Program-made: the position numbers and the translations under genes | The notes under the pieces: generated by a model | Database searches by the model: none | What the model saw: the letters and a program-made list of their open reading frames with translations, nothing else | Told to the model about the DNA's origin: nothing | Source of the DNA: Takakia lepidozioides | Lineage: Eukaryota; Plantae; Bryophyta | DNA: 64,000 nucleotides | Assembly (NCBI GenBank): GCA_030704615.1 | Contig: CM060731.1 | Location: forward strand, 16,802,001-16,866,000 | Direction: 5' to 3' | Part shown: in pieces, positions 1-64,000 of the stretch | Numbering within the stretch: the first letter of the stretch is position 1 | How the letters are laid out: the number at the start of each line of letters is the position of its first letter

Positions 1-45
1 GATATGATTTTGACAGTTTCTGGTGGTCTGGTTTATAATTTGTAG

Positions 46-1980
46 GACAGAAGTCTGTCAACAGGGAAATTCTTTTTGGATCTCTTGGGAGCAGTGGAAC
101 CAAGAGTGATCAACTGGTCTCTGGTTACCCAGGGTGAAACAGGTGAGCAGTTAACAATCAATCCTTGAGCATGTCAATGTGAGGTTAGGATTATTTGCAA
201 ATGCAATTTCACTATACTTTGTGGAAGGATTAGTTGTCTGAGCTGACAATCCATTATCTGAGGTCTGCTGAGTGGATCAGCAGTAGGCTGGAGCAAGCCA
301 AGTGCCATAAGATCTGGAAATGGGCTCAAAATGTGGCTACTCTTTTGTATCAGACCATGACTTCTTATAGGTGCAACTGTCTGATGCAGATGAGGATAAG
401 AAGCAAAATGCTAATTACATCATCAGTGTGGCACGGAAGCTTGGGTGCTCTATTTTCCTCTTGTGGGATGACATTGTTGAGGTGGATTTCTCACTCTTTT
501 TCTTCCTTCCTGTTGGTGACAAACATGGAAATCTTCTGATTTGCATTGAGAATTTATAATAGTAAGGCCAGTACTACAGCACCAAACTATAAGAATTGGC
601 TAGGTCTTCTCTCCACAGGGATACTGCCTATGGACCAGCAGCTAGATAAAGAAAAAAGAGCTAGAGCCACTTGAAATTAGACTGCTAGATTAAATATTTT
701 CGTGGGAAGTTCTCGGACAGATCAAACTGTACCCCAAGACCAGAGGGACCATTTGAAATCCGGGGGAGAGAACTGATATAACTACATATATTGTATACAG
801 GTTCCATGTGCATGTTTTGAGGGGGTAGAGCAATTGAAGAGATCCCTTCTTAAATACCTGGAAAGAACCTGCAGGTCGGAAGGAAGCTTTCACTCTCTCT
901 CCAATACTGAAGAAGTTTGGCCATAAGTGAATCAGATGCACAACCATCAGCATCCGGTCCGCAGATAGACAGAGAGGTGTTGTCCCTTTCTTCCGTTTGC
1001 AAAGGGCTTATCTTACACAAATGACTGACATTGGAAAGCTGTGTCTTATGCAAAGATTGAGCTGCAAAGGATCCTGGACTTGGAACACTAGCTCCTCTCG
1101 GTCATACAGAATTTGAGAAAAGAGCTGTGTTTGCTCTGAGCTGACATTGCTGTGAAAAGAGCTTGGGACATATCCTGGTCTTCAATGGTTGAGGGGGAAG
1201 ATGCTCAGAGATTTCACTTACCAAAGGCCTTCTAGCTGTGAATTCTAGCTGGTCTAGGTTCTATTCATCTTCAGCTATCCCTCTGGCCTTGGCATATGGA
1301 GCTCCTAAACCTATGTTCCTTGCCTGTTCCTGTCCTGACGTTTGCCAGGTCTCGGTCCATTATCTTTTGAGCTTGGTGGGCTTGGTGTTCTTTGCCCATC
1401 CCTGGCTGGGGGAATTACCTTGTTCCATTTCTCTCCTTAGGGTTGAGCTTGGCCTTCTGCTTGTGAGAAATCAGTATGCCGACACTCCGAAAAAAGAATG
1501 GTATGGGTGATGGAACATGGTGTTGACTCAGGGGTGGAGAAAGAACCTGAGGGGTCCTACAGCGATAGAGCCAGCCAGCCAGCCAGCCAGTTTCTGAAAA
1601 GATGCACGCTACCTGTGCAGGCCAAAGTTGTACACATGGTTATATGTGACTCCTTTGAAATTCCCTAGTCCGCATGTCAATATTTTCTGGGTATATTTAA
1701 CCTTGTTGTACAAGGATGGCAGACACCCGCTTCTTAGTTGTTATAGATTCACTATAAGATAGCCCCAATCCACTATTGCTACTATTTTAAACTAGATATC
1801 AGTGGTCTTGCAGGAGCTGACCCATGTAGTCTTTCTTGTGGCTCCCTTTTTCAACAGGTTCGGCCAAAGATGATATTGACTTTGACTGCAAGTGTCATGC
1901 TTTGGAGTCTGTCTAGTAAAGCAAATAGAGCTGTGGAGGATGCTGCTGCATTAGAACATGGAGCCGAGTCGTTAACGTAA
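46..1980 (+). CDS. FIM: Fimbrin/plastin, last three coding exons (46-142, 390-481, 1858-1980); CH4 domain and stop; gene starts upstream of the window
   Basis: GT-AG spliced translation [81 protein letters not shown]...SLT*, the typical plant fimbrin CH4; exon phases are consistent. Confidence 0.95.
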
Positions 1981-2744
1981 GGTTTTATTCCTTTTAGTAA
2001 GCATTTGATTGAAGGTTTGTTGGTCACTTATCAACTTACTGGCAAAGATATCCTTTGCAGAGTTGAATCCTTGACTATGGAGCTTGCCAATTGTAGGCCT
2101 CTCTATGTGCAGGGTCTGTAGATTTTCTGTACCTATTCATCCCTACCCCTCCAACTCTGAGGATTGTGCATTGTCTGCAATTATGTTCGATAGATTCATT
2201 GAATAAATTTGAGAGTTTCGGGGTGGAAATTTCCACCATGGAGGCATCACTTTGGAATTATTTTGTGAGCTTGTGGGAGGGGAGAGAAGGGATATCCATG
2301 GGAATGAGATGAAACTTTCAAGGTAGATATAGTTGGGTGTGTTTTGTTATGATAGGGATGAAAAGGGGCCAGTGATTTGCTTCCACTGCTAAATGCAACC
2401 TTTTGAGTTACTAGAAAAGCCTAACTGCTGGCTTGACACTGAAGGAGCATGCACATTGGGCGCCAAGACGAAAAGCCTATGTAATGAGGACAAGTGCACC
2501 TGGTATTCAGGTTACTGGAATCATGGCTATCAAATGCCTCCTATGTGAGGGTACCATCTTTATGATCCATGGCTTTGAACTCAATTTTCGCCTCACATTT
2601 AGGGCGTGGTGGGGAACGTGCTGTCCATAGTTCTTACAAGGTTGTGACCCCTTTGTATTGCTAATAAATAGTGTAGGCCCCTGGTCATCAGGGGCTTAGG
2701 AAAATGGACTCTCCTTGCTGTTTCATTCTCCTATAAAAGTACAA

Positions 2745-2872
2745 GTTAGAGGTAAAGCTAACCCTCTTTCCAAATGTGAGGCAAGAAGATTATACCAGAC
2801 ATGAGGAGGTAGCAGGATTTGAACCCAGCATCACTTGGGTGCCACTCAGTGCTCTATCCAACTGACTGGCGG
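2745..2872 (-). mobile_element. tRNA-derived SINE, copy 1
   Basis: Minus strand reads cagttggatagagcactgagtggcacccaagtgatgctgggttcaaatcctgctac (A-box and B-box like); head and tail are similar to copies at about 6390 and 30300. Confidence 0.7.
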
Positions 2873-4509
2873 TAAAGTCATGACCAATTATAAGTAGTAC
2901 AGTACAGTACAGTTTGTTGGCCCTGCCTTTCTAAGGCAGGACTATGCAAAGGGTTTTGATGCTTAGCACCAATAATTGCCATCACATCAAAGTCTACATA
3001 GTCAATAGAAAGCCTCTACGTAGTCGTGAAAAGCAGGTGTGGCGGATTTTGCCACTTTTTCGGCCTAATTCTCAGGCCGAATCGGCCACCCAGGGCAGAA
3101 TCCGCAGGGATGGCCGATTACGCACAGAGGACGGCAGACCTAACTGAGGCCCATGTCATCAGCCATCAACCCACCGGCTCGCCCAAAGGCCGCTTACAGC
3201 TTACAGGGCAGAATCGGCCAAACACGGCCCGTTCTCTAGTACAATAAATATTGCCCACATAGTCAGTAAAAATTGTCTACTACATAGGTCAATAACATAA
3301 TTTCACAACTAAATAGCCTCTATGATCTATGTAATACAGAATTTTTCACAGAGAATTGTGACGTCTCAAATATTTTACCTTTTTAAAAATAGGAATTGTA
3401 GGGCCTGAGTAGGGTTAGTCATCTCTTTGTTTTCTAAAAACCAGTCTACCCCTTTTTGCAGGAATGCTGTTTAAAATAAAATTAATAGGGATGAGAGAGG
3501 AGAGTAGAAAGGTAATAAATAAATAAAAGGGGGATTGGGAGTGTAAAGAACGTGAGCAGCAATGAGTAGTAGGTTGCTTGACGCAATGTTTGGAAGTTTA
3601 GGATGGATGGGTGTTGAGGAAGGGCATACGGTTGAACATGATGTGGATATGGCAAGAGCATCCACATTGCCCAACATATGTTTGATAGGGTGGGATTTTT
3701 TGGTGCTCACCTAAGAGCATCCCCACCCTTCTCACTGAAATGGCCCCTCTACGTCCCGTTTTGAAGAGGTTGGTTCAGGAGGTTGGTTCAGGACTCTCCA
3801 AAGGTGTGTGAAGGGGTCGGCTGTTCGTAGCCACACCCTTGCCCCTCGTTACGCCCATGTATCCAATGTCCCCGCCTTGCTGGAGTTCCCAGCGACGTTC
3901 TCATACGCTCTAACAGGCTTCTCATAAGCTTATCACATGCTTCTCATACGCGCCAGCACGCTCTAACATATCCTTGGTCGGGACGACTCGGTTCAGGGAT
4001 GGGTTGAGAAGATTGAAAAGAGAGGCGGTTCAGTGTCCACCCTTAACGGCGTATATGGTAGCGGGGCAAGGGTGTGGTACGTTTGGAGGCAAATCTGAAC
4101 ATGTATACAAGAAGTACGGGTGCAGGGGTCCATAGAGGCGTAGGGTGGGGATGCTCTAAGCCTCATTTTTTCATTGTACAAGTCTTTCATTGTGTAGTTC
4201 AATGAGGGCGTTGATGGTATAGATCGTATCTCACTCCTGCTACGTTGCTCAATCTTGGCCATTGATTCAAGAGGGATCAGGACTTGCTTTGCTTAGTGGT
4301 AGCCATTTTCGGCACTAAGTTAGGGGACGCGACTTGGGCTTAGAGTATAAGTTTAGGAAATTGGAATGGATGTATTCTTTGGGTGTACAACCTAGTGTCC
4401 ATTCTTGGTGCACATGTGCTGAGAAATCTCTATGATGGCTAATAATCATATAATATGATATATGACGCCTCCCAAAAGAAGCATAAATTATGGTGTCTCT
4501 TGATCCTCA

Positions 4510-4630
4510 AGGGCTACTGCCTTCCTTCCGGCGGGAAAGTGGACACCTTTGTGACACCGATTGGTGGATTGAACCCACAACCACTTCCGAGGTGGTATGT
4601 GCGTATGTGCCCATTACAACCTGGTTGATG
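4510..4630 (-). mobile_element. Possible second tRNA-derived SINE remnant
   Basis: Minus strand has B-box-like gggttcaatccacc; the A-box is poor. Confidence 0.3.
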
Positions 4631-4920
4631 ATAGCTACATCATATGGAACTAGTTTGTGATTCCCTCTACATTTATTTTAGCATGGAGAACGAACTAAAC
4701 CACCACCTTTCAAGGCTCGACTCAGGCGTCTCCTATCCTCGTGACTCTTGAAATGGAGACATGTAGCTAGATTGAGGAGTGTTGCTTGATATGCATGAGA
4801 GAGTTTAATTTTTATATGCACTAATTAAACATTAATACTTTTCTTAAATGAAAAAAATACTTTTTTTCATTTAGGTTATTAGGTCTCAACTAAAAGTGGA
4901 CTAATTTTTGGGGTTTCTAC

Positions 4921-5529
4921 CAGTGTTGTACTGGTATATAGGGTTATCCCGGGTATCAATAGTGAGTATCAACCTGAACCTACCAGGCGGATATGTGTCA
5001 ACCGCAAAACCTAGGGTAGACAGGTACTATCCTAATATATCCCCTTTTGCTACCTGGCTAATACTCATACCCTCCCAGAAGCCATAGCTCGATACCAGTA
5101 CTCTAGACACGGATTGCCCCGTTTTTCCTCTGGATTCCTGGGTAGGGTCTTGCTTCATGCAGAAGCACATTACTATGGTGCATGTTGACGGCACCGCAGA
5201 GGATATCTTGTAGTTAGGGGGCATTTTTATAGTTTTGGGGTGGTCGTTTAATTGTAGGCGCGATTACAGCCGTAGTGGCGGGGTAGGGAGGCAAAATCTA
5301 GCTGATATTATATACCGGGGTTGATATGTCCCTGGTATTATCTTCCACAATAACCTGATATTCATTCCATCTGGAGGTTTTTGAAAAAACCAATACCTAT
5401 ACTTATACTTATACCTTCCCTGGACCTTGACCTTACCTACCTAGGACCATACCAGCCTGAAGAAAGAAGGGGCCTCTCAAGACCAGGACCAGGCTGGTAT
5501 ATTATAATTCCAATACCAGTACAACACTG
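4921..5529. mobile_element. Non-autonomous hAT element (MITE)
   Basis: 17-bp perfect TIR CAGTGTTGTACTGGTAT / ATACCAGTACAACACTG, flanked by 8-bp TSD GTTTCTAC (4913-4920 and 5530-5537). Confidence 0.9.
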
Positions 5530-6155
5530 GTTTCTACTGCGTACATTTTCAGTTAGGCTAATTGTACGAGGCCCCGCCTTAACCATATGTAATAAGCTGC
5601 CAAAGAGTGGGGTGTTAATTGTTGACAGTTTTATTGGGATTTTGTTAAATCTCAGAAAAACAATAACATGTAGTAGCGTAAAGTGGATGCATATTTGGTG
5701 ACATCCAACATACACCTATGTGGCCCATGACCACTTGTAAGGCGGCTTTGTGCCCTAATCATTAGCCATTTGTGTGATATTTCAATCTAAAGAAATCATA
5801 AGCGACCACTCATAAATCGTCAGCTTTTAATATTAGTGAGAGAAAAATATAACCTCTTTCAAAGTAAGCTTGTCATAGAAGTGCCAAGGGCCGACATAAT
5901 TGAAGTACCATAACAGAGAACTTCAACTTAATGAACATTCTTATTTGTTTATTATTATATAACACGTGTACCACACAACCTATAAGTTTCATGTCTACGT
6001 CAATATTTGGAATTCTCTAGTAATCTTTGCAGAAAATGCATTGTGTCTTATTTGAGCATAAGAAATGTAAAATATTGCATGTTATGAATGAAAGCCCATT
6101 GTGAGCAATTGATCCTGGTCAAAGTTTTAAGACAAAAATAAAATAAACATTCTTT

Positions 6156-6223
6156 GTAGGATAAACTGGGATGGGTGACCGCCTGGGAAGTCCTACCGCG
6201 TGGGAAGTCCCACTGCTACATCC
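6156..6223 (+). pseudogene. 5S rRNA 3' fragment (internal element/C-box region)
   Basis: actgggatgggtgaccgcctgggaagtcct matches 5S ACTAGGATGGGTGACCTCCTGGGAAGTCCT; the 5' half is missing and tgggaagtcc is locally duplicated. Confidence 0.7.
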
Positions 6224-6384
6224 AATGATTGGATTGTATGATGCCATGGCTGGTAATAAGGGCCCCAGAGTGGTGACAATATTTTTTGTCCCTTCGTGAT
6301 AAAATTGGACAAGATAAGCATGGCCCCTGTGCTGCAAGGATGCCATGCACAAATTGAGAAATGGTCCACAATATTCTCATCACC

Positions 6385-6560
6385 AATCAATAGCTCAGTT
6401 GGATAGTGCATTGAGTGCCACAAAGGTGATTCTGGGTTTGATTTTGCTATCTGATAGGGTGCGGTGATATATCTTCTCCCACTTCCCTTGGACAGTGTAC
6501 CATGAGCCTTGTGAGCTCAAGGTGAAGTTACTTTGAAAGAGGTTATCTCTCCACTCCCTA
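6385..6560 (+). mobile_element. tRNA-derived SINE, copy 2
   Basis: tagctcagttggatagtgcattgagtgccacaaaggtgattctgggtttgattttgctat (A-box, degenerate B-box), then a tail like tgaaagaggttatctctcc. Confidence 0.7.
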
Positions 6561-6845
6561 CAATTATGGGGCCTGATTTAGGAGAACCATGCTCCGCTCT
6601 ACCCTTAATAACAATAATAGTCGGCATCGGCAACGGCAACAACCCAAAAACATAATAATAATCAACAAATCAAATAGAGGCAAGTGGTGCGTCCAACAAC
6701 TGGAAATCGTCATCGTCATCATCATCGTCAAGGTCCACTCCCGGCTCCTTGTCCTCGTCCAAAGGGTTGCGGAGAAGGAGAACGGAATGGAAATTGTCCC
6801 TTGAGCACTCCACATCCTGAATGGAATTCACACGTAACGAAGGGA

Positions 6846-7620
6846 TTACCTCGGAACAAATTTCCAATGGAGACGTCGTTTGACAGGAAGGCCATAATCC
6901 ACAGATTTTCTGGCCTGGAGTAAAACAAGAACATCAGACCCAGTATTAGGGAAAATAAAATGACGAGTTAGAATTCAGATATAAGTAATTTTACCTGACT
7001 CCTTCTGATTTGGGCTGTCTAACCCTCGTGCTGGGTAGAGAAGGAGGGAAGAGAGGCAACAGTGTGCTGCGGAGCCACAGCCTCAGCCGCATCCTCAATG
7101 GCTGACATTCTGGAGGTAGATTTCAGACCCTTGACACTTCAAAGGGAGGGTGAGGAAGATTGTAGAGTGAGGTCCACGAAATCCCCTGCACATTTGTCAG
7201 GTTGGCTTCCACCTTCGACATTCAATCCTACACAATCACGCGACGGAACATCCTTTTCAGGAATGGACTGAAGAAGAAGGTCGTGCAATTGAACGGAAGC
7301 CAAGTGCCTGGATGATGCTTCACCGTCGATGACAGAAATCTGAACATTAATTTGAATGTTGTCCCTCTGTCGACGAATTTCTGATATGGAGGATTCCAAT
7401 GGAGGTCCCGACGAGAAGTTTGTATCTGCAGCATCTCCATGAACCTGCCCAAACGAACTCGCATGATCTATGTACAGACAAAAGATAACCTCCACTGTAC
7501 AATGGAGGTTGTCGGATTTGAAAAAGCCCCCAAGACGAGTTTCGGAAAAGGCCTGTATCCCATAGGATCGGGGTGGTATAGGGTGGAGAAACGCATGGGT
7601 GAGACTATGAAATAGCAAAC
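6846..7620 (-). pseudogene. Terminal exons of the minus-strand cassette, unknown product
   Basis: 159-aa ORF 7139-7618 continues past stops to a donor (cag|gtaa near 6994) and an acceptor (ctccag near 6915), then ARKSVDYGLPVKRRLHWKFVPR*. Confidence 0.4.
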
Positions 7621-8509
7621 AATTTCATGTCAATTCACATTGAAACGGAAATCACATTAGACAACAGTCAATATAGAAATACAATACAACCTAGAGAAAA
7701 ACCAAACAAAAATATAGATTGCATCATAGACGTGGTTGATCAATAAAATCTTTATTTTGAAGCATCATATCGGAGATTCCCGTAATTAGAATCATCAATA
7801 TAATCCAAGAGAGGCTTAAACTTGGGATCGGTGGAAACATTCTGATAAGGCTTAAGTCATATATATCCTCTTTTCCCTGAGATAACTGGAAACGATGCAA
7901 GATTTCTTCATTTCAAGCAAATATTTCTAGAGAACCTTCTGGAGATAGGAAGAGTCTGTGTCAATGGATTCAAACGATTTTAGAATTAGACAGGATTCAG
8001 ACGGGTTCAACACACACTTAATAGCATAATCGTCCATGAGTAGAGTGTTACTCCTGTTGTACTGACCACCAAATCTTTGCCAGACCATCATCAATGGCTT
8101 CAAGAACAGACTCGGTGGGTCGTATTCTGATATAAATTGAGGGTGGACAGAAGTAGGACAAGAGATACAATCTTCTTGAGACATAACGAATGTCGGCTGA
8201 GAAAGACCCCGAAGCATAAAGTCCAGGACAAGCTGCAAGTTCTTGTACATCACTACAACAGATCGCGGTATATATGACTATCCCGTAGTCATAAACGGTA
8301 CATATGACTACAATGACTTTAAGTCGTGCAAACCAAGTGAATACAATGAGTACAGTATGGTCGGTCATGGATGACTGCAGTAAGATGAACCAAGTGATAC
8401 ATCTCACTATCATGTGGCAGTCATACGTACTTCTACCATACATGACTTAGTGTGCTGCTGCAAACTGTACACGTGTCTCTTTTTAATAAGTCTAGGAGGT
8501 TTTGTGGAT

Positions 8510-8750
8510 GTGCGCCATATGGCGTCTCCAGAATCTGCCACGTGGCATATCCATGAGGTGGTCATGCAGTCATCATTCTGACTACAACCATGCTAATATC
8601 TGGACACGTGGCATATATTGAGGAGGTCTTGTAGTCATGATCCTGACTACAACATGCTGATATCTAGACACGTGGCATGTATTGAGGAGGTCTTGCAGTC
8701 ATGATCCTGACTATGACATGATGATATGTGGACACGTGACATCATATGAG
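8510..8750. repeat. About 60-bp tandem repeats in the CACTA left subterminal region
   Basis: 3-4 copies of tctggacacgtggcatatattgaggaggtcttgcagtcatgatcctgactacaacatgct, each with CACGTG. Confidence 0.8.
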
Positions 8751-9204
8751 GGGTTGTTTGGAACTTTTAAATGTATTGAACAGTCAGAACCATGACTATG
8801 CTTATCTCATTAGGGTTAGTAGAGACTAGGGTTAGTATTATTCAAATATTGAACAAAGAGAATAACAAAGGGAAGAACAAAGAGACAAAAAATGACTGTG
8901 CAAATGAATGTTTTATTCACATGCAAGAATCATATGAAAGAACAAAGTCAGCAAGTGCAAAGGACAAAACATAGGCACTTAAAGATAACAGTAGATGTAA
9001 GAGCTTTTCTTAAACTATTGCCAGTCAAATTTACAATATAGCACCGAAGTCCCAAAATCTGGCTCCTCAAACAATAGTCTGACAAAGTGCAAAGGACACT
9101 ACATATGCACTGAAGATAACAACACATGCAAAATGCGAATGTCGTTCTACGTTTGCTACTGTTCCAGCACAACAACAAATCAGCAGGATAGGGTGCACCC
9201 ACAT

Positions 9205-9620
9205 TTCGCATGTACACATCCACGAGGGTATTGTTCAGAATGAATGTATTTGGTACAATTCCAGCTCTGACAATGTTACCATGGACTTCTGTGCCTTTTT
9301 CCAGAGCTGTCAGGCTTGCACATGCATTGCAAATGCACAAAGAAGTGATGTGGTCGGGCTTCACCCCTTCCCCCATCATTTGATCATAGGTCTCCAAAGC
9401 CTCCATACCACGCCTCTGTTGTGCATACCCTGCAACCATCGCATTCTACGACACCACATCTCATTCAGCCATAGTGTTGAAAACTCCTTTCGCATCCTTA
9501 ATGCACCCACATTTGGCGTACATGTCCACCAGGGCAATGTTCAGAATGACATCCGGTACAATTACAGCTTTGACGATGTCACCATGGACCTCTTTCTGGC
9601 CCTCTTGGATGAATCTGGAC
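9205..9620 (-). pseudogene. PLS-class PPR gene fragment, CACTA cargo
   Basis: ALVDMYAKCGCIKDAKGVFNTMAE*DVVS*NAMVAGYAQQRRGMEALETYDQMMGEGVKPDHITSLCICNACASLTALEKGTEVHG, with in-frame stops. Confidence 0.9.
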
Positions 9621-9964
9621 CCACACTCTATCCCTGCTCCTTCAGCTATCCATGCCTCTGCACAAATCATGCATACATCCTTGCCTTGCTGCTAGCAGCT
9701 AACGATGACAGCTTAGATTTGTTCTAGGAAACACCCAACTCAACTTATCACACTAGTTTCTATGCTCAATTGCATCTGCTACTCTCTATAATCAGACAGA
9801 CATTCACATTCTTGCCTCGATTGTCCCACCATTGACTGGGTAAGAAAAGTATTCATTCCACAACTTCTCCTCATCTCTGTTACCTGTTTCTGGATACTTT
9901 CCTGTTGTCACATTGGCAGTATCATTTCAAAGTCACTCCAAACTGGTTCACTCAACCAACTAAC

Positions 9965-11240
9965 ATGCAGAATTCAACATGGAAACTTAGGGTCGATTAT
10001 GATAAGAAGGAAAAATATGGTGAAATGTGTTGAAGAAGGTGCCTTCATTAGCTGTGCCTGATTTGTCAATTCCACCGCTACTGCTGCAGCTTCAGCTTCC
10101 AGTTGACCATCTATCCATGCAGGTTGCTAGGCTATTGATCCACAGGGAATCATAGGAGCTGAAGTCCATACATGTCCACCAGGGCAGCTTTGACGATGTG
10201 ATCACCATGGATCTCTTTCCCCTTTCCCAGAGCTCCCAGGCTTGCACACGCATTGCAAACACAAACAAATATGATGTGGTTGGGATTCTCCCCTTTGCAC
10301 ATCATTTAATGCTCACAGTTCTCAAAAGCCTCCATCCCACACCCTCGTTGTGCATATTCTGCAATCATCGCACTCCACAACACCCACATCTTGTTCAGCC
10401 ATACTGTCAAACACTCCCTTCATACATGTCCACGAGGGTATTGTTCATAATGACATGTGGTACAATTGCAGCTCTCACAATGTCACCATGGACCTCTTTG
10501 CCCTTCTCCAGAGCTACCAGGCTTGCACACGCAGTATAAACTATCAAAGGTTCATTCAACCAATAACTTACAGAAATTCAACATGAAAATTTAGGGCCGA
10601 TTTTGAGAAGAGGGAAAAACAGGGTGAAATGTGTTGAAGAAGGTTTCCTTCATTAGCAGTGCCTAATTTTATCAATTGTGCCACTGCTGCTGTGGCTTCC
10701 AGTTCACCATCTACCCATGCAGGTTTATTGTAGCAATGGATCCACAGGGAATCATAGGTAATCTTGTGCTTGAAATCCGGCCCTCTTCCAGCAAACACCC
10801 CAACCCTAATGATGAGAGGGCAAAACAGATTGAAATAGGTTGAAGAAAAAGGTGCCCTCACCAATTTAGGGCCGATTCTGATAAGAGGGGAAAATAGGGT
10901 GAAATGTGTTGAAGAAGGTGCCTTGAGTAGCCGTGCCTGATTTTATCAATTGTGTCGTTTTTGCTGCGACTTCCACAACAGAGATTGAAACGCGGCTTGC
11001 TAAGACCAAGCTGACTCTCCCAAGAACCTTGTAAACATTAGGAAGAATACCAAATCATAACAGGAGCCAAGAGCCCACATTTGCAGGATGGACTAACTTA
11101 GAACTTTACATTTGTACATTAAGAAAAAGCCACACCTTGTGATTGCGGTTATCCCACCATCGTGTAGAAATTCAGGGCCGAATCTGATGAGAGGTCAAAA
11201 CAGGCTGAAATAGGTCGAAGAAGAAGGTGCCCTCACCACA
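9965..11240 (-). repeat. Repeated unidentified captured segment, about 4-5 partial copies
   Basis: aatttagggccgatt...gaaatgtgttgaagaaggtgcc recurs near 9985, 10590, 10810, 10865 and 11170. Confidence 0.75.
10160..10530 (-). pseudogene. Second PLS-class PPR fragment, CACTA cargo
   Basis: Minus strand ACASLVALEKGKEVHGDIVRAAIVPHVIMNNTLVDMYE..., paralogous to 9205-9620, with frameshifts. Confidence 0.85.
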
Positions 11241-12401
11241 TTGTCCTCGACCTTGTGTCATGACCCATGGAGGATTTGACTGACCATGAACACAATAGGA
11301 CCTCTTGTGTATGTTGCTTGTGTCTGTAGTCAGTAATGTCGGATTGGTTTGTGAGAACCACCACGGTGCAGCCAGAAACGGGCGTCGATTGAAACACGGA
11401 CTGCTAAGACCAAGCTGTCTCTCCCAAGAACCTTGTGAACATCAGGAAGAATACCAAATCATGGTACTAACAGGAGCCAACAGCCCATTGCGGTTGCGGT
11501 GCAGGATGCGCTTCGCCCCTTCATGCATCAGTAGCTCAAGAATAGCAAAGCCTCCATCCCATGCCCCTATCCTGCGATCATCGTGTTCCATGACAGGTCC
11601 ATGACACAACACAACAGCTCGATACTAAGAAACTGCGTAGGAGAAAAAGAAAAAGAAAACTAAGTCCCAGCCCTCTCATGGGCAACCCTATAAACAACTT
11701 TTAAGGAAAAAAAAACATTTTGGCTACCAGGCTTGCACTATAAGTCATTCCGACGACTATTTGGTGGTGAGCTCGTGCTGGTCAACCATTGTTGACCAAC
11801 CATCCGTCTAGTGCGGAGCCATGCAGTCATGAGGACGTCTACCAAAGTAGTCGCCCAAAGGACTACGTAGTCACATAGTCATTTCAACGACTACGTGAAA
11901 CTCCATTTGGTCCAAAAATATAGGGAAGTCATGGTCAAAGTCAGAAAAACCATGACTACCACGGTTCGACAGTCAGATATACCGCGATTTGTTGTAGTGC
12001 ATCATGCACCTCCATATTCCTCGACGGAAATGTTTGTTCAACTCTGTCCACATCTCACGATATTTTTCCCGCCTATAGACAAGTCAAAATCCAACAAGAG
12101 CTGGTATCTTGTAGTCTGCCTCGAACATTCAGGGGATATTGTAGCTCTTCTGGTGCTTCAAGACTTTGCACAAAACTCCATTCAGGTCAAAAATTATCAT
12201 GCGCAATCCTTTCGCAAGTGGAGAAATTGGTGCTGCAATCTGTGAGAAATTCATACATCCACTTAGGTGGTAATCAAGATAAACCATGGACAGGATTGAC
12301 ATTGGGAGCAACGTCCACTGGACAGTCGAGGTTCAGGATAATCTTGAGCAGCCATCTACGTTTCAATCTGTTCCAATGAAGTGTCATGAAATTTTTGTTT
12401 T

Positions 12402-13160
12402 CTAAGATAAACCTGTCATTTGCAAATCCCATAGCAAGAGGCATTTGACCTTTGGGTCATTATACGGTCGACATCCTATGGGCTTTTCCACGTTGAATAT
12501 ATCAGCGTCTTTTCCGGATAACCGCAACTCTTCTAGGTGCGGTTTGAGTTCATCCAGAAGAAACATTGTCATTGTATAGGTCGACGAGCGCTTTATATTT
12601 TGGAGGAAGATACCGATCGACTTTGGGTTCAAGTAGGACTTATACATATTTTCTACAGTGTCGATGAGAAGTGTGTTTGATCTGTACGCTACAGTGTCGT
12701 CTACAGTGATAATGTTGTAAAGACGTTTAAGATAAATTGGCACTTTCGGATATTTGGGCCATTCGCCACTGAAAGTTTGTCTATGCTTCACGCAGTCCTC
12801 ATTGCTGAATTCCCTGACCTTGGAAAACCTTCTTCCAAACAAAGCCAGCCCTATATCCAGGACATTTTCTAACGGTCCAGTGTTCCAAAAGTAGACCTTA
12901 AAATGCTTAAGGACCCATTTCAGGAAGTCGTCCAAACCATTTCGGACTGCAAGCTTGAATTATCCAACGCATACACAAGGTTGGGTTATAGGAGGGGATC
13001 TCGAGCCATCTCGGAGGTAAACCTCACCAAGGTAACCGACATCATGAACTAGGACGTAGTATCCTGGTCGACATCCATTCAGTCCCTCAGAGAGGCGATA
13101 CCAATCCTGTGGGTTCACAAATTGGTGATAGTCGATTGGAGGGTGAATCATATCATTCTG
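12402..13160 (-). pseudogene. FCP1/SCP-like HAD phosphatase domain 1, degenerate catalytic motif
   Basis: YVLVHDVGYL (degenerate motif I)...VRNGLDDFLKWVLKHFKVYFWN...NEDC...IYLKRL...SNTLLID...KSYLNP; one stop at 12960. Confidence 0.8.
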
Positions 13161-13683
13161 TGGAATAACAGAACAATTAATTCATTTTGAAAACTAGAAA
13201 AAAGACAGAGAAGAACATTTTCTAAGATGGTTATGAAGTGTATATCTGCTTCGAGGAGGGATTCCGAATTTGCTGCTGTGGCTGATTGATCTCTTTTCCT
13301 TCGCGCTGAGCAACGACCATCTCCGACTCATTTCCTCCATCTCGCAACGTCGACTGGGCAGTGGAGGTTGCTTGTATGACCGGATCAGGTGGGCTTACCC
13401 TGATTGTTAAGTCCACGTGCCTCCTCACTATTTGAGTCGCAATGGATTCTGCCCAAGTTTGTGTGATTTCCTCCAATTTCCGTTCATGGATCTATATGAG
13501 TTTTCGTAACCGTCAGTCACATGAAGAGTTTAAGGAGGTGGGAATATGACGCCAAACAAAAATCAAAATACAGATAAGCTATTGACAAAAACACAACCAG
13601 AACACAACCAGATGCAATACACACAATTTGTTCAATTTAAAATACTTAAAGACACCACAAATCTACAGGTGTCATTTGTTACC

Positions 13684-14748
13684 TAGAAGAAGAAGACTCC
13701 GGCCTAAACCGGCGTAACTAAGAGCCACTTTGCCTTGCGGCTACTGCCCCTTTTCAAGAGTGGGCCCTATGTGAGAACCGGTGTCCAGAGGACATCACAT
13801 GACAAGCAAAGGGAGTAGTACCTGTGGCGCAAGGGGTACTAGGTGGTACCCGTGGGGCCCATGGGGTACCCCATGGATACCGATGGGTACCCAAAGGCGC
13901 CCCGGGCACCTATGGGAGGGAAGGAGGGCTGGATTCGAGCTGGCGTTTGTTGGTGATGATAGCAGTGAGAGATCGAAGTGCGGTGAGGTGTATGGCTTTG
14001 AAGCATTTGTGGATGGAAATGATAGGGATTTGGAAATTGTTCTGAAGGGCAGAGATGCTATCATTATGGATGCCCCCTCTGGTGCCAGCAGTGATGATAT
14101 TAAGTGGGCCCGTGGCCCATCCCCGCCATTGGATAGCAAGGATGAGTGGTGCATATTTTTGGTGTTTTTCGAGGATGGAGGAGCTGGGGAAGCGGTCATG
14201 GTAGAATGTAAATTCTATGAAATGTATGGTGATGGTTGGGGATGGTACAGATGGTGGGGTAGTGTTAATGGGGAGGCCCTGGACTAGGAGGATGTCCGGG
14301 CATAGTCTCGCGGGACATGTGCATGACGTGTGAGGTTGGCATCTACAATGAAGTAGCCATGGAGGTACTTATGGTCCGAAGGCCGGCCTTGGTAGGTGCC
14401 AGCATTGATGAGTGTAAACCATCTAGTTTCATTGCGTCGTAATAAGAGTTTATGGATATGCCATACGGCATGGTTATGTCTAGCAATACGAAGTCCGTGA
14501 ATGACGGGGTGGGGACATTCGCTAAGAAGATGGGGCCAGGTATCGCGTGTGGCGTGGATGTGGGAGCAGAGTGGGCAGTGCGGGGATGGGAATAGGGTAG
14601 GCCAGAAGGTGTGTTTGCGTTGATGGCCTATGTACTGGGCGTATCTGAATTTAAGTGTTTGTCGTATTTGTGCGTAAGATGCAACTTTAGTATTCCAGAA
14701 GTGGTTTGATAATTTATGGTGAAGGACAGTGGTTTGATAATTGTCGTC
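13684..14748 (-). mobile_element. 5'-truncated non-LTR retrotransposon 3' end with CCHC finger and restriction-like endonuclease (Dualen/RandI-like)
   Basis: CPLC...DTWPHLLSEC...ARHNHAV, then after a frameshift RLCPDILLVQG...IHFIEFTFYHD...EKHQKY; (TTC)n tail at 13685-13696; GTTACC at both ends (13678-13683 and 14749-14754). Confidence 0.8.
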
Positions 14749-14754
14749 GTTACC

Positions 14755-17700
14755 CTCGATGCCCTCGTCCTCCTCCCTGTGTTCGGAATGTCCTCCTTCT
14801 TCTTCCAAATCTTCATCTTCCACTTCCTCATCATCATCATCGTCTCCGCCGTCAACCTCTTCAACAACATTGTCATTCTCAATTTGAAGCTTCTTAAAAT
14901 TTGCTTCAACTTTTTCTTTGCAAATTTTTTTTTTGGTTGAGTGGTTGATTTCAAGCACTCGAATGTTTCTTGCCTGCAGATAAACCTTGTCAGTAAAACA
15001 GAGGACGCGTTCAATCAAAAATGTAAAAAATATATTTAAAATGCAAACAAGTTTTACACTTACATGAAGGGCGTACGTCAACATCACGCCTTTGAAGATG
15101 TTGACAGCGGACATCCCGTCTCCACAAAACAGGGAGGCCAAATAGTCGTAGGTGTCACCTCGTAGCTCATGATTATAAGTCCTGCACTCTTCTTCAAAAG
15201 CTGATGGCTTCCCTAAAGGCCTTTCAAGAATTGACTGAATTAAGAGCACTGTCGCGATGTGCTCGTCCGGATTCTGCATCTCCTCAGGTGTCGCTGGAAA
15301 AACATAGTCCAGGCACAGGACAGTCCGAGAGAAAGTCTTCGTGCTGTTTTTATAAACATTTTCATACTCCCCCGGAACATAAAATCCCTGTCGGACAAGA
15401 TACAATGTTCTTCCGGGACCATTTTGGATGTAGGAGACTAGATTGGCCGAGGACGGTTGAGTCGAGAAGAAAAAAAAAGCACTCGTGTTCATTTTCCGAG
15501 CCACAAAAGCTTCCAGTATGTTCACATAGTCCTTGGCCTCAAATACCACAGAGTCATCTTCAGAAATTGTATTGACGAACACCATCGCTATGTTGTCAAA
15601 CCGTTTCTTCGGTGCGAGTCGCAGACGGGACTTGGCATCGGCGAATTTTGGTTCCCCGCCCCCCCCCTGAGAGGATAGTGAGACTTGAAACTCGCTGAAA
15701 TAATCGCCATGGCATCCTCTCTATCCTCATAAGCTGCTTTCTTGATGGAGGAGACGTACTTAACAAAAGCGGTCGTGAGTGGTTTTGTCTCCATGTTCAT
15801 CTTAATCTTGTTTTGGATGTAATCCGTCCCCAGTTTGTCTTTAAATGTTGAGAAATCTGCCTTATTGAAGTGGTACTTTTTCTTCACTTCATGCCACTCG
15901 TCCTTAGTGTATGGTTCCGTGCACTATTTGCTCCTTTGAGGCCACCCCAACACTTCCATAACATCGTCGACAATAATCCGACGCATTTTCATGTCGTCTA
16001 TGTACATGTTCATGCCTTGAATTGATTTGTCTTGTCCTTTATAATCTTGAATGGTCAATTTCAAGTCCAAGATTTTTTGCGCAACTTTTATCAGCTGCCA
16101 TCTGTTCAACCCTTGTAGCTTTGCGATAGAAGATTTCGTGAGTTGTTGCTGTTCACCCTTGTACTGTATCCCAAGCGGGTCGAGAAGCTTTCCCTGCTCC
16201 CAGCGTTTGAACACATCTTCCCAGATCTTCCAAATGTCGTCGTCGCAAAGTACTAGGACCATTGTCTCCTTAATGCTGTGTATCAAATGACAGACAAACA
16301 TGAACTCCTGCACATTCATCCATGGAAAAATTAGGTGTCACTCCGACAACAGAAGTATTCTTTAGCATAAAATGAATGTGAATAGTAGATTTTCATTCCA
16401 TAAATGCATACCTTCCATTGTTTCGTCTCGGACTTGGTGGTGTGATCGTTGTATTTCTTTGGCTTCCCCCTCAGGTTCAATAACATTCACGCATGCGCAA
16501 CTTTCTCCGGCATTGTTGTATCAAATTTTTGCGCCTTATTGGGATCGTTGAGGAGCTTTGACAACTTCAGGAGCCTTTGTTCATTGGTAGACCATACAAT
16601 CTTCGCAGGCCACTCCCGGTAGTATTCCTTAACTTTGTTGTCGGCAAGATCCTCGAGAAGTTCCTACTACAGTTAAGGTAAAATGGGTGAGAGAGTTGAA
16701 AGGGTAGGGACATATCCAATTTCGTGGGAACACCAACCTCCACTGCCTAGTGGAGGTTCGTTAAAAAAGAGCGTTGGGTGGAATTGAAGTTTATTACCTT
16801 TGCAGCCACGATGGTGTGTTGTCCACCAATGACGAAGAACCTGGATACGTCCATTTCTTTCCATTGCTTCGGTCACAATGAAGCAATCTTCTCGGGATTG
16901 GAAGGGTTGATTGGCGCAAGATACACCGGATGTTTGGAGTCGAACAAATGAAGCTGGAAGAGTTGCGCTTTCACTTCATCCTTATGCTTGATATTTAACA
17001 GCCTGTAAACCATGCTCCTTGGAGCTAGTTCCATCATGGAAACCTTCTCAAGGAAGGTACTCTCGAATCCAAACGGAAATACGTCGTTGTATTCCTTCGT
17101 GAGCCTCTCCTCCATCTTCTCGCACTTTTCCTTGTTGAAAATCTCCCCAGCTTTAGGTCTCTTGTTATCTGTCATCAATGTTGGATCCTGATCCTCCTTC
17201 TGTTTCTTTTTTCCTGCAGAAGTCCCGGCCTCATTGTCATCATTGTCGGCTGTCGACGACTTGCGTTTTCCCTTCTTCGGCTTTGATGCTTCCTCTAGTG
17301 CTCGCTTCTTGCGAATGTCGTTCCCCATTGCGTGCAGAAGATCCAGAAAAATACTCCAGGCCCTCGACAAACCTACGTCGGTAAACACTGAGCCCTCGTC
17401 AGGAAATCTAAAACCCAGTCCAATGCATTCACTCATCAACGACTTGTTCAGACGACCCACCTCCACTTTGAAACCAAACGCCCTGGGGGTCCTCGCATCC
17501 TTATACATGAACAAAACCAACATCGGGTTTTCCTCTTCAGATTCAAGCTCTATATTGAGAGTTTCTGTGTATTTTAAGTCTGTTATTACTCCAAGACTTC
17601 TGTAATGAAAAGACAGCTTGTGATCAGGAGGTGTACCCACAAGGACGATGCCCCAATCTGTCACCTCTGGGGACAACTCAAAAATTGCGGTATGGTCAGT

Positions 17701-17805
17701 TTTGAAATTTGAGGACTTCCGGCATATGAATGCGCTACAAATATCTCCAATCAATCTCGGGACGCAATCTGGTGGTGTAGGATGTCTTTTGTTACAACCA
17801 AACAC
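14755..17805 (-). pseudogene. Spliced gene: N-terminal domain, basic/acidic linker, ParB/Srx-like domain, helical region, inactive beta-class N4C/N6A MTase-like fold, acidic tail
   Basis: ParB-like PVYLAP...FFVIGGQHTIVAAK|ELL...EWPAKIVW...LLKLSKLLN. MTase-like FDNIAMVFVNT (motif IV degenerate) and YDYLASLFCGDGMSAVNIFKG...ALH|ARNIRVLEIN...ICKEKV. GT-AG introns at about 16666-16798, 16308-16411 and 14974-15063. Stops at 16873 and 15924; frameshift in the C-run near 15660. Confidence 0.6.
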
Positions 17806-18109
17806 AAATTCATTAAATAATAAAATAACAAGATCTCTCTACTAGCATCCATCATTCCATATATAAGAACCTCCACTGGATAGTGGAGGTTCATATGTAC
17901 GAGGCTTTCTACATGAAAGCAGAAATCTTCCATATTATACAGATGTTGTAGAAAGAAACTTTAATGAAAATGAGGCTCATGAGCCATTGAATATATCACC
18001 CTGAAATAGGACAAATCTTCAAATGAAATCTCTAAACCTAATTCCTCCAAAAAATACTTAGGGACTTCTCGCACTATATTCAGACGAGTCTATATTATGT
18101 ACCCAAGAA

Positions 18110-18765
18110 CTACAAAATGCTCCTTCTGATCTCCCTGAGTGTATCAGGCGAATAGTCTGGAGGGGTATATTTCGGGGATCCGGTGATACTATCAGGAGAC
18201 GCAGGGGAGTATCCTGGAGATCCGGAGACGTCCTCGAGTCCTAGGACTCCCTGTCTCGTTGCAGTGTCCAGGGAAAAGTTTGGAGGGTAATATCTTGCAG
18301 ATCCTGTTGTGGATTCAGGAGATACTAGCAAGTAACCCGGAGATGCGGGAAATCCAAAAACGGTCTCTCGTATTGCCGCCAATGTGTCCGGGGAATAGTC
18401 TGGAGGGGTGTATGTCGGATAATCTTGGGAGTAGGCAGGAGATCCGTTGACATCATTGTTTTCATGAACGCTATCTCTTATTTCCGCCAGGGTATCCATG
18501 GAGATGTCTTGAGATCTATTGTTGGGAGATTCGGCTGCGTTCCGCGGGGATTCTACAGTCACATTTTCGTCATTCCCAGACACTTTGTTCGGCTCGGTAG
18601 ACCCCCAACTGGATTTTTCATCTGGTTCTGAAACACCATGTTCTTGATCTGGATGGTCCGTTTCCATCACGTCTACCACACACCGTCTCTTGCTCCAATT
18701 TAAGCTAACGGTCTTGTACTCATCGTCAGACACCGGTTCCCCACCCTCGCTCCTCTTTTTCACAC
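18110..18765 (-). CDS. Disordered S/P/Y-rich ORF with three imperfect ~40-aa repeats containing Pol II CTD-like heptads
   Basis: GSPAYSQDYPTYTPPDYSPDT, ASPGYLLVSPES..YYPPNFSLDT, GSPGYSPASPDSITGSPKYTPPDYSPDT. Acceptor ttttttctgtcag at 18766; candidate upstream donor near 19776. Confidence 0.55.
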
Positions 18766-19899
18766 TGACAGAAAAAATAATCAGAGTGTGTAAGTGGCTG
18801 CCCGAAAGAAATATTAAACCTCCACTGGGTAGTGGAGGTTCTCAATTATCGTATTCTTGTCTCGTTGGAAAATATGTGTCACACTTACAATGTTGCACAT
18901 ATGATTCGAACACTCGTTCCCACATCGTCTCATACTGATTTTTATTTTTTTTCCAGAATTATCCGATTTCGTCCTTACTTTAAGAAATGTCTTTCAGCTT
19001 CCCCATACAGAATTCACGCAAACCTCCACTGGGCAGTGGAGGTTCCAGTTTTTTGTTACTCATGTGCATGACATGGGTCTACGAATAATCTACTCTGGCC
19101 TACACGAAGCCTACTGTTAGCCTATGTCTATTGTAAAATACAAGTACACTAGGCTATCGTGGTTTTTCAAAATTGCCAAATTCGACAAAATTGGATAAGA
19201 AATGAAAATTTCCATTCAGAATTGAATTTGAATGGGAAGAAATGCATCAACTATCGATTGACAAGAACAAACTAACGCTGGATTTGGGGATCAAGAAAAC
19301 GGTTGAGAAATAAACATCCAGACATTTCCGAAACCACTGTCCTCAAAAAACCACCACAATGAACAAAACAAGCAATACAACCAGCACGGTAATCTCCCAA
19401 CCAGAACAAGCACACACAAACCCTATTGCACACAAAACCACCCTACAAACCATCGGTGAATTGAAAAACAACAGTGAAGCAATGAAGCCGGAGTGCACTA
19501 AAGTACATAATGGAGCTGGAATGAAATGAATTGACAGAGAATGAAGCAAGAATGAAGCAAACAACAAAGCAGACAATGAAACAGAAACCTAATGTGCACT
19601 AAAGCACAGACTGAAGCACTGAAGCAGAGATGAGAGTGCACTGAAGACAGTGCAGTGCAGCATAGAATGAAGCAGGATCCAAACAGATTGAATCGAGAAC
19701 AGGCCACATGAATCAAGAGCGGGCCAACACAAAACATGAAACAAAAGACGAAAAGAAGGAGTTTTCAATGTTGTACCTGCTTGTGCCGGCCATTTTGATG
19801 CCCCTGCAACCACAGTCCTTCGTTTGATACTCTCTTCCGCACCTCCGCCTGCCGGTAATTGCACTATGCTCTTGCCTCTGCACTCGTCAATCTCCACTC

Positions 19900-20300
19900 G
19901 CCACTGTCCTATCACTCCTCCCCGCTATTCAAATTTTGCCTATTTCACTCTCTCACCTTTCACCCTCTCATCTCTCTGCACTCGGCCAAATCTGCTATCT
20001 TTCTCTCCACGCTCCAGTGTCCAGTCGTTGCAAAACGTGTTCCAAAACTCTTCTCTTTCACGCTGTCCTCTCTCAACTGTCAAGCTCTCACTCGCGCAAC
20101 GCTTACGCGTAGAAAATGGGAAGCCCAAAGGCCGGGCTCAAAGAGTGCACCCCTTATAAGCGACCTTCAAGGATGATATGAACCATTGCCTCCGTCCAAA
20201 ATCGAACGGTCGCGCGGCCCAAATGGATGTTCTGCCCCATCCACGCAAACTAACATTAATACTGTCCATCCACATAGATGAAATTAGTTCAACTTTTGTT
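19900..20300. promoter_or_regulatory. Putative promoter/5'UTR of the minus-strand cassette, possibly bidirectional
   Basis: GA-rich leader on the minus strand, GCCCA site-II-like motifs, AACGG motif and a CpG-retaining patch upstream of a donor near 19776. Confidence 0.35.
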
Positions 20301-20460
20301 CCAAATAGACAGACAAATGCACACACGTTTGGACAGACGAATGAAAAAATGACGAAATGACTGTAATGACGCCATTGGTCAGACTCTGCAACCCTCACGT
20401 TTGTCAAGTTATTTTACCACTAGAGTGAAGTTAGTTAGGAAATAGCTAGCTTTTATATAT

Positions 20461-23078
20461 TGATATTTAGGATTGACCCAAGTGTCAATCCAGGGATCAA
20501 TACATGTTTGGGCACCTGGTGTTGTTATCTTCACGGCAGATTGCGGTGGGCTCATCTTTCTCGAGTTGAGCCTCACCGCGTCTAGCTATGGCGCTGTAGT
20601 GTGGATTCCCCATGGCGTGGGGTGCACTTGGCTCGACTAAATATGAGTGATGTTTTCATGTGCATGTTTTGAGTTTGAGAGAGCTTGTGTGCTTGTATCA
20701 TTCATTTATTTATCACTCAAGAAAAATCAGCTCGAGTATGTGAGTGTCAGGTTCGAGTTAGTTGTAGCACTTGTGTTTTCAAATCATGAGAAGCTGTTCA
20801 GCCTAGAGTGCAGGGATCCGTGCATGAACCTATCCAAAGCGGATAGAGTACGAAGGCGAACAGGTTGCAGGTTTGTAATGGATAGAGAGGCGGGTAGCCT
20901 ATGTTGAAGAGCAGTGTTACATAGCTCAACGCTATGGCAACCAAGTTTGGGCTTCTAGTGTGAAGCAGAGGAGATGTTGGCCACAAGTGGGCGAACTGTG
21001 GTCGTCTTCTTCAGCTGCAGGCCGAGTTGAGGAGCTGCAGAAATGTGGGCTGCGCATGGGAAGCTAGCATGTTGCAGGTTAGAAATGATATGATCAGCTC
21101 TAGGTATTTCTCCCCGAAACTACTTGTTGCAGGTAGATGAGGAACAACTAAATGGTGGAGCTGTGAGGGGATGCATCGCAGCCCATTGGGAGCTTCAACT
21201 CCAAGCTCATGAAGAGGTATGAGTGAAGAGAGAGTGTGCAAATCAGTGCACTTGTGAAGCATATGTTGAGTTGGAGTTTCAATCTAAAACTCAGCAGTGT
21301 AAGGGCTCTTGGAGTGGCAAGAGTGGGGCTGGAAGGGCAGCAGCGAGGCGTCCTAGAGCAAGGGGATATGCATGAGAAGTGCATGTGCACCAAGTTTGTA
21401 AAAGTGTGTATTTTTAGATTCGTTTTTGTGAGCTTCATGAAGAAATGGAGCTTGTTGGGCAACATATTGCTTGCTTGTTGAGTTTAGGGTGCATCTGGTG
21501 GGTCGTGAGAGCCTAAGAGAGCATGGCAGCAGGTCTGGTGGCTTCGTAGAAGCCATAGCTCGGCGGCAGCATGTGCAGGAGCAAACCCCAGCTCGGGGAG
21601 AGTTCGGGAACGCCTCGGGAACGCATGGGAACTCGTTGGGAGTTCTAGGGAACGCATGGAACAGGTGGCCGTGATGGGCCGTTGGGGCGGTATCACAAGA
21701 TACCACGAGCCCAGGCCGTGACTGTTGACCGTGACCGTTGACCGTGACCGCAGGAAGTAGTGGTGCGGACACAACGGGTTGGCACGGTGACTAGATCGTG
21801 GGGATGGCGGGCCGTGAAGGCTTATGGGCGTGGTACCACGGGATATCACGGGGCAGCCCGTGGCCAACGAGCGCCTAGGGCGGGCCGTGAGGAGTCGTGG
21901 CGGTTGGAGCCACGGAAGGCCGCGAACAGTCAGAGTGAAAAAAACAAAAAAATAAAAATAAAATAAAAAATCTTTTTTCACTCGTTTCGTGGGACCTTGA
22001 TGGGGAGGCTGGGCTCTGAAGAACAACGGTTTTGAGCTAGCTGATCCGGCAGGAAAGTCGGAATTGTCTCCCTGTTGCATTTTAACAAAGGGGATTACTC
22101 CCCTGCAGGTAATCTTTTTGGGTTTTCAGCCCAATTCTTAACTAAGGGGGAGACTAGCCTGCAAGTAATTCCCTTAGACAGAATGTTGTTGGGGCCTATA
22201 TGTACCTCTATTTGCTCCATTTTTGAACCTTCAGTGAATGGCGTGGTTTCCTGAGGTTGTTCCACTCTCATGGTCATGCAAGTGAGATAAGAGAGGGAAA
22301 AAGAGGGTGTTGGGATGAGAGCGTGCTAGGGATAGGCATTGCTTTAGCTTCCCTTCCTTCTAGCTTTCCACCTTCTCTGTAGGCCGAGACCTTTTCCGTA
22401 GGTGGAGGCAAGAGTCAGTCCGGGTTTGGGTTGGGGTGTCATTGTAGGAGCGACACTGTGGAGTTATTTTTGGTGTGGGGGAGTTGTTGTTTTCATTCTT
22501 GTATTTGGATCCCCTCCACACCTGCATGCTTGATTGTGCGCCATGCTAGTTTTGTGTAGGCGCTTGATTTTATAGGTGGTTGACTCGGGCTTGATCGCCT
22601 ATCCAACCCTAGAGCATGCTGTCGATGGTGAGGCTGGGTTGATGACCAGTCAGACCATCTTTGTTTCTCCTGTGGTGAGGTTGGAGGTAATGACCAGCCA
22701 ACCATGGGAGCGCCTGCGGTGGATGCAGGTGCAGGCTAAGTTAGGAACCTAGTATTCCAAACCATAAGCCGCATCAGGTTCCTACCCAGTTACCTTGTGG
22801 AAAGGGGGTTAGGGAGTTCATGACCGGTTGAGTGTCAGTTTGTCAACACGGAGGTGCCACTAGTTGATGGGGAAAGTGTCGGTACGAGCACTAGCGATAC
22901 TAGCGAGTATACGAGACGAGGTATGCGGTTTAGGCCACCTTCACCTCCTGTGTCTTCTACGGAAGGTTCTGATTCGGATTGTGAATCAGGAGGACTCACA
23001 CCGGCGGTGCAAGTTGTTTCCTTGCCATTGTTGTGGGACACAATGGAGGAGATGTATGGAGCCACCAAGGGGCCATGA
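20461..23078 (+). mobile_element. Ty3/gypsy-like LTR retrotransposon remnant (LTR-like region, leader, gag start)
   Basis: 20480-21000 is homologous to 54720-55250; 22400-23078 is homologous to 58240-58910 (TRRG(M/V)RFRPPSPP...LPLLWD.M.EMYGATKGP); truncated. Confidence 0.7.
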
Positions 23079-23089
23079 AGGTATTCCGA

Positions 23090-23793
23090 AAAATAGTTAT
23101 TCATAAAAATGGTATTAAGAAATACAAAGATTTTTGGATCAAATGAATGTTGCTTGACGATCATTACCGGGGTGTAATGGAACAATACGACCAATACTGG
23201 GGAAATATTCTCGCCGAACTTGATAAGCCAATGTAGGACATTCGGGATCGTATTCAGCTTCTTAAGGGAATTCAAATTGGTCCTCAAATTGGTCCTCAAA
23301 CCATCGGAGGGATGGCATCCAGCCACAGATACTGGAAGATATGGAATATGAGGATGAAGTTCCAGAACCTTACTGTGGCCCTAGGTGCAAGCGTCCAAGG
23401 ATACCCTTGAATACGTTCGAGGATATTGAGAAATGGTTTTTTGTACTCGTTCGCCCTCATGACCCAACGACGTTCCCGGTCTAGATGGGAATAGCAATTT
23501 CAGATGTCATCCGAGAAAGGGAAGATCCTAATTTTAAGAAAGTGAAGGTGGAGTGGTGGAGACCGAAGAAAGGAGGTAACCCCTCAGACTTTGAGAGGTA
23601 CAAGGACTGTTGGTCAAAAGATTGGGAGTACAACCCGTCAGATTTCGCTCAATGGATCCACGTGAACAATGTCATGTGGACAATGCCGCCAGGAAAAAAT
23701 ACGACAAAAAATAGCACCAAGAGAATTACAGCGGTGGAAGCAGTGAAGGCGCGCGCGAATTTGGAGGAGGTTAACCTTCAGCCAGATACCTGA
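23090..23793 (+). pseudogene. C-terminal part of a Trp-rich hypothetical, possibly transposase-associated, protein with a beta-barrel-like domain
   Basis: GIKKYKDFWIK*...YDQYWGNILAELDKP...FVLVRPHDPTTFPV*MGIA...VKVEWWRP...YKDCWSKDWEYNP; the 5' part is replaced by the LTR remnant. Confidence 0.4.
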
Positions 23794-23966
23794 AGGTTGC
23801 CTTCTTGCGAACCACTTTCCGTCCATGGACTAAATGTTGAGGTCATTTCCGGTCTTTTGTTTTAAGATAAAAAAATTTCTTTACGTTTTTTCCCTTCGTG
23901 TTTGCGTTGGGGGATCATTCTTGTTTTTTTCTTTCTGTCGCACTGAACCTCGAGTGAGCAGTGGAC

Positions 23967-24010
<44 letters not shown>

Positions 24011-24399
24011 ACGTGCTGGACTCTGCACTACTGTACATTCTGTTCATTTACATATATTCGTGTGGGGGATTCTTGCTTACAAAACAGACAGTGCACCAAA
24101 AACAAAAATATGTTGGCACAACCTTTGGAGTCTTTATTTTCGAATCCGGTCTAAATGTTTTTTTCGAATGTCTCGTCATTGGGCGAATTCCAGTCCGTCT
24201 CTCAGTGCTTGCACTTGACTCAAGCCAAGTCTCCAACTGAGGTATATTCCCACTAAGAGGACCTTTACCCTATCATTATTGCCATACTTTTCAATTTGTT
24301 ACTCCTTAACTTATACCTCTCATGTTCTCCTCCTTTTCCTGGACCTCTAAGCGAATCTATGTCTAGCGACAAACGGTCTTCCATGTTTGTTTGTCCATT

Positions 24400-25700
24400 T
24401 TTAACTTAAACCAAAACCCCTACCTTAGTAAACCCTGATCCTCGTAAAACCCTTTACCCTAAAAGACCCTTAAGCATTTATCCCTAAAGTTCCCTTACCA
24501 TTCCTTTTGCAAATAAGATTGTACTATCCAATGTACCATAACCAATAATGGTTATGGACCTTATGGTAATCCAAATCTCTTCTCCCTTCCTTTTTCCGTT
24601 ACTTTTTCCGTTTGTTTTGGATTCACATGCACTTACCAAGTTTATATACTAGTGTGTTTTCTATGTATCTTAAGACCAGGTTCCAACGACGAGTCGTTAA
24701 TTTAAATACTTGTCCGTCTCAATGACTCTTCCATAATATTTGTTTCTCCATTTTTATTTCCAAATTTTTACCATAATTATACACACCAAGTTCTAGTGAG
24801 TGCGAGTCTTCCATATTTGTTTGTCCATTTATACCTTTACCATCACCGCTAAATCCTTACCTTTCGCTTTACCCTTCCCTTAACCCTTCCATAGGCTTAA
24901 GCCGGACCCTTAGTACCCTAAACCATTACTCTTACCATATACCAAAAACCTTTGTGTACTACCATAAATCCAAACCCTAAACCCTTACCTAGCCTTAATC
25001 CTTACCCTAAGCTTAAGCCTGACACTTACTACCTTAAACCATTATTCTTACCATATACAAAAAATCAGGTTAGTGTATCACCCTACTTACACTCCAAACC
25101 AAGTTATTGTACTACCATGTGTGAGTTTTCTATATTTGTTTCCTATTTGTTTGTCATTTTCTACCCTAAATCCTTACCCTTCTTTTTACCCTGGCCTTAA
25201 TCCTTACCCTAAGCTTAAGCCTAACACTTACTACCCTAAACCATTAGTACTCTTACCATATACCAAAAACCAGGTTAGTGTACTACCCTACTTACACTCC
25301 AAACCAAGTTATTATACTACCATGTGTGAGTCTTCCATATTTGTTTGTCCCTTTCTATCCTAAATCCAAACCCTAAACCCTTACCCTTCCCTTTACCCTT
25401 CCCTTAATCCTTACCCCAAGCTTAAGCGTGACCCTTAGCACCCTAAACCATTACTCTTACCATATACCAAAAACCTTAGTGTAATACCCTACTTAAACTC
25501 CAAACCTTATTGTACTACTATGTTACCTCTTGTAAAATTTGTATCATTCTCTTTTAATGTTTTCTTTAATTTTGTTGGATAACGTATGATAGAATGATTA
25601 TATGGATATCAAATTCCCCTTACATTTTTACATTCTATGGAGGTGAGTTGTCCATATTTGTTTCTCTCTTTCTATCCTAAACTTTTTAAAACCCTAAACC
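24400..25700. repeat. Degenerate ~200-bp tandem array rich in CCCTAAA/CCTTA telomere-like motifs
   Basis: About four copies of ccttaatccttaccctaagcttaagcc...taaaccatta...ccatataccaaaaac between 24790 and 25520. Confidence 0.8.
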
Positions 25701-26249
25701 CTTGACCGAATCACCACAAACTTGGACCTTATTGCACTTAATATATCTAGTTACACCCCAAACCTTATTTTACTACCCTAGTAGGTCATCTTCCTAATGT
25801 TTCAAGCTATTTTAATATTTTACTGCCCTTCTCACACCCAAAACATCATTCCAATGGCATTATCTATGAATATTGTGCTTGTCAGCATGAAGATTCAATC
25901 AAAATTACTATCAACTTATATCGAGTATGATAGAGTATGAGTCTACCCCATGTTCGATTCGACACATTTGTTTATCGTGATTACATAATGTAATATTACA
26001 TCATTTGACTTCCCAGTGGACGTTCAATGAATTGTTCAGTACTACAACTTCACAAGCACTTCAATGTCAAATGGACATCTTATATGTCACATTTTGAAGT
26101 AAGTATGACATCACTTGTAATTTCACAAAGTTTAATCACACATTACTGTCCATGATATTATTAACATTTGAATTAATTTTAATTCAAATATATATTAAGT
26201 TTGGTTCGGATTTAAGCCAAAAGTCCAGAATTAGTTAAAATAGGGTTTC

Positions 26250-26800
26250 CATCGGTGTTTCCATAAGTGAGGTAAGGAATCCGCCCATCTACAGGAGTCT
26301 ATATCAATGCAACAACAAATGATTCCTCCTCTCCCCCATGATGCCCCGAAGGAGTCGATGAGAGCCTTCTTTCGTTCTAATTTCCTGTCTGCTTTTGCAC
26401 ATAATTTTTGCTAGGCAAGCTTAGCAGCAATGGTAATGTCATAGAAAATATGTGTCAATATTTCTGTGCAGGAGGACAAGACATTGTCCATTGTCCATCT
26501 ACAAAGTGCTTTCCAGATCTGCCATAATGTGGCAGTGCGAAGAGCTTCAAACACCGGACATGTAGAGATCTCGGCCTTGGTGGTTTGGTTGTAATTGAGC
26601 TGAAGGGCTATTGGTTCATGGGGCATAATGTTCCAAACCCTGTAAAAGGTTAGAACTAGGGGCCAAATGGACATAGGCCCTATACAAAAGAGGAGACAGT
26701 GCTCTAGAGATTCAATGACATGGCACAATGATTCAATGATAGGGCACAATTTTGCAGTGTTGCAAGGTAGGCAATCAAACATACTATAATAATAGTAGCA
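26250..26800 (-). mobile_element. LINE (L1-like) zf-RVT C-terminal fragment
   Basis: CPII..ESLEHCLLFC...FEALRTATLWQIWKALC; similar to 54200-54620. Confidence 0.65.
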
Positions 26801-27707
26801 GTCGCTCCCAGATTTCCTTTTTAAACAATAATACAAATAATAATGGTTATGATCTATTATGTTCTCTTTATGCTACCGATACTCAATTATTGAAACTAAA
26901 GCCACTTTTATGCTTTCTACGGCAAAACTAAATCCACCTTTATTTTATGTTCTATTCACGCCCAAAATATATAGGTACGTACGTCTTCCCTTCGTCTCAT
27001 TTTGATTATATTTAGGTTAATAATCCAATAATTCACTTCACTACATCCAACCACTAGATGTAAGACGAAACAATAGCAACTTCTCGGCTTCCTGACCCCC
27101 TGCAGTGTTGGCGCAATGTTCTGCACCGAAGAAGCGGAGTAGAGCCCCAAACCATTTCCATCTCTTCTACAAATCGGTTCTACCGGAGGGAAGTCTGTCT
27201 TCAAAGACAGAGCAGACTTGAGGAAGAAAATGAATACTTTGGACATACTGGGGTCTCATCAAAACACGTCTGTTGGGATCCCAAGTCCGCCAGCAAGACT
27301 TTCCAATAAGGCGACATCGGCATTATTCGATATCATTTCTCCACTTTCTTCTCTTTTCTGTTCGTTTGGTTCTGCACTAATTAACTCCATCTTTTCTCAA
27401 TAGGCGGGGATGCAGCACGATACCTTCATCAATTTCCCTCCGTACAAAGTACTTTCTTGAACCTCCACTTGACAGTCGACGTTCCTCTTCTTAGCAATAT
27501 TAACCATCATCTTGAAACATTCCAAGCCCACAACATTGTACAGGATTTTGCCATTTTTTGCACAATCGTGTTGATCTTCCATACACTCAATCATTTTGGG
27601 TCATGGGTATTTTCATGGCAGAAACATTAATGTCAGTGTGTGATTAACCTACTCATGATAACTTTGTCTCTCATCCTTTACATGCAACAACGGGGAAGAG
27701 GAAACGG

Positions 27708-28525
27708 ATGTTGTTAATTTTGAGTGTCAACAGACTCCTCTACTACCGTCCACCCCCAACCGGCGGTGAACTATTTAAGGAGAAATTTCGTTTCAGGAAT
27801 GTGACACTTCAAGTTCTTGACAGACCGTTTGTGGTGCCTCGGCCTGGAGTCTTGGAGTTTCTGGACCTTGCATTGAAACATTTTCACGTGGCCATTTGGT
27901 CATGCGCTGATAGAGGTGTTCTTTGTAGGATGTCGGAGAGCTTCATCCCCACGAAAATAGCGAAGAAGTTTTGCTTCATATGGTCTGCTGAGGATTGCAA
28001 TGATACCACCGGTTATATCAGGCCCGGGATGAAATATCTCGTGAAGGATATTCGAAGTGTTATTGCCAAGTACCCTGGTAGACCGTTTGCTACGCGGGGC
28101 AAGTACTTATTGTAGATGATGAGCCATCAAAGGGCCTGTGAAACCCACAAAATACTGGATTTTTCCCTTTCTCATTCAAGCCTTCACCAAACGGCTTGCG
28201 TGACCGGGATGATATGACAAAAACAGTATGGCCATATATATCGGAGATGGCTGGAGCTTCAACAGTCGTTGATTACATTAGCGAGAACCGGACAAGGTGT
28301 TCTCAGAAGCCTATTGGTCGAGACCATGCCTGTTGGGCCTGGTATGGAAGATATCTTGATCCTTGTGTTTGGATCCCACAACAAAATGAACCTGATTACC
28401 TTTGTAGGCACGTGGATCCCACTGTTCTGTTGTTTGTTCAGAATTTGATTTTCCAATTTTTTTGCATTTGCATTTGCACTCTTACCTCAACAAATCCATA
28501 TGCAAAACTTCCACTTTGGGCCTAA
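27708..28525 (+). pseudogene. Third FCP1/SCP-like HAD phosphatase gene, degenerate
   Basis: LLILSVNRLL...RPGVLEFLDLALKHFHVAIWS...FCFIWSAEDC...YLVKDI, then a frameshift to LIVDDEPSKGL*NPQNTGFFP. Confidence 0.8.
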
Positions 28526-30164
28526 CATTTGTCATTTCAACCACGTGTCCCCAGTGACATTCAAGGAACGAATTCTAAAAGAGGAACAAGAGCTGCGCGA
28601 TTGGGAAGAATAGTGGGCGTGCCGGGAGGCTTCAAGGGCATCAAGTAGAGTTGGCAGTAACAGTTCAGATGACAATGTCAGCGGGTTTCACCTTCCTAAA
28701 AGTATCTCCGTGTCCTTTGGTGCGAAGACCGTTGCAAGTGGTTGTGGTAACCGGAGGCGTCTTCGGACAAATGCCTTGACTGCGAGCCATTTGGGATGAG
28801 GCTCAGTATTATTAATGAGTTAGTACAAGCCGTAACGGTTCTATGGCTTCAGAATCTATGGCTTGTATGACATTAAGTCCATGAAGGACAGTTGACGTTC
28901 ATTTTTCTGTTGGTCCATCGCCTTGAATGATATAATCTCAAATAAAATATGAATGTTTCATATCATCAATCAGGTCCCGACAAACTCGTTTTTCCATGTT
29001 GTCCTCTTCATCACATGCCATCATTGTTTCATATTTGGTTCTGCCATTGTTCCATGTTTGTTTGTGTATGTCATTTTGGATATTGGAGCTCTCATCATTG
29101 TTTGATTCATTACATCCTCCCATTCCTTTTAATGAACGTCAACTTGGCAGTGGATGTTCATCTAAGACCACAATACATACTTGTATTTTTGCGTAGAATG
29201 TGTGGAGGATTATATAATTCGTTGTTATATAGTGCACAAATAGTCAAATAATTATAGATATATCTCTTTATTTCTATTATAGATTATATTTATTCATATA
29301 TCTTATATTATTTCTGGACCAAACAAAAGTCCAGAATTAGTTAAAATAGTGTTTGGAGTCCAATCTTCAGCCTCCCCTGACTTGGACTCGGCAGACATTA
29401 ATTGGAAACATCTCAGGAAAGGGTCTAAGTCAAAATTGATCTTCTATAGATAAGCATTTTTGCTTTCTTCCTTGAGCCTAGGTCAGACTCGGCCCAGGGA
29501 TGATCACTTTTAGGTTGTTCTTAGCCCCTGGGCACTGATCTTCGATTAGCGCTCTAGGTTCTCGGCAGATCTTGCTCTTCTTTTAGGTTCAAGTCATTAC
29601 TGGCAGAAAGGATGACCAGGAAATATTCTAATCACTGTTCATAGGAACATCTTGGTCACCGCTCATTGGATTCTCCAACACGGTTCCTTGTGTTTAGGCC
29701 TCATGGCAACATTAGGGTTTGAAAGGGTTTTATTGTTTCCTTTCTAATAATTATAAATAAAGGTATCAGGGCCACTGTCCCCTGTTCTGTACATTTAAGA
29801 TAAAATAAAAATTGTGTAACAGGTGAAAAATGATCTAAGTGTATTCCACCCATAAATTAGTCTCTATCTTTCATGTAATTTATCTCTACATGTAGTGAGT
29901 TTTACTCCAAAATAAAATGACAATTGCCTGCCTCTTTGCATGTCGACTCCGATAAGTTGGGTTTGTTGGTCTTATTTTACTGTTTCAAACAAATAAATGA
30001 AATCTTCCAGGATTCTTGGTAGCATGAAAATGGGCGGAGGTTGTCAATAATTGATGGCACCACAAAAATACTCAAAAAAATTGTCCCTTTTGGACAAGCA
30101 AAACAAACTCTTAGTTTTTTCTTACATATAAAGGAAACCTGGGAGCGACTGCTCACAATTGAGG

Positions 30165-30342
30165 ACCTTGAGGGAAAAGTTAACCCCCTTTTAGATAAGC
30201 CATTGGACACACAAGAGGGAAACCTCACCCCGAGACCAAGTGGTCACGAAACAAATCATACCCATAGGACATAGTAGCAGGATTTGAACCCTGCACCACC
30301 AGGGTGACACCCAGTGCACTTATCCAACTGAGCTACCAGTCA
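30165..30342 (-). mobile_element. tRNA-derived SINE, copy 3
   Basis: Minus strand ggtagctcagttggataagtgcactgggtgtcaccctggtggtgcagggttcaaatcctgctac, with intact A and B boxes. Confidence 0.75.
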
Positions 30343-30361
30343 CAGGTAAGTCTTAGTCATA

Positions 30362-31057
30362 CCCTAGGTCATAGCAAATTAGGCACCCCAATTCCTAATA
30401 ATTATTAAATTTGGAATATTCTTTTTAGGCACTTTAAAAAATGATTTATATAAATTAGACACTTTTCATCCATAATTTTTGATGTTAGGCACCTTTCATC
30501 ACTTGGAACTTCTCCTTCCATCCCCAAAGGTCTCAGGTACCCTCTCTTTTCTTCCCCAAGACAAACCCTTAAAAAAGGTCTTTTCTAATGGAGATGGCGT
30601 CCGAGCCTTTGTTTATAGCCACAACTCCTCAAGTACAAGTGGAAAGGACTCTTAGTTGCTGAGAGGTACCAAATTTCTATCTTGATGTTGAGGTGGTGGA
30701 GAGCATGAGTCGATGCCTTGGAAATTTGCACATTGAAGACTCAGATGTACCTGACTTGAATGGGGATGAAGACTTCAATGATGAGCATATGCAGGATGTT
30801 CGAGACTCATTGGAAGGTCCTTTGGAGGTTGTATGGACCTAGGAAGTTGGCCTATACTTTTTGAACATTTATGGAGGCATTTGTTTTTTTGTTTTCAATA
30901 GAAATTATAGAGAGTAGGATATTTTAGACAATTTTACTGAATTAGGCACTTTCATATGATTTTTCCAACCTTTTAGGCATAAATCTTGAAAAATCACAGA
31001 TTTGCTTAGGCGCTTTTTTAAAATTTAATTTGTGCCTAATCTGCTATGAACCTACGG
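30362..31057. mobile_element. Non-autonomous DNA transposon with TA flanks (Tc1/mariner-like MITE)
   Basis: Imperfect TIR CCCTAGG-TCATAGCAAATTAGGCAC versus reverse complement CCGTAGGTTCATAGCAGATTAGGCAC; TA on both sides; internal TTAGGCAC repeats. Confidence 0.7.
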
Positions 31058-31122
31058 TAGTTGCATGGACTCACCGTTACCACAGTACCATTTTTTTAAG
31101 TACAAATATTCATAAAGGCCTC

Positions 31123-31325
31123 ACACTAATCAAAAGGTAATAATATATTTATGAGTTTTGGATAATACTATTAGTTGGTACTAGGATGGTCAGCACTAAT
31201 CGAAAGGTAATATTATATTTATGAGTTTTCGATAATACTATTTGTTGGTACTAGGATGACTAATCGAAAGGTAACATTATATTTATGAGTTTTGGATAAT
31301 ACTATTTCTTGGTAACTAGGATGGC
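31123..31325. repeat. Three ~66-bp tandem repeats
   Basis: ctaatcgaaaggtaatattatatttatgagttttggataatactatt(a/t)gttggtactaggatg x3. Confidence 0.9.
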
Positions 31326-31659
31326 AAGGATGAAATTGTGATGTATAAACTTATGAACCCAACATAATCCCATCCGATGATCGCATGTATTCCATCCATC
31401 CCCCTACCCACCCATAAAGTGCAAGGACAGAGCCCACACATGTATCATACATGTAGGAAGATACTCAACTCTATTTCTAAAAGAGCAAAAAATGATGGTC
31501 AATTGAACTACTCAGTGAGTCCAACAGAATGGTACCTACTACAAGTCATCCTTCTGGAGATCTTACAAACATAAGGAAAAACAAAATCCGCGCTATTAAC
31601 ATATCACTAGATATTTATGCCGCAACCGACGTAGCAGATCACATTAAACTAACATTGTG

Positions 31660-32460
31660 CTATTAAGTTCCCCCCCTTATTGGCTGCTCCAACCATCTCC
31701 ATTTCCTTGACCTTCAAATTTTCCCCAAACTGTTATTGGATGCTCAGAGATAATGATACTCTATCGATACTAACAACTAATACTGCACTTCGGTACTCGC
31801 TACGCTGCCATTACTTGTATTTTTCAACAACACTTCCACAGTGCGATTTCCCTCCCCATTGGCCCCTCCCACCGTCTTGATTTCCTTGACCAATTTTTCC
31901 CGGAAGTTTAATTTAAAAAAGAGGGGAAAAATTGAAGTTCAAGGAAAAGAGGGGCAATTTTTCTTTTTCCCGGAACTGTTGTTGGGTACTTATCTTATTG
32001 GGCTGCCATGGATTATCTGTAATTTTCAAATGACACGCTTAAAAAGTTAGAAAAGAATGAGCCTCGCAAAGGAAGTGTAAATTTGGCGTCTCCTCTTCAT
32101 CTCAAGGTACCGCTGCCACACTCAACATATGTTAGTGCAATTTCCCTCCTTATTGGCCGCTCCCACCGTCTCAATTTCCTTGCCCTTCAATTTTTCCGCA
32201 AGCTGTTGTTCGGTACTTATCTTATCGGGCTGCCGTTCATTACTCGTATTTTCTTATCATATCGTCCCGTGAAATGCTAGCACACAAATTACACGCTGCC
32301 ACACTCAACATATGTTAGTGCAATTTCCCTCCTTATTGGCCGCTCCCACCGTCTCGATTTCCTTGACCTTCAATTTTCCCGCACACTGGTGTTCGGTACT
32401 TATCTTATTGGGCCACCGTTGATTACTCGTATTTTCTCATCATATCGTCCGGTGAAATAA
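31660..32460. repeat. Imperfect ~180-300-bp tandem duplications upstream of the Mei2-like gene
   Basis: cgctgcca...gtgcaatttccctccttattggccgctcccaccgtctc...ggtacttatcttat recurs near 31800, 32110 and 32295, and partly at 31670. Confidence 0.85.
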
Positions 32461-33503
32461 TAGCAGACAAATAACACATTCACTCAAGACGGTGGGAGAA
32501 TGAAGAGATGATGATAATGATAATAAGAGTAGGTAATAATAAGAGGAGGAGGGGGAGGAGATGAGTGGACTAGAAAGGAGGAGGGAGGGAGGCGAGGAGC
32601 AAATGGGGAGGCGGAAGGAGGGAGTGAAAAAAGACGGGAAAGCAGCGTGCGAGGAAGCACCACGGAAACTAGAGGCGCGGTCAAAAGGGAGGGGGTGGGA
32701 AGGCGTGAGGGTTTGAAGAGGGGCATAGTATGGTGGGAATAGGGTCAATGCGCAGGGGGTAGAGCGGGGGCGAGAGTGGTGGCAGCAGGCAGAGGTGAAA
32801 GGATGAAGGATGTGGGAGGCAGCGTCGATTTAGTTGCAGATTTGTAAAGTCAAACAGGGAGCAAGGCAGAGCTTAAACACAGCGTGTGGAGAAGGCGGTT
32901 GCGGGTTGGTGGATGGTGTTTGAGAAGGGAAGGACAGATGCGCAAGTGTCGGGGTAGCATGATGGCAGCTACAGGATTTGTCAAGGTGCAGAACGGGACC
33001 TGCTTGTTGTCAAGTTTTGCGATCTGTGTCATGTCTTGTGATGGAGCTGCAGAGAGGCGAGTCAAAGGCTTGGTTTGGATCTTTTGGTTTGGACTCGACT
33101 GTGTGTTGAGATGAAGTTCGTGAGTGATTGAGAGTGTGTGAACACAATCAGTGTGTACTCGAACTTGGTTGCAGTGGCCGCTAGGTTTGTTGTCTTGGCT
33201 GCGATGCCGTGAGGTCGTGCTTGTGTGGTTGCCTCTTGCTTGGGATGTTAGTGCTCGCCACGCTTTTGTTTATGTGCCCCAGATGACTCAGTCTGCGTCG
33301 TTTCCTGTGGCTAGGGTTCTGAGTAATGTAATCTGATGCACAGCAACCCGGTAAGGCATCGAAGTTGCGGTCTCCTTGATCCAGAAGTCAACGGTGCCAC
33401 TTAGAAGATTTGTCATGTTAGGGTGATTGTGTTTGGTACAATTGCGGCATCTGACTGTTCCTCTTCCGTCCTGCCAGGGCACTTAGCAGACTAAGAATCA
33501 TCT

Positions 33504-36500
33504 ATGGAGCCAGGTAATCGGACACATCCTGACTCTGACCTATCCATGGGTCATCATTCGAAACCTCTGCCGCATGACTGGTCGGGAGACAATCAGGATT
33601 GGTCACGAAGGACCCTTCCGAATGGGAAGCCGAATGCGGATCAGTGGGCAGTGGGAGCAGAGCGTCGGCCCCCAAGTTTATCATCATACTCTTGGACTGT
33701 TTCAAATGAAATGAGTGGGATGCGTGGTGATCTGGTGGGATTGTCTTCATCGCCACGTGTTAATGGGACTGTCGACGACCTAGAGTCGTATGTTGGAGGG
33801 ATTGATACCAGCAATTTCTCGGCCTCTTTTCCAGCTCTCTTTCAAGCCAAAAGTGAGCTAATTACCCTATCTGTCTTTTCCTATTCTTCAAATTCTTAAG
33901 GATCACACAGTAGGTAGTTACTTCCAATTTGGAGTGTGCTTTCATGCTGCTGCCCGAGGGGACAAGTCTGGTTGTAGGTTTTGATAGATGTTGTGCTCTG
34001 GGGCTCAAGATTGCAACATGTCTGCTCCATTCCTCTCCACATGTGGGAAGGGACGACTTAACATATTTGTTCTGATAAGATGATTCTCATACTAGATTCT
34101 CTCTGATACAGTATCGCAATCACAACACAGTGGTGGAGTTCTTCTGAGGGTGTTACCTTTTTTTGCAGTGAAATTGTCAAACACGGATGCCTGTGTTGGT
34201 CAGTCTGTGGACACTGCAGCCTCGCACCTTATAGGGGACCTTGAAGGCGACGAGGCCTTTGGTTCACTGGAAGAGCTGGAGTTTCACACGATTGGCAACC
34301 TTCTCCCTGATGATGAGGAAGAGCTTTTGGCAGGGGTGACTGACGATTTTGACTGCACTGGTGCCTCAACTAATGCTGAAGAGCTGGAGGATTTTGATCT
34401 CTTCAGCAGTGGAGGAGGCATGGAGCTCGAGGGGGATCCGCAGGATGCTTTGGGCATTTTCATGAGCAGCCACCGGACATTAGATCCAATTGCAGGGGGC
34501 GTTGGGGGCCAGCAAAGTGGAGCTAATGCTCCAGGATCTGTAGCTGGCGAGCATCCATATGGAGAACACCCTTCCAGGACTCTTTTTGTGCGGAATATCA
34601 ATAGTAATGTTGAGGATACAGAACTCCGAGCTCTTTTTGAAGTATGGTGCTCTCCCCTAGACACTCAAAACTTGCTTTTTTAATGAGTTTGAAATGATGT
34701 TACTTCATCCTCTTCTTCAGTTGTTTCTATGCTACTCAAAGAGTTTGTCTTGTGGCAGCAAGACAAAAAGTAGTACAGCCAAATATGAGAGTCTTTGTAT
34801 TAATAAGCTTCTCAAGCCTTACTTTGAACATTCGCCAAGGTGCCTGGATTGGGCATATTAAGGAACATGGTTTACCAAGAAGGTTGTTTGCAAGCTAGAG
34901 AGTTGAGGAGCAAAGTAGGTACAAGTCATAGAGAGGGTTCGTTTGCATAATAGCAAAATTATCAAAGAAGGTTGTTGCCAGGACAGAGATGATGGTGTGA
35001 ACCCCACCAGATCCCGATACTGAGATGATAGACACCTTCAGGGGTTCTGTACCTCCATCTATGGACTGGTGATGAAGCCCCCAGAGTTCAGGGTCTTGCC
35101 ACTTTGTGGTGCGCAAGAGTGGAAAGGAATAATCACTGAATGGGGTGTGTGATTGTACTGCCCTCGCAGTCACAAGAAGAATAGCTGGCTGAGTTTCTCC
35201 CAGTGGATGGATGAGAGAAATTACCAAGCTGTCAGGATCTGTGTTTGTTTGTTTCATCCATCCAGCATGATATTAGTGAGTATCAAACTTCAGTCGTAGG
35301 CATCCCTATTGGACTGCAGTAACTATTGTTTCCAATGGCATCCTTACAAAACGATGGAAGTTGCAACTTAGTTGCCAGGCATGAGATTCAACAGCGGGCA
35401 GCAATTGTTATTGAGCCCAGCCAAACAGACATTGTTATAATCTGCTTCCAACAGTGCCTTGTAATGTACAGCGATTTTGATATTTCCTCATGCACTAATG
35501 TACAGGTCGTAAAGGTTAAACTTCTATACTTTGTGACCGACATCACAAATCGACTTGGTTGAGTCTGGTAGGAGTTCTCTGCAAAATTACAGTGAATTAA
35601 GAAGCAACTTGTATGTTACTCAACCTTTGAGGTTCCATGAGGATGCTTGATTTTATTCCTGGATGATTGCAGCAATATGGTGCAATACGCACCCTGTACA
35701 CAGCTTGCAAGCATCGGGGATTTGTGATGATTTCTTATTATGATATACGGGCCGCCCGCAGTGCCATGCGTGCTCTTCAAAATAAGCCGTTGCGGCGAAG
35801 GAAGCTGGATATTCATTTTTCGATTCCCAAGGTCCCTGTTTCTGGGTGCCCTCATTGTCATGCCAAGTCAAGTGATGGTTGATGCAAATCTTGTCAGATT
35901 CCAGCATCTCATCTCTTTGTGCCACCCAACATTATTCTTAAAACTATAATTTAACAAATAGAGCTTAGCATAAGTTTGTAGCTGTGGTGGAGATTCCACA
36001 GACCGTGATGGAGACACTTTGTGCTATCTGCCTAAACAGAGGTTAGTGTCAGGTTGAATTGAAGGTCTTTATGTGTGTGTGGATCAGGATAATCCTTCAG
36101 ATAAGGATATAAATCAGGGCACCCTGGTGGTATTCAATCTGGATGCATCTGTATCTAATGATGACCTTCGGCAAATTTTTGGTGTTTATGGAGAGGTAAA
36201 AGAGGTAAGCTGCAACGGGACATGGTCTCACCTAATCTCAAATATGCAGACAGAATGGTGGAGAGTAAAAGCAATGTATGTTGGATGGATGGAATTCTCT
36301 TGCATTGCAGACTACTTTGACTCTTCTGTTGTCCAATTGTGTTGGTGACCATTCCTTAATTCTTATTGTAAGTTCTTTTGTTTCCTACAAGTAACACACA
36401 GGTTGTAGATGTTGGGAGGATTGAATTGTTTGCTAGTGGTTAATTACCGTGCTGCAAAAGTCTTCCTTTTGGCTTGTGCAGCGTATGCTCTATGATGAAT

Positions 36501-39500
36501 GCCGTCTGATTTGTCATATGTCTTTGCTATCACCTGCAGTCTGGCATTGTCCCACATCCTCTTCTGAGATGCTCTTGTATGATGCCGTACTGTATTCACA
36601 AATTTTTCCCATCTGAGGTTGCATTGTCATTTGACAGATTCGGGAGACACCACATAAGCGTCACCACAAATTTATTGAATTCTATGATGTGAGGGCAGCT
36701 GAGGCTGCGCTTCGGGCCTTGAATAGGAGTGACATAGCTGGCAAGCGCATCAAGTTGGAGCCCAGCCGCCCTGGCGGAGCTCGCCGCAGGTATGTCCCCC
36801 TTCTATGTATTCCCTCTGAAAGGCCATAACGGCGTCAAAACTGCTGGCATACCAGTCTAGAAGTTAGGGCACCAGTTCAGACTGTTCAGTTCAACTCCAG
36901 ATCGTCTGGGTCCAAATTTCAAAACCAGAAATATAGAGTTTTAAAGGAGCATTTTAAGGCCAAGGTGAGTACATGTGATGTTCTTCAAACTGGTTAACTG
37001 AGACCACAATGAGGTGAGGACTGGCATATTTACTGCAAACTGGTGGCACTGTTAGCCAGCTGTTTGATAATGGCTGGTAGAAAGTAGCCCCCACACTTGC
37101 ATTTGGGTAGTTCAGTTGGCTTGCTTCACCTATTATCGATTATCTCACCAGCATGATGGATGCGTGATGATTGTACGGACTGTGATGGGTGCCTAATTGC
37201 AGGTGCTTGCTGTTGCTAGCCTACAACATGGGTGAGCTTAGAGGATGCTCCCTGGACCCTGGATGAACTGAAACACCTCTTTGAAATCGCATCAGAGAGG
37301 TGTTTTTGCAGATAAAGGGACTTAGTGGTTCACAGCTATATGAGGTTTAACCCCTCAATGCTGGGCAACCTGAAACAGGTTGCCCCGGGCCCTGCCAGGG
37401 GGGTTTGGTGGTAAAAATGACCTCCAATCAACATGTGCTTTTTACAAGAGTTGAAGCATATCGCACAACAAATACTTTAATTGACTCTTCGGACATTTGA
37501 TCCATGGTCAAGCAGGAAGTGAAGAGATTCGTGACCAAAAAAATACAAAGAAAGAACTAGATTTTGAGGTTGTTTCCTGGCTATCAAATGTTGGTAGCCT
37601 GATTGATCCTCATCCCTTTTTCTTGAAAAATCTTTTCCATCATTCTTGTACTGTTGCATGTACGCAATTGCAAGTGATCGAGTTGAAAAGGTAGAGCTGT
37701 TGCAATACTTGTTCACTCCTGTCAAATCCGCCGGAATATGCTCTACAAAGTGGCAATCTCGTTTGTAAGATTACTTTCTTTCCAATAACTGGAAAGTTGT
37801 TTGTGGAGTTAGATCTCTATTTTTATCGACATGTAATGGTTAACTTGGAATAACTGGAAATGTCGTGAATCATTATGAGTCTTCTCAAGAGTATAGTACT
37901 GAATCGCCAACCACTGTTGTGCCTCAAGGATTGATGATCTTTGCTTTTTGCTCGGTATACTGTATGCAAAACATTTTGCATGTCTACTAGACCAACTAGT
38001 GGGCTCTCCCAATAATGGAACTTCTGAGTCCCGTCTTGTGTACAAGTCACTTATCTGCCGTTTTTGTGGTCATAAGCAGTTTGTTACAGCAGCTGAGTCA
38101 GGAGCTGGAGCAAGAGGAGAATCGTCCCCTCCGACAGCAATCCCTCTCCCCATTGAACAACTCTCCTCCAGGTTGCAAACATCTGCCATCCCTCACTGTG
38201 GTCTTGTGTTGTATAAGAAGAGACCTCCCCGTTTACTGGGCTAGGGAAAGAATGCCACAGTGAAAAGCAGGGGAGAGAGGGTATCAGCCTGAAATCCTCA
38301 GGGAGTCAGGAGTGAAACTATGATACTTGTCATATGCAGGGCATTCTGTGTTACCCAGCTCCTTATACTATTAGGTAGCCTTCAGCATCTCAATGGTGTT
38401 ATGTTTATTTTATTCTACTCGTAGGGCTGTAAACTGATGGTGGTTTCATGATGCACATTCGGGACTCTTTTTTTTAGATTTTCATGGTTTGGTAACTAGA
38501 GAAGTGTCTTGTAATGTGGGTACATCTCCAGGCCATCCTTCTCCATGGGGTGCTGTTACCAACTCTGCAGGAGAAAATGGGACAGTTCGTGGCCTCCATC
38601 CTTCACTTTCCCTTGGAAGCTACCCATCTCTAGTCAACAAGCCACTGAATGGAGTAGTTGCAAGCTTGCCTCCTCATATCTCTTCCCCCATAAGAGTTGG
38701 GACTATTGGCAGCCATGTGGCACAGTCCACCCAGATGGAAGGAGGGCACTCACTGGGGCAGATAGGCCTGGGTGTGCATCGGTTACCCCATCATCACCCG
38801 CACTCTCTTCCAGAATATAGCAAGGGTCTTATAAATCCAGGGCACTTCAACCTTTCTCCTGGGTCGGGTACAGTGGGTTCCAGTTCAGCAGCTCTGAGGT
38901 CCCGTGAATCTTTGGAAGGAGGTAGCCGCCTGCAGCAGACAAACAGTGGGGGACCAAATGATGTTTTGTCATTTGAACATGCCAGTGGAGGTGAGTTCTT
39001 TCTTTTGCTCTAACTCGAGGTATGCTTACAATTGCAAATGTCTTGCAGACCTAGTAACTCAGCAGTTGGCATTTCTAGAATTAATGGGGAGTCGAAATTT
39101 CCGTATTAAAGATATATTTAGAAATAAAATTTGGGGCGAAAGCAAGAACTGTGCATAGGGTCCACTGGAAAGTGCATGGATCTTATCATCGACCTTCAGG
39201 TGATGGGAAGGTATTGAGTGTGCCAGGGTTCTGTAGGTCTGTGGTTGTTCCCTGTGTCTTGCCATTGCAGAGCGATATCAGCAGTTGGCTTAATCTGAAT
39301 CTTAAATTTGTGAATGGCAAGGCACGAATTAGTTCCAATCTTGTCCTGTCACGGGCTGCCGTACCTCACGGTGCTCCTAAGTAAAAGGTGGTTGTGCCTA
39401 TCATTACCATGCAGCTCAAAGAAGCCCTAGTCAATTGAGTGTTGACAGTTCTGTACGTTGTACCTTCTATCACTAATCAGTGCTTTCCTGTCTGGTGTTA

Positions 39501-42500
39501 AAAACTGGACCAGTACTTGGCGTCTCAGGTGCTGGTGCCGTCCTCTTCCCCAGTTCAAGCTCAAATGGAAATGGCTCTTTGTCTGGGCATCAGTTTCTTT
39601 GGGGAAACCCAAGTTCGTACCACCACCACACACAAAGTTCTCCTCCAGTCTTATGGCCAAATTCTTCGGTTGGTGGCTCCTTCCATAGCGGGCAAGTTCA
39701 ATTGCAGCCCCATGCCTACTCTTCATCTCATAGCCACCTTGTGAACGCTGTTTTGTCTTCGCACCGCCATCATGTGGGGTCAGCTCCACCAGGAGAGCCT
39801 TCAGTGATAGACAGGCGGCATAGCTATCTTGGTGAGTCGCCTGAGACCTCATCTCTTACACGGTCTGGGTCACTTGGTGCCATGAGTATGGGCGGAAAGA
39901 ATGGAGCACATGCCATCAATGTTGGGGGAAGCCATGGTCTGATCAGCCTCGGTGCAGCTATGGGAAGTAATGGAAGCCTGGATCACAGTGCTTCATCTTC
40001 GAGTTTAGGTGTTATGTCACCGCAACATCGAGCACGTATGTTTGCCAATGGGGGCCTTCTGGGGTCAGTCTCAGCTTCGTTGGACGGCCTGAATGATAGG
40101 GGACGGAGTCGCAGGGGTGACAGCAATTCTGCTCAAACTGATAACAAAAAGCAATATCAGTTGGATCTGGACCGTATATTGCGTGGAGAGGACCCCAGGA
40201 CTACTCTCATGATAAAAAACATCCCTAATAAGTAAGTTGTTGTCAATGGATGTCTTGGTAATGACTGCAAGTTACATTTTTAACTTGCTTTTCTCTCTCT
40301 CTCTCTCTCTCCACCAAAGTAAACTGGGTGCGGGGTCAATGGCCACAAGCTACGGCAAACATCTTATGAGTACATTCTCTCCACCAAGGTCCGGGCCCTT
40401 TTGGGTTTAGTTATTGGGCAAATCACACACAGGAGATTGGTGTTTGTGTGAAGGGACTTCTAGGTGATATCTGGAAAACTCAGATCAATTGCATGTTTCA
40501 AGGTTTACAGCCCCTGAAAAAGGCAGTTTCTGTCCTTGTGTGTTCCGCTCAAACTGGGGGCAGAGTCAATGGCCACAAGGCTATGGCAAACAACGACTTA
40601 TGAGTACATTCTCTCTGTTCACCAACTTTCAAAATCTTGAGGCTGAGCCTAAAGCCCTGGCCCAGTTGAGGTCTCATTGGTGGGCAGATCACACACAGCA
40701 GATTGATGCTTTTGTGAAGGGCTTTCTAGAAAAAATCTGGACAGTCAAAACCAATTGTTTAAACCAAGGTAAGTCCACTACTGGAGTGAGTACCTCACAA
40801 AGGTAGTGTCGGCTCCCTGTTGTTCCGCCCACACTGGGCGCAGGGTCTATGGCCACAAGGCTACGGCAAATGTCTCATGAGTACATTCTCTCCCTCTAGC
40901 TACAGCTAAGGCTGCGGTACTGTACCTTATGAGGTTGAGGGTGCTATGTATCTGGGGTTGCTCATTTGAATTCCATTTCCAGAGGACATAAGTTCAGGTT
41001 CACTCATGTTTTCCATGCATTCCATTTTCCTAGGGCTTACTTCAGCCTTCAATCTACATGTCCATATATCTTGCCATTCTCTTCAGCTGGGCTGTAATGG
41101 CATGGCTCTGACCATGTATTTCGTAAGAGGCCCATCCTTGACCTTCATGGTAGATTGTACTTTGTGCTTGGAGTTTGGTGGGCAGAAAGCTGCATGTCTG
41201 CTCTGATGGGTGGAATATTACCACTTTGAGCGATTCTCTATTTTGATTCTAGCGTTCAATGAGCTCTACACTGGATGGTTCCTGAAGTTGATAGTCAAGT
41301 GAATGATTTCTCCCAGGTATACCTCGAAGATGTTGCTGGCAGCCATTGATGAGCATCACCGTGGAACTTATGACTTCATCTATCTCCCTATTGACTTCAA
41401 GGTAGTTTTCATCTCTGTAGGTGGTTTGATGCACACCCTAAAACACTAGCTGGGAATGGTTATGTTGAATTGTACTTGATGTGAAGCTGAGAACAGACAT
41501 GGTTCTGTAATGTGGAAATCAATTTATAGTCAAGCTTGATCTGGGTGATGGAAGTGTGGTAGTCAGTCTTGACTCTGCCTCTTCAGTGCCAGGGCATTAC
41601 ATTTGGAACTCTAACAGAAATTCAATATGAGTATAGACTTGTGTTTACCAAGCATGCTGTTATTTTATATTCTACCTCCACTGTGTCCGGATGTGATGAA
41701 GTTAGACTCGTCCATTCTTTAATGGTAAAGAACAACACATTTGCTTCACCTGATCTGTATGAGCTTTTGTTCATACTGTCACACTGCACTTTGGGCTATG
41801 GTTCATGTTTGCCCTATTGGACCTTTTTAGCTTATCGATTTTTTGGAACACTGCACTATTCCTGTTGGGAAGTCCTAAGTGAGCATTTATTTGCTTGTGT
41901 GACTCCAGAACAAGTGTAATGTGGGGTATGCCTTCATCAACATGATAGCTCCTTCGCGCATTGTTCCTTTCTATCAGGTATGTTCGCTGTTGTTTCAGTT
42001 GTTATGTTGGAGCCAAGCAAAGGGTTCACCCATAAATTTAGAATCTATTAGGCCTACAGCTGTGGACTTTAGCATGCGCTTCTGAAACTGAAAATATGAG
42101 CACCGAAAGTGTCTTTGGTGCTTTTTAAGAGGCCCTTCCATTTGGAATAGTACATGTTCCAGGGATTAGATACTGCTGTATTCGTACTCTTGTCCTCACA
42201 GATGTGACCTATGGATGCCCAAGCCCCTCCCACCCTGGTAGATTGGAGCAGTTACATGTGGGAATGGTTGGAGCAGAGACTTGGTTTTTTGTGTCAAGAG
42301 CAGCTTTCTCTCTAGATAGGACCATCTTGTCTGCTCCTGTGGGCTGAAAGTTATGTCAGAAGATGACACAACCAGCACTACCTAAAGCTGAAAGATCAGC
42401 AAGTTCTCAGTGTAGATGAGACACTAAATTATGATGTATGTGGGAAGCCCGAGGGGTTCAAGGGGACACAGTAGAACAACACATAACACCACAAAATCAA

Positions 42501-45500
42501 CTCCCAAACATTGGACAAAGACGGAGTCCATTACACAGGTTGCTCACGAAGCATTTCACATTCTCATAACCACAGGCCTCCCCCAGGGGCGAGGAATCTC
42601 AAGGAAGACACTAGTATCTGCCCAGATTCCGTTGTAGACACGGCACGAGAGGAAATGATGCCCTATTTCCAGATCACTTGTTGTCCAAGGTGGGCAGATC
42701 TTCTCCTCATGAGGTGTCATCATCCTCTCAGTGCAGAAGAGTGGGTGGAACAATGCTGAAGTTCCCAATCCTGGCAAGGGAGGTAGAGAACTTAGCACGG
42801 AGGTCAGAAGGCATGATCATCTCATTGGAAATGTGTCTTCATAGAATTGGTTCTTCAATATGAGTTGGGCTGTTGGTCCGAGTGTCTGTTGTACACAACG
42901 TTCTGAGATCTTCTGTGATTCTTACGGTCTCAACAAGCAAGGTGTCTTGTAGAATTGGTTCTTTGGTGTGAACTTGTCCCCAATGGACCAAGTCTGTTGA
43001 ACACAACACTTAGTTTGTTAGATCTTCTGTCATGCGATTGTTCCTGTGTTGAGGATGACATTTAGAGGGAAAGAAATGAAATGCTTAGCACTCTGGGTAT
43101 CATCATGAGGGATGAAATTGGTAATCTCTGCAAATGAGAGGCCCTCCTTGAAAGCATGAAACATTGCACGTCTGTTACTTCAGTGGATTAAGGAGCTAGC
43201 ATATGAGAATGTCAAGATGGGAGGGACCCACTTGTCGTCGAACTTATTTGACAAAATGATCCACAGCTCTGTGTACAGATAGTGTCAATTTCCACATTTC
43301 CCATGTTCTACTGTAAGGTGGAAGCCTAAGCGAAGTTCCATCGTGCTACAAGGGGTTAAGCCTTCTTAATGACTAAAGACCTTCAGCTCGTACCTTTGGT
43401 TAAGAATGGTAAGAATGTGATCATCACATTCCTGCTCATTCCTAAATCCACCTTGACCTCTATGCGTGCTGTTTGTGATCCTTCACAATCCTAGTACCCT
43501 GAATAACAAAGTATCTGCAGGACTCAACAAGGTGTTTCCAGGGTAAGCACCAGTCTCTCCCCAATTCACCAATAAACGTAGTAGCAATGATGGTGCTCTG
43601 ATGGAGTGGGATCACGTACACTCTTCCTGAACAAAGAACCATAGGAGCATCTCTGTTTTTACGCATTGTATGCCCCTGCACGGCGTTAATACTGTTGTGA
43701 TCCAAGGGCTGCATGGTGGAACCTGTTGGCTAGAAGCCAGAGTGTACAGTACCAGTACTACTCTATACAACTAAGATTCTCAGGCCATGCTTTTTGGGAA
43801 GAGGAATCCCAGAATCCCAGTTTTGTTGTATCTGAATTATGTTTTGTGTTGAGCACTCCCTAACTGGCTTGAGGTGAGTGGGGAGTAACCTCAAGTCTCA
43901 TATCTGAAGGCTTTGTCTTAGTAGCAGCAGTCTCTGAAAAGGCAGAGAGATGCACGTACTGACCATTCTCTGGAAACATTACAGAGACTCTGCTGTGGAT
44001 TGAATTAGACCTCGCACACAGCTGACTACCAGGAAGTCTTGGGCTGACTTTAAAGTATGAAAGAAAGCTTGAGGTTCATTCTAGCACCGGTCTTCTAGCC
44101 CTATAGCTTGCAGATGTAACTTGGGGTTGCATTGCCAATCACACTCTGGGGAAGGGGAGAGCTAGTGAGACAGGAATGTTGCTTGCCCTTTGTGTTTATT
44201 TTCAGTTTTACTGAGGTATTAGTGAAAAACAAAAAAATATATGGAGTTTATCTGGGGTCATCCCCTCTGCTCCTAATGAAGTAAGCAGAGGGAGTATGTC
44301 AGCCCAACAGGTAGAACATAACTCCTGGTTTTTTGAGGTGATCCAGCTGCAAGAACCTGAGCAAAGCAACAGATGGGCATGCATGGTTAGGGGCTTTGGT
44401 CTCTCGCCACTTTGGTGGGATGATGGGCTGAGGTTGTTGATGGTATTGTCTCGGCACTTGTGCTGATACCCTGTCTGGGATTTGAGGTTCCATGACAGAT
44501 GCTTTAGAGATAAAGAGAGGCTGACAAATACAAATATGACAGAAAACGCCCAAGACAATTACTCATGTAATGTTGTACTAAATACCTGAGAATGTACTCC
44601 TAAGATGTTTGCCGTAACACACGCGAGTGAGAGGGAGAAAGAATGTACTCATGAGACATTTGCAGTAGCCGTATGGCCATAGACCCTGCACTCAGTTTGG
44701 ACAGAACAAGAGGGAACACACTACCTTTGTGAGGGGTATCTCCAGTAGTGGGACTTGCCTTGATGTCAACAATTGGTTCGGGCTTCCCAGATTTTCTCTA
44801 GAAAGGACTTAACACACACATCCATCTGCTTCTGGCTGGTAATCAGACCCCAACAGGGCCAGGGCTGTAGGCTCAGTCTCAAGATTCTGAAAATTGGTGA
44901 ACAGAGGGTGGACTAAGTTCTTGATGGTCCCGGAGTGGGTTGCTCTCTGATGAGAATGTTGTCTTCAGGCCGCCCGCACATTGGGCATTGAAACTCTCGC
45001 TTTCCTCTCTGCATCTGTTTTTTGCTCAAAGGTAGACTACCCGCCCTGGGTGCAAATATCAGTCTGATGTCGAGGGTAGCTAGGCCGTTTCAGATCATCC
45101 TTAAGGTCCTCACCCATTCACGAACTAAAAACGAGTTCAGGCAAGTTTTGTGCCTAACTTCGTATTGTTCAGACATTCTTCATGCTCCGACATGGCCTTA
45201 GACACCTCAGTCTCCAAGTCAGCTTCGTCTAGCAAGGTCAGTCCTGCCTAATATTCAGGTACTTGAAATCCTCCACCTTTTTCCGCCAGGTCTTGACCTG
45301 TTTAACAGGAGGGTCTTGCTTCCAAGAAATAGAGTCAATTATCTGGGGGTATCTGTTATTTGGCAAGTGATTCAAGTGACCCCACCATCTGACCTTGAAC
45401 TCTTCACGTGAAGAGCTCGAGGGTGGTATGCCAAACTTGCTCCAAACAGCCACTTTAACTGTACAAGCGCATGCCGACGTGCTCTCTCTGAGCACCGAAA

Positions 45501-46146
45501 GCTGAATGAACTCTAAATTTTTAGCATGGTTGGAGTTGCCCTCCCACACAGCAGATGCATACAAGAGTTTGTTTGTCATGGCCTTGTGGCCATAGACCAG
45601 GCGCCTAGATTGGATGGAAAAGAGGGAATATGCTGTGTGGGAGGCCTAATAATGTTGCATTTAGCTGATTGAATCACTTTTTGTATATGTGCATCCCAGT
45701 TACAGCTGGAGCAAAATTCACCACCTAGTTATGTGTAGGAAGGGAGCAGTAGAAAGAGTGTACTCAAAAGACTTTGCGTTGTATCCTTGTGAGGAGTAGT
45801 GGAAAGAATGTACTCGTAAGACATTTTCCGTAGCCATGTGGCCATCAACCCCGCTTCCAGTTTGAGCAGAACACAAAGGGACAGAAACTACCTTTGTCAG
45901 GGGCTGACGCTGGTAGTATGACTGACCTTGGAACAGACAATTTATCCAAGTTTTCCAGATATCCTCTAGAAATCCGTTTATACAAGCATCAATCTGCTGT
46001 GTGTGATTTGCCCAATAACTAGGCCCCGAAAGGGCCTGGGCTTTTGGCTCAGCCTTGAAATTTCCAAAGGTACAGGAACAAGTCCCTTGATGGATTTGAA
46101 GAGGGCGTCTCTCTGGTGACCAGGACAATGAATCAGAAAGAGTAGT

Positions 46147-46183
<37 letters not shown>

Positions 46184-47701
46184 ATTGTCTTTGAGGTGTA
46201 CCACAACAACTGATTGTATAGTTGCTGTTGTTGTGCAAGATGCTAATATGCAACAGGCGGGAGGTTTTGGTGAAGTGGGCTGTGGGCAGGGATTGACAAG
46301 GTTTGGTTTCTTCTTGGCAGGCATTCAATGGCAAGAAGTGGGAGAAGTTCAACAGTGAGAAAGTGGCATCTCTGGCATATGCACGCATCCAGGGGAAGGC
46401 TGCCCTTGTGGCCCATTTCCAGAACTCCAGTTTGATGAATGAGGATAAACGATGCCGTCCCATCCTTTTCCATTCGGAGGGGCCACATGTGGGAGACCAG
46501 GTATCGCCTATCGCAGGAAATAGAACTAGCTCAAGTTCTGATGCGCCAGCTCTGAAAGAAGCAAGTGCCATCCTTACTTCTTAGTCTGTTGCTTTTGTGC
46601 TATAGCCTTGAGCTAGACCTGATAGTTTTATCCCATAGAAGTCACGTTATGTACATCTGAGTCGTCGCACTTTGTTAATGGTGTCTGTGGTCATTATGCA
46701 CACCTATCTTCCAGACATTGTTAGGTGAATCACCTTCACCCGATTTTTAGCAGTTAGCTAGATCACTGAATACCTCTATTCCAGGTGAATTGTAGGTGGA
46801 ATAAATATGCAGCATTGTTGGTGAAATATTGAGCTCAGTTCAATCTACAGTGCTGGGAACTCTTTGCTATGAGCATTGTCATGCTTAAAGGGTTCACAAC
46901 CTGGAGTACCAGTTGGACCTAACTATCTATAGTTAATTTCAGTTGGGTAGCTCAATTTAGAGCAATAAACATGTTTCAGGCACAGAGTTGCTTGTTTGTG
47001 TCCGTGCAGGGTTCTTAGGTAACTTTCAACTTCCACTCAACTCGCTCTCAACCCGGCTTTGCTTCCATAAGAAGCACACACGCGTGTAGACACCAGGGCA
47101 GCAACTTTTTTAGGGTGATAGATGCTACATGACTCTTGTCTGTGTGTCTCCACAGCAAAAGCTTTTGGGTAGAATCCAGGCCTTCGCTTCAGCTCACCAG
47201 CTTTAGGCTCCTGTAGGATTGACACTGAGTGTGTACACAAGCAAAGATTCTGCTCATGTTCCCCTCTCTGCTCCCTTCAATACCTGCTCAGGGTGATTCC
47301 TGCCTGCAGTGTGAATGTCCCAGGATTGATCTCCTGCCACTCTGCTCCACACTTGCAATCAAATGGAGATGTAGAAGTTGGTTGTGTTTGGTGCTCTGAG
47401 AACCAAATGGAAAAGAGTCTTCTGACTCATCAAGGGGCAGGTGTTAGTCATGGCCTGCAGGCAAAAGAGACAAATAGAGACAAAAAGATATAGACCCCAA
47501 ACCAATCAGAATGATTACTTGCTTTTGTAGGAGCCATTCCCAGTGGGTGTCAATGTGCGCACTCGTCCTAGCAGGGAACGCAGCAGCAATGGAGGAAGCC
47601 ATCAGGGGAGCCCCTCAACAAGCAACAGCAGCAGAGATGAATCCGTGCATGGTGCTGGAGCAGCGACCCGCAACTTGTCTCCGGAGAGGGAGAGAGAGTG
47701 A
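33504..47701 (+). CDS. AML: Mei2-like RNA-binding protein (AML clade; RRM1, RRM2, RRM3). Exons 33504-33852, 34169-34641, 35673-35831, 36088-36204, 36638-36789, 38080-38171, 38532-38990, 39514-40231, 41317-41401, 41909-41977, 46321-46500, 47531-47701
   Basis: [129 protein letters not shown]. All introns are GT-AG with consistent phase. Confidence 0.97.
40310..40895 (+). mobile_element. Three tandem 5'-truncated LINE (RTE-like) 3' ends in a Mei2 intron
   Basis: Repeated actggg.gc.ggg.c.atggccacaaggctacggcaaa...atgagtacattctctc units with the WA.HTQ.ID..VKG.L..IW coding remnant. Confidence 0.75.
44580..46140 (-). mobile_element. Antisense copies of the same LINE 3' end plus an RT C-terminal fragment
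   Basis: gaatgtactc...gccgtagcc..tggcca copies near 44590, 44640, 45590 and 45810; ORF 45238-45579 LLYASAVW...KVRWWGHL..LP.NRYP. Confidence 0.75.
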
Positions 47702-49539
47702 TGCGGCCTGCTCTCACATCTGGTTGTCTAAGTTGACTTGCTGGGGGGGCCTGATGTGGCCATTCCAGATAGGGAAGGGAAGAAAGAGGAAGTAGAGAGA
47801 CGTTTGAGAGGTGCTTGGCCCAAAAGGCTGACAATTGTTGTAGTAGGCAGCAATAAGGTTGGCCACTGCAGACTTGTTTTGGGTTTTTTGAGTGAGGAAC
47901 TGAGCTGACAGGTGTATGTTGTAGGCACAACTTTGACCACCTGCGCAGGAGAGCTGTTTTGGGCTGCAGCGGTGCAATTAGCTGCTGCAAAAAGTTTGGG
48001 TTGGTCCGAATTTCTATGTAGGAACACAGAATATGGCAAGCATCAGGGATTGAAAGCAGATATATGCAGAAGGGGGGTGCTGGGCGGCCGCTGTGCAGAG
48101 GGAACTGTTTTAAAAGATTGGGGTGCTCATGGATGTGTTGGCAGATAAACACATCCACGTGTTTTATTCAAGGCTCGAGTTTTTCAGGCTCCCATCCAAG
48201 AGGAGTTGCATGACACAGTTTTGGCCCAAGGCCATTTCAGCTCCTGCTGGCTGGAGCCTGATAGAAGTGCCGCAAATTGTACAGGGTGAAGTTTAAGAGA
48301 CAGTGTTGGGAGTCAATTGAGTGTGAAATACATGCGAGCGCGCAGGTGTGGAATTAGATTTTGCAGGTATGAAGCCATGCTTTGATGGTGGGGTGGTAGC
48401 TCTAAAGGCTCGAGTGGGTGTGTGTTTTGGCAAGGTGATGATGATAATGACGATATAAGTGGGCATTTAGAGGACCTTTGAAGGCTATTGTCTAAATTAT
48501 AACATCTTGGATTCATTCTTACATCTGGGCTTTCTTTTGTGAATTCTTGATATGAGACCTACAGGAGCGGGGCTGAATGATTGCCACAGAGTGAGGCACA
48601 CTTTAGAGGTAGGGAGTGTGCCCAGAAAGTCCAATTGGACAAACTTTTCAATTGTAAAATGTGTATTTTGAAGGTGTGTAATCAATTATCCTGTATTTTT
48701 GGCTGGAGTACAGAGTTCATATTGCTCTGTTCAGCTGGTTCTCCAGCCCATTTTTCCATGGTTTTTGTCAAATATGAGTTTTGGTTTCTGTTGAAGTACA
48801 TTGACAGGTTCTGCTGCTCAAAACGTAGTATCTGAATTGAGGTCTTATTCTATCCCTTACCGGTTGGAATACAACATTTAGAAATCCTTGAACTTGATTG
48901 CCTGAAGGTTTCAGATGGGTGTTTGGCGGTTTTCCTTGCCCATTGAAGGCTCGATGTCAGACTGGAAGGCTATCTAGTACTGACCGAATGTGGTTGGTTT
49001 GGAAATAGTTCTGCCGGAGTGTGATGGCACTGTTAACATTCAATTTTTTTGGTAATTGGAATGTTGCTTGACTACATAACATGATAAGAGTGGAACAGTG
49101 CTTGGCATCAGACACAAACGGCTGCAACAGCAACATCGTGCTGCACAAGCACATGAAACATTCTGTCAACTGCTCCAGGACAAACTCAAGCAAGCAAGCA
49201 AGCTATCTTCAACTCAATATTCAACCCTCTGCTTAACTGCATATGTGGTAGAAATGGCCTTGTCCTCACTACCCCACCTACTATCAACACTGAAATCTGG
49301 GTGCAAGCCTCTGCAATCTGCACAACCAATTGTTTCAATTCTGCTCACCACACCCCAAACTGCACATGCTTAGCTCGCCACTACCCTGGAGCAGCAGGGC
49401 TACATATGAGATCACATCATTAGTACCCTCTTTCATCTTCCATCTTCTCTTACATAGGCTATTATTCAGTATGTTTGTGAGTTATCACGCTGCAGAAGAG
49501 TATCAATGTTGAAACCAAGCGTGGCTTGGTGAATGAACT

Positions 49540-50060
49540 CGTCTCTTTTGGGTTCACAATACATCATGTACAGATATATGTAGTAGAGATGTTTGCAGGG
49601 GATCCACTTCCATCTCTTCCTGACTGCCCTTGCGCATGCTTACAAAATCTGGACAGGTGCAATCCTTAAAATTGCCCACCTGATAGGCCCCATTATGAAG
49701 AGCAAAGCCAAAAGTGACCAATGTGTACACCCGACCATAGCTAAGGGGGGAAACTTCCATGATACCTGTCACCTGAGCCTAAAGAATTCTTGCTGACTCC
49801 ACCCTGCAATTGTGATCTGGACCTAAAGGCATTTTCCCATTCTTTCTCGTGGGGTGCAAATTGGCCCCAGCGGAAAGTTCTCTAGCAACATAAGGGAAAA
49901 TGGTATATGGGCTAGGTCTAGGCAGTACTGGAAAAACCGTGCAAGACAAAAGTCAGTGTTCTCCAATTTGTCGATCTCCTGTGATGAGAGGCAGGTTCCC
50001 GCCTTCACTGGCCAAATGTTAGGTTGGGGCGGCTTTATTACAAAAGAGTCGCCATCTCCA
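49540..50060 (-). pseudogene. SWIM-type zinc-finger ORF remnant of mobile-element origin
   Basis: GPDHNCRVESARI...YGRVYTLVTFG...AYQV..GNFKDCTCPDFV; paralog of 60900-61295. Confidence 0.7.
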
Positions 50061-50417
50061 CCGTGAGGAATGCTAATTCGTGAGCCTGCTCATGAGCTTA
50101 CGTCAGCCTTTGAGCTTGGCTAGGCTCACGTGAGCTTGGGAAGGGGCCCCATAACCACGGATATTTCACCTATTTCCGTGCATTTGCCTCTTGCCAATAC
50201 TTATCCCATGATTGAATGACAACATCGGTCACAGCAGCTTGTCGAGCGAAAAAAAATGTAATCACAACGACCAATTTCGCTGATGAATCCCGAGTTTATG
50301 CTCATGTGAGTTCAATTTTGGACAAGAGCTTGAAAGGGAGAAACCAAATATATATATATATGGACTTAGCCACTTTCGGACCCAACCTAGAAAAATGGCG
50401 ACAAATTTCCAGTTCCG

Positions 50418-50449
<32 letters not shown>

Positions 50450-50570
50450 TGAAACCCAAGTTTGTGCTCATGTGATTTCAACTTTGGACACTCTTAGCTA
50501 CGATGAGTTTACACTGTCCAACAACGAAATATTTATTTTGGATGTCATATTACTTTGCCTTCATTGCCTC

Positions 50571-50955
50571 TTATGTGGGTGTTGACGCCCACATAATTCA
50601 TGGGTCTCTCGCAAGTCCTCCAATGACACAATACAACGGGTTTTTTTTTATTTCTTTTTAAATAATGTGAGGACTTATGTGGGTGTTGACGCCAACATAA
50701 TTCATGGACCTCCCGTACGTCATCCAATTACACCAAAAAATAAAATAAAAATAAAATAAAAATAAAATTGAGAAAGTATATGGGTGTTGACGCCCACATA
50801 ATTCGTGGACCTCCTGCAAGTCCTCCAATGACCCAACCCAAGAACAAAAAACAAACAAAAAAACAAAAACCCTTAATTTTTATTTTTTCAAATATAAAAT
50901 ATGATGACTTATGTGTGCGACGCCCACATAATTCGTGGACCTCCCGCAAGTCCTG
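50571..50955. repeat. Four ~55-bp hairpin-containing repeats separated by A/T-rich spacers
   Basis: ttatgtgggtgttgacgcccacataattc(a/g)tggacctcc.gcaagtcctccaatgac near 50571, 50675, 50778 and 50909. Confidence 0.85.
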
Positions 50956-51039
50956 TGTAATAGTTTTGGTCATGGTTAACTAGAATTACCTACTTCTAGT
51001 TAATTAGGACATTTTGGATGTTTATATTTGTATTTTGTG

Positions 51040-51930
51040 TGTTGGGACTTCATTTGGTCTCACATGCCAAGTGAGATGCCAAGTCTCACTTGGGACATGG
51101 GGATGGGTTTTCCCCTTGTGAGGGTTTAGGAGGGCTAATCTTCTTGTAGTTGAGCCTCCATGAGCCTCTCTCACGTCCATAGCTCTAGGTATTGAGAGGG
51201 AGTGTGTTGAGGGCTTTGTAGGGTAGATTTCTTTAGCAAAGGTGCCCTTGGCTTAACTTAGTTTATGTGATAGAGTGGATTTCACTTGGAAGGAATAGGG
51301 CTTGTTCTTAGTGTGATTGCTTCATGCTTTGAGAGTTTTCATTGTCTTCCACTTCTCTCATTTCTCATCTCTTATCACTACAAAAAGATCTCCTTATGCT
51401 TTGTGAGTGCGGAGTGTAAGGATTAGTTTTGCACTTGTATATCAAGGAGGTTGAGAGCTATGAGGATTTAGCTCTTGTATTACAAGACTTGCAAGGGGTT
51501 GCAAGGAAAGGTGATCGGGTGTTGCATGCACTAAGGAGTTGGAGAGCTTGAGAAGAAAGCTCTTGAGTCATAAGTTTTTGCATGGATTGCAAGGAGGAAG
51601 TCTTGTGAGTGTGGAAGAAAGATTCTAGGGTTTGAGAATCCTTTATATGCATTGTGGAGTCAATGGTGTGTGTCGTGGCTTGTGGAGAGCAACTAAAGGA
51701 TTGTTAGTATTCAGTTCACTATCAATCTAGGGATAAGCAAATTGAAAGTGTGGATGTTGTAGAAGAGAAGCCAAGGAGCTACATAGCTTGGGCTTGAAGA
51801 CAACAAGGGCAAACACTTGGAGATTAGTAAGAAGCTCAAGAGGTTTTGAAATGGAGCATGTGAAGAAATCTTCCAATCATGGTGGTGTGGATCCAAGCTT
51901 AGGGCATTGGAAGAGCTTGGAGCTCATCAT
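51040..51930 (+). mobile_element. Probable solo-LTR-like remnant
   Basis: TG...CA ends and composition similar to the 20461-21490 LTR-like region; no TSD found. Confidence 0.4.
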
Positions 51931-52079
51931 TTCTGGATTAATAGGGTGGATATGCCCATTCCCATGACCTTATCCATTCCCGTTCCTTAGAATAATCACC
52001 TATTACAGTTGCACGACATTTTATTTTATTACATTTAAGTTCCAACTAGCATCTGAAGCCATAATAGAAATAAGTGGCG

Positions 52080-54620
52080 TTCAGTCATTTTTCTACAGGA
52101 ACACAAAATGGACCAGGTAAAAATAGATAGGCCAAATGACTTCTTGTGGCCAATTTCCTCAGCTCTGTGGAAGCCCACCTCGATAGGGACTAGGGGGGCC
52201 ACTACGATTCTGCTATCTCCCTCCCTTCACACACTACTTTCCAATGAAGAAGTTTGGCTACCGGGTAGGCTCCAGTTTTGTTCTATTTCTATGCCCAATA
52301 ACCAAGGCACTTTGGGTCTGGTGAATGTTTACGCTCCAAATACCTCCCTGGAAAGGGTTGTCTTCTGGCAGACCTTGGATTCCAAAATGAGAGATAATCA
52401 AGCCATTGATAGTTGGATCATTGCGGGTGATTTCAATATGGTGGAGTCCCATGAAGACAGAAGGGGTATTGGCTCCTTCCACCCTCTTTCGGAGGAAATG
52501 GATCACTGGAATACCTGTCTCCAAACTCATAGCCTGGCAGAAACTCACCCATTATCCATTCAAGCCTCCTCTTTATCCTTCATATGGACAAATAATGGAT
52601 CACTCACTGACCTTTGTATGGCACGCTTGGATAGAGCTTATGTCTCTCTCTAGTTCAGTGCTCCAAAAGGCTACCTCAAGATCCCATTCCGTTGGGATTT
52701 GACCACGCTCCGATTCAGTAATCCTTTCCTATTCAAGAGTCAAAACGCAGAGGCAGAGGTCTGTTCAAGATTAACAACCTCTTGCTCAAGATCCCTTCTT
52801 TCAAACTTGGTTTTATTCAACCCTGGACCACAACAGGAAACAATGATCAAAACCCGACGGACGGATTTTTGGCAAAACTGAAAGCAGTTAATGTGGAAAG
52901 CCAAAGGATGAGCCAAGCCTATGGTTTAATCCGGAAAAAAAAAAAAAAAAAAAAAAAAAACAGCTCGTGTAGCCAAGGTTAGAGCAGCAACAGGTTACCA
53001 CACAATGCTGCAAAGCGTCCCAGCTCCTTGGCTGGCTTGTTTGTCTCAAGGTCCCCCCCCTCCCTCTCTCAACTCTTGGGCGCTGGTGATCTTGTGTCGC
53101 GGCCCTTCGTCTTGAGGGCAGGGGGTCGGGACACGAGAGGGGCTGCCCCTGTGGTGGGGGCAGTGGCGACGATAGATGCGGGGGCTAAAGCACCCTTGAG
53201 TGTCCAAGGCACTCAAGGGGGGGGGGGGGGGGGTGGCGGAGGCGCTCACTAGGTGGAGCCCCGCACACCGGGTTGCGGTGGGGGGGTGGTTCCACGAGGG
53301 GTGGTGGTAGCTTAGTGGGACTTAGTGGGGGTGGCATAGGACTCACCGTGGGGGTGGAGACCTTGTGGTGGGAGTCGTGGGGAGTCTTGGGACTCATCAC
53401 AGTCCAATGGGACCGTGGTGAGTGGGCCAAGACTCAACGCGACTCATCACCGGAAATCGAGGGTTTTCGTGGTGGTTCGCCATAAAATGACATGGTTGTT
53501 TGTGAAACCCCCGCGGACAGTCACAGAAGTATATATAGGGAGTAGTAATCCCAAGAACGATGCAAGCCCGTTGGTGACCAAAAACTAGTAAGTAAGCGTG
53601 CGAGCCGGAAAACGACCAGGGTGTGGGGAGCTATCCCGGACTGCCATCGACCAAAGGGAATTTCCACTAGGCCCAAATTGGGAGAGGGTCTTGTGGGGGA
53701 GTGAAGGGGGACCGTTATGTCCCGGTGAGCAGCCGAAGCTCCGAGTTGGTCCGGCGGCCAGTTAGGGAGTTAGGCGCGCGCATCAGAGCGAGTAACTATG
53801 ACTTGAAAGGGAGCTTACCGAAGTGAGGTGCGCGACATCCTACAGGGGCAGTTTACCATCTTGTTTGTTTCAGATATCTCGAACTTAAGGCATTTCCATT
53901 CAGCATAGATACGACATCGCTTGCACTTAATCTCCTCTCACTAGAGCCGATCATTTCAACCAGGTCCGCTCACAGCAGTCAGGATATGCTGATGGACCTC
54001 GCCAGATAAAGCAATGAACCGGGAACCACCCCTGACATCCTCTACTCAATCCTGGCTTGCCAAAAACCGGTTCATTTGGATCTTGAGAAGACCCCTAACT
54101 GAACTGGATATTGACCCTGCGGAATGGAAATGGTCTTTCTCAACCTCACCTGAACCTTTCTTTGCTCTACTAAAAAAGGATACAGGGCCCTCTTGACATC
54201 CCCATCTCTCAACACTAAATTGGAATCACGTTGGAGCCAACATGGCTTTCAGAACGAGAAGTGGTCTGTCATCTGGGGGTCAGTCTGGATCAAATCGAGA
54301 CCAGCCAAGATTTCCGCCTTTCTATGGCAAATAGTCTATAGGGTATTGAAGGTGGGAGAATGGTTACAATTCCAGAATGCCCTCCTTTTGTTTCTGTTGC
54401 AGCCTTGGCATATTATAAACTTTGGAATACTGTCTTCTTAGTTGTTCAGCACCAGCTGCGATCTGGCCTCATGTTAAGGCCCTCTACCTTCATTGGAAAC
54501 CCAGAATTCTTTCAACCACAGATATTCTCCTAAATTATGACCCAGTCTCCAAGTCACGAGCCATTACCTGCCCTGTTTATGAAAGCTTCCTCACTGTGGC
54601 ATTTATGGAAAGCAAGATAT
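52080..54620 (+). mobile_element. Decayed L1-like LINE: AP-endonuclease (52080-52990) and zf-RVT end (53850-54620), RT core missing, GC-rich insert at 53030-53830
   Basis: LVNVYAPN...WIIAGDFN...ARLDRAYVS; WGSVWIKSRPAKISAFLWQIVYRVLKVGEW. Confidence 0.8.
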
Positions 54621-55260
54621 AAGTTCAGGTGTCAAGTTAAATAAACACAGTGTGAAACTAACTAGAATAAAGCTAGTTATTTGTATTTAACACTTGGATT
54701 TAGTTCAAGTGTTAAGTCAGGTGTCAAGTTTAGATTGACACCTGAACCGTCTTATCTTCACGCGAGCGTCAGTCGTGCGGCTCATCTCTCTCGAGTTGAG
54801 CCTGCGCGACCGAGCTCCTTCATCGCTTTAGAACTGAGTGTGCTTATGTAGGGGTATAAGTTGTTGTGGGGTGGAGTCCCCATAGCTTGGGGTGCCCCTG
54901 GCTCGACTATTATCTTAAAGAGTGATGTTGATGGATTTCATGTTTCTTATGTGAACAGTGTGTGTCTAGTTTTTCTTATCACTCGAGAGAGATGATGCTT
55001 GCATCTGTGAGTGCCAGAGGTGAGTTTGTTTTAGCACTATTATAATATATATCTTGGGGCAGGAGTCCATCTGGCCCTGCTGTTGCCATGGGTATGCGCT
55101 TGTTGTTTACACATTGGCGTTGGTTGTGATCAGGGTGTAGTGATCCCTATTTGTGGTGGCGGGAGCGCGCAGGGGGCCCTGGCAGCCCTGCTGCCTGAGC
55201 GCTGGGACACGCTGAGCACCCAGTAGGCCAGTCGTGCCCAACTTGTGTCGTCCGTTGTAT
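54620..55260 (+). mobile_element. LTR-like segment of the family also seen at 20461
   Basis: Shared ttatcttcacg...ggctcatct.tctcgagttgagcct...tgga.tccccat.gc.tggggtgc.c.tggctcgacta. Confidence 0.7.
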
Positions 55261-55339
55261 ATGCAGCTCAGGTGTGGTGTCGAGTCAGTACGCCTGGACT
55301 GTCAACAATGCTGGACTTTTTGGTCTCCTTGAGCGAATT

Positions 55340-56115
55340 CTTTGGCTTGCTCATTTTCTGACAAAGACAAGGCAGGTGCAATCGGCTGGGTGCCATGGCC
55401 CCCTCGCAGAGCTACAATTCGAAACCCAGCAAGGAGAGGCAGGCGATTCGCAAGACTTCAGCACCCTCTCTTCCCAACAATGGGTCCAGCCCGTTTTCGA
55501 GCCACGAAGTGTAATCCGATTTAAAGGCTTGGTTTACGCGTGTGTGTTTGCTGCCCTACTTCCGGTTGCAGTGATCCGTGCGTTCGTGTTCCATACGAGG
55601 CCATTTGTCCGTCATGACACGAAGGAAGCTGGCAGCTTGTGTCTATATTCTAATGTATCCAATCTTACCGATTTGGCGGTTGCAGTTCAAGGTCCAAGCG
55701 CCACAGAACCTGACGACATCAAGGAACTTGTCCCTGAAGACAAAGGGGTCCAGTACCATCAACTCTGTGACCACAGCTCAAGGTTTAACAACCAAGGAGA
55801 CTTACATCACCAAGGAAGCTGGAAGCTTATTTCTCGAGACGAAGGGATCGAATGTCACTGTTCTAGCTGGCACAAGAGCATGTGACCTGTCCATAGGGAC
55901 CTGGGTGCCTGATCCCCAACCCCCTCTGTACACGAATGAAACGTGCCAGTAAATTGGAGATGATCAAAACTGCATGAAGAATGGACGGCCTGACAGTGGG
56001 TATTTGCACTGGAAATGGAAGCCAAATGATTGTGAGCTGCCTCGGCTTGATGGCAGAGCCTTCTTGGAGTCAATGAGAGGCAAAACTGTGGCCTTTGTGG
56101 GGGACTCCATTGCAG
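55340..56115 (+). pseudogene. TBL: Trichome-birefringence-like (TBL/PMR5N) gene 5' fragment
   Basis: TM-like segment, then ACDLSIGTWVPDPQPPLYTNETCQ*IGDDQNCMKNGRPDSGYLHWKWKPNDCELPRLDGRAFLESMRGKTVAFVGDSIA; breaks off after GDS; stops and frameshifts present. Confidence 0.9.
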
Positions 56116-56273
56116 GGGAACGCCATATAGTGATTTAATACAGGCTGGGGGTGGTGATGGAGCGCCGCTGTGACAGCTGATCTGGTCAGGCGGCACTTGT
56201 GCAAGGAGGAAATTTGGGGTTTTTTCCCTTGTAGCTGGCAAGATGCTTAGAATGGTTAAACAGCCATCCTTCG

Positions 56274-56877
56274 TCATCTGTTCTTTATATTGCCCTTGGA
56301 ACTCACTGCAGCCAGGGGCCATGTGAATCCCGTCCACAGAAGACTCACAGCAAGGGGGACATCGATGATGATCTCCTTCGCGGTGGGCTTCTTGCTGCTC
56401 CTGACTGCAATCAGGTAGCTCCTGCCAACCCATCCAATCCATCCTGCGATGTACAAGAACACAATTCCTGGGTATACAAACTCTCCCAAATACTTCTGGT
56501 CGCCATCGACAATCAAGTGAGGAAGACCGTCAGTTCCACACAGCAATCCCTCGTTGCCGTAGAAGGCAAACCGTCTCTTGGTCTTCTCAATAGTGGCATT
56601 GATAGCAAGTGTCGGTGCGCTATCAGCAAAAAGGGGCGGTGCCAACAATGGCGGCCAGGGCCAAAGCCGTTGCCATCTTTCTAGCTGTTTCTGCTACAGA
56701 CTGCTCGCTCTTCACATCCTTGTCAGAAGATGCTCGCACTGCCAGAGAAGGACCCCGGTAAGAGACAGAGGGCACGGACGACACTCGCAAGGCCCGACCA
56801 CTCAGCAACCTCTGCTGCCGCACAGCATCCACTCCTGCAGCGGGAGTCACCAAGGCCCTGGCAGCTACGGTCGCCAT
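56274..56877 (-). pseudogene. PSAF: Photosystem I subunit F pseudogene with internal deletion/frameshift and altered C-terminus
   Basis: Transit peptide MATVAAR...[15 protein letters not shown], then a frame change to [39 protein letters not shown]...[25 protein letters not shown]...EIIIDVPLA. Confidence 0.9.
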
Positions 56878-58139
56878 CTCTCCCTTCTTCTTCCTGTCTG
56901 TGCGCTCTGTGGCCTCCTTCCTCTCTCTCCTGAGCATACTGAGTTCGTGATTAATGTGAGGCCATTTCTGTCAGGACCAATTGGCCTTGCGGTTTATGAG
57001 TCCAAGGAATTCTTAGGGAACCTGCAGTGGAAAAAAAAAAACGTGGGAACAGTTTTTAATGGCGAGAACGTTTTGGGTGTGAAAAATTAAAAGAAATTCG
57101 TTCTTTGATCTAATTTAAATTAGATAGAGCTTGTTTGGCCATAACTTTGGCCTACCAAGGCCGTTTGACCCAAAACTTGCGCAGGGACCTACAGAAAGGG
57201 GAAATCTACCGAAAGGGGATATCTGAAGAAAGGGGATATCTACCTATCTAGACATGATTTTTGTTTTTGGGACTTTGCTAAAAATCTATGGAATTTTTAG
57301 AGTGTGAGTGTGCCGTGAAAGATCCACAATTCTGTCTCTAGAACATGTTCTGGTCTATATGAGAGACAAATCTGTGGATGTCCTCCTTGTACGGCTGGGG
57401 GAAATGAGGACGTAATTGAAGGGCAGGTCTCTTCTCTTAGCCTGTACACACAAGGGGACATGATTTATGTTTCCTAAGGAACTCAGACTGATTTGAGTGG
57501 AGAACAGTTGGACGATTTCATTGCATACTGGGAGTCAGGCATTAGCAGTAGACAACAAACTGCTGTAGTTGGCGTTGAGGGCCTCAATGTTGCTTGGGAC
57601 AGTCAGAACTCTGTTGGAGCCAGCAGTTCTGCAGCTGTAAGTGAAATACCAAAGTGGGTGAAAGCTAGGCTTGGAACACAGCCAAAGACAGCCCCGGGGA
57701 CCAAGGTGTTTAGCCACAAGGCTGTGGAGTGCTGGAGTAGAGGAGCAAGAGCTACACAAGTTTGTGCAATCAGACATGGTTGCAGCCGGACACACTCTGC
57801 ACAAGGCAACCATGAGCGGGGGTTCATTAGCAATGACAAGTTTGTTTTGCTTGAGGGAGATACAGTCATTCGCAATGAGGACACCCGCAACCGTCTCAAA
57901 GCTTTCGAGTTGAGAGACTGTCAGACCCTACCTTTATTTTCTTTAGCGTTCAGTGAGCGAGAGATAGGGGAGTATTGCTTTGTCTCTACCTGGCAGAAAG
58001 AGGAGGAGGGTTGGTTAGAGCGAGCTACTGTAGCTTGGGACAAGGTTAGTGGCAGGTTTTTGGACATAGATATACCTCCTACACCTTACCATCATGCAGA
58101 GCAAGGCACTTTGAAAGAAGTCTGGCAGTTGATAGCATA

Positions 58140-60870
58140 GATCAGGATTAGATCTTGCTTGGTCGAGCTTCTATTCTTCCCCTCCATCTTTGTACTATTC
58201 TCATTACCTTGTACTTGTAGTTGCCAAAGCCTCTCTTGGTGGAGGCCAGTCAGTCTGGGGTTGTGGGCTGGGATATTCTGTAGGATCAGCATTGCAGCTG
58301 GATTTTGGTGTGGGGGTGTTGATGTTTTGATTTCTTGTGTTTGGATCCCCCCCAACACCTGCATGCTTAACTGTGCGCCATGTTGGTTTTGTGTGGGCGC
58401 TTGCTTTCATAGGGATTAGGCCGGATTTGATCACCGGTCAATCCTAGAGTATGCTGTCGGTGGTGAGGCTAGAGTGATGACCAGCAATACCACCAGTGTT
58501 TCTTCTATGGTGAGACTGGGTTGATGACCAGCCAACCATAGGAGTTCTTGCGGTGGATGCAGATGCAGGTGCCCTGAGCCACTGGGATATGACCCTTAAA
58601 CTGCAACAGGTGCCCACCCGTGTCACCATTAGAAATAGTACTAGAGCCTTGTAGTGTCACGTGGGGGAGGTGCACATTGTGAGTGTCATCACGGAGTTAC
58701 CTAGGGGTTCTGAGGGGAGTACGGCTACAGGCAGTAGCAGTGAGAGTGGGTTCACCAGACGAGGTGTTCGTTTCAGACCACCTTCACCTCCACCTCAACT
58801 AGTGCAGAGTCAGACACAGACTTGGAGGCTTCATCAACAGGTGTGCAGTTTCATTCGCCATTGTTGTGGGACGACATGGTGGAGATGTATGGAGCTACCA
58901 AGGGGCCTCGTAGGTACTCTGGAGCTGTGGGCACAATTGAGCTGGATGACTTTATCCAGGAGTTCGACAGCTGGTGTGATTTGTAGCAGATGCGCAATCC
59001 ACAGCTGTTCACCCCATTCATGGCGTGAAAGGGACTGTTCCAGCATTTGGAAAACCCGCCTATGGACAATTACCACGAGTTCAGGCGAGGACATGAAGCA
59101 GAGATTGAGGAGTGGAGGATGTATTGGTCACCTGACTACGTCTCCATTACTCGAGGCACGACGCGACCAGTAGCTGCATCAGTACCAATATCTCCCACTG
59201 CCAGCACTAGTAGTGGAACAAGTAGTGCCGGTACTTCTGCAGGTGGTACCAGTTCAAAAGGTGCTACTACTCCTCCTGCCACGATTACAACACATGTGCC
59301 TAAATTCAACCCGGTGGTGGACTTCTTCCAGGAGTTGCGGAGGAACTACCAAGGTGTACGGACAGAGAAGCTGCAAAGTTTGCAAGACTTCCAGCGCAAA
59401 CCCAGTGAGAGCTTGCGAGAGGCCTACACTCGTATGAGGCGCTTGATAAGTGTGACCCAAGGGGTTACTGAAGCTCAAGCAATCAAGTTCTGGTATGGAA
59501 TTTTGGACAAAGAGCTCAGGAGAAGGGTGCAGGATGCAACCCTGTTATAAGCAGCCCAACCCACATTAGCAGATGTGTTTCTGATGGCTGAGCGGATTGA
59601 GCTCAACATGGTGGAGAAGCAAGTTGTTACCATTGGATTTGGCAAGGACATGCCTGCACGAGGCACAGCTGCCAGCCCACAGGCACAAGGGACTGCCCAA
59701 CAGCGTGGTCAGGGGGGCAAGGTTTCCCAGCCCAAGTTCCATAGAGCTTACAGGGGACCTCAGGTGCAGAGGCCCGTGGCATCTTTTGCAGACCAACAGC
59801 AACCAGGGGTGATATGTTGGACATGTGGAGGACCCCATGTCAAAAGAGATTGCCCAGAGAGTGGCAGAAGGCCGGCACAAGCACAGCCTGCACAGTTGCA
59901 GTGTGGGCATTGTGGCAAGTATGGGCATGGAGATGCCCAGTGTTATGACTTGCATCCTGAGTTGCGCCCAGGCCAGTTCCAAGGGAACAATGGTGGCCGG
60001 GGGCGAGGTGGACCAGCCCAGAGAGGACGGGGTGGCCGGGCACGAGGTGCAGGCCAAGGGCAAGCTCAGCATGGCCAAGGATGTGGAGGTCAGGGTGTTG
60101 ACCAAGGCATGGCCAGCCGGCTTCAGCAGCTAGAGCAGAGGCTCGCTGCCATGGCTACAGCTCAGGCGGTACCGGCTCCCAGGCGGGATGGTCCACCTCC
60201 TGCTCCTGAGGGAGGAGATATGGGAGGCATGGGATTCATGTGCAGAGCAGCGCTGCCACTAGAGCACGTGGAGTCTGCTGCAGCCGTGACTCGAGGCGCA
60301 TCACGAGTTCCTGAGCCACGAGGTGCAGAGGTGGAATTGGATCCACAGCGTGGGGAGGCAAGCCGTCAGGCGAGGCTTCCTTAGTCATTCACATTGGCGG
60401 AGACTGTGTCGACGCCATGCATGACACCTAGTTCTCGCTCGACTGTTACTGAGGCGAAGGTTACTATGCCATTGGGGAGAGCTACACGTGCAGCACTCAC
60501 ACCTGCTGCGAGGCTAGTGCAGCCGGTGTGTTGTTGGGGGCAGCCACCTTTGTGTGTCAAGCCCCACTGTTCTCGGCAACCATGATTGCGACGCCGGGGG
60601 TAAGACCAACTGCAGTGTTCAGACTAGCAGCAACACTCTGTGAGAGTGGGGAGGCCACTTCATCTTCTGCGGAGTTAGTGGAAGGTGTAGTGGCAGAGGG
60701 ATCCTCGGATTTGAGGGTCAAGACTGCCACGAATGCGTCATGGGAAGCTGCAGCTGCCAGGTTGACGGAGCTGCCAGCTAGGCTGGCCCAGTTGGAGGAC
60801 GCCGGCTTTCGTCTGCACCGATCTGTGGTGTCGACTCTTGGTGGCCTTGCTGTTATGGTGCCTCCTCCAG
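58140..60870 (+). mobile_element. Ty3/gypsy-like retrotransposon leader and gag with two zinc knuckles; pol absent
   Basis: LQDFQRKPSESLREAYTRMRRL (gag); CWTCGGPHVKRDC and CGHCGKYGHGDAQC; RG-rich region; in-frame stops at about 58984, 59548 and 60382. Confidence 0.85.
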
Positions 60871-61295
60871 ACGATACTTTGCATCCCACGAGAAGGAATG
60901 ACAAAACAGTGCATCGGGTGGCTTCGGGGCCTGATCACGATGCGAAGGTGGAATCGGCCAGACTACTTCAGGCTCGGGTAACAGGAACTATGGAAGTACC
61001 TTCACTTGGGTATGGACGGGTTTATACTTTGGTCACATTTGGGTCTGTTTTGCACGACAGGGCCTATCAGGTGACGGTGGGAAATTTTCCGGGGTGTACC
61101 TGTCCCGACTTTGTGTGCATGCGTGAGGAAGCTCTAGGAAAAAGATGGAAATGGGTTCCCTCCAAGCATCTTTACTACACCTTTTTGCGCAAGATGTATT
61201 GTGATCCCAAAAGAGACCAAATCATTCACCAGATGACACTCGGTCCTGGTGAGGTACGGACACTTTTGCAGCGAGACATTGGCAATACCGAGTAG
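60870..61295 (+). pseudogene. SWIM-type zinc-finger ORF fragment joined in frame to retro-derived sequence
   Basis: YQVTVGNFPGCTCPDFV...WVPSKHLYY (CxC...C/SxH; the third Cys is replaced by Ser). Confidence 0.7.
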
Positions 61296-61629
61296 TGTTG
61301 CATATGTTGCAATTTTTCGCAATGTCGGAAAGGGCTGCCTTGTTTGTAGAACATGTATTCACAGTTCTTAAATCTAGACAAGCAAGCGATGTCTCGTTAT
61401 GAAAGGTAGTTTTTTTTTTCATCGGGTTTGGTTTACGAGCCTCTAAAATTGTGTGCGTCAACGCATACCACTTCTGCCCCCACCCCCAACATTGCCCCGG
61501 GTATATAAAATAAAAATAAAAAATAAAAATTGTCTTTTTTCTGTTCGCGGGCCTGCCAAACATGGACAAGTGTCAGTATGAAAGCTTATTTTATTTTTTC
61601 ACGGCCTCTACAGAAGCATTGCGTAAATG

Positions 61630-62700
61630 AGCTTCATGATGACCATCTGTTTTTTTTCCACTTCTTCTTGAATAACAGGCACCTCAACAAGTTTCACAAT
61701 GACAGCTCATTTATTTTCCACGTCCTCTATACAAACTAACCCTAAATAAGCATTCATGATGACCATCTGGTTTTTTTTCACCTCTTCTTCAATAACAGAA
61801 ACCTGAAGAAGTTTGACAATGATAGAACTCAACTTTTTTTTTCACCTCTTCTTCACAAACAAACCCTAAATAAGCATTCATGATGACCATCTGATATTTT
61901 TTTCATCTCTTCTTCAATAACATAAACCTTAACAAGTTTGAGAATGAGATCTCAATTTTTTCACCTCTTCTTCACAAACAAACCCTAAATAATCATTCAT
62001 AATGACCATCTGATTTCTTTTTTCACCTCTTCTTCAATAAAAGAAACCTGAACAAGTTTGACAATGATAGAGCTTAACTTTTTTTTTCACCTCTTCTTCA
62101 CAAACAAACCCTAAATAAGCATTCATGATGACCATCTGATTTTTTTTTCACCTTTTCTTCAATAACAGAATCCTAAACAAGTTTCACAAAGATAGCTCAA
62201 TGTTTTTTTTTTACATGTTCTTCACAAAGAAACCCTAAATAAGCAATCACAATGACCATGTGTTTTTTTCCACCTCATCTTCAATAACACAAACCTGAAC
62301 AAGTTCCACAATAAACCGCTCATTTTGTTACACATCTTCTTCACAAACAAAGCCTAAATAAGCTTGAAGATGACCATCTGTTTAATTTTCACCTCATCTA
62401 CATTAACAAAAACCATTGTCTGTTTCACAATGAGGGGTCATATTTTGGGGCCTGTTCTTGCCCATCCTCATGATTTTAAACCTCTCCTGCAATATTTCAT
62501 CCATCCATCATCCATCCACCATGGATGAAATACTGGAAACGTCAGATAGCTTGACAATGAGCATCCAAACTTTTCTTGCCTCTTGTTCATGCAAGAATCC
62601 TTAAGTAAGATTCATGATGACTCACCCAGCCTTTTTTTTTCACCTCTTCTTCAATAAGAAAACCTCAGTAAGTTTCACAATGACCATTCCATTATTTCTA
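61630..62700. repeat. About 120-bp tandem satellite built from two ~60-bp subunits, about 7-8 units
   Basis: aaaccctaaataagcattcatgatgaccatctg(t)ncacctcttcttcaataacagaaacctgaacaagtttgacaatga..., repeated. Confidence 0.9.
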
Positions 62701-64000
62701 TACCTCTTTTTTTAAGCGCTATAACTGCTTCCACAACAATAGGACCCTCTCTAAACAGAGGACTCGGGTATGGGGCCTGCATCTTCCTCCACTACACCCC
62801 TGGGCTCACGCTTAGAGGGCAAAGCGTGAGCCGAGCTCCTGGGCTCACGCCGTAGCTGCACTCTAGACACCACTAGATTGTCAATTCATATATCATACAC
62901 ACATCATGCATGAGACTCGCCTTTGGGAATGGAGTGCTACTGCATCTGGACTTCAACCTGGCTCTGGCTCACGGTTGACTGCAACATTCTAGGGAATCTG
63001 GAAGTTAGAGGCACTGAGCCTAGATCTTGGAAAGTCCATCCATCATTGCTTCTACATTGCGGCGACTCTGTATTAAGTGCCATAAGCAGACACATTATTT
63101 TTTGTCCCTGGTGTAGTGACAGGTTTATTTGTCTTGGTGCATGCTAGCGTAAGGCCCACCACACACATGAAAGTTGAAAGTCTGGATGGCTTCTTATATG
63201 TGACTGTTTGTGCATGATGTATCAGTTGGGGTAGGGAATAATTTTGTTCTTTTTTTTTGGGGGGGGGGGGCGGTGATGCTTGGCTCTTTGGAGGGGAAGA
63301 ATATGTCTGCACCTTCGGGCAGAGCAGACCCTCCCACCCCCTCAGTCTTGGACAATTTTTGCTAGATTGTGTTGCGGGAACACAAGGTGGGCAGATAGTT
63401 GATGATAGTTAGGAGCTTGCATCGGGTAGGAGGAGAGAAGCGGAGGACATGCTGTGTGAGAACCGAGTTTGAGGGACTCTAGCACAGAAAATGTGGGGGA
63501 AGATATGAACTGGCCTAAAAATTCCCAGTGGAGTCATTGCCAACTCCGGCAACCAACAGCTTGAGTTGGTAGTGATCAAAAATTTCACTGAAAGCTATAT
63601 TTTAGGTGAAATTCTTTGCATTTGCTTTAGGTGTTTTTTACCGGTGGCTTTGGGTGCTTCCGTGCTATACATTAAAGTTATCCGTTAAGTGACCATCCCT
63701 TCCGCCCCCTGATACATCCCCACTATATCTCTCCTGGGCACTTTGCGTATCCGGGAAGTCTTGCAGATAGAGTACCAAAAGCAAAACTAGGGACGACAGC
63801 AGTGGGGCCCACACAAAAGGTGCGCACATATTCTCAGGAAGTCAACGTGGGCCCCGCCCCAGCCTCCTACCCGCTTCATTCCACGTCGCACCACGTACCT
63901 CGAGAGGAAAGCCAAAAAGCAAATGTAGGATGAAACTCGTTTTGCTCTTATTTTGATGTTATTTTGAGTTTGGTCATGTGTTTTTTTTCTTGTATTTTAA

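Follow-up and report, generated by a model that had tools for sequence, protein, structure and literature searches.

A decayed multi-copy cassette with ParB-like, methyltransferase-like and DxD-less FCP1-like parts and repeated palindromes in Takakia lepidozioides

Results

The window (the whole 64,000-nucleotide stretch of Takakia lepidozioides DNA that was analysed) carries a cassette of predicted exons on its minus strand (Table 1). The cassette is real, multi-copy, conserved in order and decayed in the window. Its predicted exons are co-oriented, with canonical GT/AG junctions in the sequence (16794/16664, 16411/16308, 15063/14974, 14753 and 13158), and the position of the first intron is kept in relatives, which for these exons bears out the co-oriented series originally predicted here. 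The two younger insertions that had been proposed to interrupt it were both recovered. The CACTA insertion has terminal inverted repeats and a CAT duplication, and contigs from runs X1 and X2 contain the empty-site joint (8248>12001); other copies do not have this insertion. At the edge of the other insertion, which is flanked by GGTAAC, 225 X2 contigs diverge (position 13691); it had no match in a Pfam search, and we call it LINE-like from its motif and tail.

Table 1. Positions of the cassette parts, insertions, palindromes and termini in the window
Feature	Position	Strand	Evidence or remark
Terminal ORF and acidic piece	6690..7624	-	Multi-copy depth ends near 6.5-6.7 kb
Palindrome site 1	7486..7511		Pattern and matrix scan
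FCP1-like domain b (FDLNGVL), split by CACTA insertion	7900..12290	-	Pfam NIF E 0.028 (7900-8250)
CACTA insertion, younger	8251..11999		32-nt TIRs 91% complementary; CAT/CAT duplication
Palindrome site 2	12309..12334		Pattern and matrix scan
FCP1-like domain a (motif I HDVGYL), one stop	12402..13157	-	Pfam NIF E 3e-4 (12405-13160)
Short ORF, candidate exon, palindrome inside	13231..13476	-	No relative found
Palindrome site 3	13345..13370		Pattern and matrix scan
LINE-like insertion, younger, at intron start	about 13684/13691..14750		GGTAAC on both sides
Exon 4: end of MTase-like region, acidic tract	14754..14973	-	Acidic tract likewise in Physcomitrium model
Exon 3: MTase-like region (ending ELRGDTYDYLASLFCGDGMSAVNIFKGVMLT), preceded by a helical region	15064..16307	-	One stop; frameshift near 15665
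Exon 2: second half of ParB-like domain, one stop	16412..16663	-	Intron/profile comparison
Palindrome site 4, within intron 1	16734..16759		Pattern scan and splice junctions
Exon 1: N-terminal region, basic linker, ParB-like core ending FFVIGGQHT	16795..17805	-	In-frame stop 16873-16875
Palindrome sites 5-7 (17867, 18816, 19020)	17867..19045		At -0.6, -1.6 and -1.8 kb
Ser/Pro/Tyr-rich open exon (YSP ORF), ~41-aa internal repeat	18110..18765	-	Exon of 218 codons; ORF open for 243 codons; between palindromes 17867 and 18816
Divergent gene, 3' part; 5' side cut by high-copy repeat	23060..23793	+	L016 match E 6e-17, same arrangement
Palindrome site 8	23945		3' of divergent gene fragment
Element terminus 1, inward AACCCTATTTTAACTAATTCTGGACTTTT	26218..26247	+	Common to relatives' ends
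Palindromes in sister-element tail	27459, 29134		Scan of window
Sister-element tail: two palindromes, domain c, terminus 2 (inward AACACTATTTTAAC...)	27459..29353	+	Scan, NIF, terminus comparison
FCP1-like domain c (LSVNRLL), no catalytic Asp	27648..28237	+	Pfam NIF E 2e-4

Summed contig depth was flat over the non-insert cassette bins (4,400-7,100, compared to 52-70 for single-copy contigs), although this sum is not a copy number and X1 and X2 are one sample, possibly the window's own. Depth dropped abruptly from the cassette to single-copy DNA, with the multi-copy part stopping near 6.5-6.7 kb, where we sought a terminus and found none.

A search with exon 1 gave 12 relatives (best E 2e-11), and the related loci, AT-rich and spliced relatives among them, form 27 locus clusters. 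Exons 1 and 2 were found in 20 of the 27, with the first intron at the same profile position, the MTase-like region was conserved in 18, and FCP1-like domains were present in 13. Where at least 4.5 kb of downstream sequence was available, FCP1-like domains were present in 12 of 17 clusters and absent in five; eight clusters have two or three of them. The best long relative, Physcomitrium patens PNR49410 (profile E 4e-8, NIF E 3e-11), has the ParB-like, MTase-like and FCP1-like parts, in this order, in one gene model. The co-occurrence of the domains in other copies, which the original prediction had proposed as a check, did not refute it, because the parts recur elsewhere in this conserved order. 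Together with the depth, the related loci and their conserved order support its view that the cassette is carried by a large mobile element present in many copies. Many related copies are decayed, with stops and frameshifts. No relative of the candidate exon at 13231-13476 or of the terminal exons was recovered from the related loci, and this part of the predicted series was not confirmed.

The ParB-like region had no Pfam, PHROG, NCBIfam or PDB-sequence match, hhalign gave no significant alignment to phage P1 ParB, and two structure searches with a predicted model (pLDDT 52) returned nothing. The Atlas features of the core of the Physcomitrium relative were closest to unnamed eukaryotic clusters (0.96), DUF3723 (0.95) and ParB_N (0.92), the last being a cluster in which only 35% of members belong to the ParB_N family and which shares 127 of 256 features. 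An R...GQH motif is conserved across the ParB-like cores, with S, T or I after GQH in 9 of 11 rows; the two remaining rows read GQRT and GKHI. The CTP-binding arginine signature of ParB is GxxR/GxHR. As G-x-H-R is present in none of the 11 rows, use of CTP by the ParB-like protein is doubtful. The ParB assignment made originally thus keeps the Atlas match and the motif, which make it a lead, but neither profile searches nor structure searches recovered its fold.

The methyltransferase assignment fared similarly. The region is conserved in relatives, as described above, but its hhalign score to N6_N4 (12.4) was not above that of shuffled controls (maximum 16.5), and a predicted model (pLDDT 53) gave no fold match. 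The best-scoring segment lay on the expected SAM-binding HPTQKP...D.F.GS.T, and the xPPY motif was not seen in the region (alignment A7). Of the three folds that profile searches had been expected to recover, NIF was recovered whereas ParB and N6_N4_MTase were not.

The two FCP1-like domains originally proposed were borne out by Pfam NIF and by the family profile, which scored domains a and b at 3e-28 and 1e-20, respectively. Domain a has one extra base, at 12420, compared to other copies. The catalytic signature of FCP1/SCP phosphatases is DxDx(T/V). Related loci gave 10 motif-I matches, none with DxD; the three window domains have no DxD either, and the Physcomitrium domain has DLNG. The further proposal that these are active CTD phosphatases is therefore not supported, as DxD is missing from every domain read.

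A 26-bp palindrome (consensus GAACCTCCACTG-NN-CAGTGGAGGTTC) occurs 10 times in the window by matrix scan, all within 7.5–29.2 kb, with 9 matches compared to 0 in 100 shuffles. Relatives have a different, 28-bp palindrome (348 sites, compared to 0-1 in five Markov controls); these site counts are partly circular because the sites that are counted also served to seed the matrices. Most of the 28-bp sites (287 of 348) lie 0-2 kb upstream of the ParB-like gene, mostly in 45-bp arrays, and sites 5-7 of the window occupy the interval that holds these arrays in relatives. Among 25 related clusters with at least 1.3 kb of upstream sequence, 19 have palindrome arrays and six have no matrix-scored array; one of these six, L032, has a variant array. 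Neither matrix matches the other lineage. Covariation between palindrome arms was small (0.605 versus 0.576, sd 0.006). Second arrays are found in L033 and L041 at -8.2 to -7.3 kb.

An AAC-type terminus is common to nine related clusters and occurs twice in the window. TT closes each of the 13 ends (background 0.13); 11 of them were read inward, and of these 10 start with AAC and one with AAT. The 4-bp target-site duplications (TSDs) of Sola1 transposons have an AWWT/AWDT bias. The pattern AWDT fits 4 of 11 flanks in relatives (background 0.081, p 0.009) and neither of the window's two flanks (TCCA and TGGA). Relatives have their ends at the cargo side, and the window has its end at the opposite side (26247); no single copy shows the two (flanks up to 10 kb). 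Searches of the window and of up to 10 kb around the 27 clusters gave neither an opposite terminus nor a TSD. The divergent fragment at 23060-23793 is a putative transposase C-terminus, with a possible resemblance to the DDD transposase of Sola1. It had no Pfam match and was found in only one of the 27 clusters, while L033 and L041 carry a different divergent gene. This fragment, the termini, the palindromes and the third FCP1-like domain on the plus strand had been missed in the original prediction, whose observations overall were partly confirmed and whose interpretation was partly supported.

Discussion

The combination had been called undescribed, which holds only in part, since brown and red algae are known to have giant DNA transposons with ParB-like plus N4C/N6A-MTase accessory genes (PMC12477816; bioRxiv 2025.02.11.637652). 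In Ectocarpus, the 21.5 kb giant DNA transposon Sola1-1_Ec32 has AACCG termini, a transposase whose best match is Sola1-1_PPa and, encoded opposite it, a 1104-aa ParB-like plus N4C/N6A-MTase protein (PMC12477816). Here, in contrast, one to three FCP1-like domains follow, no xPPY was seen in the MTase-like region, family-specific palindromes were mapped, and there is one terminus type and only the 3' part of a putative transposase; the proteins are likened by description. The Plavaka genes PAG2 and PAG3 of Bostrychia lie on giant DNA transposons, with a ParB-like gene beside tandem inverted-repeat arrays, an adjacency also seen here, and the cassette moves between superfamilies (bioRxiv 10.1101/2025.02.11.637652). 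As far as the available text of that preprint goes, they differ in being red algal genes on an EnSpm carrier, with ParB plus a 2OG oxygenase in PAG3, MTase plus SET in PAG2, and no FCP1. Both algal genome papers propose that such accessory proteins, through binding and modification, act on the giant transposon that encodes them, in Bostrychia as self-binding (PMC12477816; bioRxiv 10.1101/2025.02.11.637652).

Other systems share single features with the cassette. Phage P1 ParB/parS also has repeated sites beside the gene of a ParB protein, whereas here we saw no ParA and no G-x-H-R arginine, the gene is spliced and eukaryotic, and the proteins do not align significantly. The FCP1/SCP (NIF) HAD phosphatases are linked by the Pfam matches given above, but here DxDx(T/V) is replaced by DLNG, N(I/V)NG, DVGY or SVNR, and the copies are in tandem on a mobile element. 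DUF3723 is conserved cargo of Starships, giant eukaryotic elements (bioRxiv 10.1101/2021.12.13.472469), which, in the part of that source available, are fungal with a tyrosine-recombinase carrier; the likeness is the Atlas neighbour, a language-model lead only. In Arabidopsis, binding and hypomethylation by VANC, a VANDAL transposon protein, were shown experimentally, and its targets form tandem repeats that differ between related elements (PMC5735166). Our palindrome arrays are likened to these targets in being repeated and in differing between lineages, and the proteins are set beside each other by description. ParB/MTase accessory genes on giant transposons were already known in algae; for the FCP1 tandem lacking DxD and the lineage-specific palindromes, our literature searches gave no published description.

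We think it improbable that the cassette serves as a Pol II CTD decoy. The original prediction had read the YSP ORF as such a decoy and the FCP1-like domains as CTD phosphatases whose activity would retune transcription in the host, a model that we consider very unlikely. The ORF is open and has 11 SP, three YSP and one YSPASPD (5/7 of the heptad, p 0.02 versus shuffles), a related contig aligns with it gap-free across 543 nt, and the DLNG domains retain the first Asp; against this, its period is 41 residues, it has no tandem YSPTSPS heptads, and the phosphatase-like domains have no DxD. It had no match in Pfam or in 51 related loci, and P0026 and 21 related upstream regions hold no counterpart beyond scattered single 4/7 matches. 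Even less probable is a domesticated, immobile host gene family spread by segmental duplication: the Physcomitrium copy is annotated as a gene and no TSD was shown, but the shared termini are sharp with unrelated flanks, many copies are decayed, and the step to single-copy DNA is abrupt.

Two further alternatives accept transposon cargo. One, which we hold to be unlikely, is that the palindromes are transposase or host-factor sites, or by-products of hairpin amplification, that the ParB-like protein does not read. Sites near termini and beside divergent genes (23945, 29134 and the L033/L041 arrays), the weak arm covariation and the status of ParB as a lead are in its favour, but the palindromes of both lineages are concentrated at 0.6-2 kb upstream of the ParB-like core and are not subterminal, their positions are kept while their sequence changes, and Bostrychia has the same adjacency. 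The other, less probable still, would leave the cargo reading unchanged and make the carrier a rolling-circle HLE2 element (Helitron2/Helentron), with TT as target site and the subterminal hairpin as stem-loop. HLE2 elements insert at T/T and are present in land plants, all ends here finish in TT with no inverted partner found, and most ends in relatives have a hairpin (GGACTTTT-GT-AAAGTCC) about 19 nt inside. However, in HLE2 elements the stem-loop is the last feature, placed behind the right repeat, while this hairpin sits inside a 19-nt tail; RepHel was found in none of 40 window ORFs scanned, and the AAC start and AWDT bias fit a Sola1 element that carries the same kind of gene.

The explanation that we favour, and to which we give an even chance, is that the region holds one decayed copy of a cassette that exists in many copies and is likely the accessory gene of a giant DNA transposon, probably of Sola1-like type. 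The predicted ParB-like protein would likely bind the element's own palindrome and so regulate or protect its copies. If it does, the transposon would recognise and regulate its own copies. The N-terminal core is likely to be a ParB-fold domain. It seems slightly favoured that a dimer would read the 26-28-bp dyad, probably via the helical region that follows the core, and that the protein and its site have changed in step from one lineage to the other. The chances are balanced that the element was mobilised by the divergently encoded, Sola1-like transposase that is truncated in the window. A little short of even is the proposal that the MTase-like and FCP1-like domains would be binding modules with little or no catalytic activity, making contact with chromatin or with host proteins in their phosphorylated form. 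More tentatively, the outcome may be that the element is kept expressed or unsilenced, as by VANC for VANDAL, or that its own promoter is autoregulated.

A broader possibility, which we regard as rather unlikely as a whole, is that giant transposons of early-diverging land plants use self-recognition derived from parS/ParB, in which a ParB-like dimer would sit on co-evolving, family-specific palindromes while dead methyltransferase and FCP1-like modules would hold Pol II or phospho-CTD partners, so evading host silencing. If true, plants would have, in addition to VANC, a second anti-silencing system that evolved independently and was built out of bacterial partition parts. The family gives matched protein-site pairs in two lineages, whose palindromes differ but are similarly placed, and Physcomitrium patens, in which genetics is routine, holds an annotated relative, so self-recognition and co-evolution are directly testable by swap. 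The FCP1 tandem lacking DxD points to a possible path by which transposon DNA could connect with the transcription machinery, and some moss genes annotated with an 'FCP1 homology domain' are probably transposon cargo.

Domain order in the relatives

The original prediction was staked on the co-occurrence of ParB-like, MTase-like and FCP1-like domains in other copies. This was borne out: the order recurs in a Physcomitrium patens protein and in the clusters of a metagenome scan. A phmmer search with window exon 1 gave 12 matches, every one on a core ending GGQHT, and a profile of those 12 found one long protein in 7,453 candidates, PNR49410 (1,491 aa). In this single gene model the core is followed by a helical region, the MTase-like region, then an acidic tract, with a NIF domain (E 3e-11) after it. 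The metagenome scan for relatives yielded 51 loci in 27 clusters, with a GC of 0.27-0.40 and introns present. Exons 1 and 2 were recovered separately, with the break at the window's intron position, in 20/27 clusters, and the MTase-like region in 18/27. FCP1-like domains, tallied manually by cluster from the profile-search output, occurred in 13/27 clusters (12/17 among those with at least 4.5 kb downstream) and in tandem, as two or three domains, in eight.

Searched only against longer proteins, window exon 1 and the MTase-like ORF matched nothing. A metagenome scan with a single protein was likewise without a match, as were exact-motif scans, of low reach, of viral contigs and prokaryote genomes. 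The best tblastn result for the ParB-like core against phages was only E ≥2.

The window copy

The co-oriented minus-strand series at 6.7-19 kb is present as originally described, with canonical splice signals at the inferred exon junctions, and both of the younger insertions proposed within it were confirmed (see table). Other copies lack the CACTA insertion, as shown by the joint 8248>12001 in X1 and X2, two sequencing runs of one sample. The window copy is a pseudogene, because it carries seven stops across the eight pieces counted, as well as frameshifts. Guessed-RNA contigs are uninformative on expression or splicing, since over the cassette they cover only 12523-12763 and repeats, and their 70-nt skip at 16840-16911 is also seen in DNA.

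Window-identical contigs had a depth of 52-70 in run X2, which may be the window's own sample. Summed contig depth in the non-insert cassette bins of this run, which by the tool's own warning is not copy number, was flat at ~4,400-7,100 across 6.5-20 kb. Because of this flat profile, we conclude that the YSP exon, the ParB-like exons and the FCP1-like exons are amplified jointly.

Positions of features in the window
Feature	Position	Strand	Observation
Host gene, single-copy 3' exons	400-1980	+	CH domain (E 0.011), presumably fimbrin-like; single-copy DNA spans 1-2600; host probably a land plant
Guessed-RNA contig	1856-2154		Exact match
Short tRNA-like or SINE-like repeat	2809-2865, 6395-6438, 30274-30331		Three copies, one near the cassette's depth drop
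CACTA insertion	8251-11999		32-nt TIRs, CAT duplication
Second insertion	edge ~13691		Edge is the divergence point of 225 contigs
YSP ORF	18110-18765	-	Reading frame of 243 codons between stops; probably coding
High-depth repeat	20400-23080		Very high depth; between the cassette's 5' region and the divergent fragment; resembles 54630-55038 and 58238-58919
Divergent gene fragment	23060-23793	+	Counterpart in the same arrangement in 1/27 clusters (L016, E 6e-17)
T run	23968-24009		42 nt, GACGT on either side, adjoins palindrome 23945; may represent an inserted poly(A) with duplication
Tandem repeats	24300-25700		~205 bp, with many telomere-like AAACCCT words; located after the divergent fragment and before terminus 26247
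Palindrome half-match	26001-26026		Degenerate, below matrix threshold, ~220 bp inside terminus 26247; compare site 29134 inside terminus 29353
Sister-element tail	27.4-29.35 kb	+	FCP1-like domain, palindrome and terminus; matches the relatives' 3' end
Long inverted repeat pairs	40300-46100, 49500-61250		Other elements
LINE endonuclease	52057-52650		E 5e-6
gag match	59029-59547		Adjoined by copies similar to the high-depth repeat
Tandem array	61624-62414		60/119-bp

Domain assignments

Of the ParB, N6_N4_MTase and NIF folds that profile and structure searches were expected to recover, NIF was recovered; ParB and N6_N4_MTase were not. The ParB-like identity of the core is a lead. ParB proteins bind CTP through an arginine; the core has the pattern R...GQH, without the CTP-binding arginine. 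Atlas, a protein feature-match search, placed a relative's core with unnamed eukaryotic clusters (0.96), DUF3723 (0.95) and a ParB_N cluster (0.92); DUF3723 is known as Starship cargo (10.1101/2021.12.13.472469). No confirming match to the core was found in Pfam, PHROGs, NCBIfam, PDB sequences or by hhalign against P1 ParB. Searches of PDB sequences gave nothing or noise, and no family recurred across the scans of PHROG and NCBIfam. The AlphaFold models were poor (pLDDT 52 for the ParB-like and 53.5 for the MTase-like region), and with both of these low-pLDDT models Foldseek and VIA gave no match at Z ≥5, which speaks neither for nor against ParB or MTase folds.

The MTase-like call is weaker than the ParB-like lead. 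When the region was aligned to eight N6_N4-type methyltransferases, the top-scoring segment was the expected one, HPTQKP...D.F.GS.T, but its score of 12.4 is no higher than shuffles reach (mean 11.8, maximum 16.5). PARP clusters, proposed by Atlas for the window's MTase-like ORF at only 0.77 at best, were taken as noise.

The FCP1-like domains have the predicted fold (Pfam NIF), but the catalytic DxD expected of phosphatases is missing from every domain read. In the relatives motif I was DxD in 0/10 matches, reading DLNG in four and NxNG in six; the three window domains have DVGY, DLNG and SVNR, and Physcomitrium has DLNG. The reading of the YSP ORF as a Pol II CTD mimic is not supported, as it contains one heptad at 5/7 (p 0.02), no tandem heptads and a 41-residue period. 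No YSP was found in the related protein P0026, and 21 related upstream regions held only seven scattered single 4/7 heptad matches. To judge from these sequence comparisons, the ORF is lineage-specific.

Lineage-specific palindromes

The original prediction did not include palindromes. The window palindrome, GAACCTCCACTG-NN-CAGTGGAGGTTC, gave 9 matches compared to 0 in 100 shuffles. By matrix it has 10 sites, every one inside 7.5-29.2 kb, and with the insertions subtracted sites lie at -1.8, -1.6, -0.6, +0.5, +2.8, +3.9 and +4.9 kb from the ParB-like core. The relatives' palindrome differs, being 28 bp and about GAAAYRCYTRGYGGCCRCYARGYRTTTC. It has 348 sites over 345 kb, where five Markov controls gave 0-1; both matrices were seeded from the counted sites themselves. 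Most of these sites (287/348) form arrays of ~45-bp period in the 2 kb upstream of the core, and others are scattered from +3 to +6 kb. Of the 25 clusters with 1.3 kb or more of upstream sequence, 19 had arrays; L032, one of the six without, has a variant array. Neither matrix matched the other lineage, and covariation between palindrome arms was small (0.605 vs 0.576).

The carrier element

Homology among the relatives breaks off abruptly on the downstream side of the final FCP1-like domain. A common terminus reading inward AAC(A/C)C-T/A-T-A-TTTAA.... is found at 13 ends, 11 from relatives plus 26247 and 29353 of the window. TT occurs at 13/13 ends compared to a background of 0.13. CACTA or CCCTA just inside the ends had suggested a CACTA mother element, an identity we dropped because TT follows all 13 ends. 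Set against the Sola1 AWDT target bias (PMC3845634), 4/11 relatives' flanks fit (p 0.009) and 0/2 window flanks. No copy among the relatives or in the window showed both termini, with no TIR or TSD pairing, and a nested end in L015 gave no clean empty site. The plus-strand tail is assigned on sequence to a sister element. L018 and L030 are derivatives that have lost internal sequence but retain the array and terminus; no FCP1-like domain was detected in L030.

The divergent fragment had no Pfam match; we take its C-terminus to be of a kind seen in moss transposases, as a lead only. Eight short pieces from upstream of L016, L033 and L041, scanned against Pfam, gave no match for the divergent genes. 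L033 (696-1400, minus strand) and L041 (1066-1481, minus strand) carry a second type of divergent fragment (…ANGRVIACDP…), with no Pfam match. A 46-bp palindrome array of its own, the second in these loci, lies immediately upstream of it. In L016 a B3 DNA-binding domain fragment (1650-1910, minus strand, E 9e-4) lies within a region common to L025 and L046. The high-depth repeat of the window is probably retrotransposon-derived, because similar copies adjoin a gag match. An endogenous virus was also considered, and Pfam scans of window ORFs found no viral hallmark.

A candidate self-recognition system

The cassette is an end-defined, multi-copy unit whose order is conserved and which carries a palindrome of its own; that it represents a host gene family is very improbable. 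We propose that a predicted ParB-like dimer would read the dyad, that protein and palindrome would co-vary between lineages, that the MTase-like and FCP1-like parts would serve as binding modules, and that the outcome may be self-regulation or anti-silencing. We give this whole chain an even chance as a self-recognition system, and any particular outcome less. The same palindromes could instead be sites of a transposase or host factor, which we consider unlikely. That the carrier is HLE2 (PMC11417382) appears improbable, and a CTD decoy is more doubtful still, given that the YSP ORF lacks tandem heptads and has no detected counterpart in the relatives.

Units of a similar kind have been described. 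PMC12477816 describes the 21.5-kb Sola1-1_Ec32 of Ectocarpus, in which a ParB-like and N4C/N6A-MTase gene lies opposite the transposase, with AACCG termini, and bioRxiv 10.1101/2025.02.11.637652 describes PAG3 with adjoining inverted-repeat arrays. The cassette may work like these algal ParB accessory genes. VANC, whose targets evolve as tandem repeats (PMC5735166), would be alike by analogy only. The system was originally called undescribed: its kind is already known from the algal genes, but no land-plant ParB-FCP1 cassette was found in print, in a search that left most subscription journals and Repbase outside its scope. Reference 50 of the Ectocarpus paper, a review from 2011 on DNA methylation systems in eukaryotes, may mention plant versions. 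The matched protein-site pairs make the proposed self-recognition testable in a moss.

Follow-up and report, generated by a model that had tools for sequence, protein, structure and literature searches.

A broken, repeated gene with putative ParB-like and methyltransferase-like domains in a likely DUF7869/Sola1-type transposon of Takakia lepidozioides

Structure, decay and copy number of the gene

The window, by which we mean the whole 64,000-nucleotide stretch of Takakia lepidozioides DNA that was analysed, carries on its minus strand a gene with three introns (Table 1). The first conserved exon encodes, in order, an N-terminal domain, a charged linker and the first half of a ParB-like domain, and its true start is further upstream than 17838; a low-complexity frame upstream, without a match in related loci, is possibly an exon of the same gene. 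The motifs quoted in the preliminary description of this DNA, which had noticed a ParB-like domain fused to an inactive methyltransferase fold, are all located on this strand within the range that it named: FFVIGGQHTIVAAK ends at 16798, the piece WPAKIVW..LSKLLN lies inside 16663-16412, FDNIAMVFVNT starts at about 15600, YDYLASLFCGDGMSAVNIFKG..ALH ends at 15064 and ARNIRVLEIN starts at 14973. The 90-nt intron that it had removed is real (GTAAGT..TGCAG, 15063-14974), with an alternative acceptor possible in other copies (TAG at 14988-14986, variant at 14988), and to it we add two more, at 16797-16664 and 16411-16308. After about 14721 exon 4 runs into an unrelated repeat, for which a Pfam search gave no match and which, from its Cys/His motif, we presume to be LINE-like.

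The gene copy in the window is dead, since it holds three in-frame stops and a frameshift. The stops are TGA at 16875-16873 in exon 1, where relatives have Lys or Arg, TGA at 16489-16487 in exon 2, where relatives have Arg, and TAG at 15926-15924 in the helical region of exon 3, where relatives mostly have Gln; the frameshift lies in a G run at 15667-15654 in exon 3. Given the residues that relatives carry at these sites, the three stops would fit C-to-T changes at methylatable cytosines in a methylated copy. Contigs of run X6, guessed to be RNA, cover 16.1-17.4 kb at a likeness of at least 80% and say nothing firm on expression.

In a public DNA run (X1), summed contig depth, a rough guide and not itself a copy number, was 1,940-2,320 over 14.9-19.9 kb as compared to about 46 for contigs in the flank (6.0-6.7 kb). 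It was similarly flat across most of 6.6-25 kb, higher-copy insertions excepted. The gene region is a repeat, present, as this depth suggests, in tens of copies. A very high-copy repeat with a depth above 100,000, presumably PPR-gene-like fragments, is inserted in the element at 8900-11700.

Table 1. Features of the gene and its surroundings, in window coordinates
Feature	Position	Strand	Remarks
Second NIF phosphatase-like fragment	7900..8260	-	Gene's strand; NIF E 0.029; family NIF1 E 1e-4
Broken NIF/HAD phosphatase-like gene	11890..12959	-	Downstream, gene's strand; NIF E 2.9e-4
Separate higher-copy repeat at gene 3' end	13691..14721		From depth; loose ends at 13691, contigs ending at 14721
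Exon 4	14722..14973	-	RVLEI, last strand of methyltransferase-like fold; helix and acidic tail
Intron 3 (90 nt)	14974..15063	-	GTAAGT..TGCAG
Exon 3	15064..16307	-	Helical middle region, then bulk of methyltransferase-like domain
Methyltransferase-like domain within exon 3	about 15660-15064	-	VNTIS at motif IV position, NIFKGV at motif I position
Intron 2	16308..16411	-	Splice position common to related loci
Exon 2	16412..16663	-	Final strand and helices of ParB-like domain
Intron 1 (GT..AG)	16664..16797	-	Contains perfect palindrome, 16735-16758
First conserved exon	16798..17838	-	Ends GGQHTIVAAK
N-terminal domain, unassigned fold	about 17691-17398	-	Family profile match, E 0.0012
Low-complexity reading frame	18110..18766	-	YTPPDYSP repeats; between palindromes
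DUF7869 transposase C-terminal remnant	23102..23790	+	Divergent from gene
Third NIF phosphatase-like gene	27648..28357	+	Frameshifted; E 1e-17
Palindrome starts	7487, 12310, 13346, 16735, 17868, 18817, 19021, 23946, 27460, 29135		Pattern search

Related loci and domain assignments

Among 1.84 billion proteins the exon-1 piece had 14 relatives at E<=0.001, mostly exon-sized fragments. An alignment of seven of these retrieved 80 plant-type loci, 42 of them non-redundant once near-duplicates were removed. The window gene shares with this family its domain order and all three intron positions, and its pieces match the related loci in order (ParB-like part in 72/80, exon 2 in 16/80, helical region in 34/80). 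The C-terminal and N-terminal domains had no direct tblastn match in the related loci; profiles made from the in-frame pieces of those loci, with the window row left out, locate in the window both the C-terminal domain (15594-15073; E 1.3e-4 in a six-frame search) and the N-terminal domain (17691-17398; E 1.2e-3). Judged from these comparisons, the pieces of the putative gene exceed chance matches. We considered the N-terminal domain as a second methyltransferase and rejected this, as relatives are without those motifs.

Where the match in a non-redundant related locus extends to the end of the exon, the next two letters are GT in 34/36 cases at intron 1, 25/28 at intron 2 and 20/25 at intron 3. 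Two distant relatives, P0013 and P0016, have uninterrupted sequence across the intron 1 site. Because of these conserved GT dinucleotides and continuous relatives, the predicted splicing model appears sound. Many of the stretches from related loci carry stops or frameshifts. Word-index protein searches, which are weak, found no full-length protein, no match of the C-terminal exon to longer or near-length proteins and no match of the ParB-like alignment to longer proteins, and no relatives were found in viral contigs or phage records.

For the C-terminal domain, a structure model was made from a 31-row alignment with the intron included (pLDDT 57). Seven of its top ten Foldseek matches are beta-class N6A/N4C DNA methyltransferases or MTA1 and the remaining three a second kind of methyltransferase, with a best E of 4.7e-3 and no match at E 0.001. 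Twelve rows aligned at least 139 residues in VIA-align, eleven of them beta-class enzymes or MTA1 and the twelfth M.HhaI; the best, M.MboIIA (Z 6.4, rmsd 5.1, 160 aligned), has the same motif order, and is tied by a small Alba-like protein (Z 6.4, 77 residues), no Z reaching 8. Identity in the structural alignments with beta-class enzymes is 8-16%. Sequence searches of Pfam, PHROGs, NCBIfam and PDB gave no match for either the C-terminal or the ParB-like domain, the ESM Atlas gave only 0.76 for the C-terminal exon, and hhalign against a profile of 42 beta-class enzymes gave a probability of 0.3%, which is chance level; that same run paired IFxGG with DPFxGSG and EIN with GIEIN, the expected register. 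The structure models make it likely that the C-terminal domain has a beta-class methyltransferase fold with the motif order IV to I. Of this claim, as first put forward, the structure matches stand at moderate strength, and the sequence profiles do not bear it out.

The family alignment places motifs IV and I in the register that had been proposed, and the erosion of both motifs extends beyond the window. In rows that are pieces from selected non-redundant loci among the 80, [DNS]PP[YFW] occurs at motif IV in 0/16 (the window has VNTIS, related loci mostly CTTH or STTH) and FxGxG or DPFxGxG at motif I in 0/17, so the domain is predicted to be catalytically inactive family-wide, as had been suspected for the window copy. 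F-x-G alone, with Gly two residues past the motif-I Phe, is found in 11/17 rows, and the strand that follows retains its acidic residue (VLE). A second candidate for motif IV, EAILLDTHY of related loci, was rejected, as the alignment places it in the preceding strand.

Alternatively, intact copies might encode active enzymes that place 4mC or 6mA marks on the element carrying them, either with an unusual motif or with canonical motifs in unsampled copies. The available part of one description predicts that the methyltransferase domain of an Ectocarpus counterpart makes 4mC or 6mA (PMC12477816), all copies observed so far are decayed, and the persistence of the F-x-G Gly and of the VLE acidic residue also speaks for this reading. 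We nonetheless regard it as distinctly unlikely, given the counts of zero for both catalytic motifs, and given that divergent subfamilies consistently have TTH or something close to it at motif IV, a pattern for which decay of PPY by C-to-T changes does not account.

With regard to the ParB-like region, the family has GGQH, NGQH or SGQH where ParB has its GxxR CTP-binding motif; GxxR is absent, and the pairing of GGQH with AGERR scores no better than chance. Further along, the region has a strand and helix with a conserved Asn. Pfam, NCBIfam, PDB profile, profile-profile and fold searches gave no significant ParB match, profile-profile comparisons with YhdJ-like, YbdM-like and canonical ParB sets did no better than chance, and a structure model of the P0013 domain (pLDDT 47) is unusable. 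For P0013 the ESM Atlas gave scores of 0.95-0.96 to DUF3723 clusters and to a eukaryotic cluster without a name, with a ParB_N cluster at 0.92 and rank 25 (family on 35% of cluster members); residues 165-368 have a language-model likeness to DUF3723 of 0.96, over 195/256 features. The DUF3723 HMM (PF12520) matches none of the family members, and no paper treating both DUF3723 and ParB was found in the literature searched. A ParB-like N-terminal half is plausible on this basis, and the likeness, which rests on the GGQH motif and one language-model match, is the weakest link of our reading. Thus the ParB/Srx core with a GQH variant, as originally described, keeps its motif and gains the Atlas match, and finds no significant profile or fold match. 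As predicted from its motifs, the window gene belongs neither with the active beta-class enzymes nor with canonical ParB proteins.

Transposon surroundings and palindromes

The C-terminal part of the transposase of related loci matches the window at 23341-23778 (E 3e-14 and 2e-10) and at 23102-23300 (pairwise E 2e-5); the catalytic core was not found in the 64-kb window. A transposase core matching DUF7869, with the motifs QMDDCVKDNKN..VVGHTHEDID, lies upstream on the opposite strand in L039/L040 and L049 (PF25273, E 2.4e-35 for L039). L039 and L049 belong to different protein clades and have the same divergent arrangement, as does the window with its remnant. Such a transposase was found in 2/42 non-redundant loci, or 2/20 among those with at least 3 kb of upstream flank. 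A DUF7869 transposase with a GHTH motif we take to be Sola1, and the host element of the gene is likely a giant DNA transposon of this DUF7869/Sola1 type; the part of the literature available to us lists Sola1 for Physcomitrella (PMC9033089). A comparison of 1-13.5 kb with 19-36 kb revealed neither the terminal inverted repeats nor the 4-bp target-site duplication expected of Sola1 elements, the ends of the element being undefined and the copy disrupted by insertions, and scans for EnSpm and KDZ motifs gave chance-like matches only.

The surroundings further include NIF phosphatase-like genes, and two NIF genes recur in the related loci (19/42 and 17/42 non-redundant loci), where they invariably share the strand of the gene. 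Next to the third NIF gene of the window lies a broken frame at 26950-27576 (-), with a palindrome inside and no Pfam match. Degenerate telomere-like tandem repeats, with units such as ACCCTAAA and CCTTACCC, occupy 24400-25800 inside the element, with the transposase remnant on one side and the third NIF gene on the other. Outside the element, at 34000-40300 (+), lies a host gene which, from its motifs, presumably resembles a MEI2-like RNA-binding protein.

The preliminary description had proposed a domesticated bacterial or phage architecture, and we have weighed the corresponding possibility that the window locus is the pseudogene of a domesticated host gene of such origin. In its favour, the three spliceosomal introns keep their positions across distant plant-type loci, and liverworts have domesticated beta-class enzymes (MpDN4MT1). 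Introns are common in plant transposon genes. Domestication appears highly improbable here: this copy is broken and one of tens, it sits amid a transposase remnant, NIF phosphatases and element-specific palindromes, many related-locus stretches are likewise interrupted by stops or frameshifts, and the full-length protein escaped the (weak) searches.

A 24-bp palindrome, AAC[CG]TC[CG]ACT-N4-AGT[CG]GA[CG]GTT, occurs in ten copies between 7487 and 29158 and nowhere else in the 64 kb. Four copies are perfect, as compared to none in 100 shuffles, and the ten degenerate copies compare to none in 30 Markov shuffles. Intron 1 contains one copy, and three more closely precede the first conserved exon; the other six of the ten are away from the gene. 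At 23946-24009, next to the transposase 3' end, one palindrome copy leads directly into a stretch of about 43 T, which suggests a retroposed or polyadenylated end.

The window type of palindrome is absent from the related loci, which have types of their own. The stretch 1.0-2.3 kb upstream of the exon-1 end, for which five of the 42 non-redundant loci lack sequence, holds at least three units in 25/42, often in arrays with a 45-bp period, and smaller arrays follow the stop codon. The consensus is GAAACGCCTAGTGGCCACTAGGCGTTTC in the main clade (143 units, 10 loci) and TGATTTGGTGGCCACTAGATCA in a second clade (31 units, 3 loci), both patterns having been drawn by eye from those same loci. A motif-free count over 35 loci gave 1.9 palindromes per 1.2 kb upstream, 0.52 in flanks and 0.14 in shuffled sequence. 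Two protein clades thus have two palindrome types and the window a third, a pairing that is suggestive of co-evolution, three pairings being too few as proof.

Other palindromes of the related loci deserve a brief mention. The recurrent pair GGAGTCAAA..TTTGACTCC and GGGACTCCCA..TGGGAGTCCC, about 200 bp apart, is found in L027 (5536-5756), L061, L056, L032, L064 and L046 and is probably a small separate inserted element. A second array of the locus's own palindrome lies about 8.2-7.8 kb upstream of the exon-1 end in L021, and one lies downstream in L075; these distant arrays possibly mark neighbouring copies or other parts of the element. All three palindrome types contain a half-site like YRGTGG, with opposite polarity in the window (CCACTR-NN-YAGTGG) and in the related loci (GTGG|CCAC, without a spacer), and this shared half-site may be chance.

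Proposed role and comparison with known systems

We lean towards reading the locus as a broken copy of an accessory gene of a likely giant DUF7869/Sola1-type transposon, whose intact protein would be non-catalytic and would bind the palindromes of the element. The ParB-like N-terminal half and the helical middle might recognise these palindromes as a dimer, as ParB does parS, and the dead methyltransferase fold might serve as a second DNA-contacting or partner-binding module. By marking and coating the DNA of its own element, the protein would allow it to resist host silencing and to stay transcribable and mobile. The window copy itself was probably silenced and then decayed. This anti-silencing role is a proposal, modelled on the VANC proteins of VANDAL transposons, which are element-encoded, reportedly act on their own element through short motifs and are said to counter silencing; the analogy is functional only and implies no homology.

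A rather unlikely alternative retains the transposon accessory gene and separates it from the palindromes, which would be bound by the transposase or have arisen as by-products, for example as small satellites or hairpin signals. On this view the N-terminal domain would not read specific sequences in the manner of ParB; it could be a relative of the DUF3723 or DGQHR type, with a nuclease or nucleotide-binding function, for instance. The chance-level ParB profile tests and the pLDDT of 47 for the domain model agree with this, as do the replacement of GxxR by GGQH, the Atlas ranking, in which DUF3723 and unnamed clusters come first and ParB_N stands no higher than rank 25, and the six window palindromes that lie away from the gene. 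The related loci argue for a link between gene and palindromes, their arrays lying directly before the first conserved exon and just past the stop codon, and so does the independent report, in the part available, of a ParB-like gene with inverted-repeat arrays in red-algal Plavaka elements.

Returning to the protein that binds its own element, the closest precedents are algal. According to the portion of the report available, the transposon Sola1-1_Ec32 of Ectocarpus, 21.5 kb in length, carries on the strand opposite to its transposase an accessory gene whose single product, about 1,100 aa long, combines a ParB-like with an N4C/N6A methyltransferase-like domain (PMC12477816). Compared by description, the present gene is alike in joining both domains in one gene on the strand opposite a DNA transposase in a giant element, here of at least 20 kb; this combination is seen in the window, L039/L040 and L049, subject to the weak ParB call. 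It differs in belonging to a land plant, in the family-wide loss of the catalytic motifs, in the two or three NIF phosphatase genes and in the palindrome sites, palindromes being unmentioned in the part of the Ectocarpus text available.

A second precedent is the Plavaka element of Bostrychia, in which, as far as the accessible text describes it, the ParB-like accessory gene PAG3 has adjacent tandem inverted repeats and is proposed to bind its own element, on a ParB homology that is likewise weak (HHpred e-value 0.29; bioRxiv 2025.02.11.637652). By description, PAG2/PAG3 resemble the present gene as ParB-like accessory genes beside repeat arrays; in contrast to it, in Bostrychia a 2OG oxygenase is the fusion partner of the ParB-like domain, the methylase is encoded by another gene along with a SET domain, and the carrier is an EnSpm/Plavaka element (same source, same portion). 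As far as these parts of the algal papers go, ParB-type accessory proteins that bind and modify their own transposon are put forward as a proposal (PMC12477816; bioRxiv 2025.02.11.637652). By analogy, the window gene resembles the Ectocarpus and Bostrychia accessory genes in how it would work, in a land-plant, pseudo-enzyme form.

Algae offer a precedent for the architecture, and what the window holds is a dead copy of the gene. The present analysis adds its setting among transposase and phosphatase genes, palindromes that differ from clade to clade, inactivity throughout the family and the lead to DUF3723. No report of such a gene from a land plant was found in the literature searched, mostly outside subscription journals. 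Among enzymes, the predicted fold and the motif order IV...I are like those of M.MboIIA, M.PvuII, M.RsrI, CcrM, M.BceJIV, N4CMT and MpDN4MT1; unlike these beta-class DNA amino-methyltransferases, the window family is without DPPY/SPPY or FxGxG and without a profile match. The loss of the catalytic motifs throughout the family suggests that binding, not methylation, may have been selected in land plants. With three protein lineages and three palindromes, cognate versus non-cognate binding is directly testable.

DUF3723 (PF12520) is, in the part of the work available, a conserved cargo gene of fungal Starships (bioRxiv 2021.12.13.472469). It is the best named Atlas look-alike of the P0013 ParB-like region and, on that description, shares with the present gene a recurrent place as an accessory gene of giant transposons; it differs in being fungal, in belonging to tyrosine-recombinase elements and in the failure of its HMM to match the window family. 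The likeness, a language-model one, is a lead only. It leads us to a joint reading, possible though doubtful, in which land-plant DUF7869/Sola1 transposons use ParB-parS-like self-recognition and share the DUF3723 module with fungal Starships. A ParB-like clamp would load at lineage-specific palindromes and co-evolve with them, the dead methyltransferase fold and the CTD-phosphatase-like partners would act on the coated DNA and counter silencing, and the ParB-derived module (DUF3723) would be a general device of giant eukaryotic transposons. For the conserved Starship gene, the lead offers a hypothesis of function. A further ParB fusion, of ParB-HTH to a group-2 Dam in chlorophytes and chytrids, differs from the window gene in architecture, as far as the available text describes it (PMC4738411).
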